DNA of 64,000 nucleotides from Escherichia coli. GTDB lineage: Bacteria; Pseudomonadota; Gammaproteobacteria; Enterobacterales; Enterobacteriaceae. The notes below the pieces were generated by a model. That model was given only the letters and a program-made list of their open reading frames with translations, had not been told where the DNA came from and did no database searches. How positions within the stretch are numbered: position 1 is the first letter of the stretch; each line of letters begins with the position of its first letter. The position numbers were made by a program, and so were the translations under genes. Positions 1-64,000 of the stretch are shown here, one piece after another. Location of the stretch: the NCBI RefSeq assembly GCF_013122565.1, contig NZ_CP053258.1, one strand, 5' to 3'.

Positions 1-201
1 GCGGATCAGTACGCCGTCTGCCACTAAGTCGCTGATGGCTTTGCGAATGGTAATGCGGCTGACGTTATATTGTGTACAAAGCTCGTTTTCGGTAGGGATC
101 TGTTGCCCGGCCTGGTAAACCCCCTGCGCGATATCATCCAGCAGCCGCTGGCGGACGGTAGCGTAGAGGAGTTGATGAGAGTAGCGGTCCGTAGCTGACA
201 T
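1..201 (-). CDS. frlR: GntR-family transcriptional regulator FrlR, N-terminal 67 codons (gene runs off the window start)
   Basis: Reverse-complement of 1..201 translates in frame from ATG (199..201) as MSATDRYSHQLLYATVRQRLLDDIAQGVYQAGQQIPTENELCTQYNVSRITIRKAISDLVADGVLIR, a GntR winged-helix N-terminus; sits directly downstream of frlD as in the frl operon. Confidence 0.85.
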   Translation of the reverse strand, partial: MSATDRYSHQLLYATVRQRLLDDIAQGVYQAGQQIPTENELCTQYNVSRITIRKAISDLVADGVLIR

Positions 202-266
202 AATCGACCCTGAAATAAAGAATGAATTACTCGGATTATAGGGTCGTTTTCCGGCAAGTAACAGCA

Positions 267-294
267 CGTTGGCGTGAAGATGCTCACGCCAACG
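267..294. other. Perfect 11-bp stem-loop (cgttggcgtga / tcacgccaacg, 6-nt loop) between frlD stop and frlR start
   Basis: Inverted repeat read directly from sequence; no adjacent U-tract on either strand. Confidence 0.6.
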
Positions 295-300
295 TTATAC

Positions 301-1086
301 CTACCAGGCACCGTGGTACTGAATGGTTTTCGCCGCGCACGCCGTTCCCTGCGCCATCGCCTGCGGTAATGTCATCCCCGCAGACCAGCCGCAAAGGAAT
401 CCGGCAATGAACGAATCTCCGGCACCCATGGTGTCGATAACCGTCACCGGTTCAGGAGCCTGACGCCAGAACTGCGCGCCATCCCAGGCAATGCTGCCGT
501 TTTCACCCAGCGTGACAATCACTGTTCCTGCGCCACGGGCAACAATCGCTTTCATCTTCAGACGCAGCGCTTCGTCTTCTTGCGGTGCGGAGGCAAAGGC
601 AAAATCGAGATGCGGCACCAGTGTCTGCCAGAGCGGGCTGTCCCACTTGTCGGAGAAGTCGAAAGCGGTAAGTTTGCCCGCAGCGTGCAGCTGTGGGAAT
701 GCGTCTTCCGCATGTCCCCAGATTGCGGCGTGCACAATGTCATACTGCGCCAGCCAGGCGTAATCCTCTTCACTCAGGGCAAAGTCGGCCATCACGCCTT
801 CGGTGTAGTCGCCAAAAACGCGATCATTGTCGTGCAGTTCCACCTGAGTTTGTGCGGTAACGCCGTGTTTCGTATGGACATGGCTGATATCGACGCCCAT
901 GCGGGCGAGATCCTGCTTCAGCTTTGTGCCGTAGTCATCGTCACCCACCCAGGTAATGCATCCCGGCTGTATGCCGTAGCGAGTGCAGTACACCGCCACA
1001 TTGACCGCATTACCGCCAGAAAACGCTTTATTCAGTTGCGGGTAGATATCGACGCAGTTATCGCCGATTGTCGCCAGGGTTTTCAT
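301..1086 (-). CDS. frlD: Fructoselysine 6-kinase (PfkB-family sugar kinase)
   Basis: 261-aa ORF-track protein with PfkB ribokinase-like features; position in frl operon. Confidence 0.93.
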
Positions 1087-1913
1087 CTCTCATCCTCCGG
1101 CAGCAGCGCGCGAAAGCGTTCCAGCGCCTGGCGGGCATAGAGTCTGGGCTCGTTCATATACATCGTCACCAGCTCCACCGTACAGTAACCCTCATAGCCC
1201 CGCTCAATAATATCGCGCATCAGTTCCCGCAGCGGCATTTTGCCTTCTCCAGGAATGTAATGCGTGTCGCTGGCCCCGTCGCTGTCGACAATATGCAGAT
1301 GACGTAATTTATCGCCCAGTTTGTCGAAATAACTCATCACCGGTTCCGCCTGAACATACGGCGCGCAAATGTCGACCATGCTGAACAGGCGCGGCGAAGG
1401 CACCAGCGCCAGCGCATGAAGCACATCATTAGCATTACACACGACGTTCGATTCATACGGCGTTAACGGTTCGAGGATTAGATCCATGCCGATGTTTTCC
1501 GCGTACTCACACAGTTCGCTTAGGTTCTCTGCCAGCCGTCCCCAGATAACATTAGGTGGCGTGAGATAGCCCGCATGGGCCGCGGAAATCAGCGTATAAC
1601 CCGCGTTCATCTCTTTTGCCATATCCATCGCCAGCTTGATCATGTCGAGGCTTTCGCGACGCATATGTTCATCGCCCAGCATCATGTTATACGGATAGCC
1701 GTTGGTTTCTGGCGTATAGCCGATAATCGGCATCTGATACGTCTGCGCCAGCGCCTTGATTTGTTTGATGCCGCCCGCTTTTAAGTCCGGCGCGAACGCG
1801 TGCGGGCGACCGCCCCAAATTTCGATGCCGTCGTAACCCAGCTCGCTTGCATCACGAAATGCGTGTTCAATAGGCAGCCGCTGGTGGCCGCAGGTAAACA
1901 TACCTGTTTTCAT
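1083..1913 (-). CDS. frlC: Fructoselysine 3-epimerase (TIM-barrel sugar-phosphate isomerase/epimerase family)
   Basis: ORF-track frame 1083..2000; start placed at internal ATG (MKTGMF, 276 aa) which has a GGAG Shine-Dalgarno and avoids a 38-nt overlap with frlB. Confidence 0.88.
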
Positions 1914-1962
1914 CGGGTAACTCCTTGCGTAAATCCGGCCCGTTGCCGGGCCGGGAGAGGGA

Positions 1963-2985
1963 TTAATATTCCACCAGACCACCGTAATAGCGGCGTTCAT
2001 CCGGGTTGTGATCTTTGTAAATAGACAGGTAGTAGCAGAGCCACTCCATTGGCACGAACATCAGGAACGGTGCCAGCCACGGGTGCAGCCCTTGCGAAAT
2101 TTCGGCGTAATCGATGACGATCACGTTGTCAGTACGCTGTTTAACAAAGTTAATGGCGCGTTCGGTGGTGTGGCGACTTTCATCATTGCCGAGCAGGAAC
2201 AGGAACGGAACGCCCGGTTCGACAATCTCCAGCGGGCCATGGCGGAACTCTCCGCTCTCAATCACGCAGCCGTGCGTCCAGGTAAATTCCATCAGCGTTA
2301 CAATGCCTTCTTTGTAACCCAGCGGACGCAGCGGACCCGCAGCAACGGTATAAATCATCGGCCACTGGCTGGCCAGTTCACCAAGCTGGCGGCCTTTTTC
2401 TTCCCAGGTGCGTACCAGATGACCGAGCGCATTCGGCAACTGCTTGAGATCGTTTTTGATCTTGCCGATTTCCGCGTTCGGCGCGAGGCGGGTGATCATC
2501 TCCAGCACCACGCTGTAGCAGAGCAGCAGGTGAATTTCCCAGATACAGTCGGCCTGATAATCAATGCTAAATTCCGCCGCCGAGGTAATCGGGCTGTCCG
2601 CGCGTTTGGTGAACGCCGCAGTGAGTGCGCCGCAGGCCCGGCCCAGCTCCAGCGCTTTGATTACCTCTTCCGTTTTACCGTAGTCAGAAACGCCAATCAC
2701 CGCGCAACGATCGTCGAGGCGATACGGGGTGTTATCGCAGAACTCCCAGCCGGAAATGGCGTAGACCTGAAGATCGGAAAAGCGATCCGCCAGATGTTTC
2801 GCCGTTTGCGCCGCGTTGAGTGGCGAGCCGCAGGCAACGAAATAAATACGATCAATGTCGCGCTTCACCATCTCTTCCACGATGGCGTGCACCAGCGGAA
2901 CGTCATGGCTGAGAACTTTTTCCACTTCCTGAACCATATTTTCGGTGACCAGAAAGTCCACGGTGCTTTTATCAATATCCAACAT
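1963..2985 (-). CDS. frlB: Fructoselysine-6-phosphate deglycase (SIS-domain protein)
   Basis: ORF-track frame 1963..3006; start placed at ATG 2985 (MLDIDKST, 340 aa) preceded by GGAG at about 8 nt; first ATG lacks an SD. Confidence 0.88.
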
Positions 2986-3005
2986 TTTATTTTCTCCAGA
3001 TAACA

Positions 3006-4394
<1,389 letters not shown>

Positions 4395-4560
4395 TTAAAA
4401 GGTAACATGACAATGCATGATGAATATAACAACATATGATGTTATGTAATGTGGAGGAAGATCACATAATTTCGCACAGGATCGCGCTGTGGCTGATGAA
4501 TGTGGTTATCCAATTGAAATTAAAGTGAAAATATTTTTACGGGTGGGGAGCAAGAAGGAT

Positions 4561-4598
4561 ATAGAAACAAATACGCCCTCGGAAAATCCAGAGGGCGT
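4561..4598 (-). terminator. Intrinsic terminator downstream of yhfL
   Basis: 8-bp stem acgccctc/gagggcgt with 10-nt loop, followed on the minus strand by auuuguuucu. Confidence 0.6.
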
Positions 4599-4638
4599 CA
4601 GGCAATTAAACCGGTGTTAGCCGATTTCTGTCAGAGAC

Positions 4639-4806
4639 TTACTGTGCAGTAGGACCGCAACCGCCAATGATTTTAGAAATAGAAATTGCCGGGTGCAGCA
4701 GGTAGTCGTAAGAGCAGTTCTTATCACGGTTTTCAATATGACCAGTACATGCAGTTAACGTAGCCAGTACCGCACCTACCAGTGCAACTTTAATAAATTT
4801 GTTCAT
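4639..4806 (-). CDS. yhfL: Small lipoprotein YhfL (55 aa)
   Basis: Own translation MNKFIKVALVGAVLATLTACTGHIENRDKNCSYDYLLHPAISISKIIGGCGPTAQ; signal peptide with lipobox LTAC; below ORF-track length cutoff. Confidence 0.8.
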   Translation of the reverse strand: MNKFIKVALVGAVLATLTACTGHIENRDKNCSYDYLLHPAISISKIIGGCGPTAQ

Positions 4807-5020
4807 TTACATTCCCTATGTATTATATATTGATTAATATTCATTGATTGTATGAATATAAGTAGACTGCTCATTAAGAACGATACAGGAATATTTAATC
4901 GGCGTCAGTGAGTGAATGACTTAATTTTGTAAGTCGCTGTAACGGTGAATATAACCCATTAGCAGATAATATTTATTAAGGGGTTATGTTTTTATCTGCT
5001 GAATATATAAAGAGAGTTGT

Positions 5021-5048
5021 AAACGAAAAAGGCCAGAATTCTCTGGCC
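5021..5048 (-). terminator. Intrinsic terminator downstream of cysG
   Basis: Stem ggccag/ctggcc (loop aattctc) followed on the minus strand by uuuuucguuu. Confidence 0.7.
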
Positions 5049-5057
5049 CTGATTAAA

Positions 5058-6431
5058 TTAATGGTTGGAGAACCAGTTCAGTTTATCGCGCAGGCCAACA
5101 ACCCGACCAATAATAATTAATGATGGACTGTTCATTTGCTGCGCCAGTTCGCCCAGTTGTGTGAGCGTACCGTCAATCACGCGCTGCGTGACTGCTGTTC
5201 CGTTTTCGACAATTGCCACCGGCATTTCGCCAGGCATACCGTGTTCAATCAGCTTTTGCTGAATGGTCGCGGCCTGATTCAGCCCCATATAGAACACCAG
5301 CGTCTGTTTTTCTGCCGCCAGGTTTTCCCAGTCCAGCTCGCCACCGGTTTTTAAGTGTCCGGTAATTAAGCGTACGCTCTGGGCATAATCGCGATGCGTG
5401 AGCGGAATACCCGAATAGGCAGAGCAACCAGAAGCTGCGGTAATACCCGGAACCACCGAGAACGGAATACCCGCGTTGCACAGTGTTTCCAGCTCTTCGC
5501 CACCACGGCCAAAAATAAACGGATCGCCACCTTTCAGCCGCACCACGCGTTTGCCTTTTTGCGCTTCCCGCAGCAGGATCTGGTTAATCTCTTCCTGCGG
5601 TACGCAGTGGTATCCCGCGCGTTTGCCGACGAAAACGCGATCAGCATCGCGGCGTACCAGATTCATAATATCGTCAGAAACCAGACGGTCGTAGACCACC
5701 ACATCTGCCTGCTGAATTTGTTGCAGACCCTTCAGTGTCAGCAGCCCGGCATCGCCCGGACCTGCACCAACCAGCACCACTTCACCGCGATGGTCGAGCG
5801 GTTCGTTGATTAACTGTTCGGTCGTTTCAGTAATGGCTTTCTGATCGTTGTTTGCCAGCGACTGCGCCAGGCGGTCGTTAACAAACAATTTCTCCCAGAA
5901 ACGGCGACGCTCACCCATCGTGGCGAACTGTTGTTTCACTCGACCGCGTAATTGCCCGGCGTATTTCGCTACCTGGCCCAGATGTAACGGTAGCAGTGAT
6001 TCAAGTTTTTCGCGTAACAGGCGCGCCAGAACCGGAGAGGTCCCGCCAGAGGAGACCGCGACCATTAGCGGTGAGCGGTCAATAATCGACGGCATAATAA
6101 AGCTGGCGGCTTTCGGCGCATCGACCACGTTACAGAAGATGCGACGAGCTTCAGCGGCTTCGCTGACGCGCTGGTTAAGCGCGTCATCATCCGTCGCTGC
6201 AATCGCCAGCCAGCAGGTGTCGAGAAGGCTTTCATCAAATGGCCCTTCGACGAGGGTTAACATGCCTGCATCTGCCCATGCGGTGAACTGTGGAATAAAC
6301 GCTAATGCATTCACCGTTAAGCGAGCACCTGCGTCTAACAGCAACCTTGCTTTGCGTTCCGCGACATCACCACCGCCGACAATCAGACAGTCGCGATCGC
6401 GTAATTGGCAAAATATAGGCAAATGATCCAC
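5058..6431 (-). CDS. cysG: Siroheme synthase (uroporphyrinogen-III methyltransferase / precorrin-2 dehydrogenase / ferrochelatase)
   Basis: 457-aa ORF-track protein; N-terminal Rossmann GGGDVA and C-terminal SUMT methyltransferase region; GTG start. Confidence 0.95.
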
Positions 6432-6449
6432 GTAAAAACCCCTTAGTAA

Positions 6450-7256
6450 TTAACCGGCAGCCGTTTCAGTTTGATTAAATTTGTCCGCAACCGGACGATT
6501 CGCTTTCGGCGTAGCATACCAATAACCCAATCCCATGAATACGGCACCTGATAAAGTATTACCCAGCGTCACCCACAGCAGGTTATGACCAATACCCGCC
6601 AGCGTGTAGGCTTCGCTGTGGTTGCCGAACCAGGAGAGCGCGAACAGCGTCATGTTAGCGATGGAGTGCTCGTAGCCGGACGCGATAAATGCCAGCAGAC
6701 ACCACCAGATTGCGATAAATTTCGCCGCCCCTTCAGTGCGCAGCGCCATCCAGATTGCCAGACAAACCAGCCAGTTACACAATGCACCTTTGAAGAACAG
6801 TACCATTGCCGGCGCAGTGGTTTTAGCCAGCGCGACGGAGTGAACGATGCTGGTATCTACCGGCAGCAGGCTACCGCCACCCCAGCTATAGAGCATGGCA
6901 ACGAAGACGGAACCGACCAGGTTACCCAGCCAGGTTTGCGGCAGGATTGCCCACATTTGCCCGTGGCTGATGGTGCCCGCTTTCACCCCAAAGGTGAGGA
7001 ACATGGTGTGTCCGGTGAACAGTTCAGAACCGGCGATAATCACCAGCGTTAAAGCGATACCAAAGGTCGCGCCCATCACCAAAGGGCGTACGGATGGATC
7101 GAGCAAATTACCGAGCGTAAAAATCAGGATGATCCCAAGACCCACATACGCGCCCGCCATAGCGGAGCTGACCCAAAAGCCGAGCGGGTTATTTGCCGAC
7201 AGGCGTGCAATGCGCGCAGCGTTAGCCGCACACTTATTAATAGTGTCTGTAAACAT
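6450..7256 (-). CDS. nirC: Nitrite transporter NirC (formate/nitrite transporter family)
   Basis: 268-aa ORF-track polytopic membrane protein in the nirBDC-cysG operon context. Confidence 0.95.
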   Translation of the reverse strand: MFTDTINKCAANAARIARLSANNPLGFWVSSAMAGAYVGLGIILIFTLGNLLDPSVRPLVMGATFGIALTLVIIAGSELFTGHTMFLTFGVKAGTISHGQMWAILPQTWLGNLVGSVFVAMLYSWGGGSLLPVDTSIVHSVALAKTTAPAMVLFFKGALCNWLVCLAIWMALRTEGAAKFIAIWWCLLAFIASGYEHSIANMTLFALSWFGNHSEAYTLAGIGHNLLWVTLGNTLSGAVFMGLGYWYATPKANRPVADKFNQTETAAG

Positions 7257-7344
7257 TTGATTATCCTTTAAAAAATAAAAACAAAAAATAAAACAAAAAG
7301 TTTAAAAAATGTCCTGCAATATACCGAAGATTATTACAGGACCA

Positions 7345-7372
7345 TGCAAAAAGGGGAGGCATTGCGCCTCCC
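7345..7372 (-). terminator. Terminator-like hairpin with U-run between nirD and nirC (possible internal attenuator)
   Basis: 7-bp GC-rich stem gggaggc/gcctccc, loop gcaau, followed on the minus strand by cuuuuug and then a roughly 50-nt U-rich tract (7262..7310). Confidence 0.5.
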
Positions 7373-7381
7373 GTTAAAACA

Positions 7382-7708
7382 TTAACCGCGCAGCTGCACC
7401 ACGCCGTCTTTCACTCGCGCTTCGTAATGTTTGACGGAAAACTGTTCGTCTTCCATGCACAAGCCATCACTTAAGCGAAAACGCTGTTTTTTCAGCGGGC
7501 TGGCGACCCACAGCTCGCCCTGGTGTTCCGCAATCAGCCCGCGTGACAGCACGCTGGACTCGAAGAACGGGTCGATGTTGCTGATCGCAAACACCTGGTC
7601 GCTGTGATACGGGCGGAAAATTGCTACCTGCTCGTCACCTAACAGCGCGCAGACGCCGGTTTCAGGCAGGATGTCATCGATTTTGCAGATGTCTTTCCAC
7701 TGGCTCAT
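7382..7708 (-). CDS. nirD: Nitrite reductase (NADH) small subunit (Rieske-like)
   Basis: 108-aa ORF-track protein; start ATG at 7708 overlaps the nirB stop codon. Confidence 0.95.
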   Translation of the reverse strand: MSQWKDICKIDDILPETGVCALLGDEQVAIFRPYHSDQVFAISNIDPFFESSVLSRGLIAEHQGELWVASPLKKQRFRLSDGLCMEDEQFSVKHYEARVKDGVVQLRG

Positions 7709-10248
7709 GCGTTGTCCTCCACCAGAGTTACCGGGATACGTTCATACGGCGTTGCCGGACGGTGCTGTTCGCGCTCTGGCACCATCTGTACGTTCGGGTC
7801 ACGCTTGTCGCTGTTGATGAAGTGTTTGAAGCGAGTCTGCGCAGACGGCGTATTGACCGTTTCAGTCCACTCACACACTACCGCTTCACGCAGGCGCGCC
7901 ATCTCTTCTTCCAGATGTGCGTTCAGCCCCAGTTTGTCGTCAATGATCACCGCTTTCAGGTAATCGATGCCGCCTTCGAGGTTTTCTAACCACGGCGCGG
8001 TACGCGTCAGTTTGTCGGCGGTACGGATGTAGAACATCATGAAGCGGTCGAGATATTTGATCAGCGTTTCGCGATCGATATCCGCCGCCAGCAGATCCGC
8101 ATGACGCGGTTTCATGCCGCCGTTACCGCAAACATACAGGTTCCAGCCTTTTTCGGTGGCGATAATACCCACGTCTTTACCCTGAGCTTCTGAACATTCA
8201 CGGGTACAGCCGGAGACACCGAACTTCATTTTGTGCGGCGTACGGATGCCTTTGTAGCGGTTTTCCAGTTCCACGCCGAGGCCCACGCTGTCGCCCACGC
8301 CGTAGCGGCACCAGGTGCTACCCACGCAGGTTTTCGCCATACGCAGTGCTTTCGCATAGGCATGACCGGTTTCGAAACCGGCTTCAATCAGCTGACGCCA
8401 GATTTCCGGCAGATCGTCTTTCTGTGCGCCAAACATCGCCAGGCGCTGGGAGCCGGTGATTTTGGTGTAGAGATTAAATTCACGCGCGATACGACCCACT
8501 GCCATCAGCCCTTCCGGGGTGATTTCACCGCCCGGAGAGCGCGGGATCACCGAGTAGGTGCCGTCTTTCTGGATGTTAGCGAGGAAGTTGTCGTTAGAAT
8601 CCTGCAGCGGAGTATGTTCCGGCTTCAGAATGTATTCGTTCCAGCAGGAGGCCAGCAACGAACCGACGGTCGGTTTACAAACTTCACAACCGTAACCTTT
8701 GCCGTGTTTCGCCAGCAGTTCTTCGAAGGTTTTAATGCCTTCAACGCGGATCAAATGGAACAGTTCCTGACGCGAATAAGCAAAGTGTTCGCACAGGTTG
8801 TTGTTAACTTCGATGCCCTGTTTCGCCAGTTCCGCGTTCAGTACCTGAGTAACCAGCGGGATACAGCCACCGCAGCCAGTACCCGCTTTGGTTTCGGCTT
8901 TCAGCGCCGCAACGGTGTGACAGCCTTTGTTGATGGCAGCAATCAGATCACCTTTGGTGACGTCGAAGCAGGAGCAGATTTGCGCGCTGTCCGGCAGTTT
9001 ATCAACACCGATAGACGACTTACCGCTACCCGAGTGCGCTGGCAGGATCAGGGAATCCGGGTTTTCCGGCAGCTCGATAGCATTCAGCACCAGTTGCAGC
9101 AGGTTGCCGTAGTCGCTGGTATCGCCCACCAGTACCGCACCGAGCAGGGTTTTGTTGTCTTCGCTGACAATAAGGCGTTTGTAGATCTCTTTGCTTTCGT
9201 CGAGGTAAACGTAGCTACGTGCGCCTGGTGTGCGACCGTGCGCATCACCAATACCGCCTACGTCTACGCCCAGCAGTTTCAGCTTGGCGCTAAGGTCAGC
9301 ACCTTCAAAGGCGTTTTCGCTACCGAGAATATGGTCAACGGCGACCTGCGCCATTTTGTAGCCAGGTGCTACCAGACCAAATACACGGTTGTTCCAGCTT
9401 GCGCATTCACCGATGGCGTAGATATCCGGATCGGAAGTCTGGCAGGAATCATTAATGACAATACCCCCACGCGGAGCTACGTCCAGACCACACTGGGTTG
9501 CCAGCTTATCGCGCGGACGGATACCGGTAGAGAAGACGATAAAGTCGACTTCCAGTTCGCTGCCGTCGGCAAAACGCATGGTTTTACGCGCTTCGACACC
9601 TTCCTGCACAATCTCAAGGGTGTTTTTGCTGGTGTGAACGCGCACGCCCATACTTTCGATTTTGCGACGCAGCTGCTCGCCACCCATCTGATCAAGCTGT
9701 TCCGCCATCAGCATAGGGGCAAATTCGATAACGTGGGTTTCAATACCTAAGTTTTTCAGCGCGCCAGCGGCTTCCAGACCTAACAGGCCGCCACCAACAA
9801 CGGCACCGCGTTTGCTGCGACGGGCGCAGGATTCAATGGCGTTGAGGTCTTCAATAGTGCGATAGACAAAGCAGTCCTGAGTATCAGAACCTTTGATTGG
9901 CGGGATCCACGGGTAGGAACCGGTCGCCATGATCAGCTTGTCATAAAAAACGGTGCGCCCGGCGCTGGAGTGAATCACCTTCTCCTGACGGTTGATGGTG
10001 ATAGCGCGTTCGCCGACCAGAACTTTGATGCCGTGTTTCTCGTAGAAGCCTTCGCGCACCAGCGACAGCTCTTCGGCGGTGTGGTGAGAGAAGTAAGACG
10101 AGAGGTGTACGCGGTCATAAGCGATGCGCGGTTCTTCACAGAAAACGGTAATATCAAAGTTGGCCGCATCAGATTTATCAAGAAGATCTTCGATAAAGCG
10201 ATGGCCGACCATACCGTTACCGATAATTGCGAGTCTGACTTTGCTCAT
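7705..10248 (-). CDS. nirB: Nitrite reductase (NADH) large subunit (FAD/NAD-binding, siroheme/4Fe-4S)
   Basis: 847-aa ORF-track protein; N-terminal AIIGNGMVGHRF dinucleotide-binding motif. Confidence 0.96.
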   Translation of the reverse strand: MSKVRLAIIGNGMVGHRFIEDLLDKSDAANFDITVFCEEPRIAYDRVHLSSYFSHHTAEELSLVREGFYEKHGIKVLVGERAITINRQEKVIHSSAGRTVFYDKLIMATGSYPWIPPIKGSDTQDCFVYRTIEDLNAIESCARRSKRGAVVGGGLLGLEAAGALKNLGIETHVIEFAPMLMAEQLDQMGGEQLRRKIESMGVRVHTSKNTLEIVQEGVEARKTMRFADGSELEVDFIVFSTGIRPRDKLATQCGLDVAPRGGIVINDSCQTSDPDIYAIGECASWNNRVFGLVAPGYKMAQVAVDHILGSENAFEGADLSAKLKLLGVDVGGIGDAHGRTPGARSYVYLDESKEIYKRLIVSEDNKTLLGAVLVGDTSDYGNLLQLVLNAIELPENPDSLILPAHSGSGKSSIGVDKLPDSAQICSCFDVTKGDLIAAINKGCHTVAALKAETKAGTGCGGCIPLVTQVLNAELAKQGIEVNNNLCEHFAYSRQELFHLIRVEGIKTFEELLAKHGKGYGCEVCKPTVGSLLASCWNEYILKPEHTPLQDSNDNFLANIQKDGTYSVIPRSPGGEITPEGLMAVGRIAREFNLYTKITGSQRLAMFGAQKDDLPEIWRQLIEAGFETGHAYAKALRMAKTCVGSTWCRYGVGDSVGLGVELENRYKGIRTPHKMKFGVSGCTRECSEAQGKDVGIIATEKGWNLYVCGNGGMKPRHADLLAADIDRETLIKYLDRFMMFYIRTADKLTRTAPWLENLEGGIDYLKAVIIDDKLGLNAHLEEEMARLREAVVCEWTETVNTPSAQTRFKHFINSDKRDPNVQMVPEREQHRPATPYERIPVTLVEDNA

Positions 10249-10306
10249 TTTTGCCTCGATTTCTTTTCTATTACCGCCTACCTTAACGATTCAGCAACCC
10301 CGCTTA

Positions 10307-10320
10307 TTGATGTAAATCAA
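10307..10320 (-). promoter_or_regulatory. FNR binding site of the nirB promoter (TTGAT-N4-ATCAA)
   Basis: Perfect consensus ttgatgtaaatcaa centred about 65 bp upstream of the nirB ATG. Confidence 0.8.
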
Positions 10321-10333
10321 ATTCACCTTTATA

Positions 10334-10349
10334 TACTCCTTAAGGGGTA
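10334..10349 (-). promoter_or_regulatory. NarL/NarP 7-2-7 heptamer pair of the nirB promoter
   Basis: tactcct-ta-aggggta inverted heptamers; centre lies 28 bp upstream of the FNR site centre, matching a -41.5/-69.5 arrangement. Confidence 0.75.
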
Positions 10350-10509
10350 TATTGCTGATTTGTATAAATTTTCTTAAGTCACGGAATTGTCTGACATTTC
10401 ATGTTTGTGCAAAAAATAGACAAAATGAACGGGTTTACAGAAATAGATGCACGTAGCGGGGTAAGAGAGGAAAAGGCCGGACGACGATAGTGCCGTCCGG
10501 CATGAGCAA

Positions 10510-11691
10510 TTAATGAGAGGTCAGGGTGTTATGCTGACGGTGACGGCTGACGAAACCTAACAGGAAGCACATCACAAAGACGACAGCGTACAGACCGTTT
10601 GCTGTAAGCAGCGCCGCCTGCGGACCGCTATGTTCAACAATCGGGCCGGTAACCACAAAGGTCAACATAGTACCGATGGTCCCGCAGGTCAGGACAAAGT
10701 TAACCAGTTTTGGCGACGGTACTTTGGTCTGCTGTGAACCCAGGGTGATGATGGTGGTATAGATCGCGCTGGAGAAGAAGCCCAGGGCGAGAATTGACCA
10801 CGCCATATGTGCCGGTGTTCCGGTGTTAAAGACGTACATCAGAATCGCAGCCAGACCAGCCAGTACGGTCAGAATGCGCTGCAAATCAAAGAAGCGAAGA
10901 ATAAAGCTGAACGCCCACATGCCGACCATGTATGACATCCAGAAGTTACTCACCAGCGTGCCCGCGTCGTTCAGGCTCATGCCCAGGCCTTTGGCATACT
11001 CAGGCACCCAGGAGATAAAACCTAACTGACCGAGGATGTAGCACAGCGCCGCAACAGAGAGAAACAGTACGCCGATCCCCCACTTTTCTTTCTCTACCGG
11101 AGCATCCGTTTTTGGCGCATGTTTGCCCAGCGCCGGGAACTCACACCCGAAGGTCAGAATAAAAATAGCGACATACACCAGCCCGATGCAGGCATAAACC
11201 CAGTACCACTCAATGCTGCGCGCCAGTAGAAACGCGGCGATCATTGGGAAAATCATCCCAGCCATACTGAAGAAGGAGTCGGTAAATAACAGGCGGGAAC
11301 CGCGCTGACGCCCTTCATACATTTGTGTTACCAGGAATGTACCAATCGACATGGTGATGCCGCTGACCACCCCGAGAATGAACATCGCCGCCGAGAACAG
11401 CGCCAGGCTGTGGCTGAACATCAAACCGGCAACCGCCAGCACCATCAGGAGAAAGCCAAAACGTAACTGCGTTTTCAACGGGACGATTTCCATCAGCCAG
11501 GCGTTGAGGAAGATAGAGATTAAAATGCCGGCGTTGAGGAAGGTGAAGGTATTACTCATACTGGAAACAGGCAGATTGAAATAATCGGCGATATTTCCCA
11601 TCACCATCCCGGTGACAATAACCAACGCACCGGTCAGTGCGTAGGAGAGAAAGCTAATCCATGTGAGCTTGATGCGATTGCTGTTAGTCAT
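10510..11691 (-). CDS. tsgA: MFS-family transporter TsgA
   Basis: 393-aa ORF-track polytopic membrane protein. Confidence 0.92.
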
Positions 11692-11813
11692 GATTGGCCT
11701 GCGTTCAAAAATAAAATGGCATAGCGGGATATGCCGCGAGCGGGCGATTTTAGGCGATTTTGTGATCTGATTAAATGTTTTATTGCAATCGGTTGCTAAA
11801 TTGCATTTTAAGA

Positions 11814-11829
11814 GGTGATTTTGATCACG
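11814..11829. promoter_or_regulatory. CRP-type site (gGTGA-N6-TCACg) in the tsgA/ppiA divergent region
   Basis: Near-consensus palindrome ggtgattttgatcacg read from sequence; a weaker second site lies near 11759..11776. Confidence 0.55.
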
Positions 11830-11952
11830 GAATAAAAAGTGATCGTCAGGTTACATATATTTCAGATACGTAAAATTAGGTAAAGGGATGGCCTTGTTCT
11901 TGAAGGCTATTTAGAATCTCTTCACTTGCTTTTTTTCTGCTCTGTTTGTTAA

Positions 11953-12534
<582 letters not shown>

Positions 12535-12543
12535 TGATTTCTC

Positions 12544-12570
12544 GCGCGGGCAATCTTGCCCGCGCTTCTG
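12544..12570 (+). terminator. Intrinsic terminator downstream of ppiA
   Basis: Stem gcgcgggcaa / ttgcccgcgc followed by ttctgctct. Confidence 0.6.
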
Positions 12571-12599
12571 CTCTCCCGGCGTAACCCGGATTTGCCGCT

Positions 12600-12605
12600 T
12601 ATACT
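12600..12605 (+). promoter_or_regulatory. Candidate -10 hexamer TATACT for the yhfG-fic transcript
   Basis: TATACT 33 nt upstream of the yhfG GTG, no good -35; inference only. Confidence 0.3.
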
Positions 12606-12638
12606 TGTGGCAAATGGACACGTTCAGGGAGGCATCAA

Positions 12639-12806
12639 GTGAAGAAACTCACCGATAAGCAAAAGTCCCGTCTCTGGGAGCTTCAGCGTAATCGTAATTT
12701 CCAGGCCAGTCGCCGTCTTGAAGGCGTCGAGATGCCTTTAGTCACTCTTACTGCCGCAGAGGCTTTAGCGCGCCTTGAAGCGCTGAGGAGGCACTATGAG
12801 CGATAA
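12639..12806 (+). CDS. yhfG: Small Fic-partner protein YhfG (putative antitoxin-like inhibitor, 55 aa)
   Basis: Own translation from GTG with SD agggagg: [55 protein letters not shown]; 3' end overlaps fic start by 11 nt. Confidence 0.85.
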
Positions 12807-13398
12807 ATTCGGCGAAGGGCGCGATCCGTATCTTTATCCAGGCCTTGATATCATGCGTAACCGGCTGAACATCCGTCAGCAGCAGCGGCTGGAACAGGCC
12901 GCTTACGAAATGACGGCGCTGCGTGCTGCGACCATTGAGCTTGGTCCGCTGGTGCGCGGTTTACCGCATTTGCGCACTATCCATCGCCAGCTGTATCAGG
13001 ATATTTTCGACTGGGCAGGGCAACTGCGTGAAGTCGATATTTATCAGGGCGATACGCCGTTCTGCCACTTTGCTTATATCGAAAAAGAGGGCAATGCCCT
13101 GATGCAGGATCTGGAGGAAGAAGGTTATCTGGTTGGCCTGGAGAAAACGAAGTTCGTCGAGCGGCTGGCGCATTACTATTGTGAAATCAACGTGCTGCAT
13201 CCCTTCCGGGTGGGAAGTGGTCTGGCACAGCGGATCTTCTTCGAGCAACTGGCGATTCATGCCGGATATCAACTGAGCTGGCAGGGTATCGAAAAAGAGG
13301 CCTGGAATCAGGCAAATCAGAGTGGGGCAATGGGGGATCTCACCGCGTTGCAGATGATATTTAGCAAAGTGGTAAGCGAAGCCGGGGAATCTGAGTAA
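12796..13398 (+). CDS. fic: Fic-domain protein (filamentation induced by cAMP; FicT-class AMP-transferase fold)
   Basis: 200-aa ORF-track protein; Fic motif region reads [12 protein letters not shown]; SD gaggagg upstream. Confidence 0.93.
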
Positions 13399-13429
13399 AA
13401 TAGCGCGGTTCTTTCGTACCGGAGCCGCC

Positions 13430-13993
13430 ATGATCCTGCTTATAGATAACTACGATTCTTTTACCTGGAACCTCTACCAGTACTTTTGTGAACTGGGGGC
13501 GGATGTGCTGGTTAAGCGCAACGATGCGTTGACGCTGGCGGATATCGACGCCCTTAAACCACAAAAAATTGTCATCTCACCTGGCCCCTGTACGCCAGAT
13601 GAAGCCGGGATCTCCCTTGACGTTATTCGCCACTATGCCGGGCGCTTGCCGATTCTTGGCGTCTGCCTCGGTCATCAGGCAATGGCGCAGGCATTTGGCG
13701 GTAAAGTTGTGCGCGCCGCAAAGGTCATGCACGGCAAAACCTCGCCGATAACACATAGCGGTGAGGGCGTATTTCGGGGGCTGGCAAATCCACTTACTGT
13801 GACACGCTATCATTCGCTGGTGGTGGAACCTGACTCATTACCTGCGTGCTTTGACGTGACGGCCTGGAGCGAAACCCGCGAGATTATGGGGATTCGCCAT
13901 CGCCAGTGGGATCTGGAAGGTGTGCAGTTCCATCCAGAAAGTATTCTTAGCGAACAAGGACATCAACTGCTGGCTAATTTCCTGCATCGCTGA
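13430..13993 (+). CDS. pabA: Aminodeoxychorismate synthase component II (glutamine amidotransferase)
   Basis: 187-aa ORF-track protein, class-I GATase (GVCLGHQ catalytic Cys motif). Confidence 0.96.
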
Positions 13994-14005
13994 TTTCTGA
14001 TTGCC

Positions 14006-14051
14006 ATTCAGTGATTTTTTATGCATATTTTGTGATTATAATTTCACATTT
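14006..14051 (+). promoter_or_regulatory. Candidate ArgR operator (ARG boxes) in the argD promoter
   Basis: AT-rich imperfect palindromes (attcagtgattttttatgca and tgtgattataatttcaca) 30-70 bp upstream of argD; loose match to the ARG-box consensus. Confidence 0.35.
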
Positions 14052-14063
14052 ATTTATGCGTAA

Positions 14064-15299
<1,236 letters not shown>

Positions 15300-15322
15300 A
15301 TACGAAGCATCAGGCAAAAGAT

Positions 15323-15353
15323 GTCGGATGCGGCGTGAATGCCTTATCCGATG
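15323..15353. repeat. REP (repetitive extragenic palindromic) element
   Basis: gtcggatgcggcgtgaatgccttatccgat closely resembles the enterobacterial REP consensus; lies between convergent argD and yhfK. Confidence 0.7.
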
Positions 15354-15365
15354 GTTTAGCCTGCA

Positions 15366-17456
15366 TTACGCCTTCGAATCCCGCAACTTGCGACTCAGCC
15401 AAATCCCGTGATGCGGTCGCTGACGCCATGCCATCGACGAAATGGTGTGCATGGTGTTCAGATGACCAATAACCCGCTGTAAATGCTGCTCCAGCGTACC
15501 TGCCGCGCCTTCGTGCGGCTGCATCTCCGGCGCATCCATGATATTGGCATCGCCAGAACTCCCCGGTTCGTCATACTCCAGTCGCTGCTGACAACGCTGA
15601 ATGGCGATTTCACAAGACTGCAAATATTCTTGCGCCAGTTCAGGCGGCAATGCCCGGTGTTCCCGTGCCAGCGTGGTCATGGCATTAATATGTTCAACAA
15701 TAAACTGACTGTGCGTTACCCACAGTTTCATATCTGCCAGATAATGGCTGTTGAATGCCGGTTCCTGCATCGCTTGATTCAATGAGTTATACAGAGTGTT
15801 ATGCGCCTGATTTACCCGCATTCGCTGCCAGGCCAGTGGGGTAGGTTGCGGGTCCTCGCTCAGAATCAAGCGAATCGCTTCCTGATAGGCTTCTAAAGCA
15901 TCATGGGCGTTTTTACGCAATAACCCGCTCTGCCACTGCGGCCACAGCCAGACGGTACCACCGAAAGCAATCAAACAACCAATAATGGTATCGATAAGAC
16001 GTGGAAGGATGTACTGCTCACCGTTCAGCCACAACAGTTGCAGGGTATACACTGCGGTAATAGTAAAACCGACCGTCGCCCAGCCGTAGTTTTTGCGCAA
16101 TATCAGGTAGCTGGCGAGGGTGGTAATCAGCATCAAGGTCAGGGTGTAACCTTCGGGAATTTTAAAGTGCAGCGCCACGCCCGCAATGATTAACCCAACC
16201 ACGGTTCCCACGGAGCGATTCACAATCCTCAGACGGGTTGCGCCATAGCCATTTTGCGTCACCAGCAATACCGTCATCAGGATCCAGTACGACTTCGGCA
16301 GATGCAGCGCGGTACCCATCAGGCTGGCAACGCTTAACATCACACTGAGTCGTCCGGCATTGCGTAGCGCCGGAGACTTTAGTGACAGATAACTTTTCAG
16401 CGCCGGAAGTAACGGCATTCGCCGCTGTTTATCGGCCAGTAAGTCACGGGCATAGAGCGGTTTTTGGGTGCGCAGCACGCGGGCAATGCGGCTGAAATGC
16501 CAGTAGCAGAATTGCCCAACCGGATTATCCGGATGCTGGCGGGCGATTTTTTCCAGTGCGCCAATTTGCTTTTCCATCGTAAAACGCGTCGGCAGGCGAT
16601 GGTAAAGAATGTCATCAGCCAGCACGCGCAGGCGAGCGGCGACGGTTTGCGCATTCCAGCGGATAACTTCTTCCGCATGGCTACGCTCGACCAGTTTTTG
16701 CACCTCTTCCGGCTGATGCAAACTGACCGAAATATGTTCCTGCAAATCCAGCGCCTCCTGGAAAATACGCAGCATCCGCTTGTAGTCAGTATTATTTTGC
16801 GCGGAAAGCATATGCATTTGCTGATAGCACTGGGTAATTAGATCGACCGCTTTTTGCTGGCGCACCAGCAGCGGCGGCAGCGCTTTTTCAGGGTCGGTGT
16901 GCTGGGTAAGCAGGCTGTATTTGGCTTCACAATAATCTGCCAGTTCACGGTATAGCAGACTTAGTGACTCGCGCAGCGGTTGTTCGCGCCAGATCCAGAA
17001 CCAAAACCAGTTAAACAATCCGTACCAGAGAGTGCCCAACGCATAGATGAGCAACGGTTCCCAGACCGGCATGTATCCCGCCAGACTGAGGGTAAAAATG
17101 GCGGCGAGCAGCGATGCGGGAAGCAATTTAGCGTGCAATGGCCCCAGCTCAGCAGTGACGCCAAGTACCAGCGTTAATCCGGTCAGCAAAAAGGGCAGGG
17201 GAACATCTTTTGCCAGTAGTAGCTGTGTCAGCAAGCTACAGGTGGCAAACAGCGACGCACCAATGATTAAGCGTTTGAAAAAACGTTTATGAGGCGTATC
17301 AAGGCCCGCAATATTGCAACAGGCAGGAACGAGGGAGAAGAGCAGACCGAATCGTAATTCGCCAAGCATTAACCCAACGGCCACGGGCAAACATAGCACC
17401 AGCGTTTGTCGCAGTGCATAGTTGATATCGGGGTGATAAATCAGTCTGCGCCACAT
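15366..17456 (-). CDS. yhfK: Large inner-membrane protein YhfK, function unknown
   Basis: ORF-track frame 15366..17468 begins at TTG; first ATG (MWRRLIYHP) at 17456 gives 696 aa. Confidence 0.85.
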   Translation of the reverse strand: MWRRLIYHPDINYALRQTLVLCLPVAVGLMLGELRFGLLFSLVPACCNIAGLDTPHKRFFKRLIIGASLFATCSLLTQLLLAKDVPLPFLLTGLTLVLGVTAELGPLHAKLLPASLLAAIFTLSLAGYMPVWEPLLIYALGTLWYGLFNWFWFWIWREQPLRESLSLLYRELADYCEAKYSLLTQHTDPEKALPPLLVRQQKAVDLITQCYQQMHMLSAQNNTDYKRMLRIFQEALDLQEHISVSLHQPEEVQKLVERSHAEEVIRWNAQTVAARLRVLADDILYHRLPTRFTMEKQIGALEKIARQHPDNPVGQFCYWHFSRIARVLRTQKPLYARDLLADKQRRMPLLPALKSYLSLKSPALRNAGRLSVMLSVASLMGTALHLPKSYWILMTVLLVTQNGYGATRLRIVNRSVGTVVGLIIAGVALHFKIPEGYTLTLMLITTLASYLILRKNYGWATVGFTITAVYTLQLLWLNGEQYILPRLIDTIIGCLIAFGGTVWLWPQWQSGLLRKNAHDALEAYQEAIRLILSEDPQPTPLAWQRMRVNQAHNTLYNSLNQAMQEPAFNSHYLADMKLWVTHSQFIVEHINAMTTLAREHRALPPELAQEYLQSCEIAIQRCQQRLEYDEPGSSGDANIMDAPEMQPHEGAAGTLEQHLQRVIGHLNTMHTISSMAWRQRPHHGIWLSRKLRDSKA

Positions 17457-17494
17457 CGGGGGAAACAAAATGGCGCGCTACTCAGTAACGCGCC
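17455..17494 (-). terminator. Intrinsic terminator downstream of crp
   Basis: Hairpin ggcgcgcuacucaguaacgcgcc followed on the minus strand by auuuuguuuccc; overlaps the yhfK start codon. Confidence 0.75.
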
Positions 17495-17506
17495 ACTCCG
17501 ACGGGA

Positions 17507-18139
17507 TTAACGAGTGCCGTAAACGACGATGGTTTTACCGTGTGCGGAGATCAGGTTCTGATCTTCCAGCATCTTCAGAATGCGTCCCACGGTTTCACGA
17601 GAACAGCCGACAATCTGACCAATTTCCTGACGGGTAATTTTGATTTGCATACCGTCCGGGTGAGTCATAGCGTCTGGTTGTTTTGCCAGGTTCAGCAGAG
17701 TCTGTGCAATACGGCCCGTCACGTCGAGGAACGCCAGGTTGCCCACTTTCTCTGAAGTGACTTGCAGACGACGCGCCATCTGTGCAGACAGACGCATCAG
17801 AATGTCCGGATTTACCTGAATCAATTGGCGAAATTTTTTGTACGAAATTTCAGCCACTTCACAGGCGGTTTTCGCACGTACCCATGCGCTACGTTCCTGG
17901 CCCTCTTCAAACAGGCCCAGTTCGCCAATAAAATCACCCTGATTCAGATAGGAGAGGATCATTTCTTTACCCTCCTCGTCTTTGATCAGCACTGCCACAG
18001 AGCCTTTAACGATGTAGTACAGCGTTTCCGCTTTTTCACCCTGGTGAATAAGCGTGCTCTTGGATGGGTACTTATGAATGTGGCAATGAGACAAGAACCA
18101 TTCGAGAGTCGGGTCTGTTTGCGGTTTGCCAAGCACCAT
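17507..18139 (-). CDS. crp: cAMP receptor protein (global transcriptional regulator)
   Basis: 210-aa ORF-track protein with cNMP-binding domain and C-terminal HTH. Confidence 0.98.
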
Positions 18140-18440
18140 GCGCGGTTATCCTCTGTTATAAGCTTTCTCCAGAGCCAGATAACGCCGCTGTCTCTGGATT
18201 GCCGAAATATGCTTCCCGCTACCTGGGAAGGGGCTATCAACTGTACTGCACGGTAATGTGACGTCCTTTGCATACATGCAGTACATCAATGTATTACTGT
18301 AGCATCCTGACTGTTTTAGCATAGCTTTCGCTTTGTGTCTCCTGGTGTCTCGCTTCAGCATGACCCAGGTCGCCTTCCGTTGCGCGATTTGGTTAGTACG
18401 CGTACTCTGTCAGGAAAATTGACGCAGTGGAGTAGCAAAA

Positions 18441-18845
18441 ATGCAAGCGCGAGTGAAGTGGGTCGAAGGGTTAACTTTTTTGGGCGAATCCGCCTCTGGT
18501 CACCAGATTTTAATGGACGGCAACTCAGGCGATAAAGCACCAAGTCCGATGGAAATGGTGTTGATGGCGGCGGGTGGTTGCAGTGCCATCGATGTGGTTT
18601 CGATCCTGCAAAAAGGGCGTCAGGATGTGGTCGATTGTGAAGTAAAATTGACCTCTGAACGCCGCGAAGAGGCACCACGCCTGTTTACGCACATTAATCT
18701 GCATTTTATCGTCACCGGTCGCGACCTGAAAGACGCAGCGGTTGCGCGTGCGGTTGATCTCTCTGCTGAGAAATATTGTTCAGTGGCGTTGATGCTGGAA
18801 AAAGCGGTGAATATTACTCACTCGTATGAAGTGGTTGCCGCGTGA
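18441..18845 (+). CDS. yhfA: OsmC-family protein YhfA
   Basis: 134-aa ORF-track protein; divergent from crp. Confidence 0.9.
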   Translation: MQARVKWVEGLTFLGESASGHQILMDGNSGDKAPSPMEMVLMAAGGCSAIDVVSILQKGRQDVVDCEVKLTSERREEAPRLFTHINLHFIVTGRDLKDAAVARAVDLSAEKYCSVALMLEKAVNITHSYEVVAA

Positions 18846-18865
18846 TTTAACTATCCCGTTGTGAA

Positions 18866-18887
18866 GCCGGATAGTATTTTATCCGGC
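18866..18887. other. Stem-loop between convergent yhfA and prkB
   Basis: Stem gccggata / tatccggc, 6-nt loop; no clear U-tract. Confidence 0.4.
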
Positions 18888-18899
18888 GTAATAGCAGAG

Positions 18900-19769
18900 T
18901 TACTCGATTTTCTTTCCTTCCATCAATCGTTGCACCAGCGGCAGCATAATTAATTCCATTGCCAGACCCATTTTGCCGCCGGGCACCACTAACGTATTGA
19001 TGTGGGAAATGAATGAGCCTTGCAACATCGCCAGCAGCCAGGGGAAATCGATCCCTTCCAGATTACGAAAATGGATCACCACAAAGCTTTCATCCAGCGA
19101 CGGGATACCTTTTGCCGCGAACGGGTTTGAAGTGTCGACGGTGGGAACGCGCTGGAAGTTAAGATGGGTGCGGGAAAACTGCGGTGTGATGTAGTTGATA
19201 TAGTCTTCCATTGAACGCACTACTGAGTCCATCACTGCTTCTCGTGAGTGCCCGCGCTCGCTGGTGTCGCGGATCAGTTTTTGAATCCACTCAAGGTTAA
19301 CGATAGGCACCACGCCGACCAGTAAGTCCACATGCTGCGCAACGTTATGCTGTGGCGTGACTACACCGCCGTGTAAACCTTCATAAAACAGTACATCAGT
19401 GGGTTCCGGTAAAGGTTGCCAGGGGGTGAATGTTCCCGGTACCTGATTCCAGGGTACGGCTTCGTCGTAGGTATGCAGATATTTGCGAGATTTCCCTTTG
19501 CCGCTCTGACCGTATTCAATGAAGGTTTGTTCCAGCAGGCCGAAGTCGTTCGCTTCGGGGCCGAAGTAGCTGATATGCCGCCCGGCGTCACGCGCTTTAC
19601 GGATCGCCATGTCCATTTCCGGGCGGGTGTAACGGTGAAAACTGTCGCCTTCCACCTCAGCTGCATGCAGATTTAACTGCGCGAATATTTTACGAAACGC
19701 GAGGCTGGTGGTGGTGGTCCCCGCGCCGCTGGATCCTGTTACCGCAATGACCGGATGTTTGGCAGACAT
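18900..19769 (-). CDS. prkB: Phosphoribulokinase-family protein (P-loop kinase)
   Basis: 289-aa ORF-track protein, Walker A GSSGAGTTT. Confidence 0.93.
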   Translation of the reverse strand: MSAKHPVIAVTGSSGAGTTTTSLAFRKIFAQLNLHAAEVEGDSFHRYTRPEMDMAIRKARDAGRHISYFGPEANDFGLLEQTFIEYGQSGKGKSRKYLHTYDEAVPWNQVPGTFTPWQPLPEPTDVLFYEGLHGGVVTPQHNVAQHVDLLVGVVPIVNLEWIQKLIRDTSERGHSREAVMDSVVRSMEDYINYITPQFSRTHLNFQRVPTVDTSNPFAAKGIPSLDESFVVIHFRNLEGIDFPWLLAMLQGSFISHINTLVVPGGKMGLAMELIMLPLVQRLMEGKKIE

Positions 19770-19822
19770 AGTAACTCCATGACTTAGCTATCATTATTAT
19801 CTCGTCCGCCGACGGTTGCAGG

Positions 19823-20041
19823 CTATTCGCGAAACTGACTGCGCGGCATGATATTGACCGTTTCGTGCAGCTCCGACCATACCAGCACCGCTTCTCCGCA
19901 CTGTAGCTGGCGTTTGACGTCGGCGACTTTCTGTTCAAGTGTACGCTCATGTTCACCATAATCGGTGCCTTCACGTAACACAAAGCTTTCAATTAAATTT
20001 TCCAGCGTTTCGGGGGAGAGGTCTTGCCACGGAATCAACAT
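19823..20041 (-). CDS. yheU: UPF0270-family small protein YheU
   Basis: 72-aa ORF-track protein; start overlaps yheT stop. Confidence 0.88.
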
Positions 20042-21057
20042 GATTTCGCCTCCAGATACGTTGTTAACCAGTCAGGAATGCGTGACTCCAGCCACATTTG
20101 CGGATGAAGTAATGTACCGCCAATAAAGCCAACATGACCGCCATGTTCAGTCAGTTGATACTCCACCTGCGGGGGGAGACTTTCCGGTTTCGGGATCACC
20201 TGATGATCCATAAACGGATCGTCTTTGGCGTGAATAATCAGCGTCGGTTTGGCGATCCGGTTCAGCATCGGCATGGCGCTACACTGACGATAATAGTCGA
20301 TAGCGTCAGCGTAGCCGTGAATTCTGGCGGTGATGAGATCGTCAAATTCACGGATGCGACGTACCGATTTTAACTGCGCGAGATTAATCGGCAGTGTTCC
20401 GGGGTAGGCTGCCAGCTTGCGCGCGGCATTGGCTTTTAACAGGTTCAGCAAGTAACGCTGATAAACGCGGGAAAAGCCCTTTTCCATATGATAGCTACAG
20501 GCTTCCAGCATAAACGGCGCAGAGACAATCACCGCCGCATCAACAGGGAGATCATTGCCTTCTTTTGCCAGCAAACAGGCCAGCATATTACCGCCGAGCG
20601 AATAGCCGACGGCAGCCGTTGGCGCATGACCAAATTCGCGTTGCAGCCAGCGTAAAAACCAACTGGCGTCTTCGGTTTCGCCCGAATGGTAAATGCGGTG
20701 CATACGGTTTGGTTCACCGCTGCATCCGCGAAAATGCATCACCACGCCCAGCCAGCCGCGCTTTTGCGCCGCCTCAACCAGACCGTGGGCGTAAGGGCTA
20801 TTGAGACTGCCTTCGAGACCGTGAAACACCACTAAACGCGGTTTATGTTTCGCCTGTGCGGGGTTTTCACTCCACGCGAGATCGACAAAATCGCCGTCGG
20901 GCAACTCCAGCCGCTGCCAGTGCGGGGTGAATTTCACCTGGCGACGAAACAGACGCGGCAGCATGGTTTGTAGATGACAATTGCTAAAGCCGCGCATGGG
21001 GGTGAATTCAGCACTGCTGCTGAATTCATTGGCATCGGTCGTCGTTATCTGCGCCAT
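20035..21057 (-). CDS. yheT: Alpha/beta-hydrolase-fold protein YheT
   Basis: 340-aa ORF-track protein with GYSLGG nucleophile-elbow motif. Confidence 0.92.
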
Positions 21058-22970
21058 CAGTTGCTTTGGCCTTCCAGCAGCATCTGCTCAAGCTGCTCCT
21101 GGGCTTCCAGCCACGCCATTTCACACTCTTCCAGGCCGGATTTGGCGCTGGCTTGCTGTTGCAGGCAGGCGGTCAGCTCCGCTTTACGGCTTTGATCGTA
21201 CAGTTCGCTGTCGCCGAGTTTCTCTTCCGCCTGCGCCAGCTGTGCGTTCAGCTTTTCCATCTCTTTTTCCAGACGGGCGATCTCTTTACGCAGCGGTTGG
21301 GTTTGCGCACGCAGCTCCGCTTCCCGACGCTTCTGATCTTTACGTGCCTGGGCGCTGTTTGCGTTCTCTTTTGGCGCTTCGTCGGTCTGGTTTTCTTGCT
21401 TTTGTACGTCGCTCAACCACTGTTGATAATCTTCCAGATCGCCGTCGAACGGTTCGACTTTACGATCGTGAACCAGGTAGAGGTCGTCAGTGGTGGAACG
21501 CAGCAAATGACGGTCGTGCGAAACGACAACCAGCGCGCCTTCAAACTCGATTAATGCTTCGGTGAGTGCCTGACGCATGTCGAGGTCAAGGTGGTTAGTC
21601 GGTTCGTCGAGCAGCAGCAGATTCGGCCGCTGCCAGACAATTAATGCCAGCACCAGGCGGGCTTTTTCCCCACCTGAGAAGCGGCGCGTTTCTTCGGTTA
21701 CTTTATCGCCCTGGAAACCAAAGCCGCCGAGGTAGTCACGCAGTTTTTGCTCCAGTTCCTGCGGCGCTAAACGTGCCAGATGTTGAATAGGCGATTCGTC
21801 GGCGCGCAGGTATTCAAGTTGATGCTGGGCGAAGTAGCCGAGCTTGATCCCTTTTGCCAGGCCTATTTCACCACTGACTGGCGCAAGTTCACCGGCTAAC
21901 AGTTTGATTAATGTCGATTTACCCGCGCCGTTGCGGCCTAACAGACCAATGCGCGAACCGGGGACCAGATTCAGTTTAATCGAGTCGAGAACAATGCGAT
22001 CGCCATAGCCTGCGCTGACCTTTTCCATCTTCAGTAACGGATTTGGCAGACTTTCCGGCGCGCGGAAGCTAAAGCGGAACGGGTTGTCGACGTGCGCGGG
22101 GGCAATCAGCTCCATACGCTCGAGCATCTTAATGCGGCTCTGGGCCTGCTTCGCTTTGGTGGCTTTGGCACGGAAACGGTCGATATAACTTTGCAGATGC
22201 GCTACGCGTTCCTGCTGGCTTTCGTACATCGCTTGTTGCTGCGCCAGACGGGTGGCGCGCTGTACTTCAAACGAACTGTAGTTGCCGGTGTACTCGAACA
22301 TGCTTTGTTGTTCGATATGAATAATTTTATCGACGATCGGATCGAGGAAGTCGCGGTCGTGAGAGATCAGGATCAGCGTGCCCTGATAGCTCTTCAGCCA
22401 TTTTTCCAGCCAGATAACGGCATCGAGATCGAGGTGGTTAGTCGGTTCGTCGAGCAGCAGCAAGTCTGAACGGCAAATCAGCGCCTGGGCAAGGTTAAGA
22501 CGCATACGCCAGCCACCAGAGAAATCACTTACCGGGCGCTCCAGTTGTTCATTGCTGAAACCGAGGCCGTGCAGCAGGCTGGCGGCACGGGAGCGAATAC
22601 TCCATGCGTCAATAGCATCCAGCTTGCCATGAATGGTCGCAATGGCGTGCCCGTCGTTACGTTCGTTGGCGTCGTGTAGCTGCGCTTCCAGTTGACGATA
22701 TTCACGGTCGCCGTCAATGACATATTCCAGCGCCGCTTGCGGTAACGCCGGCGTTTCCTGATTCACCCACGCCAGTTGCCAGCTTCCCGGAAAGGTGTAG
22801 CTGCCGCCGTCGGCGCTGATTTCATTTTTCAGCAATGCCAGCAGGGTAGATTTACCACAGCCGTTTTTACCCACCAGGCCGACTTTCTGCCCGGGGTTGA
22901 TGGTGGCGGTGGCATTATCCAGCAGGACGCGCACGCCGCGACGAATTTGTAACGAGGAGAAAACAATCAT
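21057..22970 (-). CDS. yheS: ABC-F family ATPase YheS (two ABC cassettes, no membrane domain)
   Basis: 637-aa ORF-track protein with duplicated Walker A (GKNGCGKST, GRNGAGKST) and ABC signature motifs plus coiled-coil C-terminus. Confidence 0.95.
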   Translation of the reverse strand: MIVFSSLQIRRGVRVLLDNATATINPGQKVGLVGKNGCGKSTLLALLKNEISADGGSYTFPGSWQLAWVNQETPALPQAALEYVIDGDREYRQLEAQLHDANERNDGHAIATIHGKLDAIDAWSIRSRAASLLHGLGFSNEQLERPVSDFSGGWRMRLNLAQALICRSDLLLLDEPTNHLDLDAVIWLEKWLKSYQGTLILISHDRDFLDPIVDKIIHIEQQSMFEYTGNYSSFEVQRATRLAQQQAMYESQQERVAHLQSYIDRFRAKATKAKQAQSRIKMLERMELIAPAHVDNPFRFSFRAPESLPNPLLKMEKVSAGYGDRIVLDSIKLNLVPGSRIGLLGRNGAGKSTLIKLLAGELAPVSGEIGLAKGIKLGYFAQHQLEYLRADESPIQHLARLAPQELEQKLRDYLGGFGFQGDKVTEETRRFSGGEKARLVLALIVWQRPNLLLLDEPTNHLDLDMRQALTEALIEFEGALVVVSHDRHLLRSTTDDLYLVHDRKVEPFDGDLEDYQQWLSDVQKQENQTDEAPKENANSAQARKDQKRREAELRAQTQPLRKEIARLEKEMEKLNAQLAQAEEKLGDSELYDQSRKAELTACLQQQASAKSGLEECEMAWLEAQEQLEQMLLEGQSN

Positions 22971-22999
22971 AAGGCGCCGTATGTTCAGACTATGTTAAC

Positions 23000-23014
23000 T
23001 TATCATTATGATAA
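23000..23014. promoter_or_regulatory. Perfect 7-1-7 palindrome TTATCAT-T-ATGATAA in the yheS/kefG divergent promoter region
   Basis: Read directly from sequence; partial Fur-box-like similarity, or overlapping divergent -10 elements; regulator unassigned. Confidence 0.35.
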
Positions 23015-23097
23015 TGTAATGTATGGGCGAGCTGCCGCACCGGGCGCAATGGTAGCCCAAAACAGCGACTATACACAAAAACCATACCGGGAGGGGG

Positions 23098-23652
23098 ATG
23101 ATGTCTCAGCCAGCGAAAGTTTTGCTGCTGTATGCCCATCCGGAATCTCAGGACTCGGTGGCAAACCGGGTACTGCTTAAACCGGCCACGCAGCTCAGCA
23201 ATGTTACCGTGCACGACCTTTACGCGCACTATCCCGATTTTTTTATTGATATCCCCCGTGAGCAGGCATTACTGCGCGAGCACGAGGTGATTGTCTTTCA
23301 GCATCCTCTTTATACCTATAGCTGCCCGGCGCTACTGAAAGAGTGGCTGGACAGGGTATTAAGCCGTGGTTTTGCCAGCGGGCCGGGAGGAAACCAACTG
23401 GCGGGAAAGTACTGGCGTAGCGTGATTACCACCGGCGAGCCGGAAAGTGCTTACCGTTATGACGCGTTGAATCGCTACCCGATGAGCGATGTCCTGCGCC
23501 CCTTTGAACTGGCGGCGGGCATGTGCCGGATGCATTGGTTAAGTCCCATCATTATTTACTGGGCGAGACGGCAAAGCGCACAGGAGCTGGCGAGCCACGC
23601 CAGAGCCTACGGTGACTGGCTGGCAAATCCGCTGTCTCCAGGAGGCCGCTGA
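23098..23652 (+). CDS. kefG: KefB ancillary protein KefG (flavodoxin-like quinone oxidoreductase fold)
   Basis: 184-aa ORF-track protein; stop overlaps kefB start (TGATG). Confidence 0.94.
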
Positions 23653-25457
23653 TGGAAGGTTCCGATTTTTTACTCGCAGGAGTGTTGTTTCTCTTCGCGG
23701 CGGTGGCTGCGGTGCCGCTGGCATCGCGGCTGGGTATTGGCGCTGTGTTGGGATATTTGCTGGCAGGGATTGCAATTGGCCCGTGGGGGCTGGGGTTTAT
23801 TAGCGACGTCGATGAGATCCTCCACTTTTCGGAACTCGGCGTGGTGTTCCTGATGTTTATCATCGGCCTTGAGTTGAATCCCTCCAAGCTTTGGCAACTG
23901 CGGCGTTCGATTTTTGGCGTAGGCGCGGCACAGGTGCTGTTAAGCGCGGCGTTGCTGGCGGGATTATTGATGCTGACGGATTTCGCCTGGCAGGCGGCGG
24001 TGGTCGGTGGCATTGGCCTTGCGATGTCTTCGACCGCAATGGCGTTGCAACTGATGCGTGAGAAAGGGATGAATCGTAGCGAATCCGGGCAGCTCGGGTT
24101 TTCGGTTCTGCTGTTTCAGGATCTGGCAGTGATCCCGGCACTGGCGTTAGTGCCGTTGTTGGCGGGGTCGGCAGACGAACATTTTGACTGGATGAAGATC
24201 GGCATGAAGGTGCTGGCGTTTGTTGGCATGCTGATTGGCGGGCGCTATTTACTGCGTCCGGTATTCCGTTTTATTGCAGCTTCTGGCGTGAGGGAAGTGT
24301 TCACCGCCGCGACGTTACTGCTGGTGTTGGGTTCCGCATTGTTTATGGATGCGCTTGGGCTGTCGATGGCGCTCGGTACGTTTATTGCGGGCGTGCTGCT
24401 GGCGGAAAGTGAATATCGCCATGAACTGGAAACGGCTATCGATCCCTTCAAAGGCTTGCTGCTCGGTTTGTTCTTTATCTCTGTCGGCATGTCACTCAAT
24501 CTCGGGGTGCTTTATACCCATCTGTTGTGGGTAGTGATAAGCGTGGTTGTGCTGGTGACGGTGAAAATTCTCGTGCTATATCTGCTGGCGCGATTATATG
24601 GCGTGCGTAGCTCAGAGCGGATGCAGTTTGCTGGCGTGTTGAGTCAGGGCGGCGAGTTTGCCTTTGTCCTCTTTTCTACTGCTTCTTCGCAACGGTTGTT
24701 TCAGGGCGACCAGATGGCGCTGTTGTTGGTGACGGTAACGCTTTCTATGATGACCACGCCACTGCTGATGAAGCTGGTGGATAAATGGCTATCCCGCCAG
24801 TTTAACGGACCAGAAGAAGAAGACGAAAAACCGTGGGTCAACGATGATAAACCGCAGGTCATTGTCGTGGGCTTCGGGCGTTTTGGGCAGGTGATTGGTC
24901 GTTTGCTGATGGCAAATAAAATGCGCATTACTGTGCTGGAGCGGGATATCAGCGCCGTTAACCTGATGCGTAAATATGGCTACAAAGTTTATTACGGTGA
25001 TGCCACGCAAGTCGATCTGTTGCGCTCTGCAGGTGCCGAGGCCGCAGAATCTATCGTGATCACCTGTAACGAACCGGAAGACACCATGAAGCTGGTGGAA
25101 ATATGCCAGCAGCACTTTCCGCATTTGCATATTCTTGCGCGAGCGCGCGGACGTGTGGAAGCGCATGAGTTATTACAGGCAGGGGTGACGCAGTTTTCCC
25201 GTGAAACATTCTCCAGTGCGTTAGAGCTGGGGCGCAAGACGCTGGTCACGCTTGGCATGCATCCGCATCAGGCACAGCGGGCGCAACTGCATTTTCGCCG
25301 CCTGGATATGCGGATGCTGCGAGAGCTCATCCCAATGCATACCGATACCGTACAAATTTCTCGCGCCAGGGAAGCCCGACGCGAACTGGAAGAGATTTTC
25401 CAGCGTGAAATGCAACAAGAACGACGCCAGCTTGACGGCTGGGATGAATTTGAGTAG
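23652..25457 (+). CDS. kefB: Glutathione-regulated potassium-efflux system protein KefB
   Basis: 601-aa ORF-track protein with CPA2 membrane domain and C-terminal KTN/RCK domain. Confidence 0.96.
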
Positions 25458-25466
25458 AGGGTAAAG

Positions 25467-25667
25467 ATGGCAATCCGAAAACGTTTTATTGCGGGCGCAA
25501 AATGCCCGGCCTGTCAGGCGCAGGATTCAATGGCGATGTGGCGCGAAAATAATATTGATATTGTTGAATGTGTTAAGTGTGGACATCAGATGCGAGAAGC
25601 AGACAAAGAAGCCCGCGATCACGTTCGCAAAGATGAGCAAGTGATCGGGATTTTTCATCCGGACTAG
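25467..25667 (+). CDS. yheV: Small zinc-ribbon-like protein YheV
   Basis: 66-aa ORF-track protein with CPAC...CVKCGH cysteine pairs. Confidence 0.85.
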   Translation: MAIRKRFIAGAKCPACQAQDSMAMWRENNIDIVECVKCGHQMREADKEARDHVRKDEQVIGIFHPD

Positions 25668-25761
25668 CGATATGCGCCGAGTTTTTTTAAGCTAGTGAGT
25701 ACACGGCTGCAGAATTCCGCTACAATCTGCGCCACTATTCTTCCCATGCTCAGGAGATATC

Positions 25762-26352
25762 ATGAAAGTAGCAAAAGACCTGGTGGTCAGCCTGGCCTAT
25801 CAGGTACGTACAGAAGACGGTGTGTTGGTTGATGAGTCTCCGGTGAGTGCGCCGCTGGACTACCTGCATGGTCACGGTTCCCTGATCTCTGGCCTGGAAA
25901 CGGCGCTGGAAGGTCATGAAGTTGGCGACAAATTTGATGTCGCTGTTGGCGCGAACGACGCTTACGGTCAGTACGACGAAAACCTGGTGCAACGTGTGCC
26001 TAAAGACGTATTTATGGGCGTTGATGAACTGCAGGTAGGTATGCGTTTCCTGGCTGAAACCGACCAGGGTCCGGTACCGGTTGAAATCACTGCGGTTGAA
26101 GACGATCACGTCGTGGTTGATGGTAACCACATGCTGGCCGGTCAGAACCTGAAATTCAACGTTGAAGTTGTGGCGATTCGCGAAGCGACTGAAGAAGAGC
26201 TGGCTCATGGCCACGTTCACGGTGCGCACGATCATCACCACGATCACGACCACGACGGTTGCTGCGGCGGTCATGGCCACGATCACGGCCATGAACACGG
26301 TGGCGAAGGCTGCTGTGGCGGTAAAGGCAACGGCGGTTGCGGTTGCCACTAA
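25762..26352 (+). CDS. slyD: FKBP-type peptidyl-prolyl isomerase/chaperone SlyD with His/Cys-rich metal-binding tail
   Basis: 196-aa ORF-track protein; C-terminus HGHVHGAHDHHHDHDHDGCCGGHGHDHGHEHGG. Confidence 0.97.
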   Translation: MKVAKDLVVSLAYQVRTEDGVLVDESPVSAPLDYLHGHGSLISGLETALEGHEVGDKFDVAVGANDAYGQYDENLVQRVPKDVFMGVDELQVGMRFLAETDQGPVPVEITAVEDDHVVVDGNHMLAGQNLKFNVEVVAIREATEEELAHGHVHGAHDHHHDHDHDGCCGGHGHDHGHEHGGEGCCGGKGNGGCGCH

Positions 26353-26373
26353 TACCGAAAAAGTGACAAAAAA

Positions 26374-26395
26374 GCGGGGAATCCCCGCTTTTTTT
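26374..26395. terminator. Bidirectional intrinsic terminator between convergent slyD and slyX
   Basis: Stem gcgggga/tccccgc flanked by A-run upstream and T-run downstream. Confidence 0.8.
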
Positions 26396-26400
26396 ACGCC

Positions 26401-26619
26401 TCAATAATGTGGCGGTGGCGTTTCTTCAGCCTGCGACGCAATGTTCGACGGCTGGCTGGCTTTTAACTTCTCGGTCAGCAGACGCAGATGATCGCGCAGT
26501 TTCGCCATCTCCATTTCATGAGCGGTCACCGTGACGTTCAGTTCTTCAATGGTGATTTCCTGAAAAGCCAGTCGGCTCTCCAGCTCTGCCAGGCGTGCTT
26601 CCAATGATAAATCCTGCAT
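26401..26619 (-). CDS. slyX: Coiled-coil protein SlyX
   Basis: 72-aa ORF-track protein. Confidence 0.9.
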
Positions 26620-26839
26620 GATTCACCTCTTTTGTCGAATGGTCGCCGCGGATTCTACTTAACTTTGCTGCCCGAGACAGCACTCATTTCGCGGTCATCG
26701 AAACTAATTTAAACAAAAAGAGTCTGAAAATAGATGATAATAGGGCGTGTCTGTATGTAGATTTGTTCGACAACGCTTTATAGTACCCTTCTGATAATAG
26801 TTAACCCTGGGGTGAGATGCCCCGATCCTGGAGATATGG

Positions 26840-27652
26840 ATGAAATCACTGTTTAAAGTAACGCTGCTGGCGACCACAATGGCCGTTGCCCTGCATGCAC
26901 CGATCACTTTTGCTGCTGAAGCTGCAAAACCTGCTACAACTGCTGACAGCAAAGCAGCGTTCAAAAATGACGATCAGAAATCAGCTTATGCACTGGGTGC
27001 TTCGCTGGGTCGTTACATGGAAAACTCTCTTAAAGAACAAGAAAAACTGGGCATCAAACTGGATAAAGATCAGCTGATCGCTGGTGTTCAGGATGCATTT
27101 GCTGATAAGAGCAAACTCTCCGACCAAGAGATCGAACAGACACTGCAAGCATTCGAAGCTCGCGTGAAGTCTTCTGCTCAGGCGAAGATGGAAAAAGACG
27201 CGGCAGATAACGAAGCGAAAGGTAAAGAGTACCGCGAGAAATTTGCCAAAGAGAAAGGTGTGAAAACCTCTTCAACTGGTCTGGTTTATCAGGTAGTCGA
27301 AGCCGGTAAAGGCGAAGCACCGAAAGACAGCGATACTGTTGTCGTGAACTACAAAGGTACGCTGATCGACGGTAAAGAGTTCGACAACTCTTACACCCGT
27401 GGTGAACCGCTCTCTTTCCGTCTGGACGGTGTTATCCCGGGGTGGACAGAAGGTCTGAAGAACATCAAGAAAGGCGGTAAGATCAAACTGGTTATTCCAC
27501 CAGAACTGGCTTACGGCAAAGCGGGTGTTCCGGGGATCCCACCGAATTCTACCCTGGTGTTTGACGTAGAGCTGCTGGATGTGAAACCAGCGCCGAAGGC
27601 TGATGCAAAGCCGGAAGCTGATGCGAAAGCCGCAGATTCTGCTAAAAAATAA
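26840..27652 (+). CDS. fkpA: Periplasmic FKBP-type peptidyl-prolyl isomerase FkpA
   Basis: 270-aa ORF-track protein with signal peptide and C-terminal FKBP domain. Confidence 0.96.
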   Translation: MKSLFKVTLLATTMAVALHAPITFAAEAAKPATTADSKAAFKNDDQKSAYALGASLGRYMENSLKEQEKLGIKLDKDQLIAGVQDAFADKSKLSDQEIEQTLQAFEARVKSSAQAKMEKDAADNEAKGKEYREKFAKEKGVKTSSTGLVYQVVEAGKGEAPKDSDTVVVNYKGTLIDGKEFDNSYTRGEPLSFRLDGVIPGWTEGLKNIKKGGKIKLVIPPELAYGKAGVPGIPPNSTLVFDVELLDVKPAPKADAKPEADAKAADSAKK

Positions 27653-27662
27653 GCATTAAGAA

Positions 27663-27692
27663 CCGCCGCCTGACCAGGCGGCGGTTTTTTTA
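27663..27692 (+). terminator. Intrinsic terminator downstream of fkpA
   Basis: Stem ccgccgcc/ggcggcgg followed by tttttttatt. Confidence 0.85.
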
Positions 27693-27818
27693 TTACAGGC
27701 CGGATATAATTAGTGCTGGAAAGCGGAACCTCCGCTGTATTAATTTAGTTACCCGCATCATTAATGAGCCTGCCCTGAAAAGTTAACGACAGGCTCCTGA
27801 AAAGGAGTGTTTTTTTTC

Positions 27819-28926
<1,108 letters not shown>

Positions 28927-28927
<1 letters not shown>

Positions 28928-29286
28928 TGAAACGAATTGCGTTTGTTTTTTCTACTGTGCCTCATGGTACCGCTGCCGGGCGGGAAGGTTTAGATGCTTT
29001 ACTGGCAACTTCCGCGTTAACTGACGAGCTGGCCGTCTTCTTTATTGCTGATGGCGTTTTTCAGCTACTGCCAGGACAAAAGCCCGGTGCGGTGCTGGCG
29101 CGTGATTACATTGCCACTTTTAAATTGTTGGGTCTGTACGACATTGAACAGTGCTGGGTTTGTGCGGCTTCACTGCGCGAACGTGGGTTAGATCCGCAGA
29201 CACCCTTTGTTGTCGAAGCCACGCCGCTCGAAGCAGATGCCTTACGCCGCGAACTTGGCAACTACGATGTAATTTTGAGGTTTTGA
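28927..29286 (+). CDS. tusC: Sulfurtransferase complex subunit TusC
   Basis: 119-aa ORF-track protein; start overlaps tusD stop. Confidence 0.94.
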
Positions 29287-29293
29287 GGCGTTT

Positions 29294-29581
29294 ATGCTGC
29301 ACACATTACATCGCTCACCCTGGCTGACGGATTTTGCTGCGCTGCTGCGTCTGCTCAGTGAAGGCGACGAACTGCTATTATTGCAAGATGGCGTAACTGC
29401 CGTAGTTGACGGTAACCGCTACCTTGAAAGTCTGCGTAATGCCCCCATTAAGGTCTATGCCCTGAACGAAGACCTTATTGCCCGCGGTTTGACTGGTCAA
29501 ATTTCGAACGACATCATTCCAATTGACTATACTGATTTCGTCAGACTTACGGTTAAGCACTCCAGCCAGATGGCCTGGTGA
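29294..29581 (+). CDS. tusB: Sulfurtransferase complex subunit TusB
   Basis: 95-aa ORF-track protein. Confidence 0.94.
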
Positions 29582-29603
29582 TGGCGGGATCGTTGTATAT
29601 TTC

Positions 29604-30648
<1,045 letters not shown>

Positions 30649-30732
30649 TCCCTTCGGAGTTTTAGTCACCAGGCGGGCGCTTCCAGTAAGCAGCCCGCTT
30701 TGGGCTACTTAAATTGAACGCCTAAAAGATAA

Positions 30733-32859
<2,127 letters not shown>

Positions 32860-32872
32860 GCCTAAGGGTTAA

Positions 32873-34114
<1,242 letters not shown>

Positions 34115-34143
34115 TTACTCGTTAATTAGTTTTGAATTAAAAA

Positions 34144-34165
34144 GGGCGCTTCGGCGCCCTTTTTG
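34144..34165 (+). terminator. Intrinsic terminator of the str operon after tufA
   Basis: Stem gggcgc/gcgccc with loop ttcg, followed by ttttt. Confidence 0.85.
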
Positions 34166-34405
34166 CATTTATTGATTGCATATCTTATTTGTAATATCAG
34201 AACGAACAAATCATTCATAATTAAAATATCATATTGAATTGATATTTTAATTATGAATATTTCTGTTTTTAAAATGCTTCATTTATCAGGCTTTTTTCTT
34301 ATTTTTAATGCTGTAATTCAATTCATATTGAAGGGTTCTCGTAAAATGTAAATAATTACTACGTAGGACTTTTGTTTTGTAGTTTTTACGTCACAAGGGA
34401 TTATA

Positions 34406-37099
34406 ATGAAATTAAATATATTTACTAAATCTATGATTGGTATGGGGCTGGTGTGTTCTGCTCTGCCTGCATTTGCTATTGAAGCATGGAATAACCAACA
34501 AGGTGGTAATAAATATCAGGTTATTTTCGATGGCAAAATTTATGAAAATGCCTGGTGGGTTTCTTCTACAAATTGCCCGGGAAAAGCGAAAGCAAATGAT
34601 GCAACTAACCCGTGGCGTTTAAAGCGTACCGCGACAGCTGCTGAAATTAGTCAGTTTGGCAATACACTTTCCTGCGAAAAGAGCGGTAGCTCATCGTCTT
34701 CAACTTCAAATACGCCAGCATCTAATACGCCGGCTAATGGCGGTTCGGCTACACCAGCACAGGGCACTGTTCCGTCTAATTCTTCTGTAGTTGCCTGGAA
34801 TAAACAGCAGGGCGGTCAGACCTGGTATGTCGTCTTTAATGGTGCGGTATATAAAAATGCCTGGTGGGTAGCCTCTTCTAACTGCCCGGGTGATGCGAAA
34901 GGCAATGATGCCAGCAACCCATGGCGTTATGTTCGTGCCGCTACGGCAACGGAAATCTCAGAAACCAGTAATCCACAGTCCTGTACTTCAGCACCACAGC
35001 CTGCACCGGATGTGAAACCGGCACCGGACGTTAAACCGGCTCCTGATGTTCAGCCAGCCCCGGCTGATAAGTCAAACGACAACTATGCTGTCGCAGCCTG
35101 GAAAGGTCAGGAAGGTTCTTCTACATGGTACGTTATCTACAACGGCGGCATTTATAAGAACGCCTGGTGGGTAGGCGCGGCAAATTGCCCAGGCGATGCG
35201 AAAGAAAACGATGCCAGCAACCCATGGCGTTATGTTCGCGCGGCAACGGCAACAGAAATCAGCCAGTATGGTAACCCAGGCTCCTGTTCCGTTAAGCCTG
35301 ATAATAATGGCGGTGCTGTGACTCCGGTTGATCCAACTCCGGAAACTCCGGTTACCCCAACTCCGGATAACAACGAGCCATCAACACCAGCGGATAGCGG
35401 TAACGATTACTCATTGCAAGCGTGGAGCGGCCAGGAAGGTAGCGAAATTTACCATGTTATTTTCAATGGTAATGTTTACAAGAATGCCTGGTGGGTTGGT
35501 TCTAAAGATTGCCCACGGGGTACCAGCGCTGAAAACTCCAATAACCCATGGCGTCTCGTGCGCACAGCTACCGCTGCGGAAATGAGTCAGTATGGTAACC
35601 CGACTACCTGTGAAATTGATAATGGCGGCGTCATTGTTGCGGATGGTTTCCAGGCCAGCAAAGCGTACAGCGCAAACAGCATCGTAGATTATAACGATGC
35701 ACATTATAAAACCTCTGTCGATCAAGACGCATGGGGCTTTGTCCCGGGCGGCGATAACCCGTGGAAGAAATACGAACCGGCGAAAGCATGGTCCGCTTCC
35801 ACCGTGTACTTGAAAGGTGATCGCGTTGTTGTTGATGGGCAGGCTTATGAAGCGCTGTTCTGGACGCAAAGTGACAACCCTGCTCTGGTTGCGAACCAAA
35901 ACGCCACCGGTAGCAATAGCCGCCCGTGGAAGCCGTTAGGTAAGGCTCAGAGCTATAGCAACGAAGAGCTGAATAATGCGCCGCAGTTTAATCCAGAAAC
36001 GCTTTATGCCAGTGATACGCTGATTCGTTTTAACGGTGAGAACTACATTTCTCAGAGTAAAGTGCAGAAAGTTTCCCCTTCTGACAGCAACCCGTGGCGT
36101 GTCTTTGTTGACTGGACCGGAACCAAAGAACGTGTAGGTACGCCGAAGAAAGCGTGGCCGAAACACGTTTATGCACCGTATGTCGACTTTACGCTGAATA
36201 CGATCCCGGATCTGGCTGCGCTGGCTAAGAATCATAACGTCAACCACTTCACGCTGGCGTTTGTGGTGAGTAAAGATGCGAACACCTGTCTGCCGACATG
36301 GGGTACCGCTTACGGTATGCAGAATTACGCTCAGTACAGCAAAATCAAAGCTCTGCGTGAGGCTGGCGGCGATGTGATGCTGTCTATCGGTGGTGCTAAC
36401 AACGCTCCGCTGGCTGCTTCCTGTAAGAACGTAGACGATCTGATGCAGCATTATTATGACATCGTTGATAACCTGAACCTCAAAGTCCTGGACTTCGATA
36501 TCGAAGGCACCTGGGTTGCGGATCAGGCATCTATTGAACGTCGTAACCTTGCTGTGAAGAAAGTGCAGGATAAATGGAAGTCAGAAGGCAAAGATATTGC
36601 TATCTGGTATACCTTGCCAATTCTGCCGACTGGCCTGACGCCGGAAGGGATGAATGTCCTGAGCGATGCCAAAGCGAAAGGTGTTGAGCTGGCGGGTGTG
36701 AACGTGATGACAATGGATTACGGTAACGCGATTTGTCAGTCTGCAAATACCGAAGGTCAGAACATCCACGGTAAGTGTGCTACGTCTGCGATTGCCAGCC
36801 TGCATGCGCAGTTGAAAGGCCTCTACGGCAATAAGAGCGATGCTGAAATTGACGCCATGATGGGTACCACGCCGATGGTTGGCGTGAACGACGTTCAGGG
36901 CGAGGTGTTCTATCTCTCTGATGCTCGTCTGGTCATGCAGGATGCGCAGAAGCGTAATCTCGGTATGGTTGGTATCTGGTCAATCGCGCGCGACCTGCCG
37001 GGCGGCACTAACCTGTCTCCGGAATTCCACGGTCTGACTAAAGAGCAGGCTCCGAAGTACGCATTTAGCGAAATCTTCGCGCCGTTTACTAAGCAATAA
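34406..37099 (+). CDS. chiA: Periplasmic endochitinase/lysozyme-like ChiA (GH18 catalytic domain with four N-terminal chitin-binding repeats)
   Basis: 897-aa ORF-track protein; signal peptide; four repeats of the AW(N/K)xQxGxxxYxVxFNGxxYKNAWWV...NPWR module; GH18 motif LDFDIEG. Confidence 0.95.
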   Translation: MKLNIFTKSMIGMGLVCSALPAFAIEAWNNQQGGNKYQVIFDGKIYENAWWVSSTNCPGKAKANDATNPWRLKRTATAAEISQFGNTLSCEKSGSSSSSTSNTPASNTPANGGSATPAQGTVPSNSSVVAWNKQQGGQTWYVVFNGAVYKNAWWVASSNCPGDAKGNDASNPWRYVRAATATEISETSNPQSCTSAPQPAPDVKPAPDVKPAPDVQPAPADKSNDNYAVAAWKGQEGSSTWYVIYNGGIYKNAWWVGAANCPGDAKENDASNPWRYVRAATATEISQYGNPGSCSVKPDNNGGAVTPVDPTPETPVTPTPDNNEPSTPADSGNDYSLQAWSGQEGSEIYHVIFNGNVYKNAWWVGSKDCPRGTSAENSNNPWRLVRTATAAEMSQYGNPTTCEIDNGGVIVADGFQASKAYSANSIVDYNDAHYKTSVDQDAWGFVPGGDNPWKKYEPAKAWSASTVYLKGDRVVVDGQAYEALFWTQSDNPALVANQNATGSNSRPWKPLGKAQSYSNEELNNAPQFNPETLYASDTLIRFNGENYISQSKVQKVSPSDSNPWRVFVDWTGTKERVGTPKKAWPKHVYAPYVDFTLNTIPDLAALAKNHNVNHFTLAFVVSKDANTCLPTWGTAYGMQNYAQYSKIKALREAGGDVMLSIGGANNAPLAASCKNVDDLMQHYYDIVDNLNLKVLDFDIEGTWVADQASIERRNLAVKKVQDKWKSEGKDIAIWYTLPILPTGLTPEGMNVLSDAKAKGVELAGVNVMTMDYGNAICQSANTEGQNIHGKCATSAIASLHAQLKGLYGNKSDAEIDAMMGTTPMVGVNDVQGEVFYLSDARLVMQDAQKRNLGMVGIWSIARDLPGGTNLSPEFHGLTKEQAPKYAFSEIFAPFTKQ
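35000..35071 (+). repeat. In-frame 18-bp tandem repeat encoding the Pro-rich linker (PAPDVK)x2-PAPDVQ-PAPADK within chiA
   Basis: Four consecutive 18-nt units read from sequence. Confidence 0.8.
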
Positions 37100-37106
37100 A
37101 TGTGTT

Positions 37107-37137
37107 GGCGATACCTTCCGGTATCGCCGCATTTTTT
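37107..37137 (+). terminator. Intrinsic terminator downstream of chiA
   Basis: 9-bp stem ggcgatacc/ggtatcgcc, loop ttcc, followed by gcatttttt. Confidence 0.85.
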
Positions 37138-37140
37138 GTC

Positions 37141-37173
37141 AATGGGCTACTTTTGGTAGCCCATTATTTTTAT
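37141..37173 (+). terminator. Second hairpin with T-run immediately after the chiA terminator (tandem terminator)
   Basis: 10-bp stem aatgggctac/gtagcccatt, loop ttttg, followed by atttttatt. Confidence 0.5.
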
Positions 37174-37267
37174 TCATATTTCTATTTTTTGCTTAAAAAA
37201 GAGTCTTTCCGTAATTGAAATAAGAACTATTTTCATTTATTTTTGAGGAAAGTATACGGGAGTCTCT

Positions 37268-37462
37268 ATGTACGTTTGTCTTTGTAATGGTATCAGCGAT
37301 AAAAAAATTCGTCAGGCTGTGCGCCAGTTTTCCCCCCACTCGTTCCAGCAATTAAAAAAATTTATTCCGGTCGGCAATCAGTGCGGTAAATGTATCCGGG
37401 CCGCGCGTGAAGTGATGGAGGATGAATTAATGCAGTTGCCGGAGTTTAAGGAGTCCGCATAA
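37268..37462 (+). CDS. bfd: Bacterioferritin-associated ferredoxin ([2Fe-2S])
   Basis: 64-aa ORF-track protein with CLC...CGKC cysteine pattern. Confidence 0.93.
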   Translation: MYVCLCNGISDKKIRQAVRQFSPHSFQQLKKFIPVGNQCGKCIRAAREVMEDELMQLPEFKESA

Positions 37463-37533
37463 ACGGAGTGTGTTTTTTGACTTACTCGTAAGCCGTTCTA
37501 CGCTTCAAAGAGTGGAAGCGAAGGAGTCAAAAA

Positions 37534-38010
37534 ATGAAAGGTGATACTAAAGTTATAAATTATCTCAACAAACTGTTGGGAAATGAGCTTGTCGCAATCA
37601 ATCAGTACTTTCTCCATGCCCGGATGTTTAAAAACTGGGGCCTCAAACGTCTCAATGATGTGGAGTATCATGAATCCATTGATGAGATGAAACATGCCGA
37701 TCGTTATATTGAGCGCATTCTTTTTCTGGAAGGTCTTCCAAACTTACAGGACCTGGGCAAACTGAACATTGGTGAAGATGTTGAGGAAATGCTGCGTTCT
37801 GATCTGGCACTTGAGCTGGATGGCGCGAAGAATTTGCGTGAGGCAATTGGTTATGCCGATAGCGTTCATGATTACGTCAGCCGCGATATGATGATAGAAA
37901 TTTTGCGCGATGAAGAAGGCCATATCGACTGGCTGGAAACGGAACTTGATCTGATTCAGAAGATGGGCCTGCAAAATTATCTGCAAGCACAGATCCGCGA
38001 AGAAGGTTGA
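37534..38010 (+). CDS. bfr: Bacterioferritin
   Basis: 158-aa ORF-track protein; SD aaggag. Confidence 0.97.
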
Positions 38011-38017
38011 GCCGTGT

Positions 38018-38037
38018 CGGGAGGGTGAACCCTCCCG
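38018..38037. other. Stem-loop between convergent bfr and gspO, adjacent to the gspO stop
   Basis: 8-bp stem cgggaggg/ccctcccg, loop tgaa; no U-tract on either strand. Confidence 0.45.
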
Positions 38038-38038
38038 G

Positions 38039-38716
38039 TTAATAAGAGATCCAGGCCAGATACCCCAGGTTTATCATGCTGCCGAGCGCAAGCCATGGGC
38101 CGAATGCAATAGTGGTTATAGTCCGGCGTTGCAGAAGTTGTGAAACGATGGCGTAACCAATGCCACCCAGCGAGGCAATCAGCAGTATCATTGGCAACGT
38201 TTGCCAGCCACACCACGCGCCTGCAGCGGCCAGTAGCTTGAAATCACCGTAGCCCAATCCCTCTTTGTGACAAACTAACCAGACGCCCCAGTAAACACAC
38301 CACAGCACCCCATAGCCAGCTACCGCGCCGTAAACCGCATCATGTAGATCAATTAATCCAGACTGCGCATTAAATACTAAGCCAAGCCAGAGCAGCGGTA
38401 AGGTGAGTTTGTCGGGCAGGAGCTGAGTGCGAAAATCAATAACACTGAGCGTGAGTGCGAAACAGAAATAGAGAAAGAGTGCGCCAGTCACTATGGGCGT
38501 GAAAGGTGCCAGGGCGCAGGCGATAGCAGCAGCAACGCAAAGTATCAGGGGCACTGTATCATGCCAGGCATATTTTTTTTGCCTGAAATGAACCAATACC
38601 TGGCGAAACGTTAACGCCGTTTTATCCTCCATAGGCGAGAGGTGATAGGCCATGGCATTAACAAAATAACCTGCAATAAAACCAATCAGAATGAAGAGCG
38701 GCAGTAGCATTGTCAT
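38039..38716 (-). CDS. gspO: Type II secretion prepilin peptidase (A24 family)
   Basis: 225-aa ORF-track polytopic membrane protein with prepilin-peptidase-like regions (VIDFRTQLLPD, GYGDFKL). Confidence 0.9.
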   Translation of the reverse strand: MTMLLPLFILIGFIAGYFVNAMAYHLSPMEDKTALTFRQVLVHFRQKKYAWHDTVPLILCVAAAIACALAPFTPIVTGALFLYFCFALTLSVIDFRTQLLPDKLTLPLLWLGLVFNAQSGLIDLHDAVYGAVAGYGVLWCVYWGVWLVCHKEGLGYGDFKLLAAAGAWCGWQTLPMILLIASLGGIGYAIVSQLLQRRTITTIAFGPWLALGSMINLGYLAWISY

Positions 38717-39177
38717 TATTGTTGCTCCCTGAAGGACAAATGCCTGAGGGTGATCTCTTCGTTTCCGGCAAGAGTAAACTGAAGGTCTTCAATAACAATA
38801 CCGTATGTTATCTGTACCTTAGTGAGCCAGTGGGAGACATTTTCGAGGGGAGCTGTGACAGGATGAATTGTCAGAGTATTGTCCGGGCCGTTTTCCAGCG
38901 TGATAGCCAAATTCTCACGTTTTGCTTCCTCGAGAAGGATATTTTTGATGGGCTGCGTAAGCGCAGGATGACCAAGTAAACCATGGGTGCTCGCTTGATC
39001 CTGCATCCATTTGATGTCCTTCTTAATTTTTTGCGCGTGGGACTGATGCTCTGCAATGTAGGTATCTATCGGTTTTATCACCCCAAGCCAACAAAAAACG
39101 CCGAGCGAGAGAACCGCCAGTGCCGCAACGATCTGTTTTTCCGATGTGGATTTTTCTGCCCACCATGATTTAATCAT
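38716..39177 (-). CDS. gspM: Type II secretion system protein M
   Basis: ORF-track frame 38716..39201; start placed at ATG 39177 (MIKSWW, 153 aa), preceded by AAGGAG and forming ATGA overlap with the gspL stop. Confidence 0.85.
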   Translation of the reverse strand: MIKSWWAEKSTSEKQIVAALAVLSLGVFCWLGVIKPIDTYIAEHQSHAQKIKKDIKWMQDQASTHGLLGHPALTQPIKNILLEEAKRENLAITLENGPDNTLTIHPVTAPLENVSHWLTKVQITYGIVIEDLQFTLAGNEEITLRHLSFREQQ

Positions 39178-40340
39178 TTCCCTGAGCTCCTTACTGTCCA
39201 TACACCACTAAGCGGATCTTTTCCTGTTTTTTCCATCGGAAGCCAGGACTGTGTTAATTCACAGAAACGATCGATATTGGCTTCACTCTTAGCACTCATT
39301 TTTAAGGTCAGCGACTTTTGCTTTTGGCTATAATTCGCTTCCATTAACTGCAGTTCAGGATGTTCCAGTAAGAGCGTTTGCAAATGATGGAGCAACGGCA
39401 CAGCTTCAGGATATTGCTGAGCGAGCTGCTGCTTAAAGTAAAAACGAAAGTTGTGGGTGCGTTTGATCTGCGGGAAATAACGTTGCCAGGTTTCTTGCTG
39501 TTGTTGCTGAAGTTGATCTTCAATCTTAAGCGTTTGCCAGAGCGCGATGCCCCGGCTGCCAACAAAAGAAAGAATGGCGAGAACGAGACAGCTTACTGCC
39601 AGGCGGGCGAGCCATTTTCCCGATTTGCTTACAGTTTTCTGTTTACGAAAAACACCATGCAGCATGTCATAGCGCTGGAATGCAATATCGGCAGAATACA
39701 AACTCAGTGATGGTATTTCAGGATGCTGGATAAGTGGATTGGTCGCTGCAACGCCGTGAGGTGCTACACCATAACAAAGCATATTCTCAGGCGGAAACTG
39801 GGCAGCAAGATGCTGTAACCAGTGTTCATCCAGTTCATTGAAGGCATGTGCGGCACTGCGAATAAGCCAGCTTGTTTGCTGGTTAACCAGAGTCCAGCTA
39901 TCTACTTCCCAGGGAAGATAGCAGCCATCTGGCAAAACCCGCGTCACGTTGAGTCCGGCAGTATGTAAACGCTCAAGATAGCGACTGAGTTTCTCCGACT
40001 GAATGCCTATCACCTCGACACTTTCGTTTTGTTTATCGACAACCGTCCAGTGCCAATTTTGGTTGGCGTCGGGTAATGTCTCCTCCGCCAACCACTGTAA
40101 TGTTTGCGCGGTGAGTTTGTATTTGGCGTTGGGCAGCGTGAGGGAACGATATAACAGACCCTCAGGTGGGATCAAAAGGTGAACATTTCCGGCACCAGGC
40201 TGATCGGCCAGCGACTCCAGCGGAAGATCGTCTGTGAGCGTATGTACCGAAGATACGCTATCTGCGGAGAACGTCATCCATTCCCAATGCTTACGCAGCG
40301 TCGAGGAAGAACGTATTACCATCAACGATTCAGGCATCAC
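39174..40340 (-). CDS. gspL: Type II secretion system protein L
   Basis: 388-aa ORF-track protein (or 387 from the second Met). Confidence 0.88.
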   Translation of the reverse strand: MMPESLMVIRSSSTLRKHWEWMTFSADSVSSVHTLTDDLPLESLADQPGAGNVHLLIPPEGLLYRSLTLPNAKYKLTAQTLQWLAEETLPDANQNWHWTVVDKQNESVEVIGIQSEKLSRYLERLHTAGLNVTRVLPDGCYLPWEVDSWTLVNQQTSWLIRSAAHAFNELDEHWLQHLAAQFPPENMLCYGVAPHGVAATNPLIQHPEIPSLSLYSADIAFQRYDMLHGVFRKQKTVSKSGKWLARLAVSCLVLAILSFVGSRGIALWQTLKIEDQLQQQQQETWQRYFPQIKRTHNFRFYFKQQLAQQYPEAVPLLHHLQTLLLEHPELQLMEANYSQKQKSLTLKMSAKSEANIDRFCELTQSWLPMEKTGKDPLSGVWTVRSSGK

Positions 40341-40351
40341 GATCCTTATGA

Positions 40352-41335
40352 TTAGTAGAGTTGCAGCGTACGCCGATAGATTTGGGCGCTCTGCTGTTTA
40401 CGGTTGAAAAAAATATGGCTTTGCCATCCCTGGGATTGTTCGTCGCTGATACTTTCCGTACTCAGCGTAAAATAGCGGCTATAGGGAAAGAGATGCCCTT
40501 TCACCTGAGCAACCAGGGGCTTCACGCCGGAGAAATCCTGCTGCGCCCAGTAAAGAAATGCTTCCGTGGTTAGCCAGCCTTCCCTCGGCTTTTTTTGTAA
40601 TAAGACCCGAGCGTCAGCATCCGTGATGTTATTGAGGAATAACGCTCTGAAGAGCGGAATATCGTTCTCCGTTAGCATATTAAGATTGATGCTAAGTTCC
40701 TTAGTCGGGAGAACGCAGACATACGGGATAAGCCGCTGATAGATGTTTTCGGTTATGCCTTTTATCTGACGCAATTCACCGGTCAGAAAAAGCATCTGAT
40801 TGGCGCTATGGCGAGGCGGCGTCTGGCTTTGGTAAAAGTTATCTTCTGCGCCGTGAAAGCGTGGCGAATCATCGGCATCAATATAGTCAGCGATTGATTG
40901 CACGAGCTCATCGGTGTTTCCGCGATCGATACCGGCGTTAATCAGCAGCGCACTGAATACCTGGGCGGGGAAATCAGGGGAAGCCAGCGGGTCGTCAGAG
41001 ATTTTTGCTAACGCATTGAGATTAAAACAGTGCTGGGCATCGCGTAACTGCCACTTCACTGTATTGCCATCTTCCAGCTGCAACTGTTGTGGCTGTGCCC
41101 AGTACTGCTGCAACGTGGTCTGTCTGTCGTTATCTTTAACGTCCTGGGTGAGGCTGGCAAGCGCAAGTTTCTCCGCCAGTTCAATATCATATTGCCGTTG
41201 CAAATGATGGTTTACCTGGCGGGTTCGCTGAAGCTGGCTGTGAAAACTGAGCGTCATGTCTGCTGCCAGAGCAGCCATGAGCGCCAGTAACATGAGTACA
41301 ATGAGCAGCGCGACGCCGCGTTGTTCATTATTCAT
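40352..41335 (-). CDS. gspK: Type II secretion minor pseudopilin K
   Basis: 327-aa ORF-track protein with N-terminal hydrophobic segment. Confidence 0.9.
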   Translation of the reverse strand: MNNEQRGVALLIVLMLLALMAALAADMTLSFHSQLQRTRQVNHHLQRQYDIELAEKLALASLTQDVKDNDRQTTLQQYWAQPQQLQLEDGNTVKWQLRDAQHCFNLNALAKISDDPLASPDFPAQVFSALLINAGIDRGNTDELVQSIADYIDADDSPRFHGAEDNFYQSQTPPRHSANQMLFLTGELRQIKGITENIYQRLIPYVCVLPTKELSINLNMLTENDIPLFRALFLNNITDADARVLLQKKPREGWLTTEAFLYWAQQDFSGVKPLVAQVKGHLFPYSRYFTLSTESISDEQSQGWQSHIFFNRKQQSAQIYRRTLQLY

Positions 41336-41915
41336 GGTTATTATTCCCGGCCTGCGTCTGAGCTGGCGACTCTTCTCTCGCTAACTGCTCAGGTAATGCA
41401 AAACGGCGCTGTAACACCCCATATTGCTGAGTCTGCAGATGTAACGTGACTGAGAGAGGAAGTTCCTGGCTTTCCCCGCTGTTACTTTCCATAAGAAAGC
41501 TCTCGACATGTTCCAGCATCGCCTGGGCGGGTTGATCCTTCCTGCCATCCACAGAAGTACGAACAGCACGGTAGAGCGTATGATTTCGTAGATACCAGTG
41601 AACTGTGAGTAAGGTTTGTGCTTCACTGAGAGGAGCCAGCGGATCGCGACTTTGCGTGGTAAAAATAGCTTCTTCACCCAACACCATGATCTTGTCCGTA
41701 CTCCGATTCCTCCGGGCGACCAATTGCAGGAGATCGTTATCAAGAATGGTGATGGTGCGCTGTAGCTGATTGAACTGCTGGATTTCTTTCTGTGAACGTT
41801 GATGCAACTCGGAAGCTTGCGAAAAAATCATAAACGCCAGCACGCTAAGCATTGAGAAAATCGCCAGCGCCGCCATGACCTCCAGCAATGTGAAACCCTG
41901 CTGGCGATTAATCAT
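41328..41915 (-). CDS. gspJ: Type II secretion minor pseudopilin J
   Basis: 195-aa ORF-track protein with prepilin-type N-terminus [10 protein letters not shown]. Confidence 0.9.
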
Positions 41916-42285
41916 CTTGTGCCTGCCCGGATTTATTATCGATGCTTTGATAACGCGTAAGCGAGGTTGTCTGACCGCTGGGTAATGTCACCGTTATGGT
42001 GCGTTCCAGAAGCGTGCCGTCTTTGCTTGAGTGGATATCGCTGCGCCAGTTCCACTCTTCGCCATTTATTAACTCTTTGCCAGAACTGGACGTGTTTTCC
42101 TCGTCGAATGAATCTTGTGACTGAAGCTGGTTATCCGCTATCCACAATGCCAGCGTCTCGTTGCGCATTCGCTCGATGGCATTTCGTTGCCCTTGCATAC
42201 TGCTCATTAAAGTCAGAGCAACAGCGGTGAAAATACTCATCGCCAGTAAGACTTCAAGCAGTGTCATCCCTGATTGTTTGTTCAT
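41908..42285 (-). CDS. gspI: Type II secretion minor pseudopilin I
   Basis: ORF-track frame 41908..42324; start placed at ATG 42285 ([19 protein letters not shown], 125 aa), ATGA overlap with gspH stop. Confidence 0.88.
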
Positions 42286-42791
42286 GGGCGGGTATCTCTG
42301 GCGAGCGTTTGATCCAGGGGCCATGAGCCTGAACAGACTAACGTCAGGAGCGGCTCACCGGTCCCGGCGTTAGCCATCAACAAAGAGAAGGGCGTGATTT
42401 GTCCGTCGGCCAGAATCACCACCTGTGGCTGGTTGCTGTCATCAGGTTTAAATGGCTGAAGATGAATTGAGAGTTCTTCATCCCAGTCATTTTGGCTCTC
42501 GTCTGCGGCATCTTCTTGTAATGGAACCCAGCGCCAGGCTGATGGTGTTTTGCCCGGTACCATAATGCGCCATGCTGAATCAGAGAAATGGATACCGACA
42601 GGCTGACCACTGAGCGTGGCGCGGTCGATGGCTAATTCAAGTGCAGCGGTAAACCGCGCCGCTGTTTCGCGCGCACGAGTGTTGGCGACATCCTCCCGAC
42701 CATATGTGAAGAGCACCACACTTGCCGTGATAGCGACCAGCGCCAGCACCAGCATCATCTCCAGCAGGGTAAACCCGCGTTGCTGATTCAT
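42282..42791 (-). CDS. gspH: Type II secretion minor pseudopilin H
   Basis: 169-aa ORF-track protein with prepilin-type N-terminus [10 protein letters not shown]. Confidence 0.9.
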
Positions 42792-42798
42792 CGCTGAC

Positions 42799-43236
42799 TT
42801 ACTTTTTCTTCTTGCTCAAACCCCAGTTGGTGATGTCGTCCTCGGTTCCCATTTCACCATCGGGCCCTGCTGAAAGCAGATCGTATGCACCATGTTCACC
42901 AGGATTAACGAGGACATAATCATTGCCCCAGGGATCGGCAGGCAGACGCTTGATATAACCTTCCTTGTTATAGTTTGCGGCCAGCGGTGGCAGTGTCGGC
43001 GCTTCGACTAAGGATTCAAGCCCCTGATTTGTGGTTGGATAGCGATGATTGTCGAGTTTGTACATATCAAGGGCGTTTTCCAGCGCCACAATATCGCTGA
43101 CGGCTTTTTGCTTATCCGCCTTTTCTTTATTGCCCATTAGGTTAGGAACCACCAGGCTGGCAAGTACGCCGATAATGACGATCACCACCATAATTTCCAG
43201 TAATGTAAAACCGCGTTGCTTATCCGTTGCGCGCAT
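42799..43236 (-). CDS. gspG: Type II secretion major pseudopilin G
   Basis: 145-aa ORF-track protein, prepilin N-terminus [21 protein letters not shown]. Confidence 0.93.
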   Translation of the reverse strand: MRATDKQRGFTLLEIMVVIVIIGVLASLVVPNLMGNKEKADKQKAVSDIVALENALDMYKLDNHRYPTTNQGLESLVEAPTLPPLAANYNKEGYIKRLPADPWGNDYVLVNPGEHGAYDLLSAGPDGEMGTEDDITNWGLSKKKK

Positions 43237-43245
43237 ATGCTTTCC

Positions 43246-44442
43246 TTAATTAATCAATGAGTTAAGTTGAAGAAGAGGTTGGAGTACCGACACGACAATA
43301 AACAGGACGATCAGTGCCATCGTAATAATGAGTGCTGGCTCGAAGATGGAGAGCGTTAAGGCGATCCGATTTTGTTGGAGTGTCTCTTGGTTATCTGCGG
43401 CTCTGACCATTAATGTGCCGAGCTGCCCGCTTTTTTCGCCAGAGGCCACCATGTAGAGCATCATCGGCGGGAAAATTGCGGTTTGTTCCAGCGAAAGATG
43501 AATGCTGTTACCCTGGCGAACGTTTTCTGCCGCATTTGCCAGACGCTGGCGAATTTCGAGGTTGCTGAGGCTTTCGGTGGACAAATTCATCCCATCCAGC
43601 AGAGGGACGCCGCTGGATTGCAAAATACTTAAAGTGCGGAGATAGCGTGCACTGTTAATGGCGCAAATCAGCGGGCCGATGAGCGCAACGCGCAGCAACA
43701 TGGCATGAAAACGGTGGCGGTTATTGCCGCGTTTTAACCAGAGCCAGAAACCTAAAGCGACAATAAACACTGTCGCTAATAATGTCGGGCCGGTACGTTG
43801 CAACGTGTCGCTCAGACCTAAAAGAATGCGTGTACTCATCGGCAGTTGCTGCTTCATATGCACGAACTGTTCGGTAATTTTGGGCACGACAGCAGTGAGG
43901 AGAATAATCACGACCACAATCGCCACCATAGTGAGCATGCAGGGGTAGATCATTGACTGAATGAGCTTATTGCGTATTTTCTGTCGGTTTTCATTGTAAT
44001 CAGCCAGCTTTTCCAACACCGGGGCCAGCAGCCCGCTTTTTTCGCCCGCTTTAACCAGGGTACGATAGAGCGAATCGAAAAGCGTGGGAAAATGCTGTAA
44101 TGCATCGGAAAGGGGATGCCCTTCAAGGATGGCGCTGCGTACTTGATTCAACACGTAAGCCAGTCGTTTATTACTACTTTGTTGACCAATTACGGCAAGG
44201 CTCTCTTCCAGGGGTAATGCCGCCGCGCTTAAGGTTGCCAACTGCCGGGTGAAAAGCGTCAGTTCACTATGGCTGATCCTCGGGCTACGTGTTTTTACTC
44301 CCGAACTTTTTTGGGGGCGAATATCCAGCAGGAAAAGCCCTTCTTCACGCAGCCGCAGTCGTGCCTGACGTTCATCGTTAGCATCAATGATCCCTTGCAA
44401 TTTTTGACCATCCTGGGTCATGGCGCGATAGCGATAATTCAT
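43246..44442 (-). CDS. gspF: Type II secretion inner-membrane platform protein F
   Basis: 398-aa ORF-track polytopic membrane protein. Confidence 0.93.
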
Positions 44443-45920
44443 GCTTCGCTCTCCAGTGTGGCGCTGGCGACGCGCATAACCTCATCCCAGGAGGTGTCAC
44501 CGTTTATCACTTTTTGCAGGCCATTTTTGATTAAGGCATTGTGTTGTTGCCGGACCAGTCGCTCCAGTGCTTGTTCATCCACATTTTCATGAATAGCGGC
44601 CCGCAATTCCGGCGTCACCACCATCATTTCGTGGATCGCCATGCGCCCCTGATAGCCGGATTGATGGCAATGAGGGCAGCCTACGGGAGTGCCAATTGTT
44701 GTCACCGCGAGCTGATGATATTTAAACATCTGCGCTTGTTGAGGGGATACGGGCGCGAATTGTCGGCATTGCGGACACAGACGACGAACTAGACGTTGCG
44801 CGATAATCCCTGCCAGTGAAGACGAAAGCAGGAATGATTCGACGCCCATGTCGCGGAGCCGGGTCACTGCGCCTGATGCACTGTTAGTGTGGAGTGTTGA
44901 GAGTACCAGATGGCCTGTGAGCGAGGCCTGAACCGCAATTTGCGCGGTTTCTGTATCACGAATTTCCCCCACCATGACGACATCCGGGTCCTGGCGAAGT
45001 ATGGCGCGCAGGCCGCGAGCGAAAGACATATCCACACGGGTATTCACCTGCGTTTGTCCTATGCCTTCCAGTTCATATTCCACGGGATCTTCTACCGTCA
45101 GAATATTGCGGCCGGGAGTATTCAGCGCCGAAAGAATGGCGTAGAGCGTGGTACTTTTACCGGAGCCTGTCGGTCCGGTCACCAGGATAATACCGTGTGG
45201 AAGCTGGATGAGATTTTCTAAATCCTGCTTATCCGCTGCCGTCATCCCCAGGTTGTTCAATGAAAGCTGGAGGCTGTTTTTATCCAGCAGACGGAGCACG
45301 GCACGTTCACCATAGATGGACGGCAGTGTGGATACGCGGACATCTATGTTACGTCGCCCGATACGCAAACTGATTCTTCCATCCTGTGGAATACGTTTTT
45401 CGGCGATATCAAGACGAGCCATGACCTTAATTCGGGAGATAAGCAGTGCCGCCAGTTTTTTGTTTGGCTGTAAAATTGTCCGCAGAACGCCGTCGATGCG
45501 AAAACGGATCGACATTGTTTTTTCATAGGTTTCAATGTGGATATCGGAGGCAGTTTCTTTGATGGCCTCACTCAAAATCGCATTGATCAAGCGGATAACC
45601 GGTGCCGCTGAATCTTCATTCAGGAGATCTTCATTTGCGGGCATCTCTTCCGAAAGCGAGAGAAGATCGACGGATTGATCGATATCCTGCGCAATCTGTT
45701 GCGACTCACCGGTATTCTGATGGAACACCGCTTCCAGCCGGGCTTCAAAATCAGCCTGTGACAAACTGGTCATGGTCTGGCACTGGCCAACCTGACGTTG
45801 AATATCGAGTAACCGCTCGAATGGCGTATCGGCGAGATAAATAATCTCGCCCTCTGAGTAGAGATAACCAATTCGTTGTGCCAGCGCCCAACTGGCTGGG
45901 TACGGTGAGTGAATTCTCAT
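44439..45920 (-). CDS. gspE: Type II secretion ATPase E
   Basis: 493-aa ORF-track protein with Walker [10 protein letters not shown] and C-terminal tetracysteine CPQC...CPHC. Confidence 0.95.
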
Positions 45921-45929
45921 CAGAATGCC

Positions 45930-47894
45930 TTACCGTGACGATGGCGCAGGGGCGTGACTGTTGAACGTGTTCTCATCCAGCACCGGCAAATCTTCCGAGC
46001 CAACCAGCGCTTTTGATTTCCCGTCGATTCGCAGCTGCTGCTCCTGACGGTAGCGGGTGTATTTCTCTTTTGACAGTGAGCGATAAACATCATCGTCACG
46101 GATAATCGTCGGGCGGATAAATACCATCAGGTTGCGTTTAGCGCGCTCGGTCGAGGTATAGCGAAAGAGTTGCCCCACTAAAGGAATATCGCCAAGCAGA
46201 GGAACCTTTGACACTTGCTCTTTAGAAAAATCATCCAGCAATCCGCCCAGGACCACCGTTTCACCGGTTTTAACCAGCACGGCGTTTTGAATAGTACGGG
46301 TGTTAAATGTCGGGCCGAGCGTCGAATTAGACGAAGAGTCAACGCTGGAAACCTCCTGCTCTATTTCGAGCAGTACCGCGTCGCCTTCATTGACCTGCGG
46401 AGTGACTTTGAGTTTTGTGCCCACCGTTTTGCGTTCGACGGTATTAAAGACATTATCCCCAGAAGTGGTCTGAGAGCCGGATAGCACCGGCACATCCTGG
46501 CCAACGTTGAAGGACGCGAGTTTATTATCCAGCGTTACGATGCTCGGGGTGGCGAGGATGTCATTTTTATTGTTACTGGCCAGCGCGGTAAGCAGTACGC
46601 CCCAGTCGCCATTGAAGAAGCCTGCGGCCATGCCGTTGTAGGCGCTAAACATATCCCAGGCAGGATTCGCGCTGGTGATCCCACCATTCTTTTTATAATC
46701 AGCCACACCTTGCGCAGCGTTAAAAATCGGTAATCCGGTATTGGTAAATTGCTGTGCGCCAACGTTTTTATTTGCCCATTGCACGCCGAGGTTGAGTCCA
46801 TTTCCATCCTGAACTTCGACGATGATTGCCTCAACCAGCACCTGTGCACGGCGAATATCCAGACGCGCAATTACCGTGGCGAGTTTTTCCTGGACGGACT
46901 GGTCAGCGGTAATGACCAACGAGTTGGTCTGTTCATCGGCGGTAATAGCCACATTATCCATCGCAGAAGTAGAAGAAGGCTTACGCGAATTCCCTTTTTC
47001 ATCTTTCAGCTTTTCGGAAACACCGGTTAGCACTTCCACCAGATTCGTGGCCTTGGCATATTTCAGGTAATAGACCCGGGTATTTCCTTCCTCGCTCTCT
47101 TCTACATCAAGGCTTTTCAGTAATGAAGTGATGCGCTGGCGTGCTTTTTCCGGCCCGCTGATGATAAGAGAGTTGGTTCGCTTATCCGCCACAATCTTCG
47201 CGGAAAGGAGGGCAGGCATCTGGCTTTTACCGTGGCTTTCGCTGATTAATTGATTAAGAATCTCGGCGAGATCTTCCGCTGACGCATATTCCAGATGAAT
47301 AATTTGCTGCTTCTCTGTGCCGATGACATCAACGCGCTTTATGACTTCAATCAGTTTATTAATGGTGGAGGCACGACCGGTCAGAATAAGAACGTTGGAG
47401 GGTTCATAATGCACAACATTACCGACGCTACCCGCATCCATCATCTGGCGCAGCAGGGGAGCCAGGTCACGAGCAGGAACGTTCTCAAGCGGTACGATTC
47501 GGGTGACCAACTCATCACCTACGCCTGGACGAGAACTGTCAGCAATCATCCCTGGCGATGTTTTTACATTAGCTGAGCGCACCACTTTCAGAAAACCATT
47601 GTCCAGCGTGATCACGGTATAACCGTAAAGATCAAGAATACTTAAAAAGAACTGGTAGTACTCCTGTTGGCTAAACGTATCATTACTGCGTACGGAAATG
47701 GTTCCCTGTACCGAAGGGTCGATCAGGATCGTTTTGCCAAGATGCTGACCCACTATTTCCACGAACTGGCGAATATCGGCGTTATTGAAGTTAGCGCCGT
47801 ATTGTTCGTTCTCAGAGTGCCCTGTACCAGGCATGAGTAGTGCTGCCAGCAAGCAGCAGGTGATTTTATTGAGTCCCTTCATTACGCTGTCCAT
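45930..47894 (-). CDS. gspD: Type II secretion outer-membrane secretin D
   Basis: 654-aa ORF-track protein with signal peptide; first ATG has AGGA 6 nt upstream; alternative start at 47882 gives 650 aa. Confidence 0.92.
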
Positions 47895-48681
47895 TCATTC
47901 CTGTAAGTTCCCCGACGGAAACATTTATCAAACGGGGTACGCCGTTGCGACGAATTGTAAACTGAGCACTTTGTTGAGTTAGCAGTAAACTTAATGCCTG
48001 TGAAACCTCATCAGGGTGGGTCAGCGAAAGATTATTGATCCTGAGGGCGATATCCCCTGGTTGTAGCAAGCTGGTGGTAAATGCATTGAGGCCCTTACGA
48101 GGGTTCAATCGAAGCCCGTATATCTGTTCTCCATCACGTATAGGCGTGGCGATAATATAATCAGCGAGTACATTTTGACTTTCCGAATCAGGCTGCTTGA
48201 TGATGTCAGGTAGCCCTGGATGGAGAGTTACTTTTTCGTAATGCCCGTGAGTTTCAAACACAACGCTGGTTTTATTTATTTTTCTAATAAACGTTCCCGG
48301 CGCTGACTCAAGGGCTTCGTTGAGGGCGTATCGCTTTTGCTCGCCCCCCTCATTAATTAAGACAAAAGAAGTCTCATCATTCGATGTGAGTACAATGCCA
48401 TTAAGCGCTATAGAGAGCTTAGGTGTTTCCTGATTAACTGCCACAGGATTTGCATCTTTTACCCCAGCATGATTTTCGTTACGCCATAAAGCGGCAAGGC
48501 TGAACTCAGACTGAAATGCATTTGTTGGTTGATTAATGATCTGTCCATTTTTAACTATAGTTGTATGGAAATAATTCACATTAAAAATAATCAGCCCTAT
48601 GCTTATAAATATAATCAATATATTGATGGCAGCATCTTTATTATGATTCGCCAGATGGAAGGGGAAACGTAGTGTGGGCAC
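47866..48681 (-). CDS. gspC: Type II secretion system protein C
   Basis: 271-aa ORF-track protein with one N-terminal TM segment; first gene of the gspC-O operon. Confidence 0.9.
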
Positions 48682-48860
48682 GATGTATGTTCTAATAAAA
48701 TAGATTGGGTGGGTTGTATATTGACGTTAGTATAAATAGTATTAATGCCGCTTGCATGAATCAAGCAAAATTTATTTATATTAGTAATATGTATTTAATT
48801 AATAAATGCATACATTATTTTTATGATTAAGGATAATCAATAATTAAAACAGGAAGTTCT

Positions 48861-50330
48861 ATGTCTACGAGAAGAGAAGTTATTCTTGCCTGGTTGCGTG
48901 AGAAACGTCAGACCTGGCGTCTGTGCTATTTGTTGGGTGAGGCTGGAAGTGGAAAAACCTGGCTGGCGCAGCAATTACAAAAAGATAAACATCGCCGTGT
49001 GATTACTTTAAGCCTCGTTGTTTCCTGGCAAGGTAAGGCCGCATGGATCGTTACCGACGATAACGCGGCTGAACAGGGCTGCCGTGACAGCGCCTGGACG
49101 CGAGATGAGATGGCGGGGCAATTACTGCATGCGCTTCATCGAACTGATAGTCGCTGCCCTCTTATTATTATTGAAAATGCTCACCTGAATCACCGCCGGA
49201 TACTTGATGATCTCCAACGCGCGATATCTCTTATTCCTGACGGTCAATTTTTGCTGATCGGCAGACCCGATCGAAAAGTCGAACGTGATTTTAAAAAACA
49301 GGGCATTGAACTTGTCTCGACAGGACGTCTAACGGAGCACGAACTTAAGGCTAGTATCCTTGAAGGTCAGAATATTGACCAACCCGATCTCCTTTTAACC
49401 GCCAGTGTTCTGAAACGAATAGCTTTATTATGTCGGGGCGATCGCAGAAAGCTGGCGCTTGCCGGCGAAACAATTAGCTTATTACAGCAAGCCGAGCAGA
49501 CCAGCGTTTTCACAGCAAAACAATGGCGAATGATTTACCGCATATTGGGTGATAACCGCCCCCGGAAAATGCAGCTTGCCGTGGTAATGAGTGGAACCAT
49601 TATCGCTATTACCTGTGGTTGGCTACTGCTGTCCTCTTTCACAGCTCCGTTCCCCGTTCCTGCGTGGCTGGTACCCGTAACGCCAGTAGTTAAACAAGAT
49701 ATGACTAAGGATATTGCTCATGTGGTGATGCGCGATAGTGAGGCGCTAAGCGTGTTATACGGCGTATGGGGGTACGAGGTCCCAGCTGATTCGGCCTGGT
49801 GCGATCAGGCAGTAAGAGCGGGGCTGGCATGTAAAAGTGGGAATGCTTCTTTACAAACATTGGTAGATCAGAATTTGCCCTGGATCGCATCGCTTAAAGT
49901 CGGGGACAAAAAATTGCCTGTTGTGGTCGTTCGCGTCGGTGAGGCTACCGTTGATGTCCTCGTAGGTCAGCAAACGTGGACGCTGACACATAAATGGTTT
50001 GAGTCGGTATGGACGGGTGATTATCTTCTGTTGTGGAAAATGTCGCCGGAAGGGGAGAGTACCATTACGCGTGATAGCAGCGAGGAAGAGATTCTCTGGC
50101 TGGAAACGATGTTAAACCGTGCATTGCATATTTCGACAGAACCTTCGGCGGAGTGGCGTCCCTTGTTGGTAGAAAAAATAAAGCAATTTCAAAAAAGCCA
50201 CCACTTGAAAACTGACGGTGTTGTTGGCTTTTCAACCTTAGTACATCTCTGGCAGGTGGCAGGGGAGAGTGCCTACTTATATCGGGATGAAGCAAATATT
50301 TCCCCGGAAACAACAGTGAAGGGGAAATGA
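48861..50330 (+). CDS. gspA: Type II secretion accessory protein A (ExeA-like AAA ATPase with periplasmic domain)
   Basis: 489-aa ORF-track protein; Walker A GEAGSGKT; divergent from gspC. Confidence 0.92.
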   Translation: MSTRREVILAWLREKRQTWRLCYLLGEAGSGKTWLAQQLQKDKHRRVITLSLVVSWQGKAAWIVTDDNAAEQGCRDSAWTRDEMAGQLLHALHRTDSRCPLIIIENAHLNHRRILDDLQRAISLIPDGQFLLIGRPDRKVERDFKKQGIELVSTGRLTEHELKASILEGQNIDQPDLLLTASVLKRIALLCRGDRRKLALAGETISLLQQAEQTSVFTAKQWRMIYRILGDNRPRKMQLAVVMSGTIIAITCGWLLLSSFTAPFPVPAWLVPVTPVVKQDMTKDIAHVVMRDSEALSVLYGVWGYEVPADSAWCDQAVRAGLACKSGNASLQTLVDQNLPWIASLKVGDKKLPVVVVRVGEATVDVLVGQQTWTLTHKWFESVWTGDYLLLWKMSPEGESTITRDSSEEEILWLETMLNRALHISTEPSAEWRPLLVEKIKQFQKSHHLKTDGVVGFSTLVHLWQVAGESAYLYRDEANISPETTVKGK

Positions 50331-50331
50331 C

Positions 50332-50751
50332 ATGTTTGAATTCTATATCGCCGCGCGTGAGCAGAAAGAAACAGGTCACCCTGGTATCTTCTCCCGACAA
50401 AAACACAGCACCATAATATATGTCATTTGTTTATTACTGATTTGCCTGTGGTTTGCAGGAATGGTGCTGGTTGGTGGGTATGCCAGGCAGCTATGGGTGC
50501 TTTGGATAGTAAAAGCAGAAGTCACTGTAGAGGCTGAAACGCCCGCTTTTAAACAATCAACACAACACTATTTCTTCAAAAAACAGCCACTCCCCGTCGT
50601 CGAATCCGTCGAGGAGGAAGATGATCCAGGCGTCGCGGTTGAGAATGCCCCCTCTTCTTCTGAAGACGAAGAAAATACTGTGGAAGAAAGCGACGAGAAA
50701 GCCGGTTTAAGAGAGCGTGTTAAAAATGCGCTGAACGAACTTGAGAGATAA
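50332..50751 (+). CDS. gspB: Type II secretion accessory protein B (ExeB-like)
   Basis: 139-aa ORF-track protein with single TM segment and acidic C-terminus. Confidence 0.88.
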   Translation: MFEFYIAAREQKETGHPGIFSRQKHSTIIYVICLLLICLWFAGMVLVGGYARQLWVLWIVKAEVTVEAETPAFKQSTQHYFFKKQPLPVVESVEEEDDPGVAVENAPSSSEDEENTVEESDEKAGLRERVKNALNELER

Positions 50752-50783
50752 CCCGAAGGCTGTTTACTTTACTAGCAATACGC

Positions 50784-50811
50784 TTGCGTTCGGTGGTTAA
50801 GTATGTATAAT
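50784..50811 (+). promoter_or_regulatory. S10 operon promoter (-35 TTGCGT, 16-bp spacer, -10 TATAAT)
   Basis: Hexamers at 50784..50789 and 50806..50811; predicted transcript start about 170 nt upstream of rpsJ. Confidence 0.7.
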
Positions 50812-50817
50812 GCGCGG

Positions 50818-51300
<483 letters not shown>

Positions 51301-51320
51301 TCAGGTCATTGAGCGATTGA

Positions 51321-53716
<2,396 letters not shown>

Positions 53717-53729
53717 TTTTAGAGGATAA

Positions 53730-54011
<282 letters not shown>

Positions 54012-54016
54012 GGTAG

Positions 54017-55945
<1,929 letters not shown>

Positions 55946-55970
55946 TACAGTACACTCTCTCGATACGAAT

Positions 55971-56002
55971 AAACGGCTCAGAAATGAGCCGTTTATTTTT
56001 TC
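55971..56002 (+). terminator. Intrinsic terminator at the end of the S10 operon
   Basis: Stem aaacggctca/tgagccgttt, loop gaaa, followed by attttttct. Confidence 0.85.
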
Positions 56003-56022
56003 TACCCATATCCTTGAAGCGG

Positions 56023-56031
56023 TGTTATAAT
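56023..56031 (+). promoter_or_regulatory. spc operon promoter, extended -10 (TGtTATAAT)
   Basis: TGnTATAAT about 78 bp upstream of rplN; no good -35 at 16-18 bp spacing. Confidence 0.5.
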
Positions 56032-56097
56032 GCCGCGCCCTCGATATGGGGATTTTTAACGACCTGATTTTCGGGTCTCAGTAGTAGTTGACATTAG

Positions 56098-57360
<1,263 letters not shown>

Positions 57361-57371
57361 GGTAGGGTTAC

Positions 57372-57680
<309 letters not shown>

Positions 57681-57707
57681 TTGTCACCAATTGAATCACG
57701 GGAGTAA

Positions 57708-59015
<1,308 letters not shown>

Positions 59016-59020
59016 GGTAG

Positions 59021-60154
<1,134 letters not shown>

Positions 60155-60161
60155 GTAGCAG

Positions 60162-61641
<1,480 letters not shown>

Positions 61642-61659
61642 TTTTTTCGCATATTTTTC

Positions 61660-61688
61660 TTGCAAAGTTGGGTTGAGCTGGCTAGATT
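61660..61688 (+). promoter_or_regulatory. Candidate alpha-operon promoter (-35 TTGCAA, 17-bp spacer, -10 TAGATT)
   Basis: Hexamers at 61660..61665 and 61683..61688, about 100 bp upstream of rpsM. Confidence 0.55.
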
Positions 61689-61778
61689 AGCCAGCCAATC
61701 TTTTGTATGTCTGTGCGTTTCCATTTGAGTATCCTGAAAACGGGCTTTTCAGCATGGAACGTACATATTAAATAGTAG

Positions 61779-62144
<366 letters not shown>

Positions 62145-62157
62145 TCGGGGTGATTGA

Positions 62158-63204
<1,047 letters not shown>

Positions 63205-63229
63205 AGCTTAGTACCAAAGAGAGGACACA

Positions 63230-64000
63230 ATGCAGGGTTCTGTGACAGAGTTTCTAAAACCGCGCCTGGTTGATATCGAGCAAGTGAGTTCGACGCACGC
63301 CAAGGTGACCCTTGAGCCTTTAGAGCGTGGCTTTGGCCATACTCTGGGTAACGCACTGCGCCGTATTCTGCTCTCATCGATGCCGGGTTGCGCGGTGACC
63401 GAGGTTGAGATTGATGGTGTACTACATGAGTACAGCACCAAAGAAGGCGTTCAGGAAGATATCCTGGAAATCCTGCTCAACCTGAAAGGGCTGGCGGTGA
63501 GAGTTCAGGGCAAAGATGAAGTTATTCTTACCTTGAATAAATCTGGCATTGGCCCTGTGACTGCAGCCGATATCACCCATGACGGTGATGTCGAAATCGT
63601 CAAGCCGCAGCACGTGATCTGCCACCTGACCGATGAGAACGCGTCTATTAGCATGCGTATCAAAGTTCAGCGCGGTCGTGGTTATGTGCCGGCTTCTACC
63701 CGAATTCATTCGGAAGAAGATGAGCGCCCAATCGGCCGTCTGCTGGTCGACGCATGCTACAGCCCTGTGGAGCGTATTGCCTACAATGTTGAAGCAGCGC
63801 GTGTAGAACAGCGTACCGACCTGGACAAGCTGGTCATCGAAATGGAAACCAACGGCACAATCGATCCTGAAGAGGCGATTCGTCGTGCGGCAACCATTCT
63901 GGCTGAACAACTGGAAGCTTTCGTTGACTTACGTGATGTACGTCAGCCTGAAGTGAAAGAAGAGAAACCAGAGTTCGATCCGATCCTGCTGCGCCCTGTT
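63230..64000 (+). CDS. rpoA: DNA-directed RNA polymerase alpha subunit, N-terminal 257 codons (gene runs off the window end)
   Basis: Own translation from ATG 63230 with SD agaggac: [88 protein letters not shown]...; in frame to position 64000. Confidence 0.97.

Follow-up and report, generated by a model that had tools for sequence, protein, structure and literature searches.

The window, i.e. the whole stretch of 64,000 nucleotides of E. coli DNA that was analysed, begins with the fructoselysine locus, which fills the first 4.4 kb and is encoded in minus-strand sense. According to the list of open reading frames, frlA (3006-4394), frlB (1963-3006), frlC (1083-2000) and frlD (301-1086) follow each other on the minus strand; the annotated end of K-12 frlD at 3503952 corresponds to window position 301. 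The stop codon TAG of frlD occupies positions 303..301 and the start codon ATG of frlR positions 201..199, both on the minus strand, and frlR continues past the window edge. The untranslated gap between the two genes is 99 nt. Base for base, the junction is the same as in K-12 MG1655, where window positions 295..266 correspond to 3503958-3503987, and the RefSeq annotation of K-12 contains no feature between frlD and frlR. The region around the junction (window 1-1200) is present in 3299 of 5426 complete E. coli genomes, once in each and exclusively on the chromosome; the frl locus is therefore accessory. In the O157:H7 genomes SS17 and 7.1_Anguil (L082, L083), an internal stop makes frlD an annotated pseudogene. 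The sole detailed study of frl regulation (bioRxiv 10.1101/2020.01.13.904318) treats the frlA promoter, and the words 'terminator', 'hairpin' and 'intergenic' do not occur in it. Its authors point to the copy number of FrlR as the decisive factor in leaky basal expression and possible bet-hedging.

A perfect inverted repeat between the frlD stop and the frlR start had been noted at 266-295 in a preliminary description of this DNA, and a repeat finder confirmed it. The arms ACGTTGGCGTGA (266-277) and TCACGCCAACGT (284-295; both given for the plus strand) comprise 12 nt each, are 100% complementary and are separated by 6 nt. In the minus-strand RNA, repeat search and folding place the 5' arm at 295..284, the loop at 283..278 and the 3' arm at 277..266. 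From the frlD stop codon, which lies 5 nt upstream of the hairpin in the transcript, this RNA reads UAG-GUAUA-ACGUUGGCGUGA-GCAUCU-UCACGCCAACGU-GCUGUUACUU. The first and the last base of the loop form a G-U pair, which extends the stem to 13 pairs and reduces the loop to 4 nt; seven of the 12-13 pairs are G-C, and the loop thus measures 4-6 nt. A 38-nt segment containing the hairpin folds at -21.4 kcal/mol (z = -7.08 compared to dinucleotide shuffles), and none of the shuffles was as stable. Under a first-order Markov model, 0.02 perfect stems of at least 12 bp with a loop of 3-10 nt are expected per 64 kb; the window holds four. At least two of the other three possess the A-run/T-run flanks that are typical of bidirectional terminators. 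As the stem between frlD and frlR is stable and lies far above chance expectation, the observation is real.

Within the 64-kb window, no further exact copy of the arm sequence was found, and the palindrome is single-copy in each of the 3299 E. coli genomes carrying the locus. A search of positions 238-314 against Rfam 15 at a permissive E-value yielded chance matches only, with mir-2765 at 17.4 bits (gathering value 58; E = 9.4). Two mechanically determined open reading frames, 24..311 on the minus strand and 222..410 on the plus strand, cross the hairpin. A coding explanation was rejected: the indels in the alignment of orthologues are not multiples of three, and a conserved reading frame across the hairpin therefore does not exist.

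A scan for FrlD was performed with one genome per species. It yielded 14 non-E. coli loci of Enterobacterales from Phytobacter, Kosakonia, an Enterobacteriaceae MAG, Atlantibacter, Citrobacter, Pantoea and Franconibacter, and an alignment of 16 sequences. In all 14 loci, frlR is found about 100 nt downstream of frlD, and all 14 contain a hairpin at the same position with folding energies of -16 to -27 kcal/mol. Conservation is unevenly distributed: the hairpin arms show 86% identity to E. coli, compared to 37% for the loop, 22% for the spacer between stop codon and hairpin, and 47% for the third codon positions of frlD. The length of the loop differs between species and amounts to about 6, 8 or 14 nt. 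Over the 11 hairpin pairs, 94.9% of the alignment cells are paired; the value drops to 20-49% if the 3' partners are slid by 1-3 columns. Two-sided changes occur at three pairs, namely U-A to C-G in six sequences, G-C to A-U in five and U-A to A-U in one. The observed covariation score was reached by none of 500 shuffles, with the covariation resting on few evolutionary events among 16 related sequences. Furthermore, five of the six one-sided changes in the stem core yield a G-U or U-G wobble on the sense strand; if the antisense strand or a DNA dyad is considered instead, the same changes would produce A-C mismatches.

Additional, more distant loci were gathered via homologues of FrlR. The homologous hairpin is retained in Cronobacter. 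Hairpins of unrelated sequence lie directly 3' of the frlD stop in Serratia fonticola, in Sodalis and, at the locus encoding P0021, in a metagenomic relative, and in the most distant group, whose FrlR is 63-65% identical, the hairpin picture is less clear. Within E. coli, the few polymorphisms are located in the flank and the loop; the exception is O157:H7 SS17, of the lineage with the frlD pseudogene, where one nucleotide is deleted inside the 3' arm of the hairpin. Taken together, the conserved arms, the free loop, the variable spacing, the compensatory and wobble changes and the unrelated replacement hairpins bear the signature of selection on RNA base pairing. The palindrome is an evolutionarily conserved RNA stem-loop.

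The 3' side of the stem is adjoined by the block CT[G/A]T[T/G]ACT, which is nearly invariant in the 16 sequences. In E. coli, this block contains the -35-like hexamer GTTACT (257..262, minus strand); in Pantoea piersonii, P. brenneri and UBA3516, the hexamer is ATGACT. The -10 hexamer TATAAT (235..240, minus strand) follows after 16 nt. It is invariant in all 16 aligned sequences and lies at a fixed distance from both the hairpin and the frlR ATG; a TATAAT or TATACT box is also found 34-36 nt upstream of the frlR ATG in eight loci that are more distant. The P. piersonii arrangement ATGACT-16 nt-TATAAT scores 10/12 as a sigma-70 promoter. The E. coli hexamer GTTACT matches three of six -35 positions, and a simple promoter scan gives no call. 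The module GTTACT-16 nt-TATAAT is probably frlR's own promoter, and the start site of frlR is expected near 231-228. If the module is read in this way, the order at the junction is therefore stop codon, hairpin, promoter, short leader and frlR. The putative promoter (235-262) is absent from the published study of frl regulation.

A further inverted repeat lies between the hairpin and frlR. The ribosome-binding region of frlR, AGGGUCG (205..211, minus strand; CAGGGT is invariant), pairs in the fold with CGACCCU (240..246, minus strand), a weakly supported candidate anti-Shine-Dalgarno sequence. In this stem, 82% of the cells are paired and one compensatory change, G-C to A-U, occurred in the clade of Phytobacter, Kosakonia and UBA3516. 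The other clade contains instead CCCC just 3' of the -10 box, which is able to pair with GGG. Because CGACCCU lies 5' of the expected frlR start site, it would be present in read-through RNA only, and we speculate that the stem might mask the ribosome-binding site of frlR on this RNA exclusively.

That the hairpin lacks an adjacent U-tract, as had been stated in the preliminary description, holds for a canonical U-tract. The statement is too strict in so far as the tail GCUGUUACUU (256..265, minus strand), which is U-poor and borderline as the tail of a terminator, has U at 5 of its 10 positions and narrowly satisfies a simple scan for terminators; the call is due to TGTTACTT, which places 5 T in an offset 8-nt window. 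For the loci of Pantoea piersonii, Atlantibacter subterranea and Phytobacter massiliensis, i.e. for all three orthologues scanned, the T-tail was insufficient. The tails of the other orthologues contain few U in the 10 nt after the stem and are similar to CCUGUUACU. Given that the stem is conserved despite these U-poor tails, it is a feature that has been preserved independently of a U-tract. The stem-loop as such is that of an intrinsic terminator: it is stable, GC-rich, within the usual size of about 5-14 bp with a loop of 3-8 nt, located on the sense strand and placed after a stop codon. It is equally a stable stem-loop without a U-rich sequence after it. Stem-loops of this class form the steady-state 3' ends of Rho-dependent E. 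coli transcripts (PMC6061677); they protect against PNPase and RNase II, and rut sites are located just downstream (Dar & Sorek 2018, PMC6061677). At the frl junction, a C-rich, G-poor stretch of rut-like composition (154..244, minus strand) covers the frlR leader and the first codons. In segments of 78 nt, the C/G ratio is 2.0 (244-167) and 1.92 (231-154), with the 95th percentile of this strand being 1.86; as a matter of composition, this is no more than a hint, and the start of frlR, which would be shielded if translated, falls within the stretch.

The preliminary description had further proposed that the hairpin could uncouple frlR from frlABCD, either as a partial terminator or as a processing site. 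This proposal is consistent with the evolution of the element as an RNA stem, with its distance of 5 nt from the stop codon and with the conserved promoter-like module, and is plausible from the sequence. Among the readings considered, we regard one as reasonably probable: the hairpin is an RNA 3'-end stem-loop that acts as a weak terminator and/or as an exonuclease barrier and parts the frlABCD mRNA from an independently transcribed frlR. The palindrome would be transcribed within the frlABCD mRNA, fold into a stable stem-loop just past the frlD stop and most likely set the steady-state 3' end of this mRNA. Two routes, which may operate alone or together, could lead to this end. Firstly, the hairpin may be a weak, partial intrinsic terminator; since its U-tract is poor, termination at the hairpin itself may be negligible. 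Secondly, it may block 3'-to-5' exonucleases after transcription has ended further downstream and thus stabilise the frlABCD mRNA. The downstream end could possibly be brought about by Rho in the C-rich frlR leader; the 99-nt untranslated gap leaves little room for Rho to load, unless no translation of frlR takes place on read-through RNA. Some read-through would occur, and frlR would owe most of its transcription to its own promoter, which begins just past the hairpin. The level of the repressor would therefore be largely uncoupled from the induction of frlABCD. We infer 3'-end formation at the hairpin, the shares of termination and exonuclease protection, and the activity of the promoter from the features listed above. 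A search of supplements of Term-seq, Cappable-seq and SMRT-Cappable-seq studies, some of them truncated, gave no entry for the frlD-frlR junction; this absence is uninformative, also because frl is poorly expressed in standard media.

A stronger version of termination is unlikely. According to it, the hairpin is a canonical, efficient Rho-independent terminator that fully ends frlABCD, and frlR is expressed from its own promoter only. The GC-rich stem of 13 pairs with its 4-nt loop directly past the stop, the 5 T in the 8-nt tail window that make the simple scan flag the E. coli hairpin, and the conserved promoter that follows would all suit such a terminator. However, GCUGUUACUU is not a U-tract, none of the three scanned orthologues passes the T-tail requirement, and the remaining tails are U-poor. 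Moreover, RNA-seq of ETEC revealed that frlR is upregulated together with frlB, frlC and frlD (PMC7483508), which suggests read-through and fits leaky, not complete, termination.

A 3'-end stem-loop that parts frlABCD from frlR resembles several known systems. With intrinsic terminators, including weak or partial intercistronic ones, the frlD hairpin shares the GC-rich stem, the loop of 4-6 nt, the sense orientation and the location directly past a stop codon; in contrast to them, it has neither a U-tract of 7-8 nt nor an upstream A-tract. It is similar to the stems described by Dar & Sorek 2018 (PMC6061677) in being a stable stem-loop of terminator size after a coding region, with a U-poor tail and an excess of C over G downstream. 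Unlike these stems, it is located inside an operon-like cluster, 99 nt before the next gene and not at the end of a transcription unit, and its Rho dependence, exonuclease trimming and 3' end are putative. Like stabiliser hairpins and REP elements, the frlD hairpin is a stable structure between cistrons and could prolong the life of the upstream mRNA relative to that of the downstream gene. The malE-malF gap is an example of such intercistronic elements. In contrast to REP elements, the frlD hairpin is single-copy, and it bears no sequence relation to the REP consensus. The hairpin between frlD and frlR belongs to a well-known kind, of which it is an uncharacterised example; as an intercistronic RNA element, it is ordinary.

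A more elaborate reading, which we regard as unlikely, places the hairpin within a conserved insulation module by which the FrlR level would be kept constant across the induction states of frlABCD. Read-through RNA would carry the anti-Shine-Dalgarno sequence CGACCCU, and promoter-initiated mRNA would be devoid of it; frlR would therefore remain untranslated on the read-through RNA. In the C-rich leader, which is thereby exposed, Rho would end transcription, and exonucleases would shorten the RNA as far as the hairpin. Consequently, frlR would be translated only from transcripts that begin at its own promoter.

It is improbable that the hairpin is an endonucleolytic processing site, for example a substrate of RNase III in the form of an extended helix or a structure directing RNase E, which would split an frlABCDR transcript into segments of different stability. 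In favour of this explanation, a conserved RNA structure is compatible with a processing signal, and the E. coli hairpin can stack on an outer helix of 10 pairs (CUGGUAGGUA with UACUUGCCGG), which would result in about 23 pairs in total. However, the outer helix is not conserved: it was not recovered in the consensus fold and is broken in Pantoea piersonii, P. brenneri and UBA3516, and was thus dismissed as part of the element. The conserved stem alone, with its 10-13 bp, is short for RNase III.

The preliminary description had also considered an operator-like palindrome for a DNA-binding protein, and this suggestion gained no support. It is quite improbable that FrlR, CRP or another dimeric regulator binds the palindrome as double-stranded DNA, be it to act on the frlR promoter or as a roadblock, even if the dyad is perfect and centred about 50 bp ahead of the position where frlR transcription is expected to start. 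For CRP, a centre near -50 is not canonical. At the top of the stem, cGTGA-N6-TCACg agrees in 8 of 10 positions with the textbook CRP core TGTGA-N6-TCACA; however, core matches of this quality were observed 33 times per 64 kb compared to an expected number of 28, and Phytobacter (ATGA...TCAT), Atlantibacter (GTGA...GCAC) and Pantoea have not retained the core. A CRP site was rejected, the core being unconserved and as frequent as expected by chance. The published FrlR operator FrlO is GT-N6-AC, GTCATGTTAC, at window position 4402-4411 (bioRxiv 10.1101/2020.01.13.904318). The length of the spacer is argued to define recognition by FrlR, a spacing of 10 bp not being recognised (bioRxiv 10.1101/2020.01.13.904318). 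The palindrome offers GT-N10-AC at its centre and GT-N22-AC only, and an FrlR operator inside it was rejected on spacer length. In more general terms, species differ by 2 to 8 bp in the distance between the arms, and unrelated hairpins occupy the same place in Serratia and Sodalis. Both partners of a pair have changed in several cases, and a protein that reads the sequence would not tolerate such changes.

FrlO-like sequences in the neighbourhood of the stem were also considered as arguments for an operator. Directly 3' of the stem, GTGCTGTTAC (258..267, minus strand) conforms to GT-N6-AC and is identical to FrlO in 8 of 10 positions; the final 2 nt of the stem form part of it, and it also overlaps the -35-like hexamer. 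Matches of this quality were observed 46 times per 64 kb with 46.2 expected, and the GT of GTGCTGTTAC is specific to E. coli and unconserved in other species. The overlap with the -35-like hexamer hints at autoregulation by FrlR and is to be taken as a lead only. The variants TGTTAC and ATGAC of the conserved block are the two half-sites of FrlO. As an extension of the insulation module considered above, FrlR may bind the conserved TGTTAC block abutting the stem and thereby autoregulate the frlR promoter. The hairpin tops of two other species (about 3800-3812; L013, L010) resemble the reverse complement of FrlO as well: the loop GTAACATTAC of Pantoea eucrina matches in 9 of 10 positions and GTGACATTAC of Atlantibacter sp. 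RC6 in 8 of 10, which is maybe a coincidence.

A palindrome in the intergenic gap of a fructosamine cluster also exists in Bacillus, and it would favour an operator by analogy. In Bacillus spizizenii (L092, 12753-12790), the gap between frlB and frlO contains a perfect intra-operon palindrome of 38 bp, CATTAGACTATAATGTTAT|ATAACATTATAGTCTAATG, whose core TAACAT/ATGTTA is also that of the FrlR operator in E. coli. Deppe et al. (2011) reportedly described the frlB-frlO palindrome as the FrlR site of B. subtilis. The Bacillus palindrome is AT-rich, has no loop and possesses a GT-N6-AC centre (GT-TATATA-AC) that fits the FrlR operator rule. In contrast, a GC-rich sequence, a variable loop, a GT-N10-AC centre and compensatory evolution characterise the element of E. 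coli.

At the frlA promoter, a block CATCATATGTTGTTATATTC (window 4400-4470, minus strand) is nearly identical in E. coli, Serratia, Sodalis and Cronobacter (L084, L085, L086). Downstream of this block, the published operator GT-N6-AC persists in E. coli and Sodalis only (GTCATCATAC). The actual site of FrlR could be larger or have another position.

A functionless chance or selfish palindrome, for example the relic of a repeat element, is extremely improbable: RefSeq annotates nothing here and no Rfam family matches, but the arms are conserved far above the neutral rate and compensatory changes occurred across at least six genera, which effectively refutes it, and membership in a repeat family (REP/BIME) was rejected because the hairpin is single-copy per genome and hence not REP-like.

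The published model of E. coli fructoselysine regulation covers the frlA promoter only and leaves open how the level of FrlR is set. A conserved hairpin with a dedicated promoter behind it suggests for frlR a transcription unit of its own, roughly constitutive and insulated from the induced operon. Such a unit would correct the common picture of an 'frlABCDR operon'. As frlR is a recurrent target of adaptive mutations in the mouse gut, the control of its expression has some physiological relevance. The frlD hairpin is also an example of a terminator-like stem without a U-tract.

Terminators of the canonical type occur elsewhere in the window. Downstream of yhfL and before the frlA promoter, a canonical intrinsic terminator is located at 4566-4600 (minus strand), where GCCCTCTGGATTTTCCGAGGGC is followed by GTATTTGTTTCT; it contrasts with the U-poor hairpin after frlD. 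A canonical bidirectional terminator lies at 34139-34164. Just past it, at 34213-34258, a perfect AT-rich inverted repeat of 19 bp with a loop of 8 nt (ATTCATAATTAAAATATCA...TGATATTTTAATTATGAAT) is found in the gap upstream of an open reading frame of 897 amino acids (34406-37099).

Follow-up and report, generated by a model that had tools for sequence, protein, structure and literature searches.

Does the short reading frame in the spacer between cysG and frlA encode a protein, and which other genuine genes lie hidden with it below the length cutoff of an ordinary ORF listing? The preliminary description had named three such genes—yhfL, rpmD (L30), and rpmJ (L36)—and had argued for them from their ribosome-binding sites and from the way they fit between their neighbours. 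We analysed the whole 64,000-nt stretch of DNA, hereafter called the window, in comparison with Escherichia coli K-12 MG1655 and with the RefSeq annotation of strain TB06051. The entire window is collinear with the reverse complement of MG1655 at approximately 3,440,260–3,504,250, with an identity of 98.5–98.8%, and 79 of the 81 K-12 CDSs mapped onto it are intact; the remaining two are rpsG, with an early stop, and rpoA, which runs past the end of the window.

The three reading frames are almost certainly ordinary E. coli genes that have already been annotated and are too short to pass an arbitrary display threshold of 60 codons. The coordinates and lengths first given for them (55 codons for yhfL, 59 aa for rpmD, and 38 aa for rpmJ) proved exact, and none of the three is listed at the default cutoff of 60 aa. 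All three identities were borne out, as each gene is a RefSeq CDS at the syntenic position in both TB06051 and MG1655, and the homology search of the three translations returned matches to curated family models far above threshold in every case. The strand of yhfL had been omitted, and it is the minus strand: the minus-strand translation is MNKFIKVALVGAVLATLTACTGHIENRDKNCSYDYLLHPAISISKIIGGCGPTAQ, while reading this span on the plus strand gives a meaningless sequence interrupted by a stop. The initial observation is right in substance and ordinary, with no novelty and no new biology. The coordinates of the features discussed here are collected in Table 1.

Table 1. Short genes of the window, with their signals, the overlying antisense reading frames, and an RNA element
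Feature	Coordinates	Strand	Evidence or remark
yhfL CDS, 55-aa prolipoprotein, DUF4223/YhfL family	4639..4806	-	ATG ORF, PF13978, RefSeq
yhfL predicted signal peptide MNKFIKVALVGAVLATLTA, codons 1-19	4750..4806	-	
yhfL lipobox Cys20 codon	4747..4749	-	
YhfL predicted mature part, 36 aa	4642..4749	-	
yhfL SD-like AGGGA, 6 nt upstream of ATG	4813..4817	-	duplex -5.9 kcal/mol
Terminator-like hairpin ACGCCCUC...GAGGGCGU with U-rich tail, ~40 nt past yhfL stop	4563..4598	-	predicted
Terminator-like hairpin just past cysG stop	5029..5050	-	consensus scan: 9-bp stem, then TTTCGTTT; predicted
yhfG, 55 aa, GTG start	12639..12806	+	PF10832, RefSeq, PDB match
yrfJ, 17 aa	14074..14127	+	annotated b4820 'protein YrfJ', NC_000913.3
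rpmD, uL30, 59 aa, spc operon	59537..59716	+	TIGR01308, PF00327, RefSeq
Antisense ORF, 208 aa, over rpsE/rpmD	59012..59638	-	
rpmJ, bL36, 38 aa, last spc operon gene	61525..61641	+	TIGR01022, PF00444, RefSeq
Antisense ORF, 116 aa, over secY/rpmJ	61374..61724	-	
Alpha-operon leader / S4-binding element	61709..61820	+	Rfam RF00140, 102.7 bits vs 38

What kind of protein does yhfL encode? The product matches the DUF4223 profile PF13978 with 129.2 bits (cutoff, 27; E = 5e-38), and its residues 1–54 align with positions 1–54 of the 54-position profile. The protein is identical to that of E. coli K-12 (b3369), in which the gene likewise lies between cysG and frlA and differs by one synonymous nucleotide, and the 801-bp yhfL region was matched in 5425 of 5426 complete E. 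coli genomes. A database search returned 269 homologues across Enterobacterales, in hosts that include Salmonella, Citrobacter, Cronobacter, Serratia, Erwinia, Hafnia, Edwardsiella, and Xenorhabdus. In a genus-level alignment of 20 sequences, 22 of the 55 columns are invariant, including C20, C31, and C50, and an alignment of 66 sequences keeps this core; YhfL from the window carries all of the invariant columns of both alignments. The family core C-S-Y-D-Y-L-L-H-P...S-x-S-K-x-I-G-G-C-G and the two cysteines outside the lipobox are likewise present in it, and it agrees with the cysteine pattern 0/11/30 found in 96 of 120 homologues.

The N-terminus of YhfL consists of a basic n-region (MNKFIK), a hydrophobic h-region (VALVGAVLAT), and a lipobox (LTA followed by the Cys). 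The lipobox consensus [LVI][ASTVI][GAS]C is present in 119 of the 120 homologues, and its Cys is invariant. The residues at positions +2 and +3 of YhfL are Thr and Gly, respectively; of the 120 homologues, 117 have Thr at position +2, two have Ser there, and none has Asp, while 117 have Gly at position +3. Bacterial lipoproteins mature through the Lgt/LspA/Lnt pathway, and the +2 rule for Lol sorting in E. coli states that a protein without Asp at position +2 is released to the outer membrane. With these features in mind, we propose the following course for YhfL. First, the precursor would be exported by the Sec machinery. Second, a diacylglyceryl group would be transferred to Cys20 within the lipobox L-T-A-C, signal peptidase II would cleave the precursor, and N-acylation would follow. 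Finally, since the +2/+3 residues are Thr-Gly and not Asp, Lol-dependent transfer would place the protein in the inner leaflet of the outer membrane. The expected product would be a triacylated, 36-residue, lipid-anchored periplasmic peptide, and a Cys31–Cys50 disulfide probably staples this mature form.

A different fate after export can also be envisaged, in which YhfL is cleaved by signal peptidase I to give a soluble or secreted peptide, or is retained in the inner membrane. We consider this quite unlikely, since the lipobox is retained in all but one of the 120 homologues with its Cys invariant, and since Thr or Ser at position +2, with Asp never found there, predicts the outer membrane under the E. 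coli rule. The current curated names, "DUF4223 domain-containing lipoprotein YhfL" and "outer membrane lipoprotein", also speak against it, whereas an older product name, "conserved secreted peptide" (quoted in PMC5493296), and the mature length of just 36 residues are the points in its favour.

For the preferred reading of YhfL as an outer-membrane lipoprotein, the open literature searched contained no direct evidence of translation, lipidation, or outer-membrane location, no report of globomycin sensitivity or palmitate labelling, and no functional study of the E. coli protein. Most literature matches to "yhfL" concern an unrelated Bacillus acyl-CoA ligase, and the gene of E. coli or Salmonella turns up in tables of promoter-SELEX results, in lists from transcriptome studies, and in one screen whose phenotype was not confirmed. 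In a Salmonella CRISPRi screen, two spacers pointed to yhfL in a single assay, but in that assay a deletion mutant was without a phenotype (PMC12070745). A search of the PDB with the YhfL sequence returned nothing, even at E = 10, and NCBIfam contains no YhfL model. The AlphaFold2 prediction, based on the 66-sequence alignment, has a mean pLDDT of 62.5 and a pTM of 0.32, and its mature part is of low confidence (approximately 50–60). Other very small lipoproteins act as partners or regulators of outer-membrane or periplasmic machines. By analogy, the nearly invariant peptide of YhfL (C-S-Y-D-Y-L-L-H-P-A-I-S-I-S-K-I-I-G-G-C-G) could conceivably be a dedicated partner or regulator of such a machine, an assignment that we regard as doubtful and offer as a tentative suggestion.

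Is yhfL truly coding? We applied a Nei–Gojobori substitution test to the window yhfL in comparison with the homologous DNA from Salmonella, Serratia, Xenorhabdus, and Erwinia. The synonymous differences are near saturation (pS, 0.53–0.87), the nonsynonymous differences are few (pN, 0.13–0.22), and dN/dS is 0.04–0.17 where it is computable. The differences concentrate at the third codon positions, as in the example of 10/6/22 over the three positions. The neighbours of yhfL are all different in these four genera. Its neighbourhood is not conserved between genera, so the gene context gives no functional clue; the different neighbourhood in each genome also indicates that yhfL is an autonomous unit kept by selection, and not the by-product of a spacer. 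By this substitution pattern, yhfL is truly coding.

The opposite reading takes yhfL as a chance frame in the long, AT-rich regulatory spacer that separates cysG from the frl operon, with an annotation inherited by homology transfer. The gene fills just 24% of this spacer and has a moderate Shine–Dalgarno (SD) sequence, the yhfL/frlA intergenic region is itself a regulatory target under selection, hit in parallel during the adaptive evolution of E. coli in the mouse gut (bioRxiv 10.64898/2026.05.27.728231), and no direct proteomic or Ribo-seq record of yhfL is found among the supplement rows listed. The same holds for yhfG and yrfJ, which like yhfL have no entries among the listed rows of the Ribo-seq supplement tables, and this is not evidence of absence. 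Such a frame should nevertheless not give a protein that is conserved across genera over saturated synonymous sites, with the lipobox and three cysteines kept in almost all of the 120 homologues, and persistence in the wholly different contexts of four genera is impossible for a spacer artefact. The dN/dS values and the conservation among the homologues thus appear to have effectively refuted this reading, to which we give hardly any credence.

As a coding gene, yhfL also looks like a stand-alone unit. The spacer 4344..5057 is 714 bp long, of which the gene takes up 168 bp, leaving 251 bp before its start and 295 bp after its stop. On the upstream side, the hairpin just past the cysG stop is a predicted terminator that separates the nirBDC–cysG unit from yhfL. 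On the downstream side, the minus-strand RNA of 4560..4640, which spans the second terminator-like hairpin, folds with a minimum free energy of -25.5 kcal/mol (z = -2.97). With predicted terminators on both flanks, transcription of yhfL looks monocistronic. Binding sites for the sigma-70 and sigma-S holoenzymes were located in the cysG–yhfL spacer by genomic SELEX in vitro (PMC3946193; PMC5493296). The SD-like AGGGA of yhfL has counterparts in the Salmonella, Serratia, and Erwinia homologues, where AAGGA or AAGGG lies at a similar distance from the start.

Three further observations concern this spacer. A start-stop element, ATG-TAA, lies in frame between the SD and the yhfL ATG (4807..4812, minus strand) and is the same in K-12 and TB06051; its ATG is probably unused, because the SD is only 0–1 nt away. 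A sigma-70-like promoter with an extended -10 element, aimed at frlA, lies at 4450..4423 within the yhfL–frlA spacer 4344..4638. For frlA, the ORF tool chooses an ATG farther upstream, at 4394, which gives 462 aa as compared to the annotated 445 aa.

How firmly are the two ribosomal protein genes established? The rpmD gene lies between rpsE (ending at 59533) and rplO (starting at 59720), 3 nt away from each, and occupies 180 of the 186 bp available. Its SD, GGGGA at 59525..59529, is located inside the end of rpsE. The product scores 96.3 bits against the TIGR01308 equivalog model (cutoff, 44.65), and it is a full-length match to the 59-aa L30 chains in 390 PDB entries. The DNA is 100% identical to that of K-12 rpmD (b3302, uL30), and the operon position between rpsE and rplO is shared, without any difference. 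The rpmJ gene begins 31 nt past secY (ending at 61493) and is followed by 146 nt before rpsM; its SD is GGAG at 61514..61517. The product scores 75.6 bits against the type-A equivalog model TIGR01022 (cutoff, 22.7), as compared to 45.7 bits against the type-B model NF002021, which is below its cutoff of 70. The CCCH zinc ligands of bL36 (C11/C14/C27/H33) are present in the translation, consistent with K-12 bL36 of the zinc-binding type A (rpmJ, b3299), to which the DNA is 100% identical and which likewise follows secY, again without any difference. The product matches the 38-aa L36 chains in 571 PDB entries, and rpmJ is listed among the "previously known sORFs" in a Ribo-seq supplement (PMC10746267). 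The presence of these chains in 390 and 571 solved structures proves the L30 and L36 proteins physically. Both genes are translated from the polycistronic mRNA of the spc operon. Most of the remaining gap after rpmJ is accounted for by the alpha-operon leader, the match to which extends into rpsM.

At a length of 60 aa or more, the spans of rpmD and rpmJ show no ORF other than the two antisense ones (208 and 116 aa). The idea that these are the true features there has virtually no chance and is refuted for practical purposes, as the products of the sense strand match both the curated equivalog models and the ribosome chains of solved structures, neither antisense ORF reaches a Pfam threshold (one has a chance sub-threshold match of 17.1 bits vs 27), and neither is annotated in TB06051 or MG1655; both are spurious. 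Their presence makes the phrase "otherwise unexplained gaps" in the preliminary description imprecise, since at 60 aa the spans of rpmD and rpmJ are overlaid by them.

The ribosome-binding sites and the fit into the gaps, which had been put forward for all three genes, fare unevenly. We measured the strength of the SD as the energy of the duplex with the anti-SD, and judged it against the 81 annotated starts in the window (median, -6.4 kcal/mol) and random positions (median, -2.2 kcal/mol). The description of the sites as clear holds only in part: the site of rpmJ has -7.0 kcal/mol, and those of yhfL (-5.9 kcal/mol) and rpmD (-5.5 kcal/mol) are weaker than that of the median real start, with energies that are equalled by 6–8% of random positions. 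The latter two sites are real but moderate. The tight fit holds for rpmD on both sides and for rpmJ on the secY side only, and it does not hold for yhfL in its far larger spacer. The ribosome-binding site and the fit are not what establishes these genes.

The insufficiency of these two properties is illustrated by a scan of the gaps for ORFs that start with ATG or GTG, have 10–59 codons, and carry an SD of -5.5 kcal/mol or stronger. The scan recovered the four genuine genes of 20 aa or more together with a handful of others. The best decoy by fit and SD is a 33-codon ORF on the minus strand at 7261..7362, which begins 19 nt past nirD, ends 4 nt short of nirC, and is preceded by what looks like an SD of -10.3 kcal/mol. 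We rejected it as a hairpin artefact. The apparent SD, GGGAGGC, is the 5′ arm of the terminator-like hairpin GGGAGGC-GCAAT-GCCTCCC. A T-run comes after this hairpin, whose loop contains the ATG. In a sample of four further E. coli strains chosen across the identity range, the frame is broken by +1 frameshifts in two and carries a 24-nt expansion of a TTTTTA repeat in one, while nirD and nirC are intact in all four. The ORF has no Pfam match. It thus has both a strong apparent ribosome-binding site and a tight fit and is noncoding, which indicates that the two together are insufficient.

Two other frames from the gaps can be noted. The 58-codon ORF at 18146..18322 on the minus strand has an SD of -6.4 kcal/mol, ends 6 nt before the crp ATG, and has no family match; it overlaps the antisense RNA AsCRP annotated in K-12, which maps to approximately 18028..18306 on the plus strand. 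This ORF is probably a chance ORF. The 22-codon ORF at 27693..27761 on the minus strand also has no family match.

Three hidden genes is an incomplete count, since the curated annotation of MG1655 lists five CDSs shorter than 60 aa for this span; yhfG and yrfJ, both intact in the window, had been overlooked. The yhfG gene lies just upstream of fic, overlaps its start (12796) by 11 nt, and encodes the small partner of Fic. Its SD, GGGAGG, is the strongest of the five short genes, at -11.1 kcal/mol. The product scores 86.3 bits against PF10832 (cutoff, 22.6) and matches the YhfG chain of PDB 5jff and 5jfz, in which it is the partner of Fic; it differs from K-12 YhfG in two residues (E48A and S51R). 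The yrfJ gene begins 5 nt ahead of the argD ATG and uses a different reading frame from argD. Its sequence shows 100% identity to the K-12 counterpart, its SD is weak (-3.9 kcal/mol), and its 17 aa are fewer than even the 20-aa floor of the ORF tool. Annotation is the sole backing for yrfJ as a gene, and the literature searched yielded no relevant "yrfJ" paper.

The value of these results is a methodological caution only. A fixed cutoff of 60 codons conceals at least five annotated genes in 64 kb, two of which encode universally conserved ribosomal proteins, and in their place the 60-aa track displays long antisense decoys. The opposite error is equally easy to make, as the gap-fitting ORF next to nirC, with its seemingly strong SD, is no gene. 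Homology and the substitution pattern, and not the fit or the ribosome-binding site, tell small real genes apart from chance ORFs.

Finally, the comparison bears on the origin of the window, which is a segment of a non-K-12 E. coli chromosome. The rpsG gene for ribosomal protein S7 (30178..30648, plus strand) stops after 156 codons, as in TB06051, while the K-12 gene has 179 codons; this difference sets the window apart from K-12. The closest genome at yhfL is TB06051, with 99.6% identity, and no complete genome in the collection reaches at least 99% identity across the tested regions, except for one strain at the yhfL locus. TB06051 lacks chiA and the gspC-O/gspAB block that are present in the window, where the locus spans 34167..50804 as compared to 34167..35698 in TB06051, and the bfd–bfr segment of TB06051 is only 79% identical to that of the window. 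The missing chiA and gsp block and the divergent bfd–bfr segment suggest that the tufA–rpsJ interval is a mosaic or recombined region.

Follow-up and report, generated by a model that had tools for sequence, protein, structure and literature searches.

Terminators that act only in part are found within operons, as in the rplL-rpoB attenuator and the internal terminator of rpsU-dnaG-rpoD, where partial readthrough leads to unequal expression of the genes upstream and downstream. The closest described relative of the element considered here is in Salmonella enterica, where Wang et al. 2020 (Wang, Chao, Matera, Gao and Vogel; Nucleic Acids Res 48:2126; PMC7038943) report an "intra-operonic terminator" after nirD, consisting of a stem-loop of -14.9 kcal/mol and a uridine track. 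Its deletion lowers the nirBD transcripts and raises nirC-cysG, and in northern blots a full-length RNA of 5.4 kb appears weakly beside a 2.8-kb nirBD RNA and a 2.5-kb nirC-cysG RNA. According to the same study, the nirC 5' ends all lie within a uridine-rich stretch beginning at the nirD stop codon and are processed ends only, with no primary nirC 5' end recovered by RACE, and inactivation of RNase E removes the nirC-cysG form. The small RNA NarS derives by cleavage from the narK 3' UTR and pairs with the nirC Shine-Dalgarno sequence in a duplex of 14 bp, for which seed mutants were used and which E. coli RIL-seq supports; deletion of the element reduces NarS repression from ~30-fold to ~5-fold, and the U-track is required for control by NarS, possibly through Hfq binding to it. 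The authors regard termination, a stabilised cleaved fragment, or both as compatible with their data (PMC7038943).

Also treated by Wang et al. are iscRSUA/RyhB and glmUS/GlmZ, in which, as at nirD, an sRNA binds inside a polycistronic message and a 3' stem-loop lets the upstream fragment survive; a REP-like structure protects iscR in the former, and RNase E processing precedes sRNA action in the latter (PMC7038943). The protecting structure at nirD differs from that of iscRSUA in being a terminator hairpin and not a REP element. With canonical Rho-independent terminators the nirD element shares a G+C-rich stem-loop that lies close behind a stop codon and leads directly into a U-run. What sets it apart from them is its link to processing by RNase E and the fact that an sRNA requires it to control the gene downstream, as described for Salmonella (PMC7038943).

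Here we describe the nirD-nirC junction of E. coli within a window, by which we mean the whole stretch of DNA that was analysed, 64,000 nucleotides in length; its features are collected in Table 1. We consider it likely that the junction carries the E. coli copy of the same intra-operonic Rho-independent terminator, ending the nirBD part of the nirBDC-cysG transcript. The element is real and, having been published in 2020 for its Salmonella orthologue, already known; a literature search on 'nirE' and on nirD with a terminator in E. coli returned nothing beyond Wang et al. 2020. What is added here is that a second hairpin is Escherichia-specific and covarying, and that the U-rich tract before nirC is a length-variable (U5R)n repeat.

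Table 1. Coordinates of genes and RNA features around the nirD-nirC junction of the window.
Feature	Position	Strand	Remarks
nirB	7705..10248	minus	
nirD	7382..7708	minus	ORF and E. coli genome annotation
nirD stop codon, UAA	7382..7384	minus	9 nt 5' of hairpin 1
nirD-nirC spacer	7257..7381	minus	125 nt
Hairpin 1, GGGAGGC-GCAAU-GCCUCCC	7354..7372	minus	Found by terminator scan; stem-loop of the probable intra-operonic terminator after nirD
Terminator 1 U-run, CUUUUUG	7347..7353	minus	U5 at 7352..7348
Hairpin 2, GUCCUGUAAUA...UAUUGCAGGAC	7311..7342	minus	In both MFE and centroid folds
AUUUUUU	7304..7310	minus	Directly 3' of hairpin 2; may serve a second terminator as its U-run
U-rich tract, 32/41 U (78%)	7270..7310	minus	Degenerate hexanucleotide repeat (U5R)n, unstructured
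NarS sRNA pairing site	7255..7269	minus	Covers nirC Shine-Dalgarno AAAGGAUAAUCAAAU and first two bases of AUG
nirC	6450..7256	minus	Start codon 7254..7256; ORF and annotation
Rho-dependent termination region peak	7228	minus	K-12 3497031(+); 29 nt into nirC; coarse, 800-nt windows
cysG	5058..6431	minus	

The region is present in 5,425 of 5,426 complete E. coli genomes, with nirB, nirD, nirC and cysG annotated. Window positions 7240..7400 (161 nt, spanning the spacer) are 100% identical to K-12 MG1655, with the nirC ATG at K-12 3497003 corresponding to window 7256, and the MG1655 annotation has no feature inside the nirD-nirC spacer. In transcript orientation, from 5' to 3', the spacer consists of UGUUUUAAC, hairpin 1, CUUUUUG, CAUG, hairpin 2 (GUCCUGUAAUAAUCUUCGGUAUAUUGCAGGAC), the U-rich tract (AUUUUUUAAACUUUUUGUUUUAUUUUUUGUUUUUAUUUUUU), and AAAGGAUAAUCAA-AUG. 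The folding energy of the sense strand is -35.7 kcal/mol (z = -4.07), which none of 200 shuffles equals, and the antisense strand has a z of -1.47 only. G.U pairs in hairpin 2 and in the closing pair of hairpin 1 can form in the sense RNA only, which indicates a feature of the RNA and not a DNA palindrome.

The hairpin and the CUUUUUG that the preliminary description had placed after the nirD stop codon are both present as described. Hairpin 1 has a folding energy of -13.6 kcal/mol, a stem of 7-8 bp with six G-C pairs and a loop of 3-5 nt, as expected of the stem-loop of an intrinsic terminator, and five of the first seven nucleotides 3' of the stem are U, as expected of its U-run. In a terminator scan of 7 kb the top three sites were hairpin 1, a tsgA site (10501..10476) and a cysG site (5050..5029), each directly 3' of a stop codon. 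Over both strands of the 64 kb there are ~13 distinct hairpin-plus-T-run sites, hairpin 1 among them, and nested counts of such sites came to 25, against 3.0 +/- 2.2 in local shuffles; the 19-mer of hairpin 1 is unique within the window even when up to three mismatches are allowed. By a rough terminator d-score, which was computed with modern energy parameters and ranks hairpins relative to each other only, the E. coli hairpin 1 is about equal to the cysG and tsgA terminators and lies below the Salmonella and Klebsiella copies. A bidirectional terminator was considered and rejected, because the plus strand has no U-run 3' of either hairpin.

Conservation of the element was followed in 80 NirD-encoding loci from species-representative genomes, from which the spacers were extracted. 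Hairpin 1 and its U-run are kept in Escherichia, Salmonella, Citrobacter, Klebsiella, Leclercia, Silvania, Kosakonia, Siccibacter and others, at 3-10 nt from the nirD stop codon in all loci with a member of the hairpin 1 family, and a few genomes that have lost nirC retain the hairpin. When 45 loci (40 distinct sequences) are aligned, 97-100% of the sequences form the core pairs, with compensatory changes of GC to CG (seven), AU to GC (ten) and CG to UG (eight); the covariation value is 0.254 compared to 0.164 in shuffles, none of 500 of which was as high, and it far exceeds that of any slid register. The GCAA of the loop (7362..7365; columns 21-24 of alignment A2) is at least 90% conserved among the 40 distinct sequences, in contrast to several pairs of the stem, which covary; such conservation of the loop is above what a plain terminator would lead one to expect.

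The sequence 3' of hairpin 1 is not conserved between genera, apart from the Shine-Dalgarno box AGGATAATCA. REP/BIME-like palindromes are found there in Citrobacter, and an ERIC-like element in Salmonella arizonae and several others. The interval between hairpin 1 and the nirC Shine-Dalgarno sequence appears as a landing site for repeat elements (REP/BIME-like and ERIC-like, recognised by eye) in spacers of 67 to 402 nt from Citrobacter, Salmonella, Phytobacter and Kosakonia (L007-L028, L059, L064, L067). Another set of loci, from Enterobacter, Kluyvera, Pseudocitrobacter, Trabulsiella and others, lacks nirC, so that nirD is followed by cysG after about 135-150 nt (L030-L036, L041-L043, L045, L046, L049-L052, L054-L058, L061, L070, L076); most of these have a different hairpin after nirD, GCCTTTTC-AATA-GGAAAGGC. 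In L022 and L029 only a 3' nirC fragment is left.

The E. coli and Salmonella elements lie in the same position between the same genes, 9 nt and 8 nt after the nirD stop codon, respectively, and 18 of the 19 hairpin nucleotides are identical in E. coli and in S. enterica arizonae and diarizonae, one loop base differing (U vs C). The S. arizonae hairpin folds at -14.8 kcal/mol, reproducing the published energy, and is preceded by the TTAATT motif mentioned in PMC7038943, which identifies it as the hairpin of Wang et al. Position and homologous sequence thus agree, and the 45 loci form a continuous series of intermediates, as expected of orthologues. Both species also have the conserved NarS site, which lies on the Shine-Dalgarno sequence of nirC. 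In E. coli, narS 144..158 (K-12, b4813) is a perfect 15-nt complement of window 7255..7269, as expected of a NarS target. The K-12 narS gene itself appears to contain an ERIC-like insert, and a 170-nt insertion is mentioned in the literature.

There are also several differences. The terminator 1 U-run has five U in E. coli and six to eight in Salmonella, Citrobacter and Klebsiella (6+7 U in Salmonella), the E. coli spacer is 125 nt without an ERIC-like insert whereas that of Salmonella is about 200 nt, and hairpin 2 with its own U6 is an addition of E. coli. The 41-nt (U5R)n tract of E. coli abuts the NarS site, whereas the U-track of Salmonella is about 200 nt upstream. Functional tests of the element all come from Salmonella, and the E. 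coli copy is known by its sequence, folding and transcript coverage.

Coverage across the junction is available from K-12 DirectRNA-seq in LB (Adams et al. 2021; PMC7815308, supplementary file 2), evaluated in 800-nt windows. Reads fall 24-fold, from 586 upstream to 24 downstream, and 6-fold, from 920 to 149, in the presence of the Rho inhibitor bicyclomycin (PMC7815308). This pattern fits a Rho-independent block with a Rho-dependent component. Coverage at the junction is far from equal, and together with the effect of the deletion on the Salmonella orthologue (PMC7038943) the fall supports the proposal of the preliminary description that an internal attenuator holds nirC and cysG below nirBD. 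The Term-seq tables of Adams et al. 2021, from LB and M63 cultures with poor expression of the operon, contain no 3' end at K-12 34968xx-34970xx; since these cultures were aerobic, the absence counts only weakly against a terminator. The table of Yan 2018 has no nir entries.

On the opposite strand, Adams et al. 2021 (PMC7815308) list a Rho region at the nirD 3' end (K-12 3496855 minus, about 6600..7404 on the window plus strand), where reads drop from 262 upstream to 12 downstream, or from 405 to 66 in the presence of bicyclomycin, which means that an antisense RNA spans nirC, passes the spacer and ends shortly after entering nirD. The plus strand has a promoter-like site at 6755..6783, and on it both hairpins lack a U-run.

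The Rho-dependent component raises the question of whether the hairpin is incidental, with a long untranslated spacer and weak nirC translation leading mainly to Rho-dependent polarity and a stop early in nirC. The Rho region itself, with a Rho score of 3.95 and p = 6e-12 at its peak 29 nt into nirC (K-12 3497031; PMC7815308), speaks for such polarity. A 6-fold fall that persists with Rho inhibited and the covariation of hairpin 1 speak against it. Typical Rho loading sites are C-rich, whereas the spacer is very C-poor, with 1 C in the 41-nt tract. We regard polarity as an unlikely main cause.

A second alternative is that hairpin 1 is a stability element only: polymerase would read through, RNase E would cut in the U-rich spacer, and the hairpin would block 3'-to-5' exonucleases such that nirBD accumulates without termination. 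The processed nirC 5' ends and the RNase E-dependent nirC-cysG form of Salmonella (PMC7038943) speak for this; the nine matches to the RNase E-type motif RNWUU in the E. coli spacer, seven of them in the U-rich tract, and the short E. coli U-run also agree with it. However, the rise of nirC-cysG upon deletion in Salmonella (PMC7038943) is predicted by the loss of termination and not obviously by the loss of an upstream stabiliser, and the G+C-rich stem is kept across genera together with an immediate U-run, which an exonuclease barrier alone does not need. We therefore hold stability without termination to be possible though doubtful. The Salmonella deletion data and the E. coli coverage data are each compatible with termination or with RNase E processing plus 3'-end protection, and the terminator reading that we prefer has points against it in the short E. 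coli U-run (5 U, with a C first) and in a coverage drop that is partly Rho-dependent.

The U-rich tract is the most T-biased 41-mer of the 64 kb (32 T on the transcript strand); the highest T count among plus-strand 41-mers is 25, and other A-rich windows of at least 28 appear to overlap the tract. The preliminary description had about 50 nt of almost pure A/U directly after CUUUUUG. The extreme bias and a near-pure A/U run are there, and the string quoted for it, aaaaaataaaaacaaaaaataaaacaaaaag, is found at 7270..7300 within the 7262..7310 given, but the run is about 41-44 nt long and is separated from CUUUUUG by ~37 nt that include hairpin 2, which that description had overlooked. The long U-rich tract is a separate part and not the tail of the terminator: it is a putative processing or Hfq zone beside the NarS site.

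Tandem repeat analysis (TRF) of the tract gives a period of 6 with 4.8 copies and a period of 12 with 2.4 copies (94% matches), the (T5R)n repeat running at 7270..7299 with 4.8 copies. In E. coli 04-00955 (NZ_CP035498.1; L087 152..216) there are 10.8 copies of TTTTTA, so that the distance from hairpin 2 to the Shine-Dalgarno sequence of nirC is 36 nt longer. This argues that the length of the tract is not tightly constrained; it probably grows by slippage. A 241-nt search placed eight genomes at 80-90% identity and 51 at 90-95%, bands that make other tract length variants probable. T makes up at least 50% of the 40 nt 5' of the Shine-Dalgarno sequence in 29 of 51 loci and less than 35% in 14 of 51, the latter mostly loci with an adjoining ERIC-like element, and a U-rich leader is therefore common across genera and not obligatory.

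The preliminary description had also suggested that the A/T tract may be curved DNA or an UP-like element of an internal nirC promoter. Its extreme A/T richness is suggestive, and by eye an extended -10-like string (TGTAATAAT) and TATATT can be seen within hairpin 2. A scan of the minus strand of the spacer yields no sigma-70-like site, the T-runs are ~6-7 nt apart (range 5.5-9.5; spectral peaks 6.5-7) without an outstanding 10.5-nt periodicity, and the tract lies downstream of the -10-like strings where an UP element would be upstream. The strings are lost in the second Escherichia allele though the pairing is kept, which argues against a promoter, as do the strand-specific bias (U on the mRNA), the difference in tract length between strains and the 14 of 51 genomes with less than 35% T at its position. 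The nirC 5' ends of Salmonella are, moreover, processed ones, with no primary end by RACE (PMC7038943). We do not retain the suggestion, and consider an internal promoter of this kind very unlikely.

Hairpin 2 has a folding energy of -13.5 kcal/mol on the sense strand and -9.7 on the antisense strand, where it is weaker because of its U.G pair. The terminator scan, whose loop limit is 3-8 nt, did not call hairpin 2 with AUUUUUU, presumably because the perfect-stem version needs a loop beyond that limit. Among 11 Escherichia sequences 90.9% of cells are paired and three pairs are changed on both sides. Two alleles of the hairpin occur, with compensatory changes between their stems, for example G:C to A:U at the stem base; support from covariation is modest, because the changes trace to only two or three events. 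Outside Escherichia the hairpin is absent, with REP/BIME or ERIC-like inserts at the same spot. A dispersed repeat of the REP/BIME or ERIC type was itself tried as an identity for hairpin 2 and rejected: it is found at a median of one place per genome in the 5,425 E. coli genomes (E-value limit 10), and a single-copy sequence is not a REP. It would be either a further terminator-like stem-loop, in tandem with the first, or a structure that protects a 5' end, and it may compensate for the short U-run of terminator 1 in E. coli.

It has to be considered whether both hairpins belong to a stable small RNA, similar to sroE, that is cut from the nirD 3' end. An Rfam scan of 6000..9000 (E <= 10) returned sub-threshold matches only, sroE at 22 bits and IsrM at 19 bits, and the former (7303..7382 minus, E = 0.06) is the evidence for such an RNA. 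The gathering score of sroE (RF00371) is 51, and the match is weak enough for a chance resemblance between segments of hairpin plus U-run. Hairpin 2 is missing outside Escherichia, and Term-seq of aerobic K-12 has no 3' end at the junction, so that we find an sroE-like RNA extremely improbable.

The spacer also contains an ORF of 33 codons from ATG to stop (minus strand 7261..7362; MPPLFAWSCNNLRYIAGHFLNFLFYFLFLFFKG) with GGAGG 4 nt 5' of the ATG, which we take to be, probably, the historical 'nirE', and which would encode a small hydrophobic protein. This 'nirE' is said (Peakman in 1990, Harborne in 1992) not to be translated. Its ATG lies in the loop of hairpin 1, the GGAGG that resembles a Shine-Dalgarno sequence is part of the stem, and the Phe/Leu-rich product is a mere translation of the U-rich repeat. 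In E. albertii the ORF is cut to 6 aa, and a further Escherichia allele has 19 aa. In place of the ATG, the Salmonella loci and most of those from Citrobacter have ACG; neither the length nor the sequence of the ORF shows a relationship between genera, and the ORF is unannotated in K-12 and other RefSeq genomes. With neither start codon nor frame conserved in relatives, 'nirE' was rejected as a gene, and a protein encoded in the spacer is scarcely credible. In Klebsiella grimontii (L021; 67-nt spacer, 3328..3394) an ORF from the hairpin-loop ATG is in frame into nirC, which is probably coincidence.

Taken as the terminator that we prefer, the element could operate in E. coli as follows. A polymerase leaving nirD would make hairpin 1 and U5, and some polymerases would stop there. 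RNase E would cleave the readthrough transcripts within the spacer, which is U-rich and untranslated, and hairpin 1 would then keep exonucleases away from the 3' end of the nirBD fragment. The nirC-cysG fragment would then begin with a U-rich leader, a likely Hfq site, directly 5' of the Shine-Dalgarno sequence, where pairing of NarS would block translation. The net effect would be that nirC, and cysG as far as it is driven by the nirB promoter, are expressed below nirBD and that nirC can be regulated separately.

On a more speculative level, which we rate as rather unlikely, the Escherichia junction may have been rebuilt as a tandem device, with a weakened terminator 1, a covarying hairpin 2 with U6, and a slippage-prone (U5R)n beside the NarS site; hairpin 2 would be a back-up terminator or a 5' cap-like stabiliser of the processed nirC-cysG mRNA, and repeat number would tune output. 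If so, changes in copy number such as that from 4.8 to 10.8 could tune Hfq/NarS control and the output of nirC-cysG.

Read as a terminator, the element would set the dose of NirC, the nitrite transporter, and of nirB-promoter-driven CysG, the siroheme synthase, relative to the nitrite reductase NirBD, and would let NarS silence nirC alone during nitrate respiration, a logic published for Salmonella (PMC7038943). The value of the present analysis is that the orthologous element is confirmed at the E. coli locus and that the features which distinguish Escherichia, hairpin 2 and the length-variable U-rich repeat, are recorded.

Follow-up and report, generated by a model that had tools for sequence, protein, structure and literature searches.

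The window analysed here, a 64,000-nucleotide stretch of Escherichia coli DNA (NCBI RefSeq assembly GCF_013122565.1, contig NZ_CP053258.1), carries the chromosomal yhfG-fic operon (ecficA-ecficT), which encodes the founding member of the Fic family. All features described below lie on the + strand unless stated otherwise. The upstream gene, yhfG (12639..12806), is an open reading frame with a GTG start at 12639 and a TAA stop at 12804-12806 and encodes a FicA-type partner of 55 residues, and fic (12796..13398) is an open reading frame with an ATG start that encodes a class I Fic-fold protein of 200 residues. RefSeq annotates the pair as fic and yhfG. YhfG matches Pfam YhfG (PF10832, E=1.4e-24) and PDB chain 5JFF_B (E=2.5e-29), and passes NCBIfam NF007573 with 126.6 bits against a cut-off of 77. 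Fic belongs to the Fic/DOC fold by its match to Pfam Fic (PF02661, residues 58-152, E=2.2e-13), matches PDB chain 5JFZ_A (E=1.2e-133) and passes the equivalog for the putative AMP-protein transferase Fic (NCBIfam NF007672) with 430 bits against a cut-off of 181; it fails the equivalog for the VbhT adenylyltransferase (NCBIfam NF045983), with 138.6 bits against a cut-off of 800. As is typical of class I Fic modules, the inhibitory helix is carried on a separate small protein whose gene lies directly upstream in the operon. The first-pass annotation, made from the sequence alone, had proposed a layout of the FicA/FicT type with an 11-nt overlap between yhfG and the start of fic, and both proposals hold: the overlap can be read from the sequence at 12796..12806, YhfG carries the motif SRRLEG, and the two proteins match the crystallised EcFicT/EcFicA complex.

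At the junction of the two genes (12786..12806), the sequence AGGAGG (12786-12791) lies within the end of yhfG, followed by the fic ATG (12796-12798) and the yhfG TAA (12804-12806). The junction in the species orthologues retains a GAGG Shine-Dalgarno core and then an identical ATGAGCGATAA, and 77 of the 80 species share the 11-nt overlap, which argues that this layout is no chance overlap. Through this conserved overlap, yhfG and fic are translationally coupled. Upstream, a hairpin read from the sequence directly after ppiA (12544..12565, arms GCGCGGG and CCCGCGC) keeps its stem arms and varies in its loop among 18 aligned Enterobacteriaceae sequences, and it is likely the ppiA terminator and the upstream limit of the yhfG-fic unit; the terminator scan missed it because there is no T-run behind the stem. 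Between the hairpin and yhfG lies a promoter-like block, TTGCCGCTTATACTTGTGGCA (12592..12612), with a -10-like TATACT (12600-12605) 39 nt upstream of the yhfG start. In an alignment of the ppiA-yhfG spacer this block is near-invariant between genera, and TATACT stands 35-43 nt before yhfG in 76 of 81 sequences. Scans for the sigma-70 consensus and for terminators returned nothing useful upstream of yhfG and left the TATACT block unflagged. The fic promoter is described as RpoS-dependent. The Shine-Dalgarno sequence of yhfG, GGGAGG (12627..12632), falls in a segment, CAGGGAGG, that is kept in the same spacer alignment, and Rfam gave no match inside or near the locus.

Downstream, the pabA open reading frame (13430..13993) begins 31 nt past the fic stop and is probably co-transcribed with fic; it serves here as context and stands outside the Fic/YhfG complex. 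Komano and co-workers, around 1991, reportedly linked Fic, pabA and folate, and our literature search for a connection between Fic, pabA and folate returned nothing relevant. A 156-residue open reading frame antisense to fic (12961..13431) is taken as spurious: the synonymous divergence of fic is as high as that of its neighbours, which argues against a second coding constraint.

The signature motif of Fic spans residues 135-146 (13198..13233; cat ccc ttc cgg gtg gga agt ggt ctg gca cag cgg). Against the canonical HxFx[D/E]GNGR1xxR2 of Fic AMP-transferases and FicT toxins it has V139 for the acidic residue, S141 for the Asn and L143 for the first Arg, just as first annotated, and it retains H135, F137, G140, G142 and R146. 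We considered whether the true motif might lie elsewhere in the protein, which would have undone this reading, and the alignment rules this out. Fic contains one match to H.F..G.G...R, which lies inside the Pfam domain at residues 58-152 and aligns gap-free, column by column, with HPFREGNGRAQR of the Pseudomonas Fic-1 protein (PDB 8WT0); residues 135-146 are the real Fic motif. A strain-specific defect is likewise ruled out, since the same type of motif occurs in all 120 close cluster representatives and throughout the orthologues from 80 Enterobacteriaceae species, and the canonical motif occurs in none of either set (0/120 and 0/80). Two search matches were set aside as unreliable: P0129, with odd Cys-, Phe-, Trp- and Val-rich substitutions all along its length, and P0122, in which a YhfG-like N-terminus is fused to Fic from residue 35.

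Relatives that are at most 48% identical to Fic almost all carry HPFREGNGRxxR, and the Fic clade descends from canonical AMP-transferases. Within the clade, position 139 has gone from acidic to hydrophobic in 81 of 81 sequences and position 143 from Arg to hydrophobic in 77 of 81, while position 141 is Ser in 39, Asn in 40 and Thr in 2. The clade-defining changes are thus the hydrophobic residues at 139 and 143, and the replacement of Asn by Ser is not clade-wide. Four species (two Franconibacter, Dryocola and Enterobacter sp. R1(2018)) are intermediates, having lost the acidic residue and the Asn and still keeping R1. Further changes specific to the clade lie in the pocket and flap (E36A, F67Y, Y71F, T79E and S83Y) and coincide with published specificity-determining positions. 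The motif had at first been termed degenerate; it is indeed altered, but the term undersells changes that are conserved and accompanied by coordinated changes in the pocket, a combination that points to a new function over plain loss.

The inhibitory-helix motif SRRLEG (YhfG residues 24-29, 12708..12725 by translation) matches [S/T]xxxE[G/N], with the codon for E28 at 12720-12722, and none of the 79 full-length orthologues lacks S24 or E28. In the crystal structure, E28 of YhfG is salt-bridged to R146 of Fic (PMC5033356). The site of the classical fic-1 allele, G55R, lies at 12958..12960, where the window translates to the wild-type Gly. All 81 sequences have Gly at residue 55, and we call it clade-specific because canonical relatives mostly have Asp at that position. 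The G55R allele is a gain-of-function allele with a filamentation phenotype that maps at a distance from the active site, and it shows that the Fic protein can harm cell division in some conditions, which would fit a conditional toxin.

The locus is present in 5,425 of 5,426 complete E. coli genomes, and 5,427 of the 5,428 matched places lie on chromosomes. The gene order tsgA, ppiA, yhfG, fic, pabA, argD is found in all 80 of the sampled Enterobacteriaceae species loci; pabA lies downstream of fic on the same strand in every one of the 79 loci (of 80) that reach it, and fic and pabA are 29-33 nt apart in 66 of 79 measurable loci. Type II toxin-antitoxin modules are patchy in distribution, mobile and without a fixed context, and yhfG-fic has none of these traits; its distribution and synteny show that the module, placed between ppiA and pabA, has passed down vertically in Enterobacteriaceae and is not mobile. 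The fic reading frame is intact in 80 of 80 species, at 196-202 codons, and 70 of the 200 Fic residues are invariant in 81 sequences, among them Y12, G55, N132, H135, F137, R138, G140, G142 and R146. The median dN/dS is 0.099 for fic and 0.097 for yhfG, against 0.069 for pabA and 0.029 for ppiA. These ratios indicate purifying selection on fic, and a value of about 0.10, similar to that of pabA, argues for a protein that is being maintained and against a toxin in decay. The gene is nonetheless dispensable: fic knock-outs are viable, and an IS21-family element interrupts fic in E. coli MS 21-1. The type-strain assembly of Escherichia albertii has yhfG interrupted by a nonsense codon (W13stop) with fic intact, and E. 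albertii TW07627 is reported with the same nonsense yhfG and an intact fic. These natural genotypes would be the best support for the view that Fic is not toxic.

Work on this locus published in 2015-2016 already covers the altered motif and the partner gene, the structure, the failure to detect AMPylation and the vertical descent. Stanger, Harms, Dehio and Schirmer (2016) reported the degenerate motif, vertical inheritance and a stable 1:1 complex, with a Tm of 63 C for the near-identical K-12 EcFicT/EcFicA pair (PMC5033356). They detected no auto- or target-adenylylation by EcFicT, even with the inhibition motif mutated (EcFicA E28G), and argued that ATP is unlikely to bind where L143 stands instead of R1 (PMC5033356). 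The window proteins are about 98% identical to the 5JFF/5JFZ chains, and by this identity they too are expected to form the stable complex. That Fic would be impaired or altered in nucleotidyl transfer, as the first-pass annotation predicted, is supported and matches the published conclusion for the same pair. Our literature search found no primary study of the G55R allele or of EcFicT activity after 2016 and no deAMPylation assay of EcFicT/EcFicA, and the mechanism was still termed elusive as of June 2026.

Taken together, we consider it probable that yhfG-fic is an altered, vertically kept class I module that does not AMPylate and is not a classical toxin, and that it is still an enzyme acting on another nucleotide ligand. 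The positions that bind Mg2+ (acidic 139) and the ATP beta-phosphate (R1, 143) in canonical enzymes are hydrophobic in Fic, which would no longer AMPylate with ATP. It may well still be an enzyme because Fic keeps its catalytic His and its glycine-rich anion nest, Asn132 of the adenine pocket, and R146 together with the Glu that pairs with it. The most likely activity would be phosphodiester chemistry on a ligand that contains a nucleotide but is not free ATP: either a transfer, from another donor, into the new hydrophobic groove formed by A36, T40, Y67, F71 and V139, or hydrolysis by the Fic-YhfG complex that takes off a nucleotidyl group.

We give almost no credence to the idea that fic is a toxin gene on its way out, inactivated by the changes in its motif. 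The dispensability of fic and its occasional disruption by insertion sequences would fit such a remnant, but this reading is refuted by selection and conservation alike: dN/dS is comparable to that of the housekeeping neighbour pabA, reading frames are intact in every species sampled, and nearly every complete E. coli genome has the locus. A bona fide FicT toxin, which when freed of YhfG would AMPylate gyrase and topoisomerase IV and arrest growth as VbhT and YeFicT do, is stated by two reviews, which cite Harms 2015 (Cell Reports) for growth inhibition and AMPylation of topoisomerases by EcFicT. The two genes are laid out like a type II toxin-antitoxin pair and include the inhibitory motif, and G55R causes filamentation, all of which also speaks for it. 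However, the authors of Harms 2015 later wrote that adenylylation was undetectable, including with the inhibition motif mutated (PMC5033356), and in the homologue Fic-1 a single E139A or R143A change suffices to kill AMPylation. Fic also falls far short of the VbhT equivalog cut-off, its locus is syntenic and vertically inherited, unlike mobile toxin-antitoxin modules, and two E. albertii strains combine a nonsense yhfG with an intact fic. We regard this reading as very improbable and as already largely refuted.

It is also unlikely, in our judgement, that catalysis has been wholly lost, leaving a binding or regulatory protein, with YhfG as its structural subunit, that might, for example, sequester a partner from cell division or the folate pathway. 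No activity has been found in the decades since the first description of fic in the early 1980s, the ligands for Mg2+ and the beta-phosphate are lost, there are conserved patches on the surface at a distance from the active site, and G55R itself maps far from it. Yet the invariance of H135, G140, G142, R146, N132 and YhfG E28 exceeds what fold maintenance needs, and within the clade conservation is specific to the pocket-lining positions as well. A more specific version of the explanation that we prefer, which we scored separately and hold to be a possibility on the unlikely side, is that Fic and YhfG form a constitutive complex that would act as a hydrolase, removing AMP or another nucleotidyl group, after the writer half of a bifunctional class I module was lost. 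Its model is the Fic-1/AntF complex of Pseudomonas, a deAMPylase in which Fic-1 E139A or R143A alone abolishes AMPylation and leaves deAMPylation with the antitoxin in place, and in which H135 of Fic-1 and E28 of AntF are the only residues essential for deAMPylation (PMC13327609). E. coli Fic is hydrophobic at precisely positions 139 and 143, and both essential residues are invariant (H135 in 81 of 81 sequences, YhfG E28 in 79 of 79). The Fic-YhfG complex is moreover stable at a 1:1 ratio, the conserved overlap favours stoichiometric synthesis of the two proteins, the adenine pocket and the phosphate nest are kept, and E28 is still conserved though no ATP-dependent activity is left for it to inhibit.

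Several observations count against a dedicated eraser of this kind. The flap and target-dock residues (E79, Y83) are unlike those of the canonical, largely gyrase-targeting FicT relatives, which suggests that GyrB-AMP may not be the substrate of Fic-YhfG, and the newly conserved hydrophobic groove suggests that a ligand was gained, beyond the loss of ATP binding. DeAMPylation by Fic-1/AntF requires a divalent metal, and the usual metal ligand is absent in Fic. Were only the complex active, a nonsense yhfG beside an intact fic in E. albertii would be unexpected. K-12 itself is not known to have a canonical FicT writer. Our literature search did not find such a proposal for EcFicT; if true, it could mean that the complex repairs host proteins that foreign Fic toxins or endogenous writers have nucleotidylated.

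As a finding, the altered motif adds nothing new; the comparative data sharpen the constraints on Fic function. Any proposed activity must explain the invariant His, R2, glycine nest and partner Glu, the hydrophobic residues at 139 and 143 with the clade-specific pocket and flap, and the strong purifying selection and fixed position beside pabA. An altered module that is still enzymatic remains the reading we favour, and the named systems nearest to it can be set beside it as follows.

The EcFicT/EcFicA pair of K-12 (PDB 5JFF, 5JFZ; PMC5033356) is the same locus, matched over 200 residues of Fic and 55 of YhfG, with an identical motif at 135-146, the same SRRLEG and the same ppiA and pabA neighbours. 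The sole protein differences in the window are R27 for H and T118 for A in Fic and A48 for E and R51 for S in YhfG, all outside the motif, the inhibitory helix and the pocket positions; DNA identity is 98.8% to the K-12-derived XL10-Gold and 99.5% to the best-matching genome. Fic-1/AntF of Pseudomonas bijieensis (PDB 8WT0; PMC13327609) is, like the window pair, a class I Fic with a small upstream partner. Fic-1 aligns gap-free with the window Fic over 196 residues at 39% identity, the two pairs share H135, R146 and N132 as well as S24 and E28 at equal positions of the partner, and the published overlay with 5JFF gives an RMSD of 0.9 A. Carrying the canonical HPFREGNGRAQR, Fic-1 AMPylates GyrB and is toxic, and its complex with AntF deAMPylates GyrB (PMC13327609), whereas the window Fic has V139, S141, L143, A36 and Y67. 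If Fic-YhfG were an eraser, it would be the natural counterpart of the Fic-1 E139A and R143A mutants, dead for AMPylation and competent for deAMPylation.

VbhT/VbhA of Bartonella schoenbuchensis, YeFicT and PaFicT share with the window pair the Fic fold, the class I architecture, the salt bridge between the antitoxin Glu and R2, and an N-terminal DPY segment, and the window Fic matches VbhT with E=3e-33. VbhT, YeFicT and PaFicT differ from the window Fic in having the canonical motif, in AMPylating GyrB and ParE and in arresting growth, and their loci are mobile or non-syntenic. Doc carries Lys at the position of the second Gly, where the window Fic has G142, and neither the Doc nor the AnkX pattern fits the window Fic. 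Doc, a kinase, and AnkX, a phosphocholine transferase, nevertheless provide the precedent for changes in the Fic motif that redirect the fold to another substrate.

The fic gene and its small partner lie between ppiA (11962..12534, +) and pabA (13430..13993, +), with argD following pabA on the same strand. The yhfG gene (12639..12806, +) encodes 55 aa from a GTG start to a TAA stop, and fic (12796..13398, +) encodes 200 aa from an ATG start. The 11-nt overlap reported in the first-pass annotation is present, and an AGGAGG sequence sits inside the 3' end of yhfG (12786-12791, +). The proposed FicA/FicT-type layout also holds, given the upstream position of the small partner and the canonical [S/T]xxxE[G/N] motif of EcFicA, that is, YhfG (PMC5033356). 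Fic matches the Pfam Fic family (PF02661, E=2.2e-13) and YhfG matches the Pfam YhfG family (PF10832, E=1.4e-24). Against the NCBIfam equivalogs for E. coli Fic and YhfG, both proteins score above the curated cut-offs, and Fic falls far short of that for the VbhT adenylyltransferase (138.6 bits vs a cut-off of 800). Full-length matches were obtained to the chains of the K-12 complex (PDB 5JFF/5JFZ; E=1e-133 for Fic and E=2.5e-29 for YhfG), from which the proteins differ natively at R27H and T118A in Fic and at A48E and R51S in YhfG. Of 5426 complete E. coli genomes, 5425 contain the locus DNA, with the genes annotated as fic and yhfG; its location is almost always chromosomal.

The catalytic motif of Fic comprises residues 135-146, encoded at 13198..13233 (+). 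It had been described as a degenerate form of HxFx[D/E]GNGRxxR lacking the acidic residue, the Asn, and the first Arg, and every element of this description is correct: V139, S141, and L143 occupy these positions, and the motif retains the His, the Phe, both Gly residues, and the last Arg. After the K-12 chains, the best-matching solved relatives are Pseudomonas bijieensis Fic-1 (PDB 8WT0; E=8e-49, 39% identity across 196 residues without gaps) and Bartonella VbhT (E=3e-33); each has a canonical motif whose columns all line up with those of the altered one. The catalytic loop is thus where the motif had been placed, which argues against a true motif elsewhere in the protein.

Alignment of orthologs demonstrates that the degenerate motif is conserved. 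Among the 120 closest 90%-identity cluster representatives (79–100% identity to Fic), none has a canonical motif, and all have an HPFR-[VLIF]-G-[SN]-G-[LMI]-type motif, with the exception of single HPFC and G-C-G variants. A more distant search of a 50%-identity representative library yielded 5206 relatives at E<=1e-3. Among the best 150 of these, the degenerate motif occurs only in the query's own cluster and its fragments, in a more distant multidomain protein (P0248, motif HPFRRGNGLAIR), and in one or two sequences that are doubtful. Almost every full-length relative with <=48% identity reads HPFREGNGRxxR or HPFRDGNGRxxR. Across 81 Fic sequences, Y12, G55, N132, H135, F137, R138, G140, G142, and R146 are invariant. 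Position 139 is V, I, L, or A in all 81; at position 141, 39 sequences have S, 40 have N, and 2 have T; at position 143, 77 have L, I, M, or V, and 4 have R. These four orthologs, from Franconibacter pulveris, F. helveticus, Dryocola boscaweniae, and Enterobacter sp. R1(2018) (loci L065, L068, L074, and L080), read HPFRIG[ST]GRAQR; they have lost the acidic residue and the Asn, occupy the usual syntenic site, and are among the most diverged of the 81. On this pattern they look like evolutionary intermediates in which the acidic residue and the Asn were lost first. A comparison of the 81 clade members against 110 canonical representatives recovered the published specificity positions, including E36->A, F67->Y, Y71->F, T79->E, and S83->Y. 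At G55, the fic-1 site, most canonical relatives have Asp.

In this vertically inherited gene pair, the altered motif is an ancient condition that has been conserved and kept by selection. Close EcFicT homologs were reported from Enterobacteriaceae only, where they occupy a syntenic position flanked by ppiA and pabA (PMC5033356). Our scan of one genome per species found 80 loci, all in Enterobacteriaceae (69–99% protein identity), and the order tsgA, ppiA, yhfG, fic, pabA, argD is kept in all 80 as far as each locus reaches. Every locus has an intact fic ORF (196–202 codons); the overlap is 11 nt in 77 and 4 nt in two, and yhfG is truncated in one. S24 and E28 of YhfG are present in 79 of 79 full-length copies. 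The fic gene has a median dN/dS (Nei-Gojobori, each sequence against the window) of 0.099 and yhfG one of 0.097; the values for the neighboring housekeeping genes pabA and ppiA are 0.069 and 0.029. Conservation across relatives rules out a defect of this particular strain, and the intact ORFs, low dN/dS, and conserved motif type rule out decay, so that a decaying remnant is an unlikely account of the pair. Three proteins are predicted as single YhfG+Fic polypeptides: P0001 (252 aa) and P0005 (233 aa) contain both Pfam domains, and in P0122 (200 aa) a YhfG-like N-terminus joins Fic at about residue 35. Frameshifts introduced at the 11-nt overlap by sequencing or assembly could explain them, as could rare fusions of natural origin. 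A 156-aa antisense ORF opposite fic (12961-13431, -) is probably spurious because synonymous divergence of fic is not depressed.

The 104-nt spacer between ppiA and yhfG contains a GC-rich hairpin directly 3' of ppiA (12544-12565; GCGCGGG, 8-nt loop, CCCGCGC) that is not followed by a T-run and whose stems are kept and loops vary across genera. Cross-genus alignment also revealed a block, TTGCCGCTTATACTTGTGGCA (12592-12612), that is near-invariant from Escherichia to Klebsiella and Yokenella and is more conserved than the flanking noncoding sequence. In 76 of 81 sequences, its TATACT lies 35–43 nt 5' of the yhfG start. A simple sigma-70 scan did not flag the block, which is probably the promoter; the fic promoter is a classical RpoS-dependent one. 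Downstream, pabA comes after fic, in the same orientation, in all 79 loci (of 80) that reach it, with a gap of 29–33 nt in 66 of the 79 measurable loci, and this short gap makes co-transcription likely. Older literature ties fic functionally to p-aminobenzoate or folate synthesis. In five species (L026, L034, L063, L067, and L069), an insertion of ~845 nt separates the fic stop from the pabA start and has a reverse-strand ORF of 119–159 aa beginning with or containing MRVFKTKWF...GGGVYKKRL, which presumably resembles RelE/ParE-type toxins. The window's sole Rfam match at gathering score, the RF00140 alpha-operon ribosome-binding-site element (61709-61820, +; 102.7 bits), is expected because the window ends in a ribosomal-protein region.

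The degenerate motif and the partner gene are already known, as the structure paper in which the genes were renamed ecficT and ecficA covers the whole finding (Stanger et al. 2016; PMC5033356). The complex of EcFicT with EcFicA is stable and 1:1 (Tm 63 C), with an E28-R146 salt bridge, and neither auto- nor target-adenylylation by EcFicT was detectable, even with the inhibition motif mutated (PMC5033356). ATP binding was argued to be unlikely since Leu replaces the first Arg and a hydrophobic residue the acidic one (PMC5033356). Our search found no later primary study of EcFicT, whose mechanism was still called elusive in a June 2026 paper. The lack of detectable adenylylation and the conserved altered motif support the earlier prediction of impaired or altered nucleotidyl transfer. 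Two reviews, both citing Harms et al. 2015, attribute growth inhibition or AMPylation of gyrase/topoisomerase IV to EcFicT (PMC10886550, section 4.2; PMC8097203, table 1); the authors themselves stated in 2016 that adenylylation was not detectable, and the attribution looks like a mistaken citation that is being passed on in the secondary literature. A true AMPylating toxin is unlikely. In the E. albertii type-strain assembly (NBRC 107761; L004 2844-3011, equivalent to 12639-12806), yhfG codon 13 is changed from TGG to TGA and fic is intact, as reported for strain TW07627 (PMC5033356). At least two E. albertii strains therefore tolerate Fic in the absence of a full-length partner, which amounts to a natural "toxin without antitoxin" condition. 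In E. coli MS 21-1 (NZ_CP146670.1; L081 3237-6255), the IS21-family element ISEc10, with istA and istB, splits fic at the equivalent of ~13031 and leaves yhfG and pabA intact, which fits the reported viability of fic knock-outs (PMC5033356).

We consider it probable that Fic is a repurposed, non-ATP enzyme. The translationally coupled pair forms a stable 1:1 complex in which Fic keeps the catalytic His, the phosphate-binding glycine nest, and the adenine-pocket Asn, with the last Arg held by the partner Glu. The Mg2+ and beta-phosphate ligands are lost. Fic probably no longer uses ATP for AMPylation and is probably still catalytic on some nucleotide-containing phosphodiester. That Fic is instead a pseudoenzyme seems quite improbable. 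In the published version of repurposing, a new conserved hydrophobic pocket or groove would fit a new donor substrate (PMC5033356). The one forward-looking element here, the rest of the finding being known, is another version of the repurposed enzyme, in which the two proteins would act as a dedicated eraser. By analogy with the P. bijieensis Fic-1/AntF toxin–antitoxin complex, characterized in 2026 as a deAMPylase, this is conceivable but rather unlikely: the flap residues are unlike those of canonical, largely gyrase-targeting FicT relatives, the new hydrophobic groove suggests a gained ligand, E. albertii retains fic without full-length yhfG, and deAMPylation by Fic-1/AntF requires metal (PMC13327609). 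Nevertheless, only Fic-1 H135 and AntF E28 are essential for deAMPylation, and the Fic-1 E139A and R143A mutants lose AMPylation and keep deAMPylation (PMC13327609); in E. coli Fic, precisely these two positions, 139 and 143, carry hydrophobic residues, and Fic H135 and YhfG E28 are invariant.

Follow-up and report, generated by a model that had tools for sequence, protein, structure and literature searches.

Among the internal partial terminators of Escherichia coli operons are T1, between rpsU and dnaG in the rpsU-dnaG-rpoD operon, and the attenuator between rplL and rpoB. A different type of linkage between adjacent genes, translational coupling through ribosome unfolding of a sequestered start, is known from the coat-replicase pair of RNA phage MS2 and from several E. 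coli operons. The junction between crp and yhfK shares with the first two systems an intrinsic terminator located between co-directional genes, such that the downstream gene is expressed at a reduced level via read-through, and resembles dnaG also in the weak translation signals of the downstream gene. Unlike in these systems, the yhfK start lies only 15 nt from the hairpin, and the pair consists of a global regulator upstream and an uncharacterized transporter downstream. The likeness to MS2 is that the downstream start is predicted to pair with a segment inside the footprint of the ribosomes that end the upstream ORF, but the clamp formed by this pairing is predicted in a single clade, without support from covariation. 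We know of no dedicated antitermination factor for crp-yhfK.

The same terminator was included, along with those of sgrS-setA and ryhB, in the work of Morita 2015 (PMC4509938), where a plasmid-borne crpT-rplLT hybrid showed frequent read-through of the crp terminator and enhanced termination under stress; yhfK as the beneficiary of this read-through was not found in the text of that paper. Yan 2018 (PMC6131387) and Adams 2021 (PMC7815308) record the 3' end, read-through counts, operon extension and Rho sensitivity for this junction in supplementary tables and one sentence, whereas the position of the start, the missing Shine-Dalgarno (SD) sequence, the conservation and the clamp are not analyzed there. 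A leaky crp terminator feeding yhfK is an ordinary operon design that is already documented at this locus; what is added here is the conservation across the family, the missing SD, the clade-limited predicted clamp and a search that found no credible internal promoter. We consider it highly likely that crp and yhfK constitute one conserved transcription unit divided by a leaky intrinsic terminator.

The terminator between crp and yhfK

The window, that is, the entire 64,000-nt stretch of E. coli DNA that was analyzed, carries both genes on the minus strand (Table 1). The crp-yhfK spacer is 50 nt long and is filled by the terminator and a 14-nt pyrimidine-rich leader, the order on the minus strand after the hairpin being A-UUUUGUUU-CCCCCG-AUG. 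The yhfK frame opens after TAG 17480-17478. Its first in-frame ATG is the AUG at 17456..17454, as the first-pass annotation had it, and translation from there gives 696 aa (17456..15369, not counting the stop); the G/C core of the hairpin that it placed at the end of crp matches the sequence exactly.

Table 1. Features of the crp-yhfK junction, in window coordinates
Feature	Position	Strand	Basis and remarks
Main crp TSS, approximate (K-12 3485952), origin of crp and crp-yhfK transcripts	18307	minus	SMRT-Cappable-seq; offset from K-12 alignment
crp CDS (210 aa)	17507..18139	minus	Stop TAA 17509-17507; ORF list; crp annotation in 5425/5426 E. coli genomes and in K-12
Predicted clamp 5' arm, CCCGUCGG	17498..17505	minus	1-9 nt past crp stop; MFE fold
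crp intrinsic terminator hairpin, 11-bp stem UGGCGCGUUAC/GUAGCGCGCCA, 3-nt loop UGA	17471..17495	minus	G/C core 17472..17494; sequence, fold, covariation
Terminator U-tract, UUUUGUUU	17463..17470	minus	Dominant RNA 3' end at 17465 (K-12 3486794)
In-frame TTG within U-tract	17466..17468	minus	Start in K-12 RefSeq (700 aa); probably not the real start
Pyrimidine-rich leader, CCCCCG	17457..17462	minus	Without Shine-Dalgarno
Predicted clamp 3' arm, CCGAUG-U-GG, contains yhfK AUG	17451..17459	minus	P(unpaired) of AUG 0.00-0.01 in Escherichia
yhfK start ATG, conserved, 696 aa	17454..17456	minus	PGAP annotation; N-terminus conservation; TIGR01667 profile from residue 12
yhfK CDS, YccS/YhfK family putative transporter	15366..17456	minus	ORF and PF12805, PF13515, TIGR01667 matches
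C-rich, G-poor stretch early in yhfK, candidate Rho loading site	17282..17359	minus	C/G 1.53, 14 YC dimers (composition scan)
Rho-dependent termination region peak (K-12 3487001)	17258	minus	Adams 2021 Supplementary file 2; mapped by offset

That the crp terminator is more than a chance fold follows from its folding z-score, its presence in all sequences, covariation and experimentally determined 3' ends. For the 71-nt terminator region, the folding energy is -29.1 kcal/mol (z = -4.1 relative to shuffled sequences); the hairpin including the A-U/G-U extension has -21 kcal/mol, and a hairpin followed by a U-tract was found in 81/81 sequences examined. RNAalifold analysis of 72 distinct spacers yields 13 consensus pairs, with compensatory changes in 10, and in the alignment with K-12 the hairpin differs in the loop only. 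Termination at this site has been demonstrated experimentally: the dominant crp 3' end in Term-seq is K-12 3486794, with an intrinsic terminator score of 8.1 (Adams 2021, PMC7815308), and the crp transcript ends at 3486794/3486793 in SMRT-Cappable-seq (Yan 2018, PMC6131387). The closing U-A pair is 6 nt upstream of this 3' end, as expected of an intrinsic terminator. The crp terminator was absent from the output of a consensus promoter and terminator scan of the window and K-12, likely because the G-U/A-U extension of the stem uses up the U-tract. By sequence and fold, the spacer shows no alternative antiterminator structure, leader peptide or element for binding a ligand or protein, as a regulated attenuator or riboswitch would have, the hairpin being accompanied by a single other pairing, the clamp, which in the fold stabilizes the hairpin and does not compete with it. 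The crp terminator is, then, a real, conserved, leaky intra-operonic terminator of a known kind.

The arrangement is conserved throughout the family. In 80/80 Enterobacteriaceae species, crp is located directly upstream of yhfK with a terminator between the two genes; the spacer is 45-66 nt long in 75 of the 80, and the extended stem starts 5-10 nt past the crp stop codon in all species. The same layout is found for yhfK orthologs at 57% and 40% identity. The two relatives at 28-32% identity provide no usable synteny evidence: one (L086) is not adjacent to crp, and the other (L085) is on a 2-kb contig with that gene alone.

Read-through as the probable source of yhfK transcripts

To our knowledge, the SMRT-Cappable-seq protocol includes size selection. 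In the M9 dataset of Yan 2018 (PMC6131387), TSS 3485952 is represented by 475 reads: 250 have their end at the terminator, 46 have it within 50 bp, and 121 continue past the terminator. This amounts to 29% read-through (121/417), the median extension being 122 nt, although size selection, if present, favors longer RNAs so that this figure and those for rich medium would be overestimates. The corresponding read counts for the second crp start are 48/20/13/7. The row for rich medium gives 251/71/17/147 and a median of 784 nt, and is interpretable only with two columns swapped; read-through is probably higher in this medium than in M9.

The published long reads that begin at the upstream promoter include some that span both genes, as expected of a leaky operon. 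Each of the RegulonDB operons b3357 and b3358 is lengthened to b3357|b3358, and the number of transcriptional contexts observed in both media is 1/1 for yhfK and 2/2 for crp (Yan 2018, PMC6131387), so that a single context for yhfK is an experimental observation. Adams 2021 (PMC7815308) handled crp-yhfK as a single unit cloned from the crp TSS, and the forward primer of their construct starts at 18306. The earlier proposal that yhfK depends on terminator read-through is supported by the 121 passing reads, the operon extension and the single context, and full termination without a yhfK transcript, one of the two outcomes that the first-pass annotation had named as its refutation, is not what the reads that cover crp-yhfK reveal.

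The same reads speak against the extremely improbable reading that the terminator is effectively complete and that yhfK is a silent or decaying gene in E. coli. The strength of the terminator with its A-U/G-U extension, the lack of an SD and a median read-through extension of just 122 nt in M9 would all fit such a gene, but the YhfK protein is detectable by proteomics in published work, and the 696-aa ORF is uninterrupted, with a conserved N-terminus and identities of 77-99% in 80 species. Both the full-length yhfK mRNA and the protein have already been reported from the wild type. By its profile matches (TIGR01667, 926.5 bits against a curated cut-off of 467.8; PF12805, 240 bits; PF13515, 78 bits), the product is a putative transporter of the YccS/YhfK family (TIGR01667; Pfam FUSC-like). 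The papers examined that mention yhfK provide no insight into its function.

It had also been claimed that yhfK has no room for its own promoter after crp, and this agrees with a 50-nt spacer entirely occupied by terminator and leader, in which a motif scan detected no sigma-70-like site. An alternative that we regard as markedly unlikely is that yhfK has its own promoter toward the 3' end of the crp reading frame, with read-through from crp being incidental. Separate RegulonDB operons for crp and yhfK, implied by Supplementary Data 3 of Yan 2018 (PMC6131387), would agree with such a promoter, as would the -10-like hexamer CAAAAT at 17642..17637, the only one in the final 300 nt of crp, which is present in 75/79 species. 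The hexamer, however, matches at 4/6 positions, with a -35 of 3/6, and its conservation is accounted for by the Ile-Lys-Ile codons in which it sits; synonymous sites at the crp 3' end show no marked constraint (variation of 0.65-0.96 against a mean of 0.80). Motif scans are insensitive, having missed also the known crp promoters both in the window and in K-12, and given that the crp terminator was missed as well, we attach little weight to their negative results. Also against a buried promoter, capped full-length reads assign yhfK one transcriptional context in both media, and such a transcript would still have to cross the terminator. The view that yhfK has no independent TSS is supported by one long-read dataset together with weak motif evidence.

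The yhfK start, the predicted clamp and Rho

The yhfK ATG lies 6 nt beyond the U-tract, 9 nt beyond the mapped RNA 3' end and 15 nt after the hairpin. The first-pass annotation had placed the yhfK start inside the U-tract, which does not hold for the ATG and applies solely to the TTG that is annotated in K-12, the only one of the two annotated starts to fall there. The K-12 RefSeq start is probably wrong, judging from comparison of the orthologous loci: the N-terminus MWRRLIYHP(E/D) starts at the ATG in 82/83 of them, 28/83 lack any in-frame start codon ahead of the ATG, and the TTG, a by-product of UUUUUG, varies in position from 2 to 14 codons upstream. That the true start is elsewhere, at the U-tract TTG or at a downstream codon, and that the juxtaposition is hence an annotation artefact, is very improbable: the 700-aa K-12 RefSeq annotation speaks for it, but the conservation of MWRRLIYHP from the ATG on, the loci devoid of an upstream start and the drift of the TTG with UUUUUG speak against it, and either codon would still adjoin the terminator.

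No Shine-Dalgarno sequence was found upstream of yhfK: the anti-SD duplex of positions -20..-1 has +0.9 to +1.5 kcal/mol in nearly all leaders, compared with -5.8 kcal/mol for crp, and the median purine fraction of the leaders is 0.25. A split ribosome-binding site, in which a GGAG 5' of the hairpin would be folded near the AUG, was rejected because the GGAG is not conserved (AGAA in Salmonella, GAAA in Citrobacter, CAAA in Enterobacter). A leaderless yhfK mRNA was also discarded, the -12..-7 hexamer (TTGTTT) matching TATAAT at 2/6 positions only.

In the Escherichia/Salmonella/Citrobacter clade, folding predicts that a clamp between the bases following the crp stop and the start region sequesters the yhfK AUG. 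This pairing is predicted in 20/24 spacers of the Escherichia/Salmonella/Citrobacter/Intestinirhabdus group and is absent in the other 48; across the 24 clade sequences, 91% of the clamp cells are paired, with one compensatory cell only. In the folds of Enterobacter, Klebsiella and Kosakonia, there is no clamp and the AUG is unpaired.

An effect of Rho on this transcript has been demonstrated experimentally by Adams 2021 (PMC7815308), who report a Rho-dependent termination region in yhfK, about 200 nt into the gene (score 3.06, p 4.9e-32), and a 1.6-1.8-fold increase of a crp-yhfK lacZ fusion in rhoR66S, an effect classified as 'intermediate'. The crp 3' end is also flagged within a Rho termination region in that study (Rho score 2.36), the effect more likely acting downstream, at about +200 in yhfK. 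C-rich windows like the one at 17282..17359 are not rare in yhfK, and its role in Rho loading is putative. The suggestion that yhfK expression is very low is partly sustained, by the early ending of read-through transcripts in M9, the Rho region and the missing SD, while the detectability of the protein limits it.

Expression of yhfK and its consequences

In the model that we favor, transcripts begin at the crp promoters. Most of them stop at the terminator, their RNA 3' end lying at 17465, and the substantial minority of polymerases that pass it are the only source of yhfK mRNA that has been detected. Initiation at the yhfK AUG, located 15 nt past the hairpin behind an SD-less, pyrimidine-rich leader and, in the E. 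coli clade, under the predicted clamp, would be poor, as expected from the missing SD and the predicted pairing of the AUG with the bases after the crp stop. The weakly translated 5' part of yhfK, we infer, would expose the RNA to Rho, such that many read-through transcripts would end within ~100-200 nt. On balance, little YhfK would be made, and its level would depend on how active the crp promoters are and on the conditions that alter terminator efficiency.

A rival reading, which we consider unlikely, is control by ribosomes: those ending crp translation, 1-12 nt from the hairpin, could lower termination under tight coupling of translation to transcription and/or melt the clamp and thereby permit initiation at yhfK, so that yhfK would be translationally coupled to crp. 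The placement of the extended stem 5-10 nt after the crp stop in all species, the clamp 5' arm immediately past the stop with the AUG predicted to be fully paired in Escherichia, and an SD-less start are compatible with such coupling, as is read-through that is reduced by stress and, compared with M9, apparently greater in rich medium. Against it, the clamp is predicted in one clade only, with one compensatory cell, re-initiation would have to bridge a long gap of 50 nt, the core hairpin by our estimate still fits when a ribosome occupies the stop, and the authors of the stress effect suggested that it applies to intrinsic terminators in general (Morita 2015, PMC4509938). In its full form, the packing of the crp stop, terminator and SD-less yhfK start would be a ribosome-sensing device, in which the terminating ribosome sets read-through and, in the E. 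coli clade, opens the clamp; we deem this quite unlikely. If it were true, YhfK output would report the transcription-translation coupling of the crp mRNA and not merely crp promoter activity.

With crp and yhfK viewed as a single unit divided by a leaky terminator, the value of these observations is mainly practical, and the locus raises no new biological question. The dependence of yhfK expression on crp transcription and on terminator efficiency implies that crp deletion and cassette alleles, which are widely used, can change or abolish yhfK expression. In a Salmonella study, the yhfK signal was lost once a crp deletion had been transferred, though the authors could not rule out altered primer sites as the cause. 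Reports of CRP-regulated yhfK may simply reflect the regulation of the crp promoter, and phenotypes ascribed to CRP could include a small YhfK component.

The crp-yhfK junction and its terminator

The window is Escherichia coli DNA. A 401-nt query spanning the crp/yhfK junction, run against 5426 complete Escherichia coli genomes, is matched in 5425 of them at 97-99.8% identity, with crp followed by yhfK annotated in every match. The spacer differs from that of K-12 solely in the three loop bases of the hairpin (CUG in K-12, UGA in the window), the stem being identical, and the terminator region has a folding energy of -29.1 kcal/mol (z = -4.1). The first-pass annotation had placed the yhfK start within the crp terminator U-tract; its coordinates and sequence string are correct when read on the minus strand and the juxtaposition stands, but the ATG lies 6 nt past the U-tract rather than inside it.

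Features of the junction between crp and yhfK, and of inserts at compared loci (L-numbers)
Feature	Position	Strand	Details
crp	18139..17507	minus	stop TAA 17509-17507
crp-yhfK spacer		minus	50 nt; UCCCGUCGGAG, then hairpin
Terminator hairpin	17495..17471	minus	11-bp stem, 3-nt loop: UGGCGCGUUAC-UGA-GUAGCGCGCCA
Hairpin loop, site of window/K-12 difference	17481..17485	minus
U-tract	17470..17463	minus	UUUUGUUU, directly 3' of hairpin
CCCCCG		minus	between U-tract and yhfK AUG
yhfK AUG	17456..17454	minus
~130-nt repeat insert, L069	about 1361-1500
~130-nt repeat insert, L073	about 1354-1500
~130-nt repeat insert, L076	about 1355-1500
Shorter inserts, crp terminator to yhfK, L078 and L079

Adams et al. 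2021 (PMC7815308) found the dominant Term-seq 3' end of crp at K-12 position 3486794 in three conditions. They count it as primary for crp and also as "internal" to yhfK, whose TTG-annotated ORF it enters by 3 nt; its intrinsic terminator score is 8.1, values >3 suggesting intrinsic termination. By coordinate mapping, it corresponds to window 17465. Transcript ends at 3486794/3486793 were found independently by Yan et al. 2018 (PMC6131387). A simple consensus scan for terminators and promoters (window 17400..17560; 1300..2600 of the compared locus L001) missed both the mapped crp terminator, likely because a G-U/A-U stem extension consumes the U-tract, and the known crp promoters, so that its negatives at the crp-yhfK locus are uninformative. 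At the other end of crp, Term-seq placed an "orphan" 3' end at K-12 3486117 in two conditions (Adams 2021, PMC7815308); this site, at window about 18142, precedes the crp start codon by 3 nt, and the crp 5' UTR may be processed there or its transcription terminated prematurely.

Transcription of yhfK by read-through

The claim that yhfK has no room for its own promoter after crp holds: the 50-nt spacer leaves no such room, and a motif scan found no promoter-like site in it. Within the final 300 nt of crp there is a single weak -10-like hexamer, CAAAAT at 17642 (4/6 match, -35 3/6), the conservation of which is explained by the Ile-Lys-Ile codons, and the codons at the 3' end of crp are about as variable (0.65-0.96) as those of the gene on average (0.80). 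Separately, crp codons 1-40 (18139..18020) have a far lower codon variability, 0.09-0.4 versus a mean of 0.80 elsewhere in crp (77 Enterobacteriaceae), and overlap the antisense RNA AsCRP annotated in K-12, which suggests constraint by an overlapping regulatory region or antisense transcript.

Dependence of yhfK on read-through, also proposed in the first-pass annotation, is supported by published capped full-length reads. In M9, of 475 reads from the crp start at 3485952, 250 stop at the terminator, 46 stop within 50 bp and 121 pass, which by the authors' formula amounts to 29% read-through; the median extension is 122 nt (PMC6131387). The rich-medium crp row reads 251/71/17/147, median 784 nt (Yan et al. 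2018 Supplementary Data 1, Rich_TTS, PMC6131387). This row and a neighbouring one are consistent only with the "passing-through" and "within 50 bp" columns being swapped relative to the M9 sheet; given that the row is sensible only with 147 as the pass-through count, the columns apparently are swapped, in which case, on our reading, read-through in rich medium is about 60%. The SMRT-Cappable-seq protocol has a size-selection step, which would favour long RNAs, so that the read-through fractions are probably overestimated. The RegulonDB operons b3357 (crp) and b3358 (yhfK) are each given as extended to b3357|b3358, with one transcriptional context per medium for yhfK and two for crp (PMC6131387). 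Furthermore, "crp-yhfK" has been cloned from the crp transcription start as one 5'UTR+ORF unit (Adams et al., PMC7815308), and read-through at the crp terminator was observed in a crpT-rplLT hybrid, the terminator stopping transcription more strongly under glucose-phosphate or iron stress (Morita et al. 2015, PMC4509938).

The yhfK start codon, initiation and Rho

A TAG at 17480-17478 within the hairpin closes the yhfK frame upstream, leaving TTG 17468, inside the U-tract, and ATG 17456 as candidate starts, and the annotations conflict accordingly: TTG 17466..17468 in K-12 RefSeq (700 aa, NP_417817.2) versus ATG 17454..17456 in PGAP (696 aa). The ATG opens the peptide MWRRLIYHP(E/D) in 82 of 83 loci, and 28 of the 83 lack any in-frame start 5' of it; the upstream TTG, where present, lies 2 to 14 codons away, a shifting distance expected of a UUUUUG by-product; and the TIGR01667 profile match begins at YhfK residue 12. 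Taken together, these comparisons argue that the true start is the ATG and that the TTG start in the K-12 annotation is probably wrong.

In nearly every species, positions -20..-1 of yhfK form no favourable anti-SD duplex (+0.9 to +1.5 versus -5.8 kcal/mol for crp), and the last 12 nt before the start are about 75% pyrimidine. In the minimum-energy fold, a stretch 1-9 nt past the crp stop, CCCRUCG(G), pairs with (C)CGAUG-U-GG, extending the terminator stem into a clamp that buries the AUG. This clamp is predicted in 20 of 24 spacers (Escherichia, Salmonella, most Citrobacter, Intestinirhabdus), with a predicted AUG P(unpaired) of 0.00-0.01 in Escherichia; in the remaining 48 spacers it is not predicted and the AUG is open. 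Its compensatory support is confined to one cell, and the putative clamp is a lead, not a finding.

The crp 3' end has a Rho score of 2.36, a Rho termination region peaks at K-12 3487001 (p 4.9e-32), and rhoR66S raises a crp-yhfK fusion 1.6-1.8-fold (Adams et al., PMC7815308). The peak corresponds to about 17258 in the window, some 200 nt inside yhfK and just 3' of a C-rich, G-poor patch (17359..17282). An early stop by Rho is in keeping with the short median extension of read-through RNAs in M9. In UPEC, YhfK protein has nevertheless been detected in MOPS medium, and it is strongly lower in urine and inside bladder cells.

Conservation and design of the crp-yhfK unit

A one-genome-per-species scan yielded 80 Enterobacteriaceae loci (YhfK 77-99% identity), in all of which crp, ending in VVYGTR and the stop, is immediately 5' of yhfK. 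The spacer is 45-66 nt long in 75 loci, 90-94 nt in two and 187-195 nt in three, and in every spacer a strong hairpin (-11 to -31 kcal/mol) precedes a U-rich tract; RNAalifold on the 72 distinct spacers predicts 13 pairs, 10 with compensatory changes. The order of crp, terminator and yhfK extends to orthologues of 57% (L083) and 40% identity (L084, with yheT-yheU-prkB-crp-yhfK synteny); at the inspected locus of a 28%-identity relative, crp is not adjacent. In Cedecea/Buttiauxella, a ~130-nt dispersed intergenic repeat that looks like ERIC lies between the crp terminator and yhfK, extending the spacer to 187-195 nt and placing purine-rich SD-like bases before the ATG; it has about 4 unannotated intergenic matches (83% identity) in each E. 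coli genome. The convergent yhfK-argD spacer (window 15300..15365) folds into a strong palindrome (GGAUAAGGCAUUCACGCCGCAUCC; -30.2 kcal/mol, z -3.2), which we take to resemble a REP element.

Most likely, crp and yhfK form one unit split by a leaky intrinsic terminator, and yhfK mRNA is produced by read-through; weak SD-less initiation would expose the early ORF to Rho, so that few crp transcripts would continue into a complete yhfK mRNA. Published experiments demonstrate the transcription steps; we infer that poor translation causes the Rho action, and the clamp, or ribosomes ending crp translation, may play a part. An internal partial terminator is a classic design for unequal expression within an operon, and in this the locus resembles rpsU-dnaG-rpoD T1 and the rplL-rpoB attenuator, which we take to be systems of the same design.

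For this locus, the literature already records, scattered in supplements, the terminator and its leaky behaviour, the joint crp-yhfK transcript and the Rho sensitivity. The original observation is confirmed and its interpretation supported, for a feature that was already known. The family-wide conservation, the consistent SD absence, the case for the ATG start against the TTG and the predicted clade-specific clamp are additions that leave the category unchanged. In practice, crp alleles can exert polarity on yhfK. A Salmonella crp-deletion transductant had lost yhfK expression, the authors being unable to exclude a primer-site sequence change.

Follow-up and report, generated by a model that had tools for sequence, protein, structure and literature searches.

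A perfect 15-bp palindrome between yheS and kefG of Escherichia coli is probably an incidental feature of an ArcA-P operator built of direct repeats

ArcA-P operators placed over sigma-70 promoters, of the class represented by trxC, are built of TGTTA-type direct repeats that lie on one strand in 11-bp phase. In the study of Park et al. (2013, PLoS Genet, PMC3798270; hereafter Park 2013), the ArcA box was taken as an 18-bp element of two such repeats 11 bp apart with a cut-off of at least 10 bits, and kefGB-yheV was placed among the operons directly repressed by ArcA. The trxC site contains three direct repeats, the distal one 22 bp away, with a strong second repeat and an overlap with the -10/+1 region of the promoter; its DNase I footprint was 48 bp long and was read by the authors as two adjacent dimers on four repeat slots (Park 2013). 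Two other described systems bear comparison with the locus considered here: the Fur box (GATAATGATAATCATTATC), an AT-rich element with ATTAT/GATAA hexamer-like units in 7-1-7 geometry, and the convergent overlapping promoter pairs of divergent genes, whose 5' ends of opposite sense overlap.

In this work, a palindrome in the divergent promoter region of yheS and kefG was analyzed within a stretch of 64,000 nucleotides of E. coli DNA, which is referred to as the window. Positions 23000-23014 of the window read TTATCATTATGATAA, a perfect 7-1-7 inverted repeat TTATCAT-T-ATGATAA with its centre at T23007. The preliminary description of this DNA had reported a perfect 15-bp palindrome 30 bp from yheS and 84 bp from kefG; direct reading of the sequence confirms the palindrome and both distances (from its edge at 23000 to the yheS ATG at 22970 on the minus strand, and from its edge at 23014 to the kefG ATG at 23098), and the two gene names agree with the RefSeq annotation of E. 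coli. According to our analysis, the palindrome is probably no functional unit by itself, and its bases are a segment of the kefG core promoter and the weak third slot of an ArcA-P operator of about 43 bp. The features of the region are as follows.

22968..22970, minus strand: yheS start codon (sequence and annotation)
22981..23023, plus strand: ArcA-P site with three direct repeats (match to Park 2013; ranks 1st and 4th with our own matrix)
22981..22990, plus strand: ArcA direct repeat 1, ATGTTCAGAC (ATGTTCA), 4.8 bits in our own single-repeat scoring
22984..23012, plus strand: promoter-like TTCAGA-17-TATGAT, 9/12 matches, its -10 overlapping the right half of the palindrome
22992..23001, plus strand: ArcA direct repeat 2, ATGTTAACTT (ATGTTAA), 10.6 bits, overlapping the kefG -10
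22993..23001, plus strand: predicted kefG extended -10 TGtTAACTT, hexamer TAACTT at 22996-23001, deduced from the start at 23008
23003..23012, plus strand: degenerate third-repeat slot, TCATTATGAT (TCATTAT), core of the palindrome, 0.5 bits as an ArcA repeat
23008, plus strand: start of the kefG transcript, an A immediately right of the palindrome centre (Kim et al. 2012, as quoted in Park 2013 Table S6)
23014..23023, plus strand: distal ArcA direct repeat, ATGTAATGTA (ATGTAAT), 22 bp from repeat 2, 6.8 bits
about 23041, minus strand: start of the yheS transcript, at -71 relative to the ATG (Mendoza-Vargas et al. 2009, 454 sequencing)
23049..23054, minus strand: yheS -10 element TACCAT (printed as GCTACCAT in Mendoza-Vargas et al. 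2009), about 40 bp from the palindrome
23098..23100, plus strand: kefG start codon (sequence and annotation)

The full predicted ArcA-P site of kefG, printed with its three direct repeats as ATGTTCAGACTATGTTAACTTATCATTATGATAATGTAATGTA in Table S4 of Park 2013, is identical to window positions 22981-23023, and the palindrome falls inside it, between repeat 2 and the distal repeat. The three repeats were given scores of 2.9, 10.5 and 7.1 bits in that study, and the third-repeat slot at 23003..23012 was not called in its scan. Table S1 lists the yheS/kefG ChIP-seq region as enriched 3.4-fold and scores its ArcA-P box at 12.9 bits; the signal was present in one of the two ChIP-seq replicates only, and the region was retained because its box reached at least 10 bits. 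In the arcA mutant, expression of kefGB-yheV rose 2.8-fold (p = 3.8e-5; Table S5), and sigma-70 occupancy at kefG was lower under anaerobic conditions (Table S6), whereas yheS is absent from the table of differentially expressed operons (Park 2013). A position weight matrix that we built from 115 of the 128 boxes of Park 2013 gave 12.4 bits at position 22992 and 11.3 bits at position 22981, the first and fourth ranks among 127,966 window positions on both strands; thus, a box of at least 10 bits is found at kefG both by the published score and by our own. Repeat 2 belongs to the top 0.01% of 7-mers in the window. The bases of the palindrome do not form an in-phase ArcA repeat, with a score of only 0.5 bits for TCATTAT in the third slot; its right arm, ATGATAA, is repeat-like (mean of 4.5 bits among core species) but is located at +16 from repeat 2, out of phase.

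By these properties the kefG site resembles the trxC class closely, since it shares the 11-bp-phased TGTTA-type repeats on one strand, the set of three repeats with the distal one 22 bp away, the strong second repeat, the overlap with the -10/+1 region, and the derepression of its operon in the arcA mutant. It differs from that class in the weakness of repeat 1 (2.9 bits in Park 2013), in ChIP evidence that comes from one replicate, in footprint evidence that comes by analogy from trxC, and in the palindromic sequence that in E. coli happens to separate repeat 2 from the distal repeat. The preliminary description had offered the palindrome as a possible binding site for an unassigned regulator; this stretch had in fact been assigned to ArcA-P (Park 2013), and what is recognised there is the set of direct repeats, while the inverted symmetry is not conserved. 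The regulatory content at kefG has been known since 2013, and the symmetry is most likely a by-product of it.

The positions of the mapped starts define the place of the palindrome in the two promoters. Table S6 of Park 2013 locates the ArcA-P site at -27 to +16 of a kefG start "determined by Kim et al. 2012", and our conversion of this span, in which an NC_000913.3 coordinate equals 3504259 minus the window position, places the start so quoted at 23008. The extended -10 that would serve this start has its TG at 22993-22994, and the same TGTTAA forms the core of ArcA repeat 2; we infer that this -10 overlapped by a strong repeat is a classical arrangement for repression by occlusion. The yheS start, at about 23041, probably rests on one 454 read, judging from the table entry "1". 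Relative to these published starts, the palindrome extends from -8 to +7 in the kefG promoter and occupies +27 to +41 in the 5' untranslated region of yheS, and therefore neither of its halves is the -10 element of a mapped start. This result contradicts the suggestion that the halves serve as -10 elements for the divergent promoters, one GATAAT on each strand: the kefG hexamer at 22996-23001 lies upstream of the palindrome core, the yheS -10 is at 23054..23049, no half is found 6-8 nt upstream of a published start on its own strand, and GATAAT itself occurs on the plus strand only (23010-23015), the minus strand reading GATAAG and also CATAAT.

We propose that under anaerobic or reducing conditions phosphorylated ArcA would bind the in-phase repeats ATGTTCA (22981), ATGTTAA (22992) and ATGTAAT (23014), probably as two adjacent dimers over four repeat slots by analogy with the trxC footprint, so that the palindrome would be covered by protein. 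As repeat 2 coincides with the kefG extended -10, RNA polymerase would be excluded and kefGB-yheV would be repressed about 3-fold. The inverted symmetry itself would arise from the short AT-rich repeats TTATCA, TTATGA and TAATG. In this scheme we infer the identity of the -10, the coverage of the palindrome by ArcA dimers and the lack of a role for the symmetry. As to the general reading of the preliminary description, its view of the stretch as promoter DNA of a divergent gene pair bound by a transcription factor was right, and its three specific readings were not.

The frequency of such palindromes agrees with this interpretation. The window contains five perfect 7-1-7 palindromes, compared with 4.3 +/- 2.0 expected from first-order Markov simulations. 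Shuffling of the 127-bp intergenic region yielded a perfect palindrome with 7-bp arms at p = 0.005 for a spacer of 1 and p = 0.024 for spacers of 0-4, and as a window of this length holds dozens of intergenic regions, about one such palindrome is expected by chance. Hence, the palindrome is real, yet it is not beyond chance. Its sequence is of low complexity, composed of TTATCA, TTATGA and TAATG units, and inverted repeats arise readily in such AT-rich DNA; a second palindrome, the 6-1-6 repeat CATTAT-G-ATAATG, overlaps the first one. A search of the 64-kb window for a further copy of TTATCATTATGATAA with up to two mismatches found none. Within the species, the identical palindrome is present in the K-12 record; a 401-bp query around it matched 5,424 of 5,426 complete E. 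coli genomes, with yheS and kefG annotated, and the surrounding 44 bp were at least 99% identical in 5,406 of these 5,424 genomes. At the species level, near-invariance of this DNA is unremarkable.

The comparison across species was based on 80 yheS loci from species-representative genomes and on an alignment of 47 intergenic regions of Enterobacterales. The divergent kefG-yheS arrangement is retained throughout Enterobacterales and in Vibrionaceae. Three deeply conserved blocks were observed in the 47 regions: 35 nt beside the yheS ATG, a block containing TACCAT, and the ribosome-binding region of kefG. The first of these blocks holds repeat 1, repeat 2 and TGTTAAnTT; ATGTTAA of repeat 2 is nearly invariant across Enterobacterales, and TGTTAAnTT is conserved across the order. 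The kefG-sense ArcA box was the top ArcA match of the 3.7-kb locus in 36 of 50 Enterobacterales loci, and it reached at least 10 bits in 24 of these 50 loci versus 3 of 29 loci outside the order. At -11 from repeat 2, 87% of the core Enterobacteriaceae loci and 60% of the other Enterobacterales loci have a repeat scoring at least 3 bits, and the distal repeat was found at +22 in 87% of the core loci and at +21/+22 in 36% of the others; at most other offsets, repeat-like 7-mers were present in 0-3% of loci in both groups. The ArcA repeats and their phasing at -11, 0 and +21/+22 are thus conserved. Conservation of the box across Enterobacterales strengthens a site backed by one ChIP-seq replicate, and this independent comparative support is one of two modest gains of the present analysis, the other being the apparent face-to-face promoters of kefG and yheS.

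As a separate observation, the homologous box is much nearer to the consensus in Photorhabdus (loci L044, L045 and L056), Yersinia (L027 and L059) and Mangrovibacter (L026). The box scores amount to 15-19.6 bits in these genera, compared with 11-12 bits in E. coli, and to judge by these scores ArcA control of kefG may be stronger outside Escherichia. The block GCAATGGTAGCCCAA at 23046-23060, which contains TACCAT in the yheS sense, has a conservation of 96% in the core group and 76% in the wider Enterobacterales, and this provides comparative support for the yheS -10 and the start at -71.

The symmetry of the palindrome behaves differently from the direct repeats. Of the 15 core Enterobacteriaceae compared, only four show it in perfect form, namely E. 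coli, E. albertii, one Phytobacter and one Citrobacter; the majority of the other core species carry TTGTCAT-T-ATGATAA. The arms pair at 5 or 6 of 7 positions in the core species that lack perfect symmetry and at 0-5 of 7 outside the core group, where the palindrome is absent. Symmetry-breaking changes of four kinds were found in the core species, at 23002, 23008, 23011 and 23014, and for none of the four was a compensating change seen on the opposite arm. Perfect symmetry hinges on base 23002, where Escherichia has A and most of its relatives have G. These uncompensated breaks, together with the absence of the palindrome outside the core group, imply that the symmetry is not maintained by selection. 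The bases of the third-repeat slot are nevertheless strongly conserved within the core Enterobacteriaceae, where their value of 98% (65% in the wider set) exceeds that for the distal repeat (78%) and by far that for the next 22 bp (67%). The constraint on the slot is therefore greater than ArcA repeat recognition explains. It could plausibly come from the start site and the initial transcribed sequence, or from a secondary -10, TATGAT.

Several other explanations of the palindrome were weighed against the ArcA operator with incidental symmetry. One of them treats one or both halves as secondary -10 elements, either TATGAT (23007-23012, with TTCAGA as the -35) or GATAAT for a second kefG promoter starting near 23019-23022, or CATAAT (23011..23006) for a proximal yheS promoter. 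TTCAGA-17-TATGAT, with 9 of 12 matches, is the sole sigma-70-type match returned by our scanner in the region (one found, 0.2 expected), TATGAT is kept in most core Enterobacteriaceae and could account for the 98% conservation of the slot, and CATAAT agrees with the consensus at 5 of 6 positions. Against this, TATGAT itself contains the published kefG start, and the one published for yheS is at -71, so that among the published starts of the two genes none corresponds to TTCAGA-17-TATGAT; TATGAT is missing outside the core group, where TGTTAAnTT is universal, CATAAT has neither a -35 nor a TG partner, and the minus strand does not offer GATAAT. We regard such secondary promoter elements as rather unlikely. 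Less probable still is that the palindrome serves an unassigned dimeric regulator as a symmetric operator at the kefG start, in spite of its perfect symmetry in E. coli, its classical repressor position over +1, and the strong conservation of its sequence in core Enterobacteriaceae and near-invariance in E. coli. Eleven of the 15 core species deviate from perfect symmetry without compensation, the symmetry is lost elsewhere although kefG-yheS synteny is kept, the motif has no second copy in the 64-kb window, where palindromes occur at the chance rate, and a literature search linked no other regulator to the yheS/kefG region. In that literature, what the genomic SELEX papers of Ishihama name for these genes is just a promoter internal to yheS-yheT and a site in kefB, and a MazF paper cites kefG solely because of a cleavage that lies 22 nt before the ATG. 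A variant in which a second regulator shares the palindrome DNA with ArcA and RNA polymerase, and thereby underlies the 98% conservation in the core group, likewise appears improbable to us; placed on the kefG start, where the transcripts of kefG and yheS would run head-on into each other, such a regulator would weigh potassium efflux by KefGB against ribosome rescue by YheS.

The two remaining explanations concern iron and RNA structure. The palindrome had been noted for its partial similarity to Fur-type arrays of NATWAT hexamers without being a canonical Fur box, and a non-canonical Fur site would tie kefG or yheS to iron. By the permissive model of three adjacent hexamers, it matches in the RRR orientation at 14 of 18 positions, which is reached by 1.2% of local shuffles, and the 7-1-7 unit at 10 of 14; however, the first score is tied at eight or nine window positions, mostly in coding sequence, and the second one is reached at 33 window positions. 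With the 19-bp consensus the agreement is 12 of 19, as good as at 81 window positions and in 15% of AT-rich-core shuffles. Although the palindrome shares AT-richness, hexamer-like units and 7-1-7 geometry with the Fur box, its half-sites are everted relative to TGATAAT-N-ATTATCA, and T and A stand in place of the consensus G and C. These mismatches and the background-level score uphold the remark that this is not a canonical Fur box, and they reduce the Fur-type similarity to one of composition. Among the papers found in the literature search, none reports Fur binding here, and we consider a Fur site very unlikely. Even less credible is an RNA hairpin in the yheS 5' untranslated region, or a DNA cruciform. 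The palindrome would indeed be transcribed in the yheS leader if the -71 start is correct, but the hairpin is worth only -2.4 to -2.9 kcal/mol, neither complete leader folds more stably than its shuffled versions (z-scores of -0.10 and +0.42), no Rfam match, compensatory change or covariation was found, and the kefG mRNA holds the right arm only. In a comparison made by eye, none of the FNR, NarL 7-2-7, RcsB, IHF, DnaA, CpxR, OmpR and H-NS motifs fitted the palindrome, and the PhoP and TorR boxes resembled repeats 1-2 only through the shared family of direct-repeat sites.

Apart from the question of symmetry, the published starts face each other, with kefG on the plus strand at 23008 and yheS on the minus strand at about 23041, which gives the two transcripts antisense 5' ends that overlap by 34 bp, as in the convergent overlapping promoter pairs of divergent genes. 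Interference between the two promoters would be conceivable; the yheS start is thinly supported. ArcA bound at 22981-23023 would occupy +19 to +61 of the yheS transcript and could block elongation there, and such face-to-face promoters could couple redox control of potassium efflux to the translation factor YheS. An mRNA initiated at 23008 begins with 5'-AUG AUA AUG UAA, i.e. with a 5'-terminal AUG that opens a three-codon frame (23008-23019); about 11 of the 15 core Enterobacteriaceae retain a stop as the fourth codon, which may simply mirror ATGTAA of the distal ArcA repeat.

The yheS side of the intergenic region shows an overlap of several constraints. The 35 nt that precede the yheS ATG (22971-23005, minus strand) form a leader, AAUUUAACAUAnUCUGAACAUACGGCGCyUU-AUG, that is nearly invariant in Enterobacterales, and a search of these 35 nt for a Shine-Dalgarno match found none; their opposite strand carries ArcA repeats 1-2 and the kefG extended -10. 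At 22968-22983 a near-palindrome, CATAAGGCGCCGTATG, pairs at 7 of 8 arm positions around the centre GGCGCC. It spans the yheS start codon and the beginning of ArcA repeat 1, and it is more deeply conserved than the palindrome at 23000-23014, in a region constrained by the overlapping functions of the yheS leader, ArcA repeats 1-2 and the kefG extended -10.

Follow-up and report, generated by a model that had tools for sequence, protein, structure and literature searches.

The window, i.e. the whole analysed stretch of 64,000 nucleotides of Escherichia coli DNA, carries rpsL, rpsG, fusA and tufA in this order, and rpsG is thus found in its str operon context. The following features surround the end of rpsG:

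29707..30081, + strand: rpsL, which encodes ribosomal protein S12 and opens the str operon; taken from the list of open reading frames, 0 nucleotide differences from MG1655 b3342
30082..30177, + strand: rpsL-rpsG intercistronic region, translational operator of S7 according to the literature (PMC3616713)
30178..30648, + strand: rpsG, 156-aa ribosomal protein S7 plus stop codon; open reading frame ending in ...AFAHYRW
30646..30648, + strand: TAA, at which rpsG stops; a T follows, hence the tetranucleotide TAAT
30649..30744, + strand: rpsG-fusA spacer of 96 nt, non-coding; K-12 MG1655 translates the initial 66 nt (30649..30714) as 22 codons of the S7 extension
30670..30702, + strand: predicted conserved GC-rich RNA hairpin in the spacer; RNAalifold consensus, centroid stem in the window alone 30672..30699
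30715..30717, + strand: in-frame TGA, the stop codon of the 179-aa K-12 S7; ribosomes stopping earlier would have no access to it
30735..30739, + strand: GAGGA Shine-Dalgarno sequence of fusA, 5 nt before the ATG; kept in all aligned Enterobacteriaceae spacers
30745..32859, + strand: fusA (elongation factor G); taken from the list of open reading frames, 2 synonymous differences from K-12
32930..34114, + strand: tufA, which encodes elongation factor Tu and closes the str operon; 3' part tufB-like

The rpsG gene of the window encodes uS7 in its 156-aa enterobacterial form (WP_001138043.1), with ...AHYRW followed directly by the stop codon, and the exact protein is present in a public collection as 30S ribosomal protein S7. 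The original prediction had S7 end at the TAA at 30646..30648 after ...AHYRW and had the frame stay open for 22 further sense codons (30649..30714) up to the TGA at 30715..30717; its coordinates were exact in both respects (open reading frame 30178..30648, 156 aa). At the nucleotide level, the gene is identical to rpsG of strains BL21(DE3), WG1 and NCM3722, all annotated as WP_001138043.1. The same protein, known as the wild-type ‘B-type’ S7, occurs in BL21(DE3), O157:H7, UM146 and CE10 with the 471-nt coding sequence, the TAA stop codon and the operon position of the window. While the surrounding genomes of these four strains deviate from the window by 1.1-2.2%, the locus itself shows no difference, and in BL21(DE3) the nucleotide sequence of rpsL, rpsG and the spacer is identical to that of the window.

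One base separates the window from the MG1655-type allele

That S7 of K-12 and S7 of B differ in length has been known from protein and DNA sequences since about 1980. Aligned to MG1655, the window shows zero differences over 29600..30646, and when 161 nt of the window were aligned with both MG1655 and C600, position 30647 turned out to be the sole variable column, with A in the window and T in both K-12 strains. This change from TAA to TTA yields Leu157 in place of the stop codon in MG1655 and C600. The rpsG gene of MG1655 (b3341) is a 540-nt coding sequence with a 179-aa product, the translation of which consists of the 156 residues found in the window, a leucine and the same 22 residues encoded downstream. 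The rpsG allele of MG1655, W3110 and EMG2 shares 156 codons and the 69 nt after the stop codon with the window; it has, however, T at the position equivalent to 30647, hence TTA at codon 157, and reads on to the TGA at 30715..30717, whereas the window has A, hence TAA, and stops. The claim that the 23-residue extension of the 179-aa K-12 S7 stems from a change at the stop codon was thus confirmed, and the change comes down to one base, 30647 A>T. Among the 65 window genes mapped to K-12, rpsG is the only one that differs in length.

The rpsG mutation and the resulting extension are counted among the alterations common to EMG2, MG1655 and W3110, and the difference in S7 length is treated in recent comparisons of K-12 genomes (PMC9997739). 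The same source, together with work cited there, connects K-12 S7 ending at UGA, in combination with Thr246 of K-12 RF2, with SsrA tagging. As judged from this literature, SsrA-tagged S7 would be expected in K-12, where rpsG ends at UGA and prfB encodes Thr246; the rpsG gene of the window ends at UAA, and the first of these two prerequisites is absent, while prfB is not among the genes that the window covers.

The allele also has a visible effect on genome annotation. In K-12 derivatives, RefSeq/PGAP marks the essential rpsG gene as a pseudogene (‘incomplete; missing C-terminus’) and cuts it at codon 156, because the stop codon is missing. Examples are C600-p2-3 (retrieved locus 379..846) and BW25113 (retrieved locus 1..439), while the curated MG1655 record retains the 179-aa coding sequence. 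Such a flag on an essential gene can mislead pseudogene counts and essentiality analyses.

Frequency of both alleles and direction of the change

We surveyed 5,425 complete RefSeq E. coli genomes for exact matches to an 81-bp query centred on the stop codon. The form of the window (TAA) was found in 5,012 genomes (~92%) and the K-12 form (TTA) in 348; the 65 genomes with some other change within the 81 bp were counted under neither form. It had been claimed that the short form is that of strain B and of most natural isolates, in good agreement with its presence in BL21(DE3) and with the observed share of complete genomes. To characterise the carriers of TTA, we sampled 60 genomes evenly spaced across the 348 perfect matches. 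The sample includes the K-12 derivatives MG1655, BW25113, DH5alpha, DH1, AB1157, MC4100, TG1 and HB101 as well as the standard conjugation recipients J53, C600 and EC600, and its remaining genomes are of K-12 size. All sampled TTA genomes (60 of 348) are K-12 derivatives, K-12 conjugation recipients included.

For an outgroup, species-representative genomes were scanned with TTCGCACACTACCGTTGGTNA, a motif from the coding sequence of the S7 C-terminus, which gave at least 120 matches. Among the 120 matches listed, the codon following the motif is TAA in 118 cases, TGA in 2 and a sense codon in none; no record of E. coli or Shigella is among the TTCGCACACTACCGTTGGTNA matches listed. TAA is the ancestral state, given that all listed species representatives with the motif have a stop codon at this position, and TTA is derived and, among the genomes sampled, confined to the K-12 pedigree. 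This direction of change is also supported by the K-12 strains WG1 and NCM3722, which keep TAA. The exact 21-nt enterobacterial motif was additionally found in genomes labelled Oscillospiraceae, Lentisphaerae, Limosilactobacillus and Weissella and in other distant genomes, with unrelated sequence downstream; the same codon choice for the conserved peptide FAHYRW seems the likeliest cause.

The frequencies also bear on the possibility that an error in sequencing or assembly put the TAA into the window, or that a TTA background has recently reverted; the change of a single base would suffice for either. We consider this extremely improbable. An error had been named as a possible source of the stop codon, but is very unlikely given that 5,012 of 5,425 genomes share these 81 bp without any difference and TAA is the majority allele. 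Moreover, the genomic background is not that of K-12 (see below), and related drafts as well as an independent read-based assembly of the lineage all give a 156-aa S7.

The stop codon as a strain marker and the lineage of the source

The original prediction went one step further and concluded from the TAA stop codon that the source is not a K-12 strain. This conclusion stands, the reasoning behind it does not. Two K-12 strains, NCM3722 and WG1, have the same 471-nt rpsG gene with a TAA stop codon, encoding WP_001138043.1 in WG1, and both are identical to the window at the nucleotide level over 29707..30746, i.e. across rpsL, rpsG and the spacer. Hence, a K-12 reference with the same TAA does exist, which the original prediction had itself named as a refuting result, and TAA is not a valid criterion for excluding K-12. 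WG1 has been described to resemble NCM3722 (PMC9997739), and this branch of K-12 never acquired the rpsG mutation. Lack of TAA does not define K-12 across its sub-lineages, and only the converse holds among the sampled TTA genomes. The stop codon alone is a one-way marker: TTA points to the branch of EMG2, MG1655 and W3110, while TAA says nothing about K-12. The earlier reading was therefore right in its facts and in its conclusion, but its diagnostic logic is invalid for the WG1/NCM3722 branch.

What excludes K-12 is the divergence of the whole window, a comparison that the original prediction had suggested as a check. It is colinear with positions 3,440,259..3,504,252 of MG1655 (reverse strand) at 98.65% identity, and a count of differences over the 64 kb gave 861 SNPs and 6 gap columns. 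Near-identity to the MG1655 reference, as would be expected of any K-12 sub-lineage, was not found. An origin from the WG1/NCM3722 branch with its ancestral TAA would explain the stop codon and the identity over 29707..30746, but has next to no probability: outside the strongly conserved str operon, this branch is K-12, with NCM3722 differing from MG1655 at 2 of 45,001 bases in this region, whereas 574 of 43,404 aligned bases are mismatched between NCM3722 and the window, and MG1655 differs from the window at the 861 sites mentioned above. The whole-window comparison thus refutes a K-12 origin. Differences from MG1655 are few in the ribosomal protein operons and many in the gsp, chiA and kefB regions. 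All 65 mapped genes of the window are intact and the changes relative to K-12 are mostly synonymous; taken together, the differences look like natural divergence. As for differences in length, only two 1-base insertions and a 4-base insertion (GTAA) relative to K-12 occur in 64 kb (4549, 4989 and 5019..5022), and all three fall into the yhfL-cysG intergenic region.

We also determined the divergence between the window and other strains over positions 10700..34100 of the window (21931..30916 for E. whittamii). The lowest value was obtained for deer strain 48 (1.11%), followed by O157:H7 (1.20%), K-12 (1.34%), BL21(DE3) (1.38% over 23.4 kb), CE10 (1.71%) and UM146 (2.18%), whereas E. whittamii was found at 5.87%. 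In the same matrix, E. coli strains are 0.6-2.0% divergent among themselves. A distance of 1.1-2.2% to six phylogroup representatives as against 5.9% to E. whittamii places the window within E. coli, and the distance matrix rules out a cryptic clade or sister species of Escherichia as its source.

The first description of the short S7 came from E. coli B, and an origin of the window from this strain (BL21/REL606) would fit the 471-nt rpsG gene and the rpsL-rpsG-spacer sequence that BL21(DE3) has in common with the window. We nevertheless give this origin virtually no credence. Near-identity to BL21(DE3) was not found, and the 1.38% divergence over 23.4 kb refutes it. In addition, gspD is truncated and chiA is shorter in BL21(DE3), while both genes are full-length in the window. 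Finally, over window positions 2001..27000, identity stays below 99% for all of 5,426 complete RefSeq E. coli assemblies, with best matches at 98.5-98.6%; over 34001..50000, the best match among complete RefSeq E. coli genomes reaches 97.8%.

Rare protein variants of ArgD, TusD, GspL and GspA encoded in the window correspond to the GenBank entries QJU26644, QJU26658, QJU26670 and QJU26680, which are labelled [Escherichia coli]. Window positions 35210..50337 (15,128 bp) are matched at 100.000% identity by a contig assembled from SRA run SRR11451224, and look-ups of ChiA and TusD gave relatives with 98.9-99.5% identity. Based on these sequence comparisons, the source is E. coli sensu stricto and belongs to a rarely sampled lineage which is neither K-12 nor B. 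Shigella was also considered as a source in view of the best match of 98.5-98.6%, but was set aside given the rare proteins labelled E. coli, all located on one 4.82-Mb contig, and the 65 intact genes. For practical purposes, strain calls are better based on genome-wide differences than on the rpsG stop codon.

The open frame downstream of the stop codon and the spacer hairpin

The 22 sense codons downstream of the TAA raise the question of whether wild strains use them as a functional, conditional extension of S7 by programmed readthrough, which K-12 would then make constitutively. The frame is indeed open for 22 codons in the window and, among the matches listed, E. whittamii, several Citrobacter species, Atlantibacter and Intestinirhabdus have the same 22 codons free of stops. 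The probability of 22 stop-free codons by chance is, however, ~0.35, calculated as (61/64)^22. In the 120 species-representative matches listed, the stop-free run after the S7 stop codon can be as short as 0 and as long as at least 39 codons, several genera among these carry TAATAA at the end of S7, and indels in the spacers of relatives are not multiples of three. The pattern of conservation is that of base-paired RNA with compensatory changes. The downstream frame is thus not conserved in the manner of a coding sequence. UAA followed by U is, furthermore, the most efficient termination signal of E. coli. We consider programmed readthrough very unlikely; the open frame is a matter of chance and the spacer is non-coding.

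The RNA-like conservation traces back to a hairpin. In the centroid fold of the window sequence, 30672..30682 pairs with 30688..30699. A consensus computed with RNAalifold from 25 distinct aligned Enterobacteriaceae spacers predicts a helix at 30670..30702 with 13 pairs, 5 of which show compensatory changes. Paired cells amount to 97.5% in this helix compared to 30.7-58.8% in controls with the 3' partner slid. None of 500 shuffles matched the observed pairing or covariation score, although column shuffles can be outscored by related sequences even where no structure exists. Whole-spacer folding predicts that the more distant genera Photorhabdus, Xenorhabdus, Morganella, Providencia and Pantoea form hairpins in the corresponding position with an entirely different sequence, and 63 of 68 distinct spacers fold at z < -1.5 relative to mononucleotide shuffles. 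The case for the hairpin rests on these comparative data rather than on energy alone, because the z-score of 30640..30750 (111 nt) against dinucleotide shuffles is only -0.82. Overall, the hairpin appears to keep its place and its pairing throughout Enterobacterales, whereas the sequence varies.

A scan of 29500..30800 with the Rfam 15 covariance models gave zero matches at E-values up to 1, and a scan for consensus terminators found no intrinsic terminator in the rpsG-fusA spacer. Across the whole window, only one Rfam family reaches its gathering score, namely Alpha_RBS (RF00140, 102.7 bits) at 61709..61820; this is the alpha operon leader, which is bound by S4 and lies upstream of rpsM. A structured intercistronic RNA beside rpsG is already known from the same operon, namely the autoregulatory RNA of S7 between rpsL and rpsG. 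This S7-binding operator has been placed upstream of rpsG (30082..30177; PMC3616713), whereas the hairpin lies downstream and belongs to no Rfam family. Tentatively, the hairpin may act in cis as an RNA element of the str operon that has so far not been described, for instance as a determinant of processing or stability or as a modulator of fusA translation, although we regard this as rather unlikely. If it were true, the TTA of K-12 would make ribosomes unwind the hairpin and terminate only 27 nt before fusA, and MG1655-type strains would be atypical in EF-G expression.

Interpretation of the rpsG allele

Following this argumentation, the rpsG gene of the window is almost certainly the ordinary ancestral allele in a natural E. 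coli that is neither K-12 nor B. The window simply lacks the TAA>TTA mutation of a laboratory lineage and represents the wild-type state of a textbook polymorphism, which is already known and ordinary. In the window, synthesis of S7 would end after Trp156 at UAA followed by U, where termination can be expected to be efficient according to the literature. The ribosome would leave the mRNA 96 nt before the start of fusA, the spacer would be free to fold into the hairpin, and fusA would be initiated from its own GAGGA Shine-Dalgarno sequence. In the K-12 branch behind EMG2, MG1655 and W3110, a single A>T transversion at the position equivalent to 30647 lets ribosomes continue through the spacer, where 22 codons happen to be free of stops and take in both hairpin arms, up to the UGA 27 nt before fusA, which yields the 179-aa S7. 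The extension could thereby alter the expression of EF-G in K-12. For biology, the finding carries little weight; the strain difference has long been known.

Neighbouring loci

The tufA gene (32930..34114) has K-12 tufA-type bases at ten diagnostic sites in its 5' part and tufB-type bases at the last four diagnostic sites (positions 597, 1167, 1170 and 1180 of the coding sequence; 33526 and 34096..34109 of the window). The tufB-type bases at the 3' end lead to a TufB-type C-terminal Ser instead of Gly, while the downstream flank is of tufA type. This pattern fits a tract of gene conversion from tufB to tufA, which is a known phenomenon.

Between tufA and rpsJ, the window carries a block with chiA, bfd, bfr, gspO to gspC, gspA and gspB (34406..50751), which is complete with all open reading frames intact. 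Window positions 34001..50000 are covered to at least 80% in only 3,002 of the 5,425 complete E. coli genomes. In place of this block, bfd, bfr and a remnant of the prepilin peptidase gene are all that is found in O157:H7, CE10 and deer strain 48. Within chiA, the 108-bp stretches 34850..34957 and 35153..35260 form an internal repeat with ~84% identity, presumably encoding repeated binding modules. The gene order differs in UM146, where secE and nusG, not chiA or bfd, come next to the tuf gene behind fusA (retrieved locus 22831..25175), which points to an inversion between its tufA and tufB loci.

Follow-up and report, generated by a model that had tools for sequence, protein, structure and literature searches.

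Why a type II secretion system and a chitinase gene should lie between two ribosomal operons of Escherichia coli, with the most AT-rich DNA of the neighborhood at their promoters, is the question raised by the locus described here. The original prediction, made on the 64,000-nucleotide stretch of DNA that we analyzed (the window), had taken these promoter regions as typical of H-NS-silenced DNA and suggested that the genes are cryptic in the laboratory. Our analysis supports, with a probability of roughly 0.9, the reading that this is the gsp locus of E. coli (T2SS-alpha) together with chiA, the gene of its cognate substrate, and that its AT-rich islands are H-NS-silenced control regions. Silencing of the locus has already been published for K-12; the observation is thus correct but not new.

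Gene content and predicted functions

The chiA-bfd-bfr-gsp interval spans positions 34170 to 50751, with tufA of the str operon (32930 to 34114) on one side and rpsJ of the S10 operon (from 50989) on the other. Gene set and order were as predicted (chiA, bfd-bfr, gspO to gspC and divergent gspAB), and the coordinates place bfd-bfr between chiA and gspO. The features of the locus and its borders are as follows.

34138 to 34165, plus strand: intrinsic terminator of tufA (str operon), 12 pairs followed by a T-run (terminator scan)
34406 to 37099, plus strand: chiA, an 897-residue secreted endochitinase; RefSeq names a 97.6%-identical gene chiA
37106 to 37129 and 37141 to 37165, plus strand: two terminator-like hairpins after chiA (terminator scan)
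37215 to 37243, plus strand: bfd-bfr promoter, TTGAAA-17-TATTTT (promoter scan)
37268 to 37462, plus strand: bfd, bacterioferritin-associated ferredoxin (Pfam Fer2_BFD; RefSeq annotation)
37534 to 38010, plus strand: bfr, bacterioferritin (Pfam Ferritin)
38018 to 38037, no strand assigned: GC-rich hairpin CGGGAGGG-TGAA-CCCTCCCG between the convergent bfr and gspO (read from the sequence)
38039 to 38716, minus strand: gspO, prepilin peptidase, 225 residues (Pfam Peptidase_A24 only, without A24_N_bact)
38716 to 42791, minus strand: gspM, L, K, J, I and H, inner-membrane platform and minor pseudopilins (NCBIfam, Pfam T2SSM, motifs)
42799 to 45920, minus strand: gspG (major pseudopilin), gspF (platform) and gspE (ATPase) (NCBIfam equivalogs above cut-off)
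45930 to 47882, minus strand: gspD, outer-membrane secretin of the Klebsiella/alpha type (Pfam N0, Secretin_N, Secretin)
47866 to 48681, minus strand: gspC, which starts with GTG and is AT-rich in its 5' third (Pfam T2SSC)
48861 to 50751, plus strand: gspA (48861 to 50330) and gspB (50332 to 50751), secretin-assembly accessory pair (Pfam, RefSeq names)
50784 to 50811, plus strand: S10 operon promoter, -35 TTGCGT and -10 TATAAT (from the sequence)

All 17 of the 17 locus genes are intact, with no internal stop in any ORF, and every ORF of the locus is chiA, bfd, bfr or a gsp gene. Family tests agreed in finding T2SS components, a GH18 chitinase, Bfd and Bfr. An Rfam scan of the whole window matched only Alpha_RBS at 61709 to 61820, and nothing inside the locus.

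The minus-strand gsp genes (gspO, M, L, K, J, I, H, G, F, E, D and C) span 38039 to 48681, so that the T2SS core of GspC, D, E, F, G, H, I, J, K, L and M is encoded together with GspO; RefSeq gives gsp names to genes that are 96-99% identical. The system had been called complete, which holds for the K-12 set (C to M plus O), but it contains neither GspN nor a pilotin gene. NCBIfam models for GspL, GspK, GspI and GspH scored above cut-off and that for GspJ just below it (62.4 vs 64.85), while GspM matched Pfam T2SSM. GspE carries the Walker A motif GPTGSGKS at residue 249, prepilin motifs are found in GspG and GspH (RGFTLLE), GspJ (QGFTLLE) and GspI (SGMTLLE), and GspO has both aspartate motifs (VIDFRTQLLPD and GYGDFKLL). 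GspD is near-identical to K-12 GspD-alpha (PDB 5WQ7). GspA combines AAA (AAA_22), C39-like and PG_binding_1 domains; GspB matched no Pfam family. The presence of a divergent gspAB pair and the lack of a pilotin gene in the locus point to secretin assistance of the GspAB type, a concept set out previously (PMC10329019).

ChiA comprises a Sec signal peptide (N-terminus MKLNIFTKSMIGMGLVCSALPAFA), four repeated chitin-binding-like modules, a CBM5/12 module and a GH18 catalytic domain. Pfam scores were 39.8 bits for Glyco_hydro_18 (cut-off 29.6) and 47.4 bits for CBM_5_12 (cut-off 26.2), the catalytic motif LDFDIEG (DxDxE) is present, and the protein matches GH18 chitinases in the PDB. These features place ChiA among the Sec-exported GH18 chitinases with a chitin-binding module. 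In the proposed mechanism, Sec would export ChiA by means of its signal peptide, and ChiA would fold in the periplasm. The pseudopilus (GspG to GspK, processed by GspO) would then push it through the GspD secretin, with GspE powering secretion on the GspC/F/L/M platform and GspAB assisting the secretin across the peptidoglycan.

The bfd-bfr pair would be transcribed independently, from a promoter of its own and between flanking terminators. Its promoter is identical to the constitutive RpoD promoter of K-12 bfd identified by genomic SELEX (PMC3946193), the Bfr protein is 100% identical to K-12 Bfr, and the hairpin at 38018 to 38037 is probably a bidirectional terminator. Searching with the Fur-box consensus at up to 3 mismatches gave no match.

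AT-rich islands and proposed H-NS silencing

Windowed GC calculation showed that composition is far from uniform: the two predicted promoter regions are the GC minima of the 64 kb. GC content is 0.233 at 34170 to 34405 and 0.235 at 48682 to 48860, compared with 0.51 for the window, and the corresponding 200-bp minima of 0.21 and 0.245 are the two lowest (mean 0.51, sd 0.05). A/T tracts of at least 4 bases occur at 4.2 and 2.2 per 100 bp, respectively (window 0.93), and TpA steps at 12.3 and 16.2 per 100 bp (window 4.5). The contrast drawn between AT-rich spacers and GC-balanced genes was right for the spacers, but low GC also reaches into the 5' ends of chiA (about 200 bp, to about 34600) and gspC (about 240 bp, from about 48445). 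The chiA-bfd spacer is a third AT-rich spacer (GC 0.333), absent from the earlier description. The two islands thus delimited contain the following control elements.

34167 to 34600, no strand assigned: AT-rich island 1, the DNA upstream of chiA (GC 0.23) and the stretch of chiA that encodes the signal peptide
34328 to 34363, plus strand: chiA promoter, -35 TTGAAG (34328 to 34333), -10 AATAAT (34351 to 34356), inferred start near 34363 (promoter scan)
48445 to 48960, no strand assigned: AT-rich island 2, the 179-bp gspC-gspA spacer (48682 to 48860) and both flanking 5' coding ends
48736 to 48764, minus strand: gspC-O promoter, TTGATT-17-TACTAT
48776 to 48787, plus strand: SlyA box TTATATTAGTAA, centered 79 bp upstream of gspA (sequence and PMC5797941)
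48799 to 48827, plus strand: gspAB promoter, TTAATA-17-TATGAT (promoter scan), identical to a K-12 SELEX promoter (PMC3946193)

The gsp spacer is identical to that of K-12 at 178 of 179 positions, and the hexamers of PgspA, PgspC and Pbfd as well as the SlyA box agree letter for letter with the published K-12 elements. One of these, the gspC-O promoter, is a K-12 SELEX promoter flagged HNS (PMC3946193), and island 2 corresponds to the H-NS-associated K-12 'promoter island' 3453428_392 (PMC3661553). The chiA upstream region is less conserved, differing from K-12 at 27 of 291 positions (90.7% identical, 9% diverged), so that the strength of repression could differ from K-12. It represents a second allele class that also occurs in some other E. 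coli genomes, such as VE-T9 and LHM10-1. The chiA promoter hexamers are kept in four alleles, island 1 is equally AT-rich in all alleles compared, and the predicted -10 element is 7 nt upstream of the base that corresponds to the K-12 start, which was mapped at NC_000913 3467918, 43 nt upstream of the ATG (PMC3950696).

The K-12 gsp/chiA locus (Francetic & Pugsley 1996; Francetic et al. 2000) has the same genes, order, strand and chromosomal position, and its published state matches the silenced, laboratory-cryptic reading, which we apply to the present lineage by homology. According to papers that cite Francetic et al. 2000 (Mol Microbiol, EMBO J), H-NS silences chiA and the gsp operons, and the chitinase is secreted by the gsp system after H-NS removal. 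Later work describes gspC-O as 'a cryptic ... H-NS-repressed transcription unit' and ChiA as 'a product of another H-NS silenced gene' (PMC5797941). Mutants in hns de-repress the gsp system and secrete chitinase (PMC2649431; secretion likewise in PMC3032704), chiA expression is high in an hns stpA mutant (PMC3950696), and a bioRxiv occupancy study found a protein-occupancy peak at the gspA-gspC spacer. SlyA binds the 179-bp gsp spacer (PMC5797941), and BglJ-RcsB activates K-12 chiA. RefSeq product names in MG1655 likewise read 'cryptic type II secretion system protein'. In the adherent-invasive strain LF82, ChiA plays a part in colonizing the gut, so 'cryptic' depends on conditions.

We infer that regulation in the present lineage is the same as in K-12. 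H-NS, together with StpA, would nucleate and oligomerize on the two islands, of which the first would span the chiA promoter and the second the back-to-back gspC-O and gspAB promoters, leaving chiA and the gsp genes silent in ordinary culture. The counter-silencer SlyA would lift this repression at the gsp spacer, and BglJ-RcsB would do so at chiA. Classical H-NS-silenced loci of K-12, such as bgl and the cryptic chaperone-usher fimbrial operons, likewise have AT-rich control regions, are silent in the laboratory, and are relieved by counter-silencers such as SlyA, LeuO or BglJ-RcsB. Unlike those loci, the chiA-gsp locus is AT-rich in its promoter zones only: gene bodies have a GC content of about 0.50, and the 16.6-kb body equals the rest of the genome in GC. 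Hence only the promoter zones match the composition of an 'H-NS target', and H-NS coverage would be expected at the islands only.

A possible exchangeable cassette and other readings of the islands

Comparison across E. coli showed that the chiA-gsp interval is present in some genomes and absent from others. Identity with the short haplotype stops just after the tufA terminator, at 34166, and alignment with O157 places the right breakpoint inside the S10 promoter spacer, while the flanks are more than 99.5% identical between haplotypes. The long allele, with chiA-bfd-bfr-gsp, measures 16.6 kb; the short one, with bfd-bfr and a 155-residue peptidase, measures 1.5 kb. Only bfd-bfr is common to both, with a DNA identity of about 78%, a divergence comparable to that between E. 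coli and Enterobacter. We therefore put forward, tentatively and at somewhat less than even odds, that the interval from the tufA terminator to the S10 promoter is an ancient two-allele cassette of E. coli and not a simple presence or absence of gsp. If so, one allele would have come by homologous replacement from another genus, iron-storage genes included, and calling the short form a 'gspO-rpsJ deletion', as has been published (PMC3032704), would be an incomplete description. The H-NS islands may insulate the silent cassette between the str and S10 ribosomal operons.

We rejected a classical mobile genomic island: no tRNA gene was found in the window and no shared repeat of at least 9 bp at the junctions, the locus has no mobility gene since all of its ORFs are accounted for, and gene-body GC is ordinary, with locus GC3 at 0.38-0.57 against 0.46-0.63 in ten neighboring core genes.

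Searching 100,044 species-representative genomes with GspF returned no Escherichia locus but revealed synteny in Enterobacter. E. sichuanensis (L027) and an Enterobacter metagenome-assembled genome (L005) share the position and gene order, rpsJ-gspA-gspC..O-bfr-bfd-(chiA). Their Gsp proteins are 26-77% identical to those in the window, and their GspO has an extra A24_N_bact domain that is missing here. A 12-kb contig (L004) in a 'Flavobacterium paronense' assembly was considered as a mosaic relative; its gspA and gspC are split into short ORFs, and we set it aside as a probable contaminant or error-rich long-read contig.

These comparisons bear on the possibility that AT-richness is not kept for regulation but is chiefly a compositional relic left by the junctions of a horizontally exchanged cassette. 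Presence or absence of the interval, the exact start of island 1 at the breakpoint (34167) and the roughly 20% divergence of the enclosed bfd-bfr from the other haplotype would fit such an origin, which we nonetheless consider very improbable. Island 2 is internal to the cassette, and conservation of the gsp spacer (99.4%) is far above that of neighboring genes (96-98%). In E. sichuanensis, too, GC content of the locus is lowest at the 5' end of gspC, an AT-rich start that recurs despite the low identity of the Gsp proteins, and neither tRNA gene, flanking repeats nor mobility gene marks the junctions.

Intergenic DNA of E. coli is generally AT-richer than genes, and the low GC of the spacers could instead reflect nothing more than normal promoters and terminators, with their UP elements and T-runs, and have no special part in silencing. 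Among the window's 25 intergenic regions that are 60 bp or longer (median GC 0.433, sd 0.081), others are also low in GC (pabA-argD 0.294, yhfL-cysG 0.311, nirC-nirD 0.312). Matches to the published H-NS 10-mer of Lang et al. (tCGATAAATT) are denser in the islands (18.5 and 9.7 per kb, vs 2.9 per kb in the window), but the counts of 9 and 5 show no clear excess over the AT-content expectation from shuffled islands (4.9±2.1 and 4.1±2.0). However, the tufA-chiA (GC 0.26) and gspC-gspA (GC 0.235) spacers rank first and second in AT-richness of the 25, about 2 sd below the intergenic mean, and low GC continues for 200-240 bp into coding sequence. K-12 also provides direct evidence of H-NS repression and occupancy, both for the chiA promoter and for a gsp spacer that is almost the same as the one here. 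We rate an ordinary origin as very improbable, a shade below a junction relic.

Selection and significance of the probably H-NS-silenced locus

The DNA comes from a lineage that differs from K-12 by about 2%. Positions 31000 to 54000 align with K-12 without gaps and colinearly, with 386 mismatches; from the tufA stop codon to the gspB stop codon there are 375 substitutions, and the locus is 97.8% identical. None of 5,426 complete E. coli genomes, among which the lineage is absent, matches the locus better than 97.9%, and the best E. coli match to the core flanking DNA is 98.6%. ChiA differs from its K-12 counterpart at 17 residues, and an identical protein occurs in a single assembly (GCA_052983875.1). 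Codon substitutions relative to K-12 were 236 synonymous and 92 non-synonymous, with dN/dS of 0.12 for gsp and 0.11 for chiA, which shows that these 'cryptic' genes are under purifying selection (dN/dS about 0.12). The least probable reading of all is that of a decaying, functionless remnant that is cryptic because its genes are becoming pseudogenes. In its favor, the locus is silent in the laboratory, is missing from many E. coli and is damaged in others: LHM10-1 has lost gspK to gspA through an IS1-mediated deletion, and an O121 strain carries IS2 insertions. Against it stand the intact 17 genes, the predominance of synonymous change, the intact catalytic and processing motifs and the secretion of ChiA by the derepressed K-12 system; on the intact ORFs and dN/dS we rejected a pseudogene cluster.

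The E. coli T2SS-beta (yghJ/sslE-pppA-yghG-gspC-M; ETEC, EPEC and strain W; Vibrio-type) also performs type II secretion. It differs from the present system in its locus, in having a pilotin (GspS-beta/YghG/AspS) in place of GspAB, and in its substrates, SslE and LT; it has been described as an actively expressed system. Transcriptional regulation of the ETEC T2SS-beta was reportedly studied by Yang and colleagues in 2007 and is said to involve H-NS.

The gsp/chiA locus is a standard example of a complete secretion machine held silent by H-NS, and the regulation of this textbook cryptic locus was correctly inferred from sequence alone. What is new is modest: the divergent chiA promoter allele of a lineage missing from the complete genomes, purifying selection and the deeply dimorphic tufA-rpsJ cassette, which takes in bfd-bfr. 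The locus is relevant to the engineering of protein secretion in E. coli, and ChiA to gut colonization by adherent-invasive E. coli. The three novelties are incremental, and could guide study of when and where the system is switched on in nature.

Gene content and relatives of the chiA-gsp locus

Window positions 31000-54000 align base for base with E. coli K-12 (NEB Turbo; L002), with 386 mismatches and no gaps. The RefSeq annotation of matching records, combined with the list of open reading frames in the window, gave the following gene order:

fusA, then tufA: tufA at 32930-34114, plus strand
chiA: 34406-37099, plus strand
bfd: 37268-37462, plus strand
bfr: 37534-38010, plus strand
gspO, M, L, K, J, I, H, G, F, E, D, C: 38039-48681, minus strand
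gspA: 48861-50330, plus strand
gspB: 50332-50751, plus strand
rpsJ and the S10 operon: from 50989, plus strand

Because fusA is preceded by rpsL and rpsG, the locus, with its divergent gspAB, falls between the str and S10 operons. This location and that of bfd-bfr between chiA and gspO agree with the original prediction. No internal stop was found in any gene of the locus. An Rfam scan of the window returned a sole match, the alpha operon ribosome binding site (Alpha_RBS, 61709-61820, 102.7 bits), expected at its position upstream of rpsM.

ChiA begins with a typical Sec signal peptide, followed by a CBM5/12 module and by a GH18 domain that bears the catalytic motif LDFDIEG, and Bfd and Bfr each match their own Pfam family. 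NCBIfam equivalog models recognise GspE, F, G, H, I, K, and L above their cut-offs and GspJ 2 bits below, and GspM matches T2SSM. The domains of GspD are N0, Secretin_N, and Secretin, and the protein is almost identical to PDB 5WQ7; a Walker A box is present in GspE and cleavage sites of the G|FTLLE type in the pseudopilins, and GspA combines AAA, C39-like, and peptidoglycan-binding domains. The secretion system had been described as complete, and gspC-M, gspO, and gspAB are indeed all there, but neither GspN nor a pilotin gene is present in the locus, which is the K-12 gene set (alpha, Klebsiella-type).

Compared with K-12, ChiA has 17 residue differences, including E385V and V545E. ChiA variants of 900 residues exist, and an inferred three-residue numbering offset would turn 385 and 545 into 388 and 548, which belong to a set of five polymorphic ChiA sites considered in adherent-invasive E. 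coli (PMC11486038). With the same offset, the residues at the positions corresponding to 362, 370, and 378 are K-12-like.

Enterobacter sichuanensis and an Enterobacter MAG share the synteny of the window, although their Gsp proteins are only 26-77% identical, indicating that the arrangement is old. As in the window, the gspC start of E. sichuanensis is the GC minimum of the locus. GspO from the syntenic Enterobacter locus (258 aa) has a Peptidase_A24 and a Cys-rich A24_N_bact domain, whereas the window GspO (38039-38716, 225 aa) has the Peptidase_A24 domain only. Among 5,426 complete RefSeq E. coli genomes, none matches better than 97.9% over the locus or better than 98.6% over positions 1-25000 of the window, and a ChiA of exactly this sequence has been recorded in a single assembly (GCA_052983875.1). 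The window comes from an Escherichia lineage that is not represented among these 5,426 genomes. A 12-kb contig of a 'Flavobacterium paronense' assembly (NZ_JAUFQN010000012.1; L004) carries an enterobacterial-type rpsJ-gspB-gspA-gspC..H arrangement, with RpsJ 100% and GspF 78% identical and with gspA and gspC split into short open reading frames; it is probably a contaminant or error-rich contig.

AT-rich islands and probable silencing by H-NS

The promoter regions of chiA and gsp had been called strikingly AT-rich, and windowed GC calculation bears this out. GC content is 0.233 at 34170-34405 and 0.235 at 48682-48860, against 0.51 for the window, and these two regions hold the two lowest 200-bp values of the 64 kb (0.21 and 0.245; mean 0.51, sd 0.05), with abundant A/T tracts and TpA steps. 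Since DNA between genes is always AT-richer, a fairer baseline is the set of 25 intergenic regions of 60 bp or more in the window; here the two regions rank first and second (GC 0.235 and 0.261; median 0.433), about 2 sd under the mean. The contrast is therefore real, yet less extreme than comparison with genes suggests. Low GC also continues into coding sequence, over about 200 bp of chiA and about 240 bp of gspC. A third AT-rich stretch is the chiA-bfd spacer (GC 0.333), which contains the bfd promoter and two terminator-like hairpins. Scanning for the published H-NS 10-mer added nothing clear beyond composition. Elsewhere in the window, 4700-5044 (between yhfL and cysG) ranks third for low GC (minimum 0.285 over 200 bp), and matches to the H-NS motif are locally most numerous there, with 7 in 300 bp.

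In K-12, gspC-O is described as cryptic and repressed by H-NS, and chiA as a further gene silenced by H-NS (PMC5797941). MG1655 RefSeq product names read 'cryptic type II secretion system protein'. According to summaries of Francetic et al. 2000 (PMC2649431, PMC3032704), gsp is repressed, and without H-NS it is de-repressed and the chitinase is then secreted. SlyA over-production raises gspCDEF 2.4-fold, and SlyA binds the 179-bp gspA-gspC spacer, where its proposed box, TTATATTAGTAA, lies 79 bp upstream of gspA (PMC5797941). For chiA, the transcription start has been confirmed and the promoter is activated by BglJ-RcsB, with chiA mRNA equally high in an hns stpA mutant; the same study credits H-NS repression of chiA to Francetic et al. 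2000 (Mol Microbiol) (PMC3950696). Genomic SELEX reported constitutive sigma-70 promoters for gspAB (TTAATA-17-TATGAT), gspC (TTGATT-17-TACTAT; carrying an H-NS flag), and bfd (TTGAAA-17-TATTTT) (PMC3946193). The gspA-gspC spacer is also among the catalogued 'promoter islands' (PMC3661553), and is the only protein-occupancy peak left in the ribosomal-gene neighbourhood after subtraction of the RNA polymerase signal (bioRxiv occupancy study).

The three SELEX promoters and the SlyA box of K-12 were found letter for letter in the window:

37215-37243: Pbfd, identical to the K-12 SELEX promoter
48764-48736, minus strand: PgspC, identical to the K-12 SELEX promoter
48776-48787: SlyA box, identical to the K-12 box proposed in PMC5797941
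48799-48827, plus strand: PgspA, identical to the K-12 SELEX promoter

The 'promoter island' maps to about 48462-48853, coinciding with the low-GC interval, by means of an inferred 1978-bp shift between two MG1655 record versions. At chiA, only TTGAAG-17-AATAAT (34328-34356) resembles a promoter and is correctly oriented; the K-12 start, 43 nt upstream of the ATG, corresponds to about 34363, 7 nt past the -10 hexamer. Divergence from K-12 amounts to 1 of 179 positions (0.6%) in the gsp spacer and to 27 of 291 (9.3%), with no indels, in the chiA upstream region (34115-34405). The latter represents a second allele class, one that it shares with some E. coli genomes. The alleles do not differ in AT-richness, and the hexamers are retained in every one of them. 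Two or more classes of chiA promoter allele circulate in E. coli.

Given the conserved spacer and elements, yet diverged chiA upstream region, we strongly infer, rather than demonstrate, that chiA and gsp are silenced in the source of the window. Both the AT-rich observation, which is confirmed, and its interpretation as H-NS silencing of laboratory-cryptic genes, which is supported, were already known in detail for K-12. In the proposed mechanism, H-NS and StpA would bind the AT-rich islands and cover the promoters, and SlyA at gsp and BglJ-RcsB at chiA would counteract H-NS. Upon derepression, ChiA would pass the inner membrane via Sec and be expelled through GspD by the GspO-processed GspG-K pseudopilus, with energy from GspE on the GspC/F/L/M platform and with GspAB aiding secretin assembly. 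The bfd-bfr pair has a promoter of its own and lies between the chiA terminators and a GC-rich hairpin that it shares with the convergent gspO.

Two haplotypes between tufA and rpsJ

The sole part of this analysis with some freshness is that the locus, bfd-bfr included, is a dimorphic cassette. At least 80% of the locus is carried by about 2979 of 5426 complete E. coli genomes, as a 16.6-kb chiA-bfd-bfr-gsp haplotype (window 34167-50804). About 2256, O157:H7 included, carry a short form instead, tufA-bfd-bfr-155-aa prepilin peptidase-rpsJ (3168-4699 in the short-haplotype record L003). The flanks of the two haplotypes are >99.5% identical. The left breakpoint is sharp, directly after the tufA terminator (34166/34167), and the right one lies inside the spacer of the S10 promoter (50784-50811): the -35 (GCTTGCGT) is the same in both, the spacer differs, and identity returns at 50805 with the -10 TATAAT. 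We found neither a tRNA gene in the window nor a junction repeat at the breakpoints.

Short-form bfr and bfd are 80.5% and 77% identical in DNA to those of the window, as distant as either haplotype is from Enterobacter, and the short-form peptidase shares 41% protein identity with GspO. The divergence of the shared bfd-bfr (about 78% identity) and of the peptidase indicates that the short form did not arise simply by deletion from the long one.

Selection on the locus

In other strains the locus decays (L032 24247-26873; H1): LHM10-1 has lost gspK to gspA through an IS1-mediated deletion, and IS2 has inserted into the locus of an O121 strain. For the window, decay was rejected. Codon changes relative to K-12 comprise 236 synonymous and 92 non-synonymous, with dN/dS of 0.12 across the gsp genes and 0.11 in chiA. 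Selection thus maintains the genes, which must serve under some natural condition, and the role reported for ChiA in adherent-invasive E. coli (PMC11486038) is consistent with a natural use of the locus.
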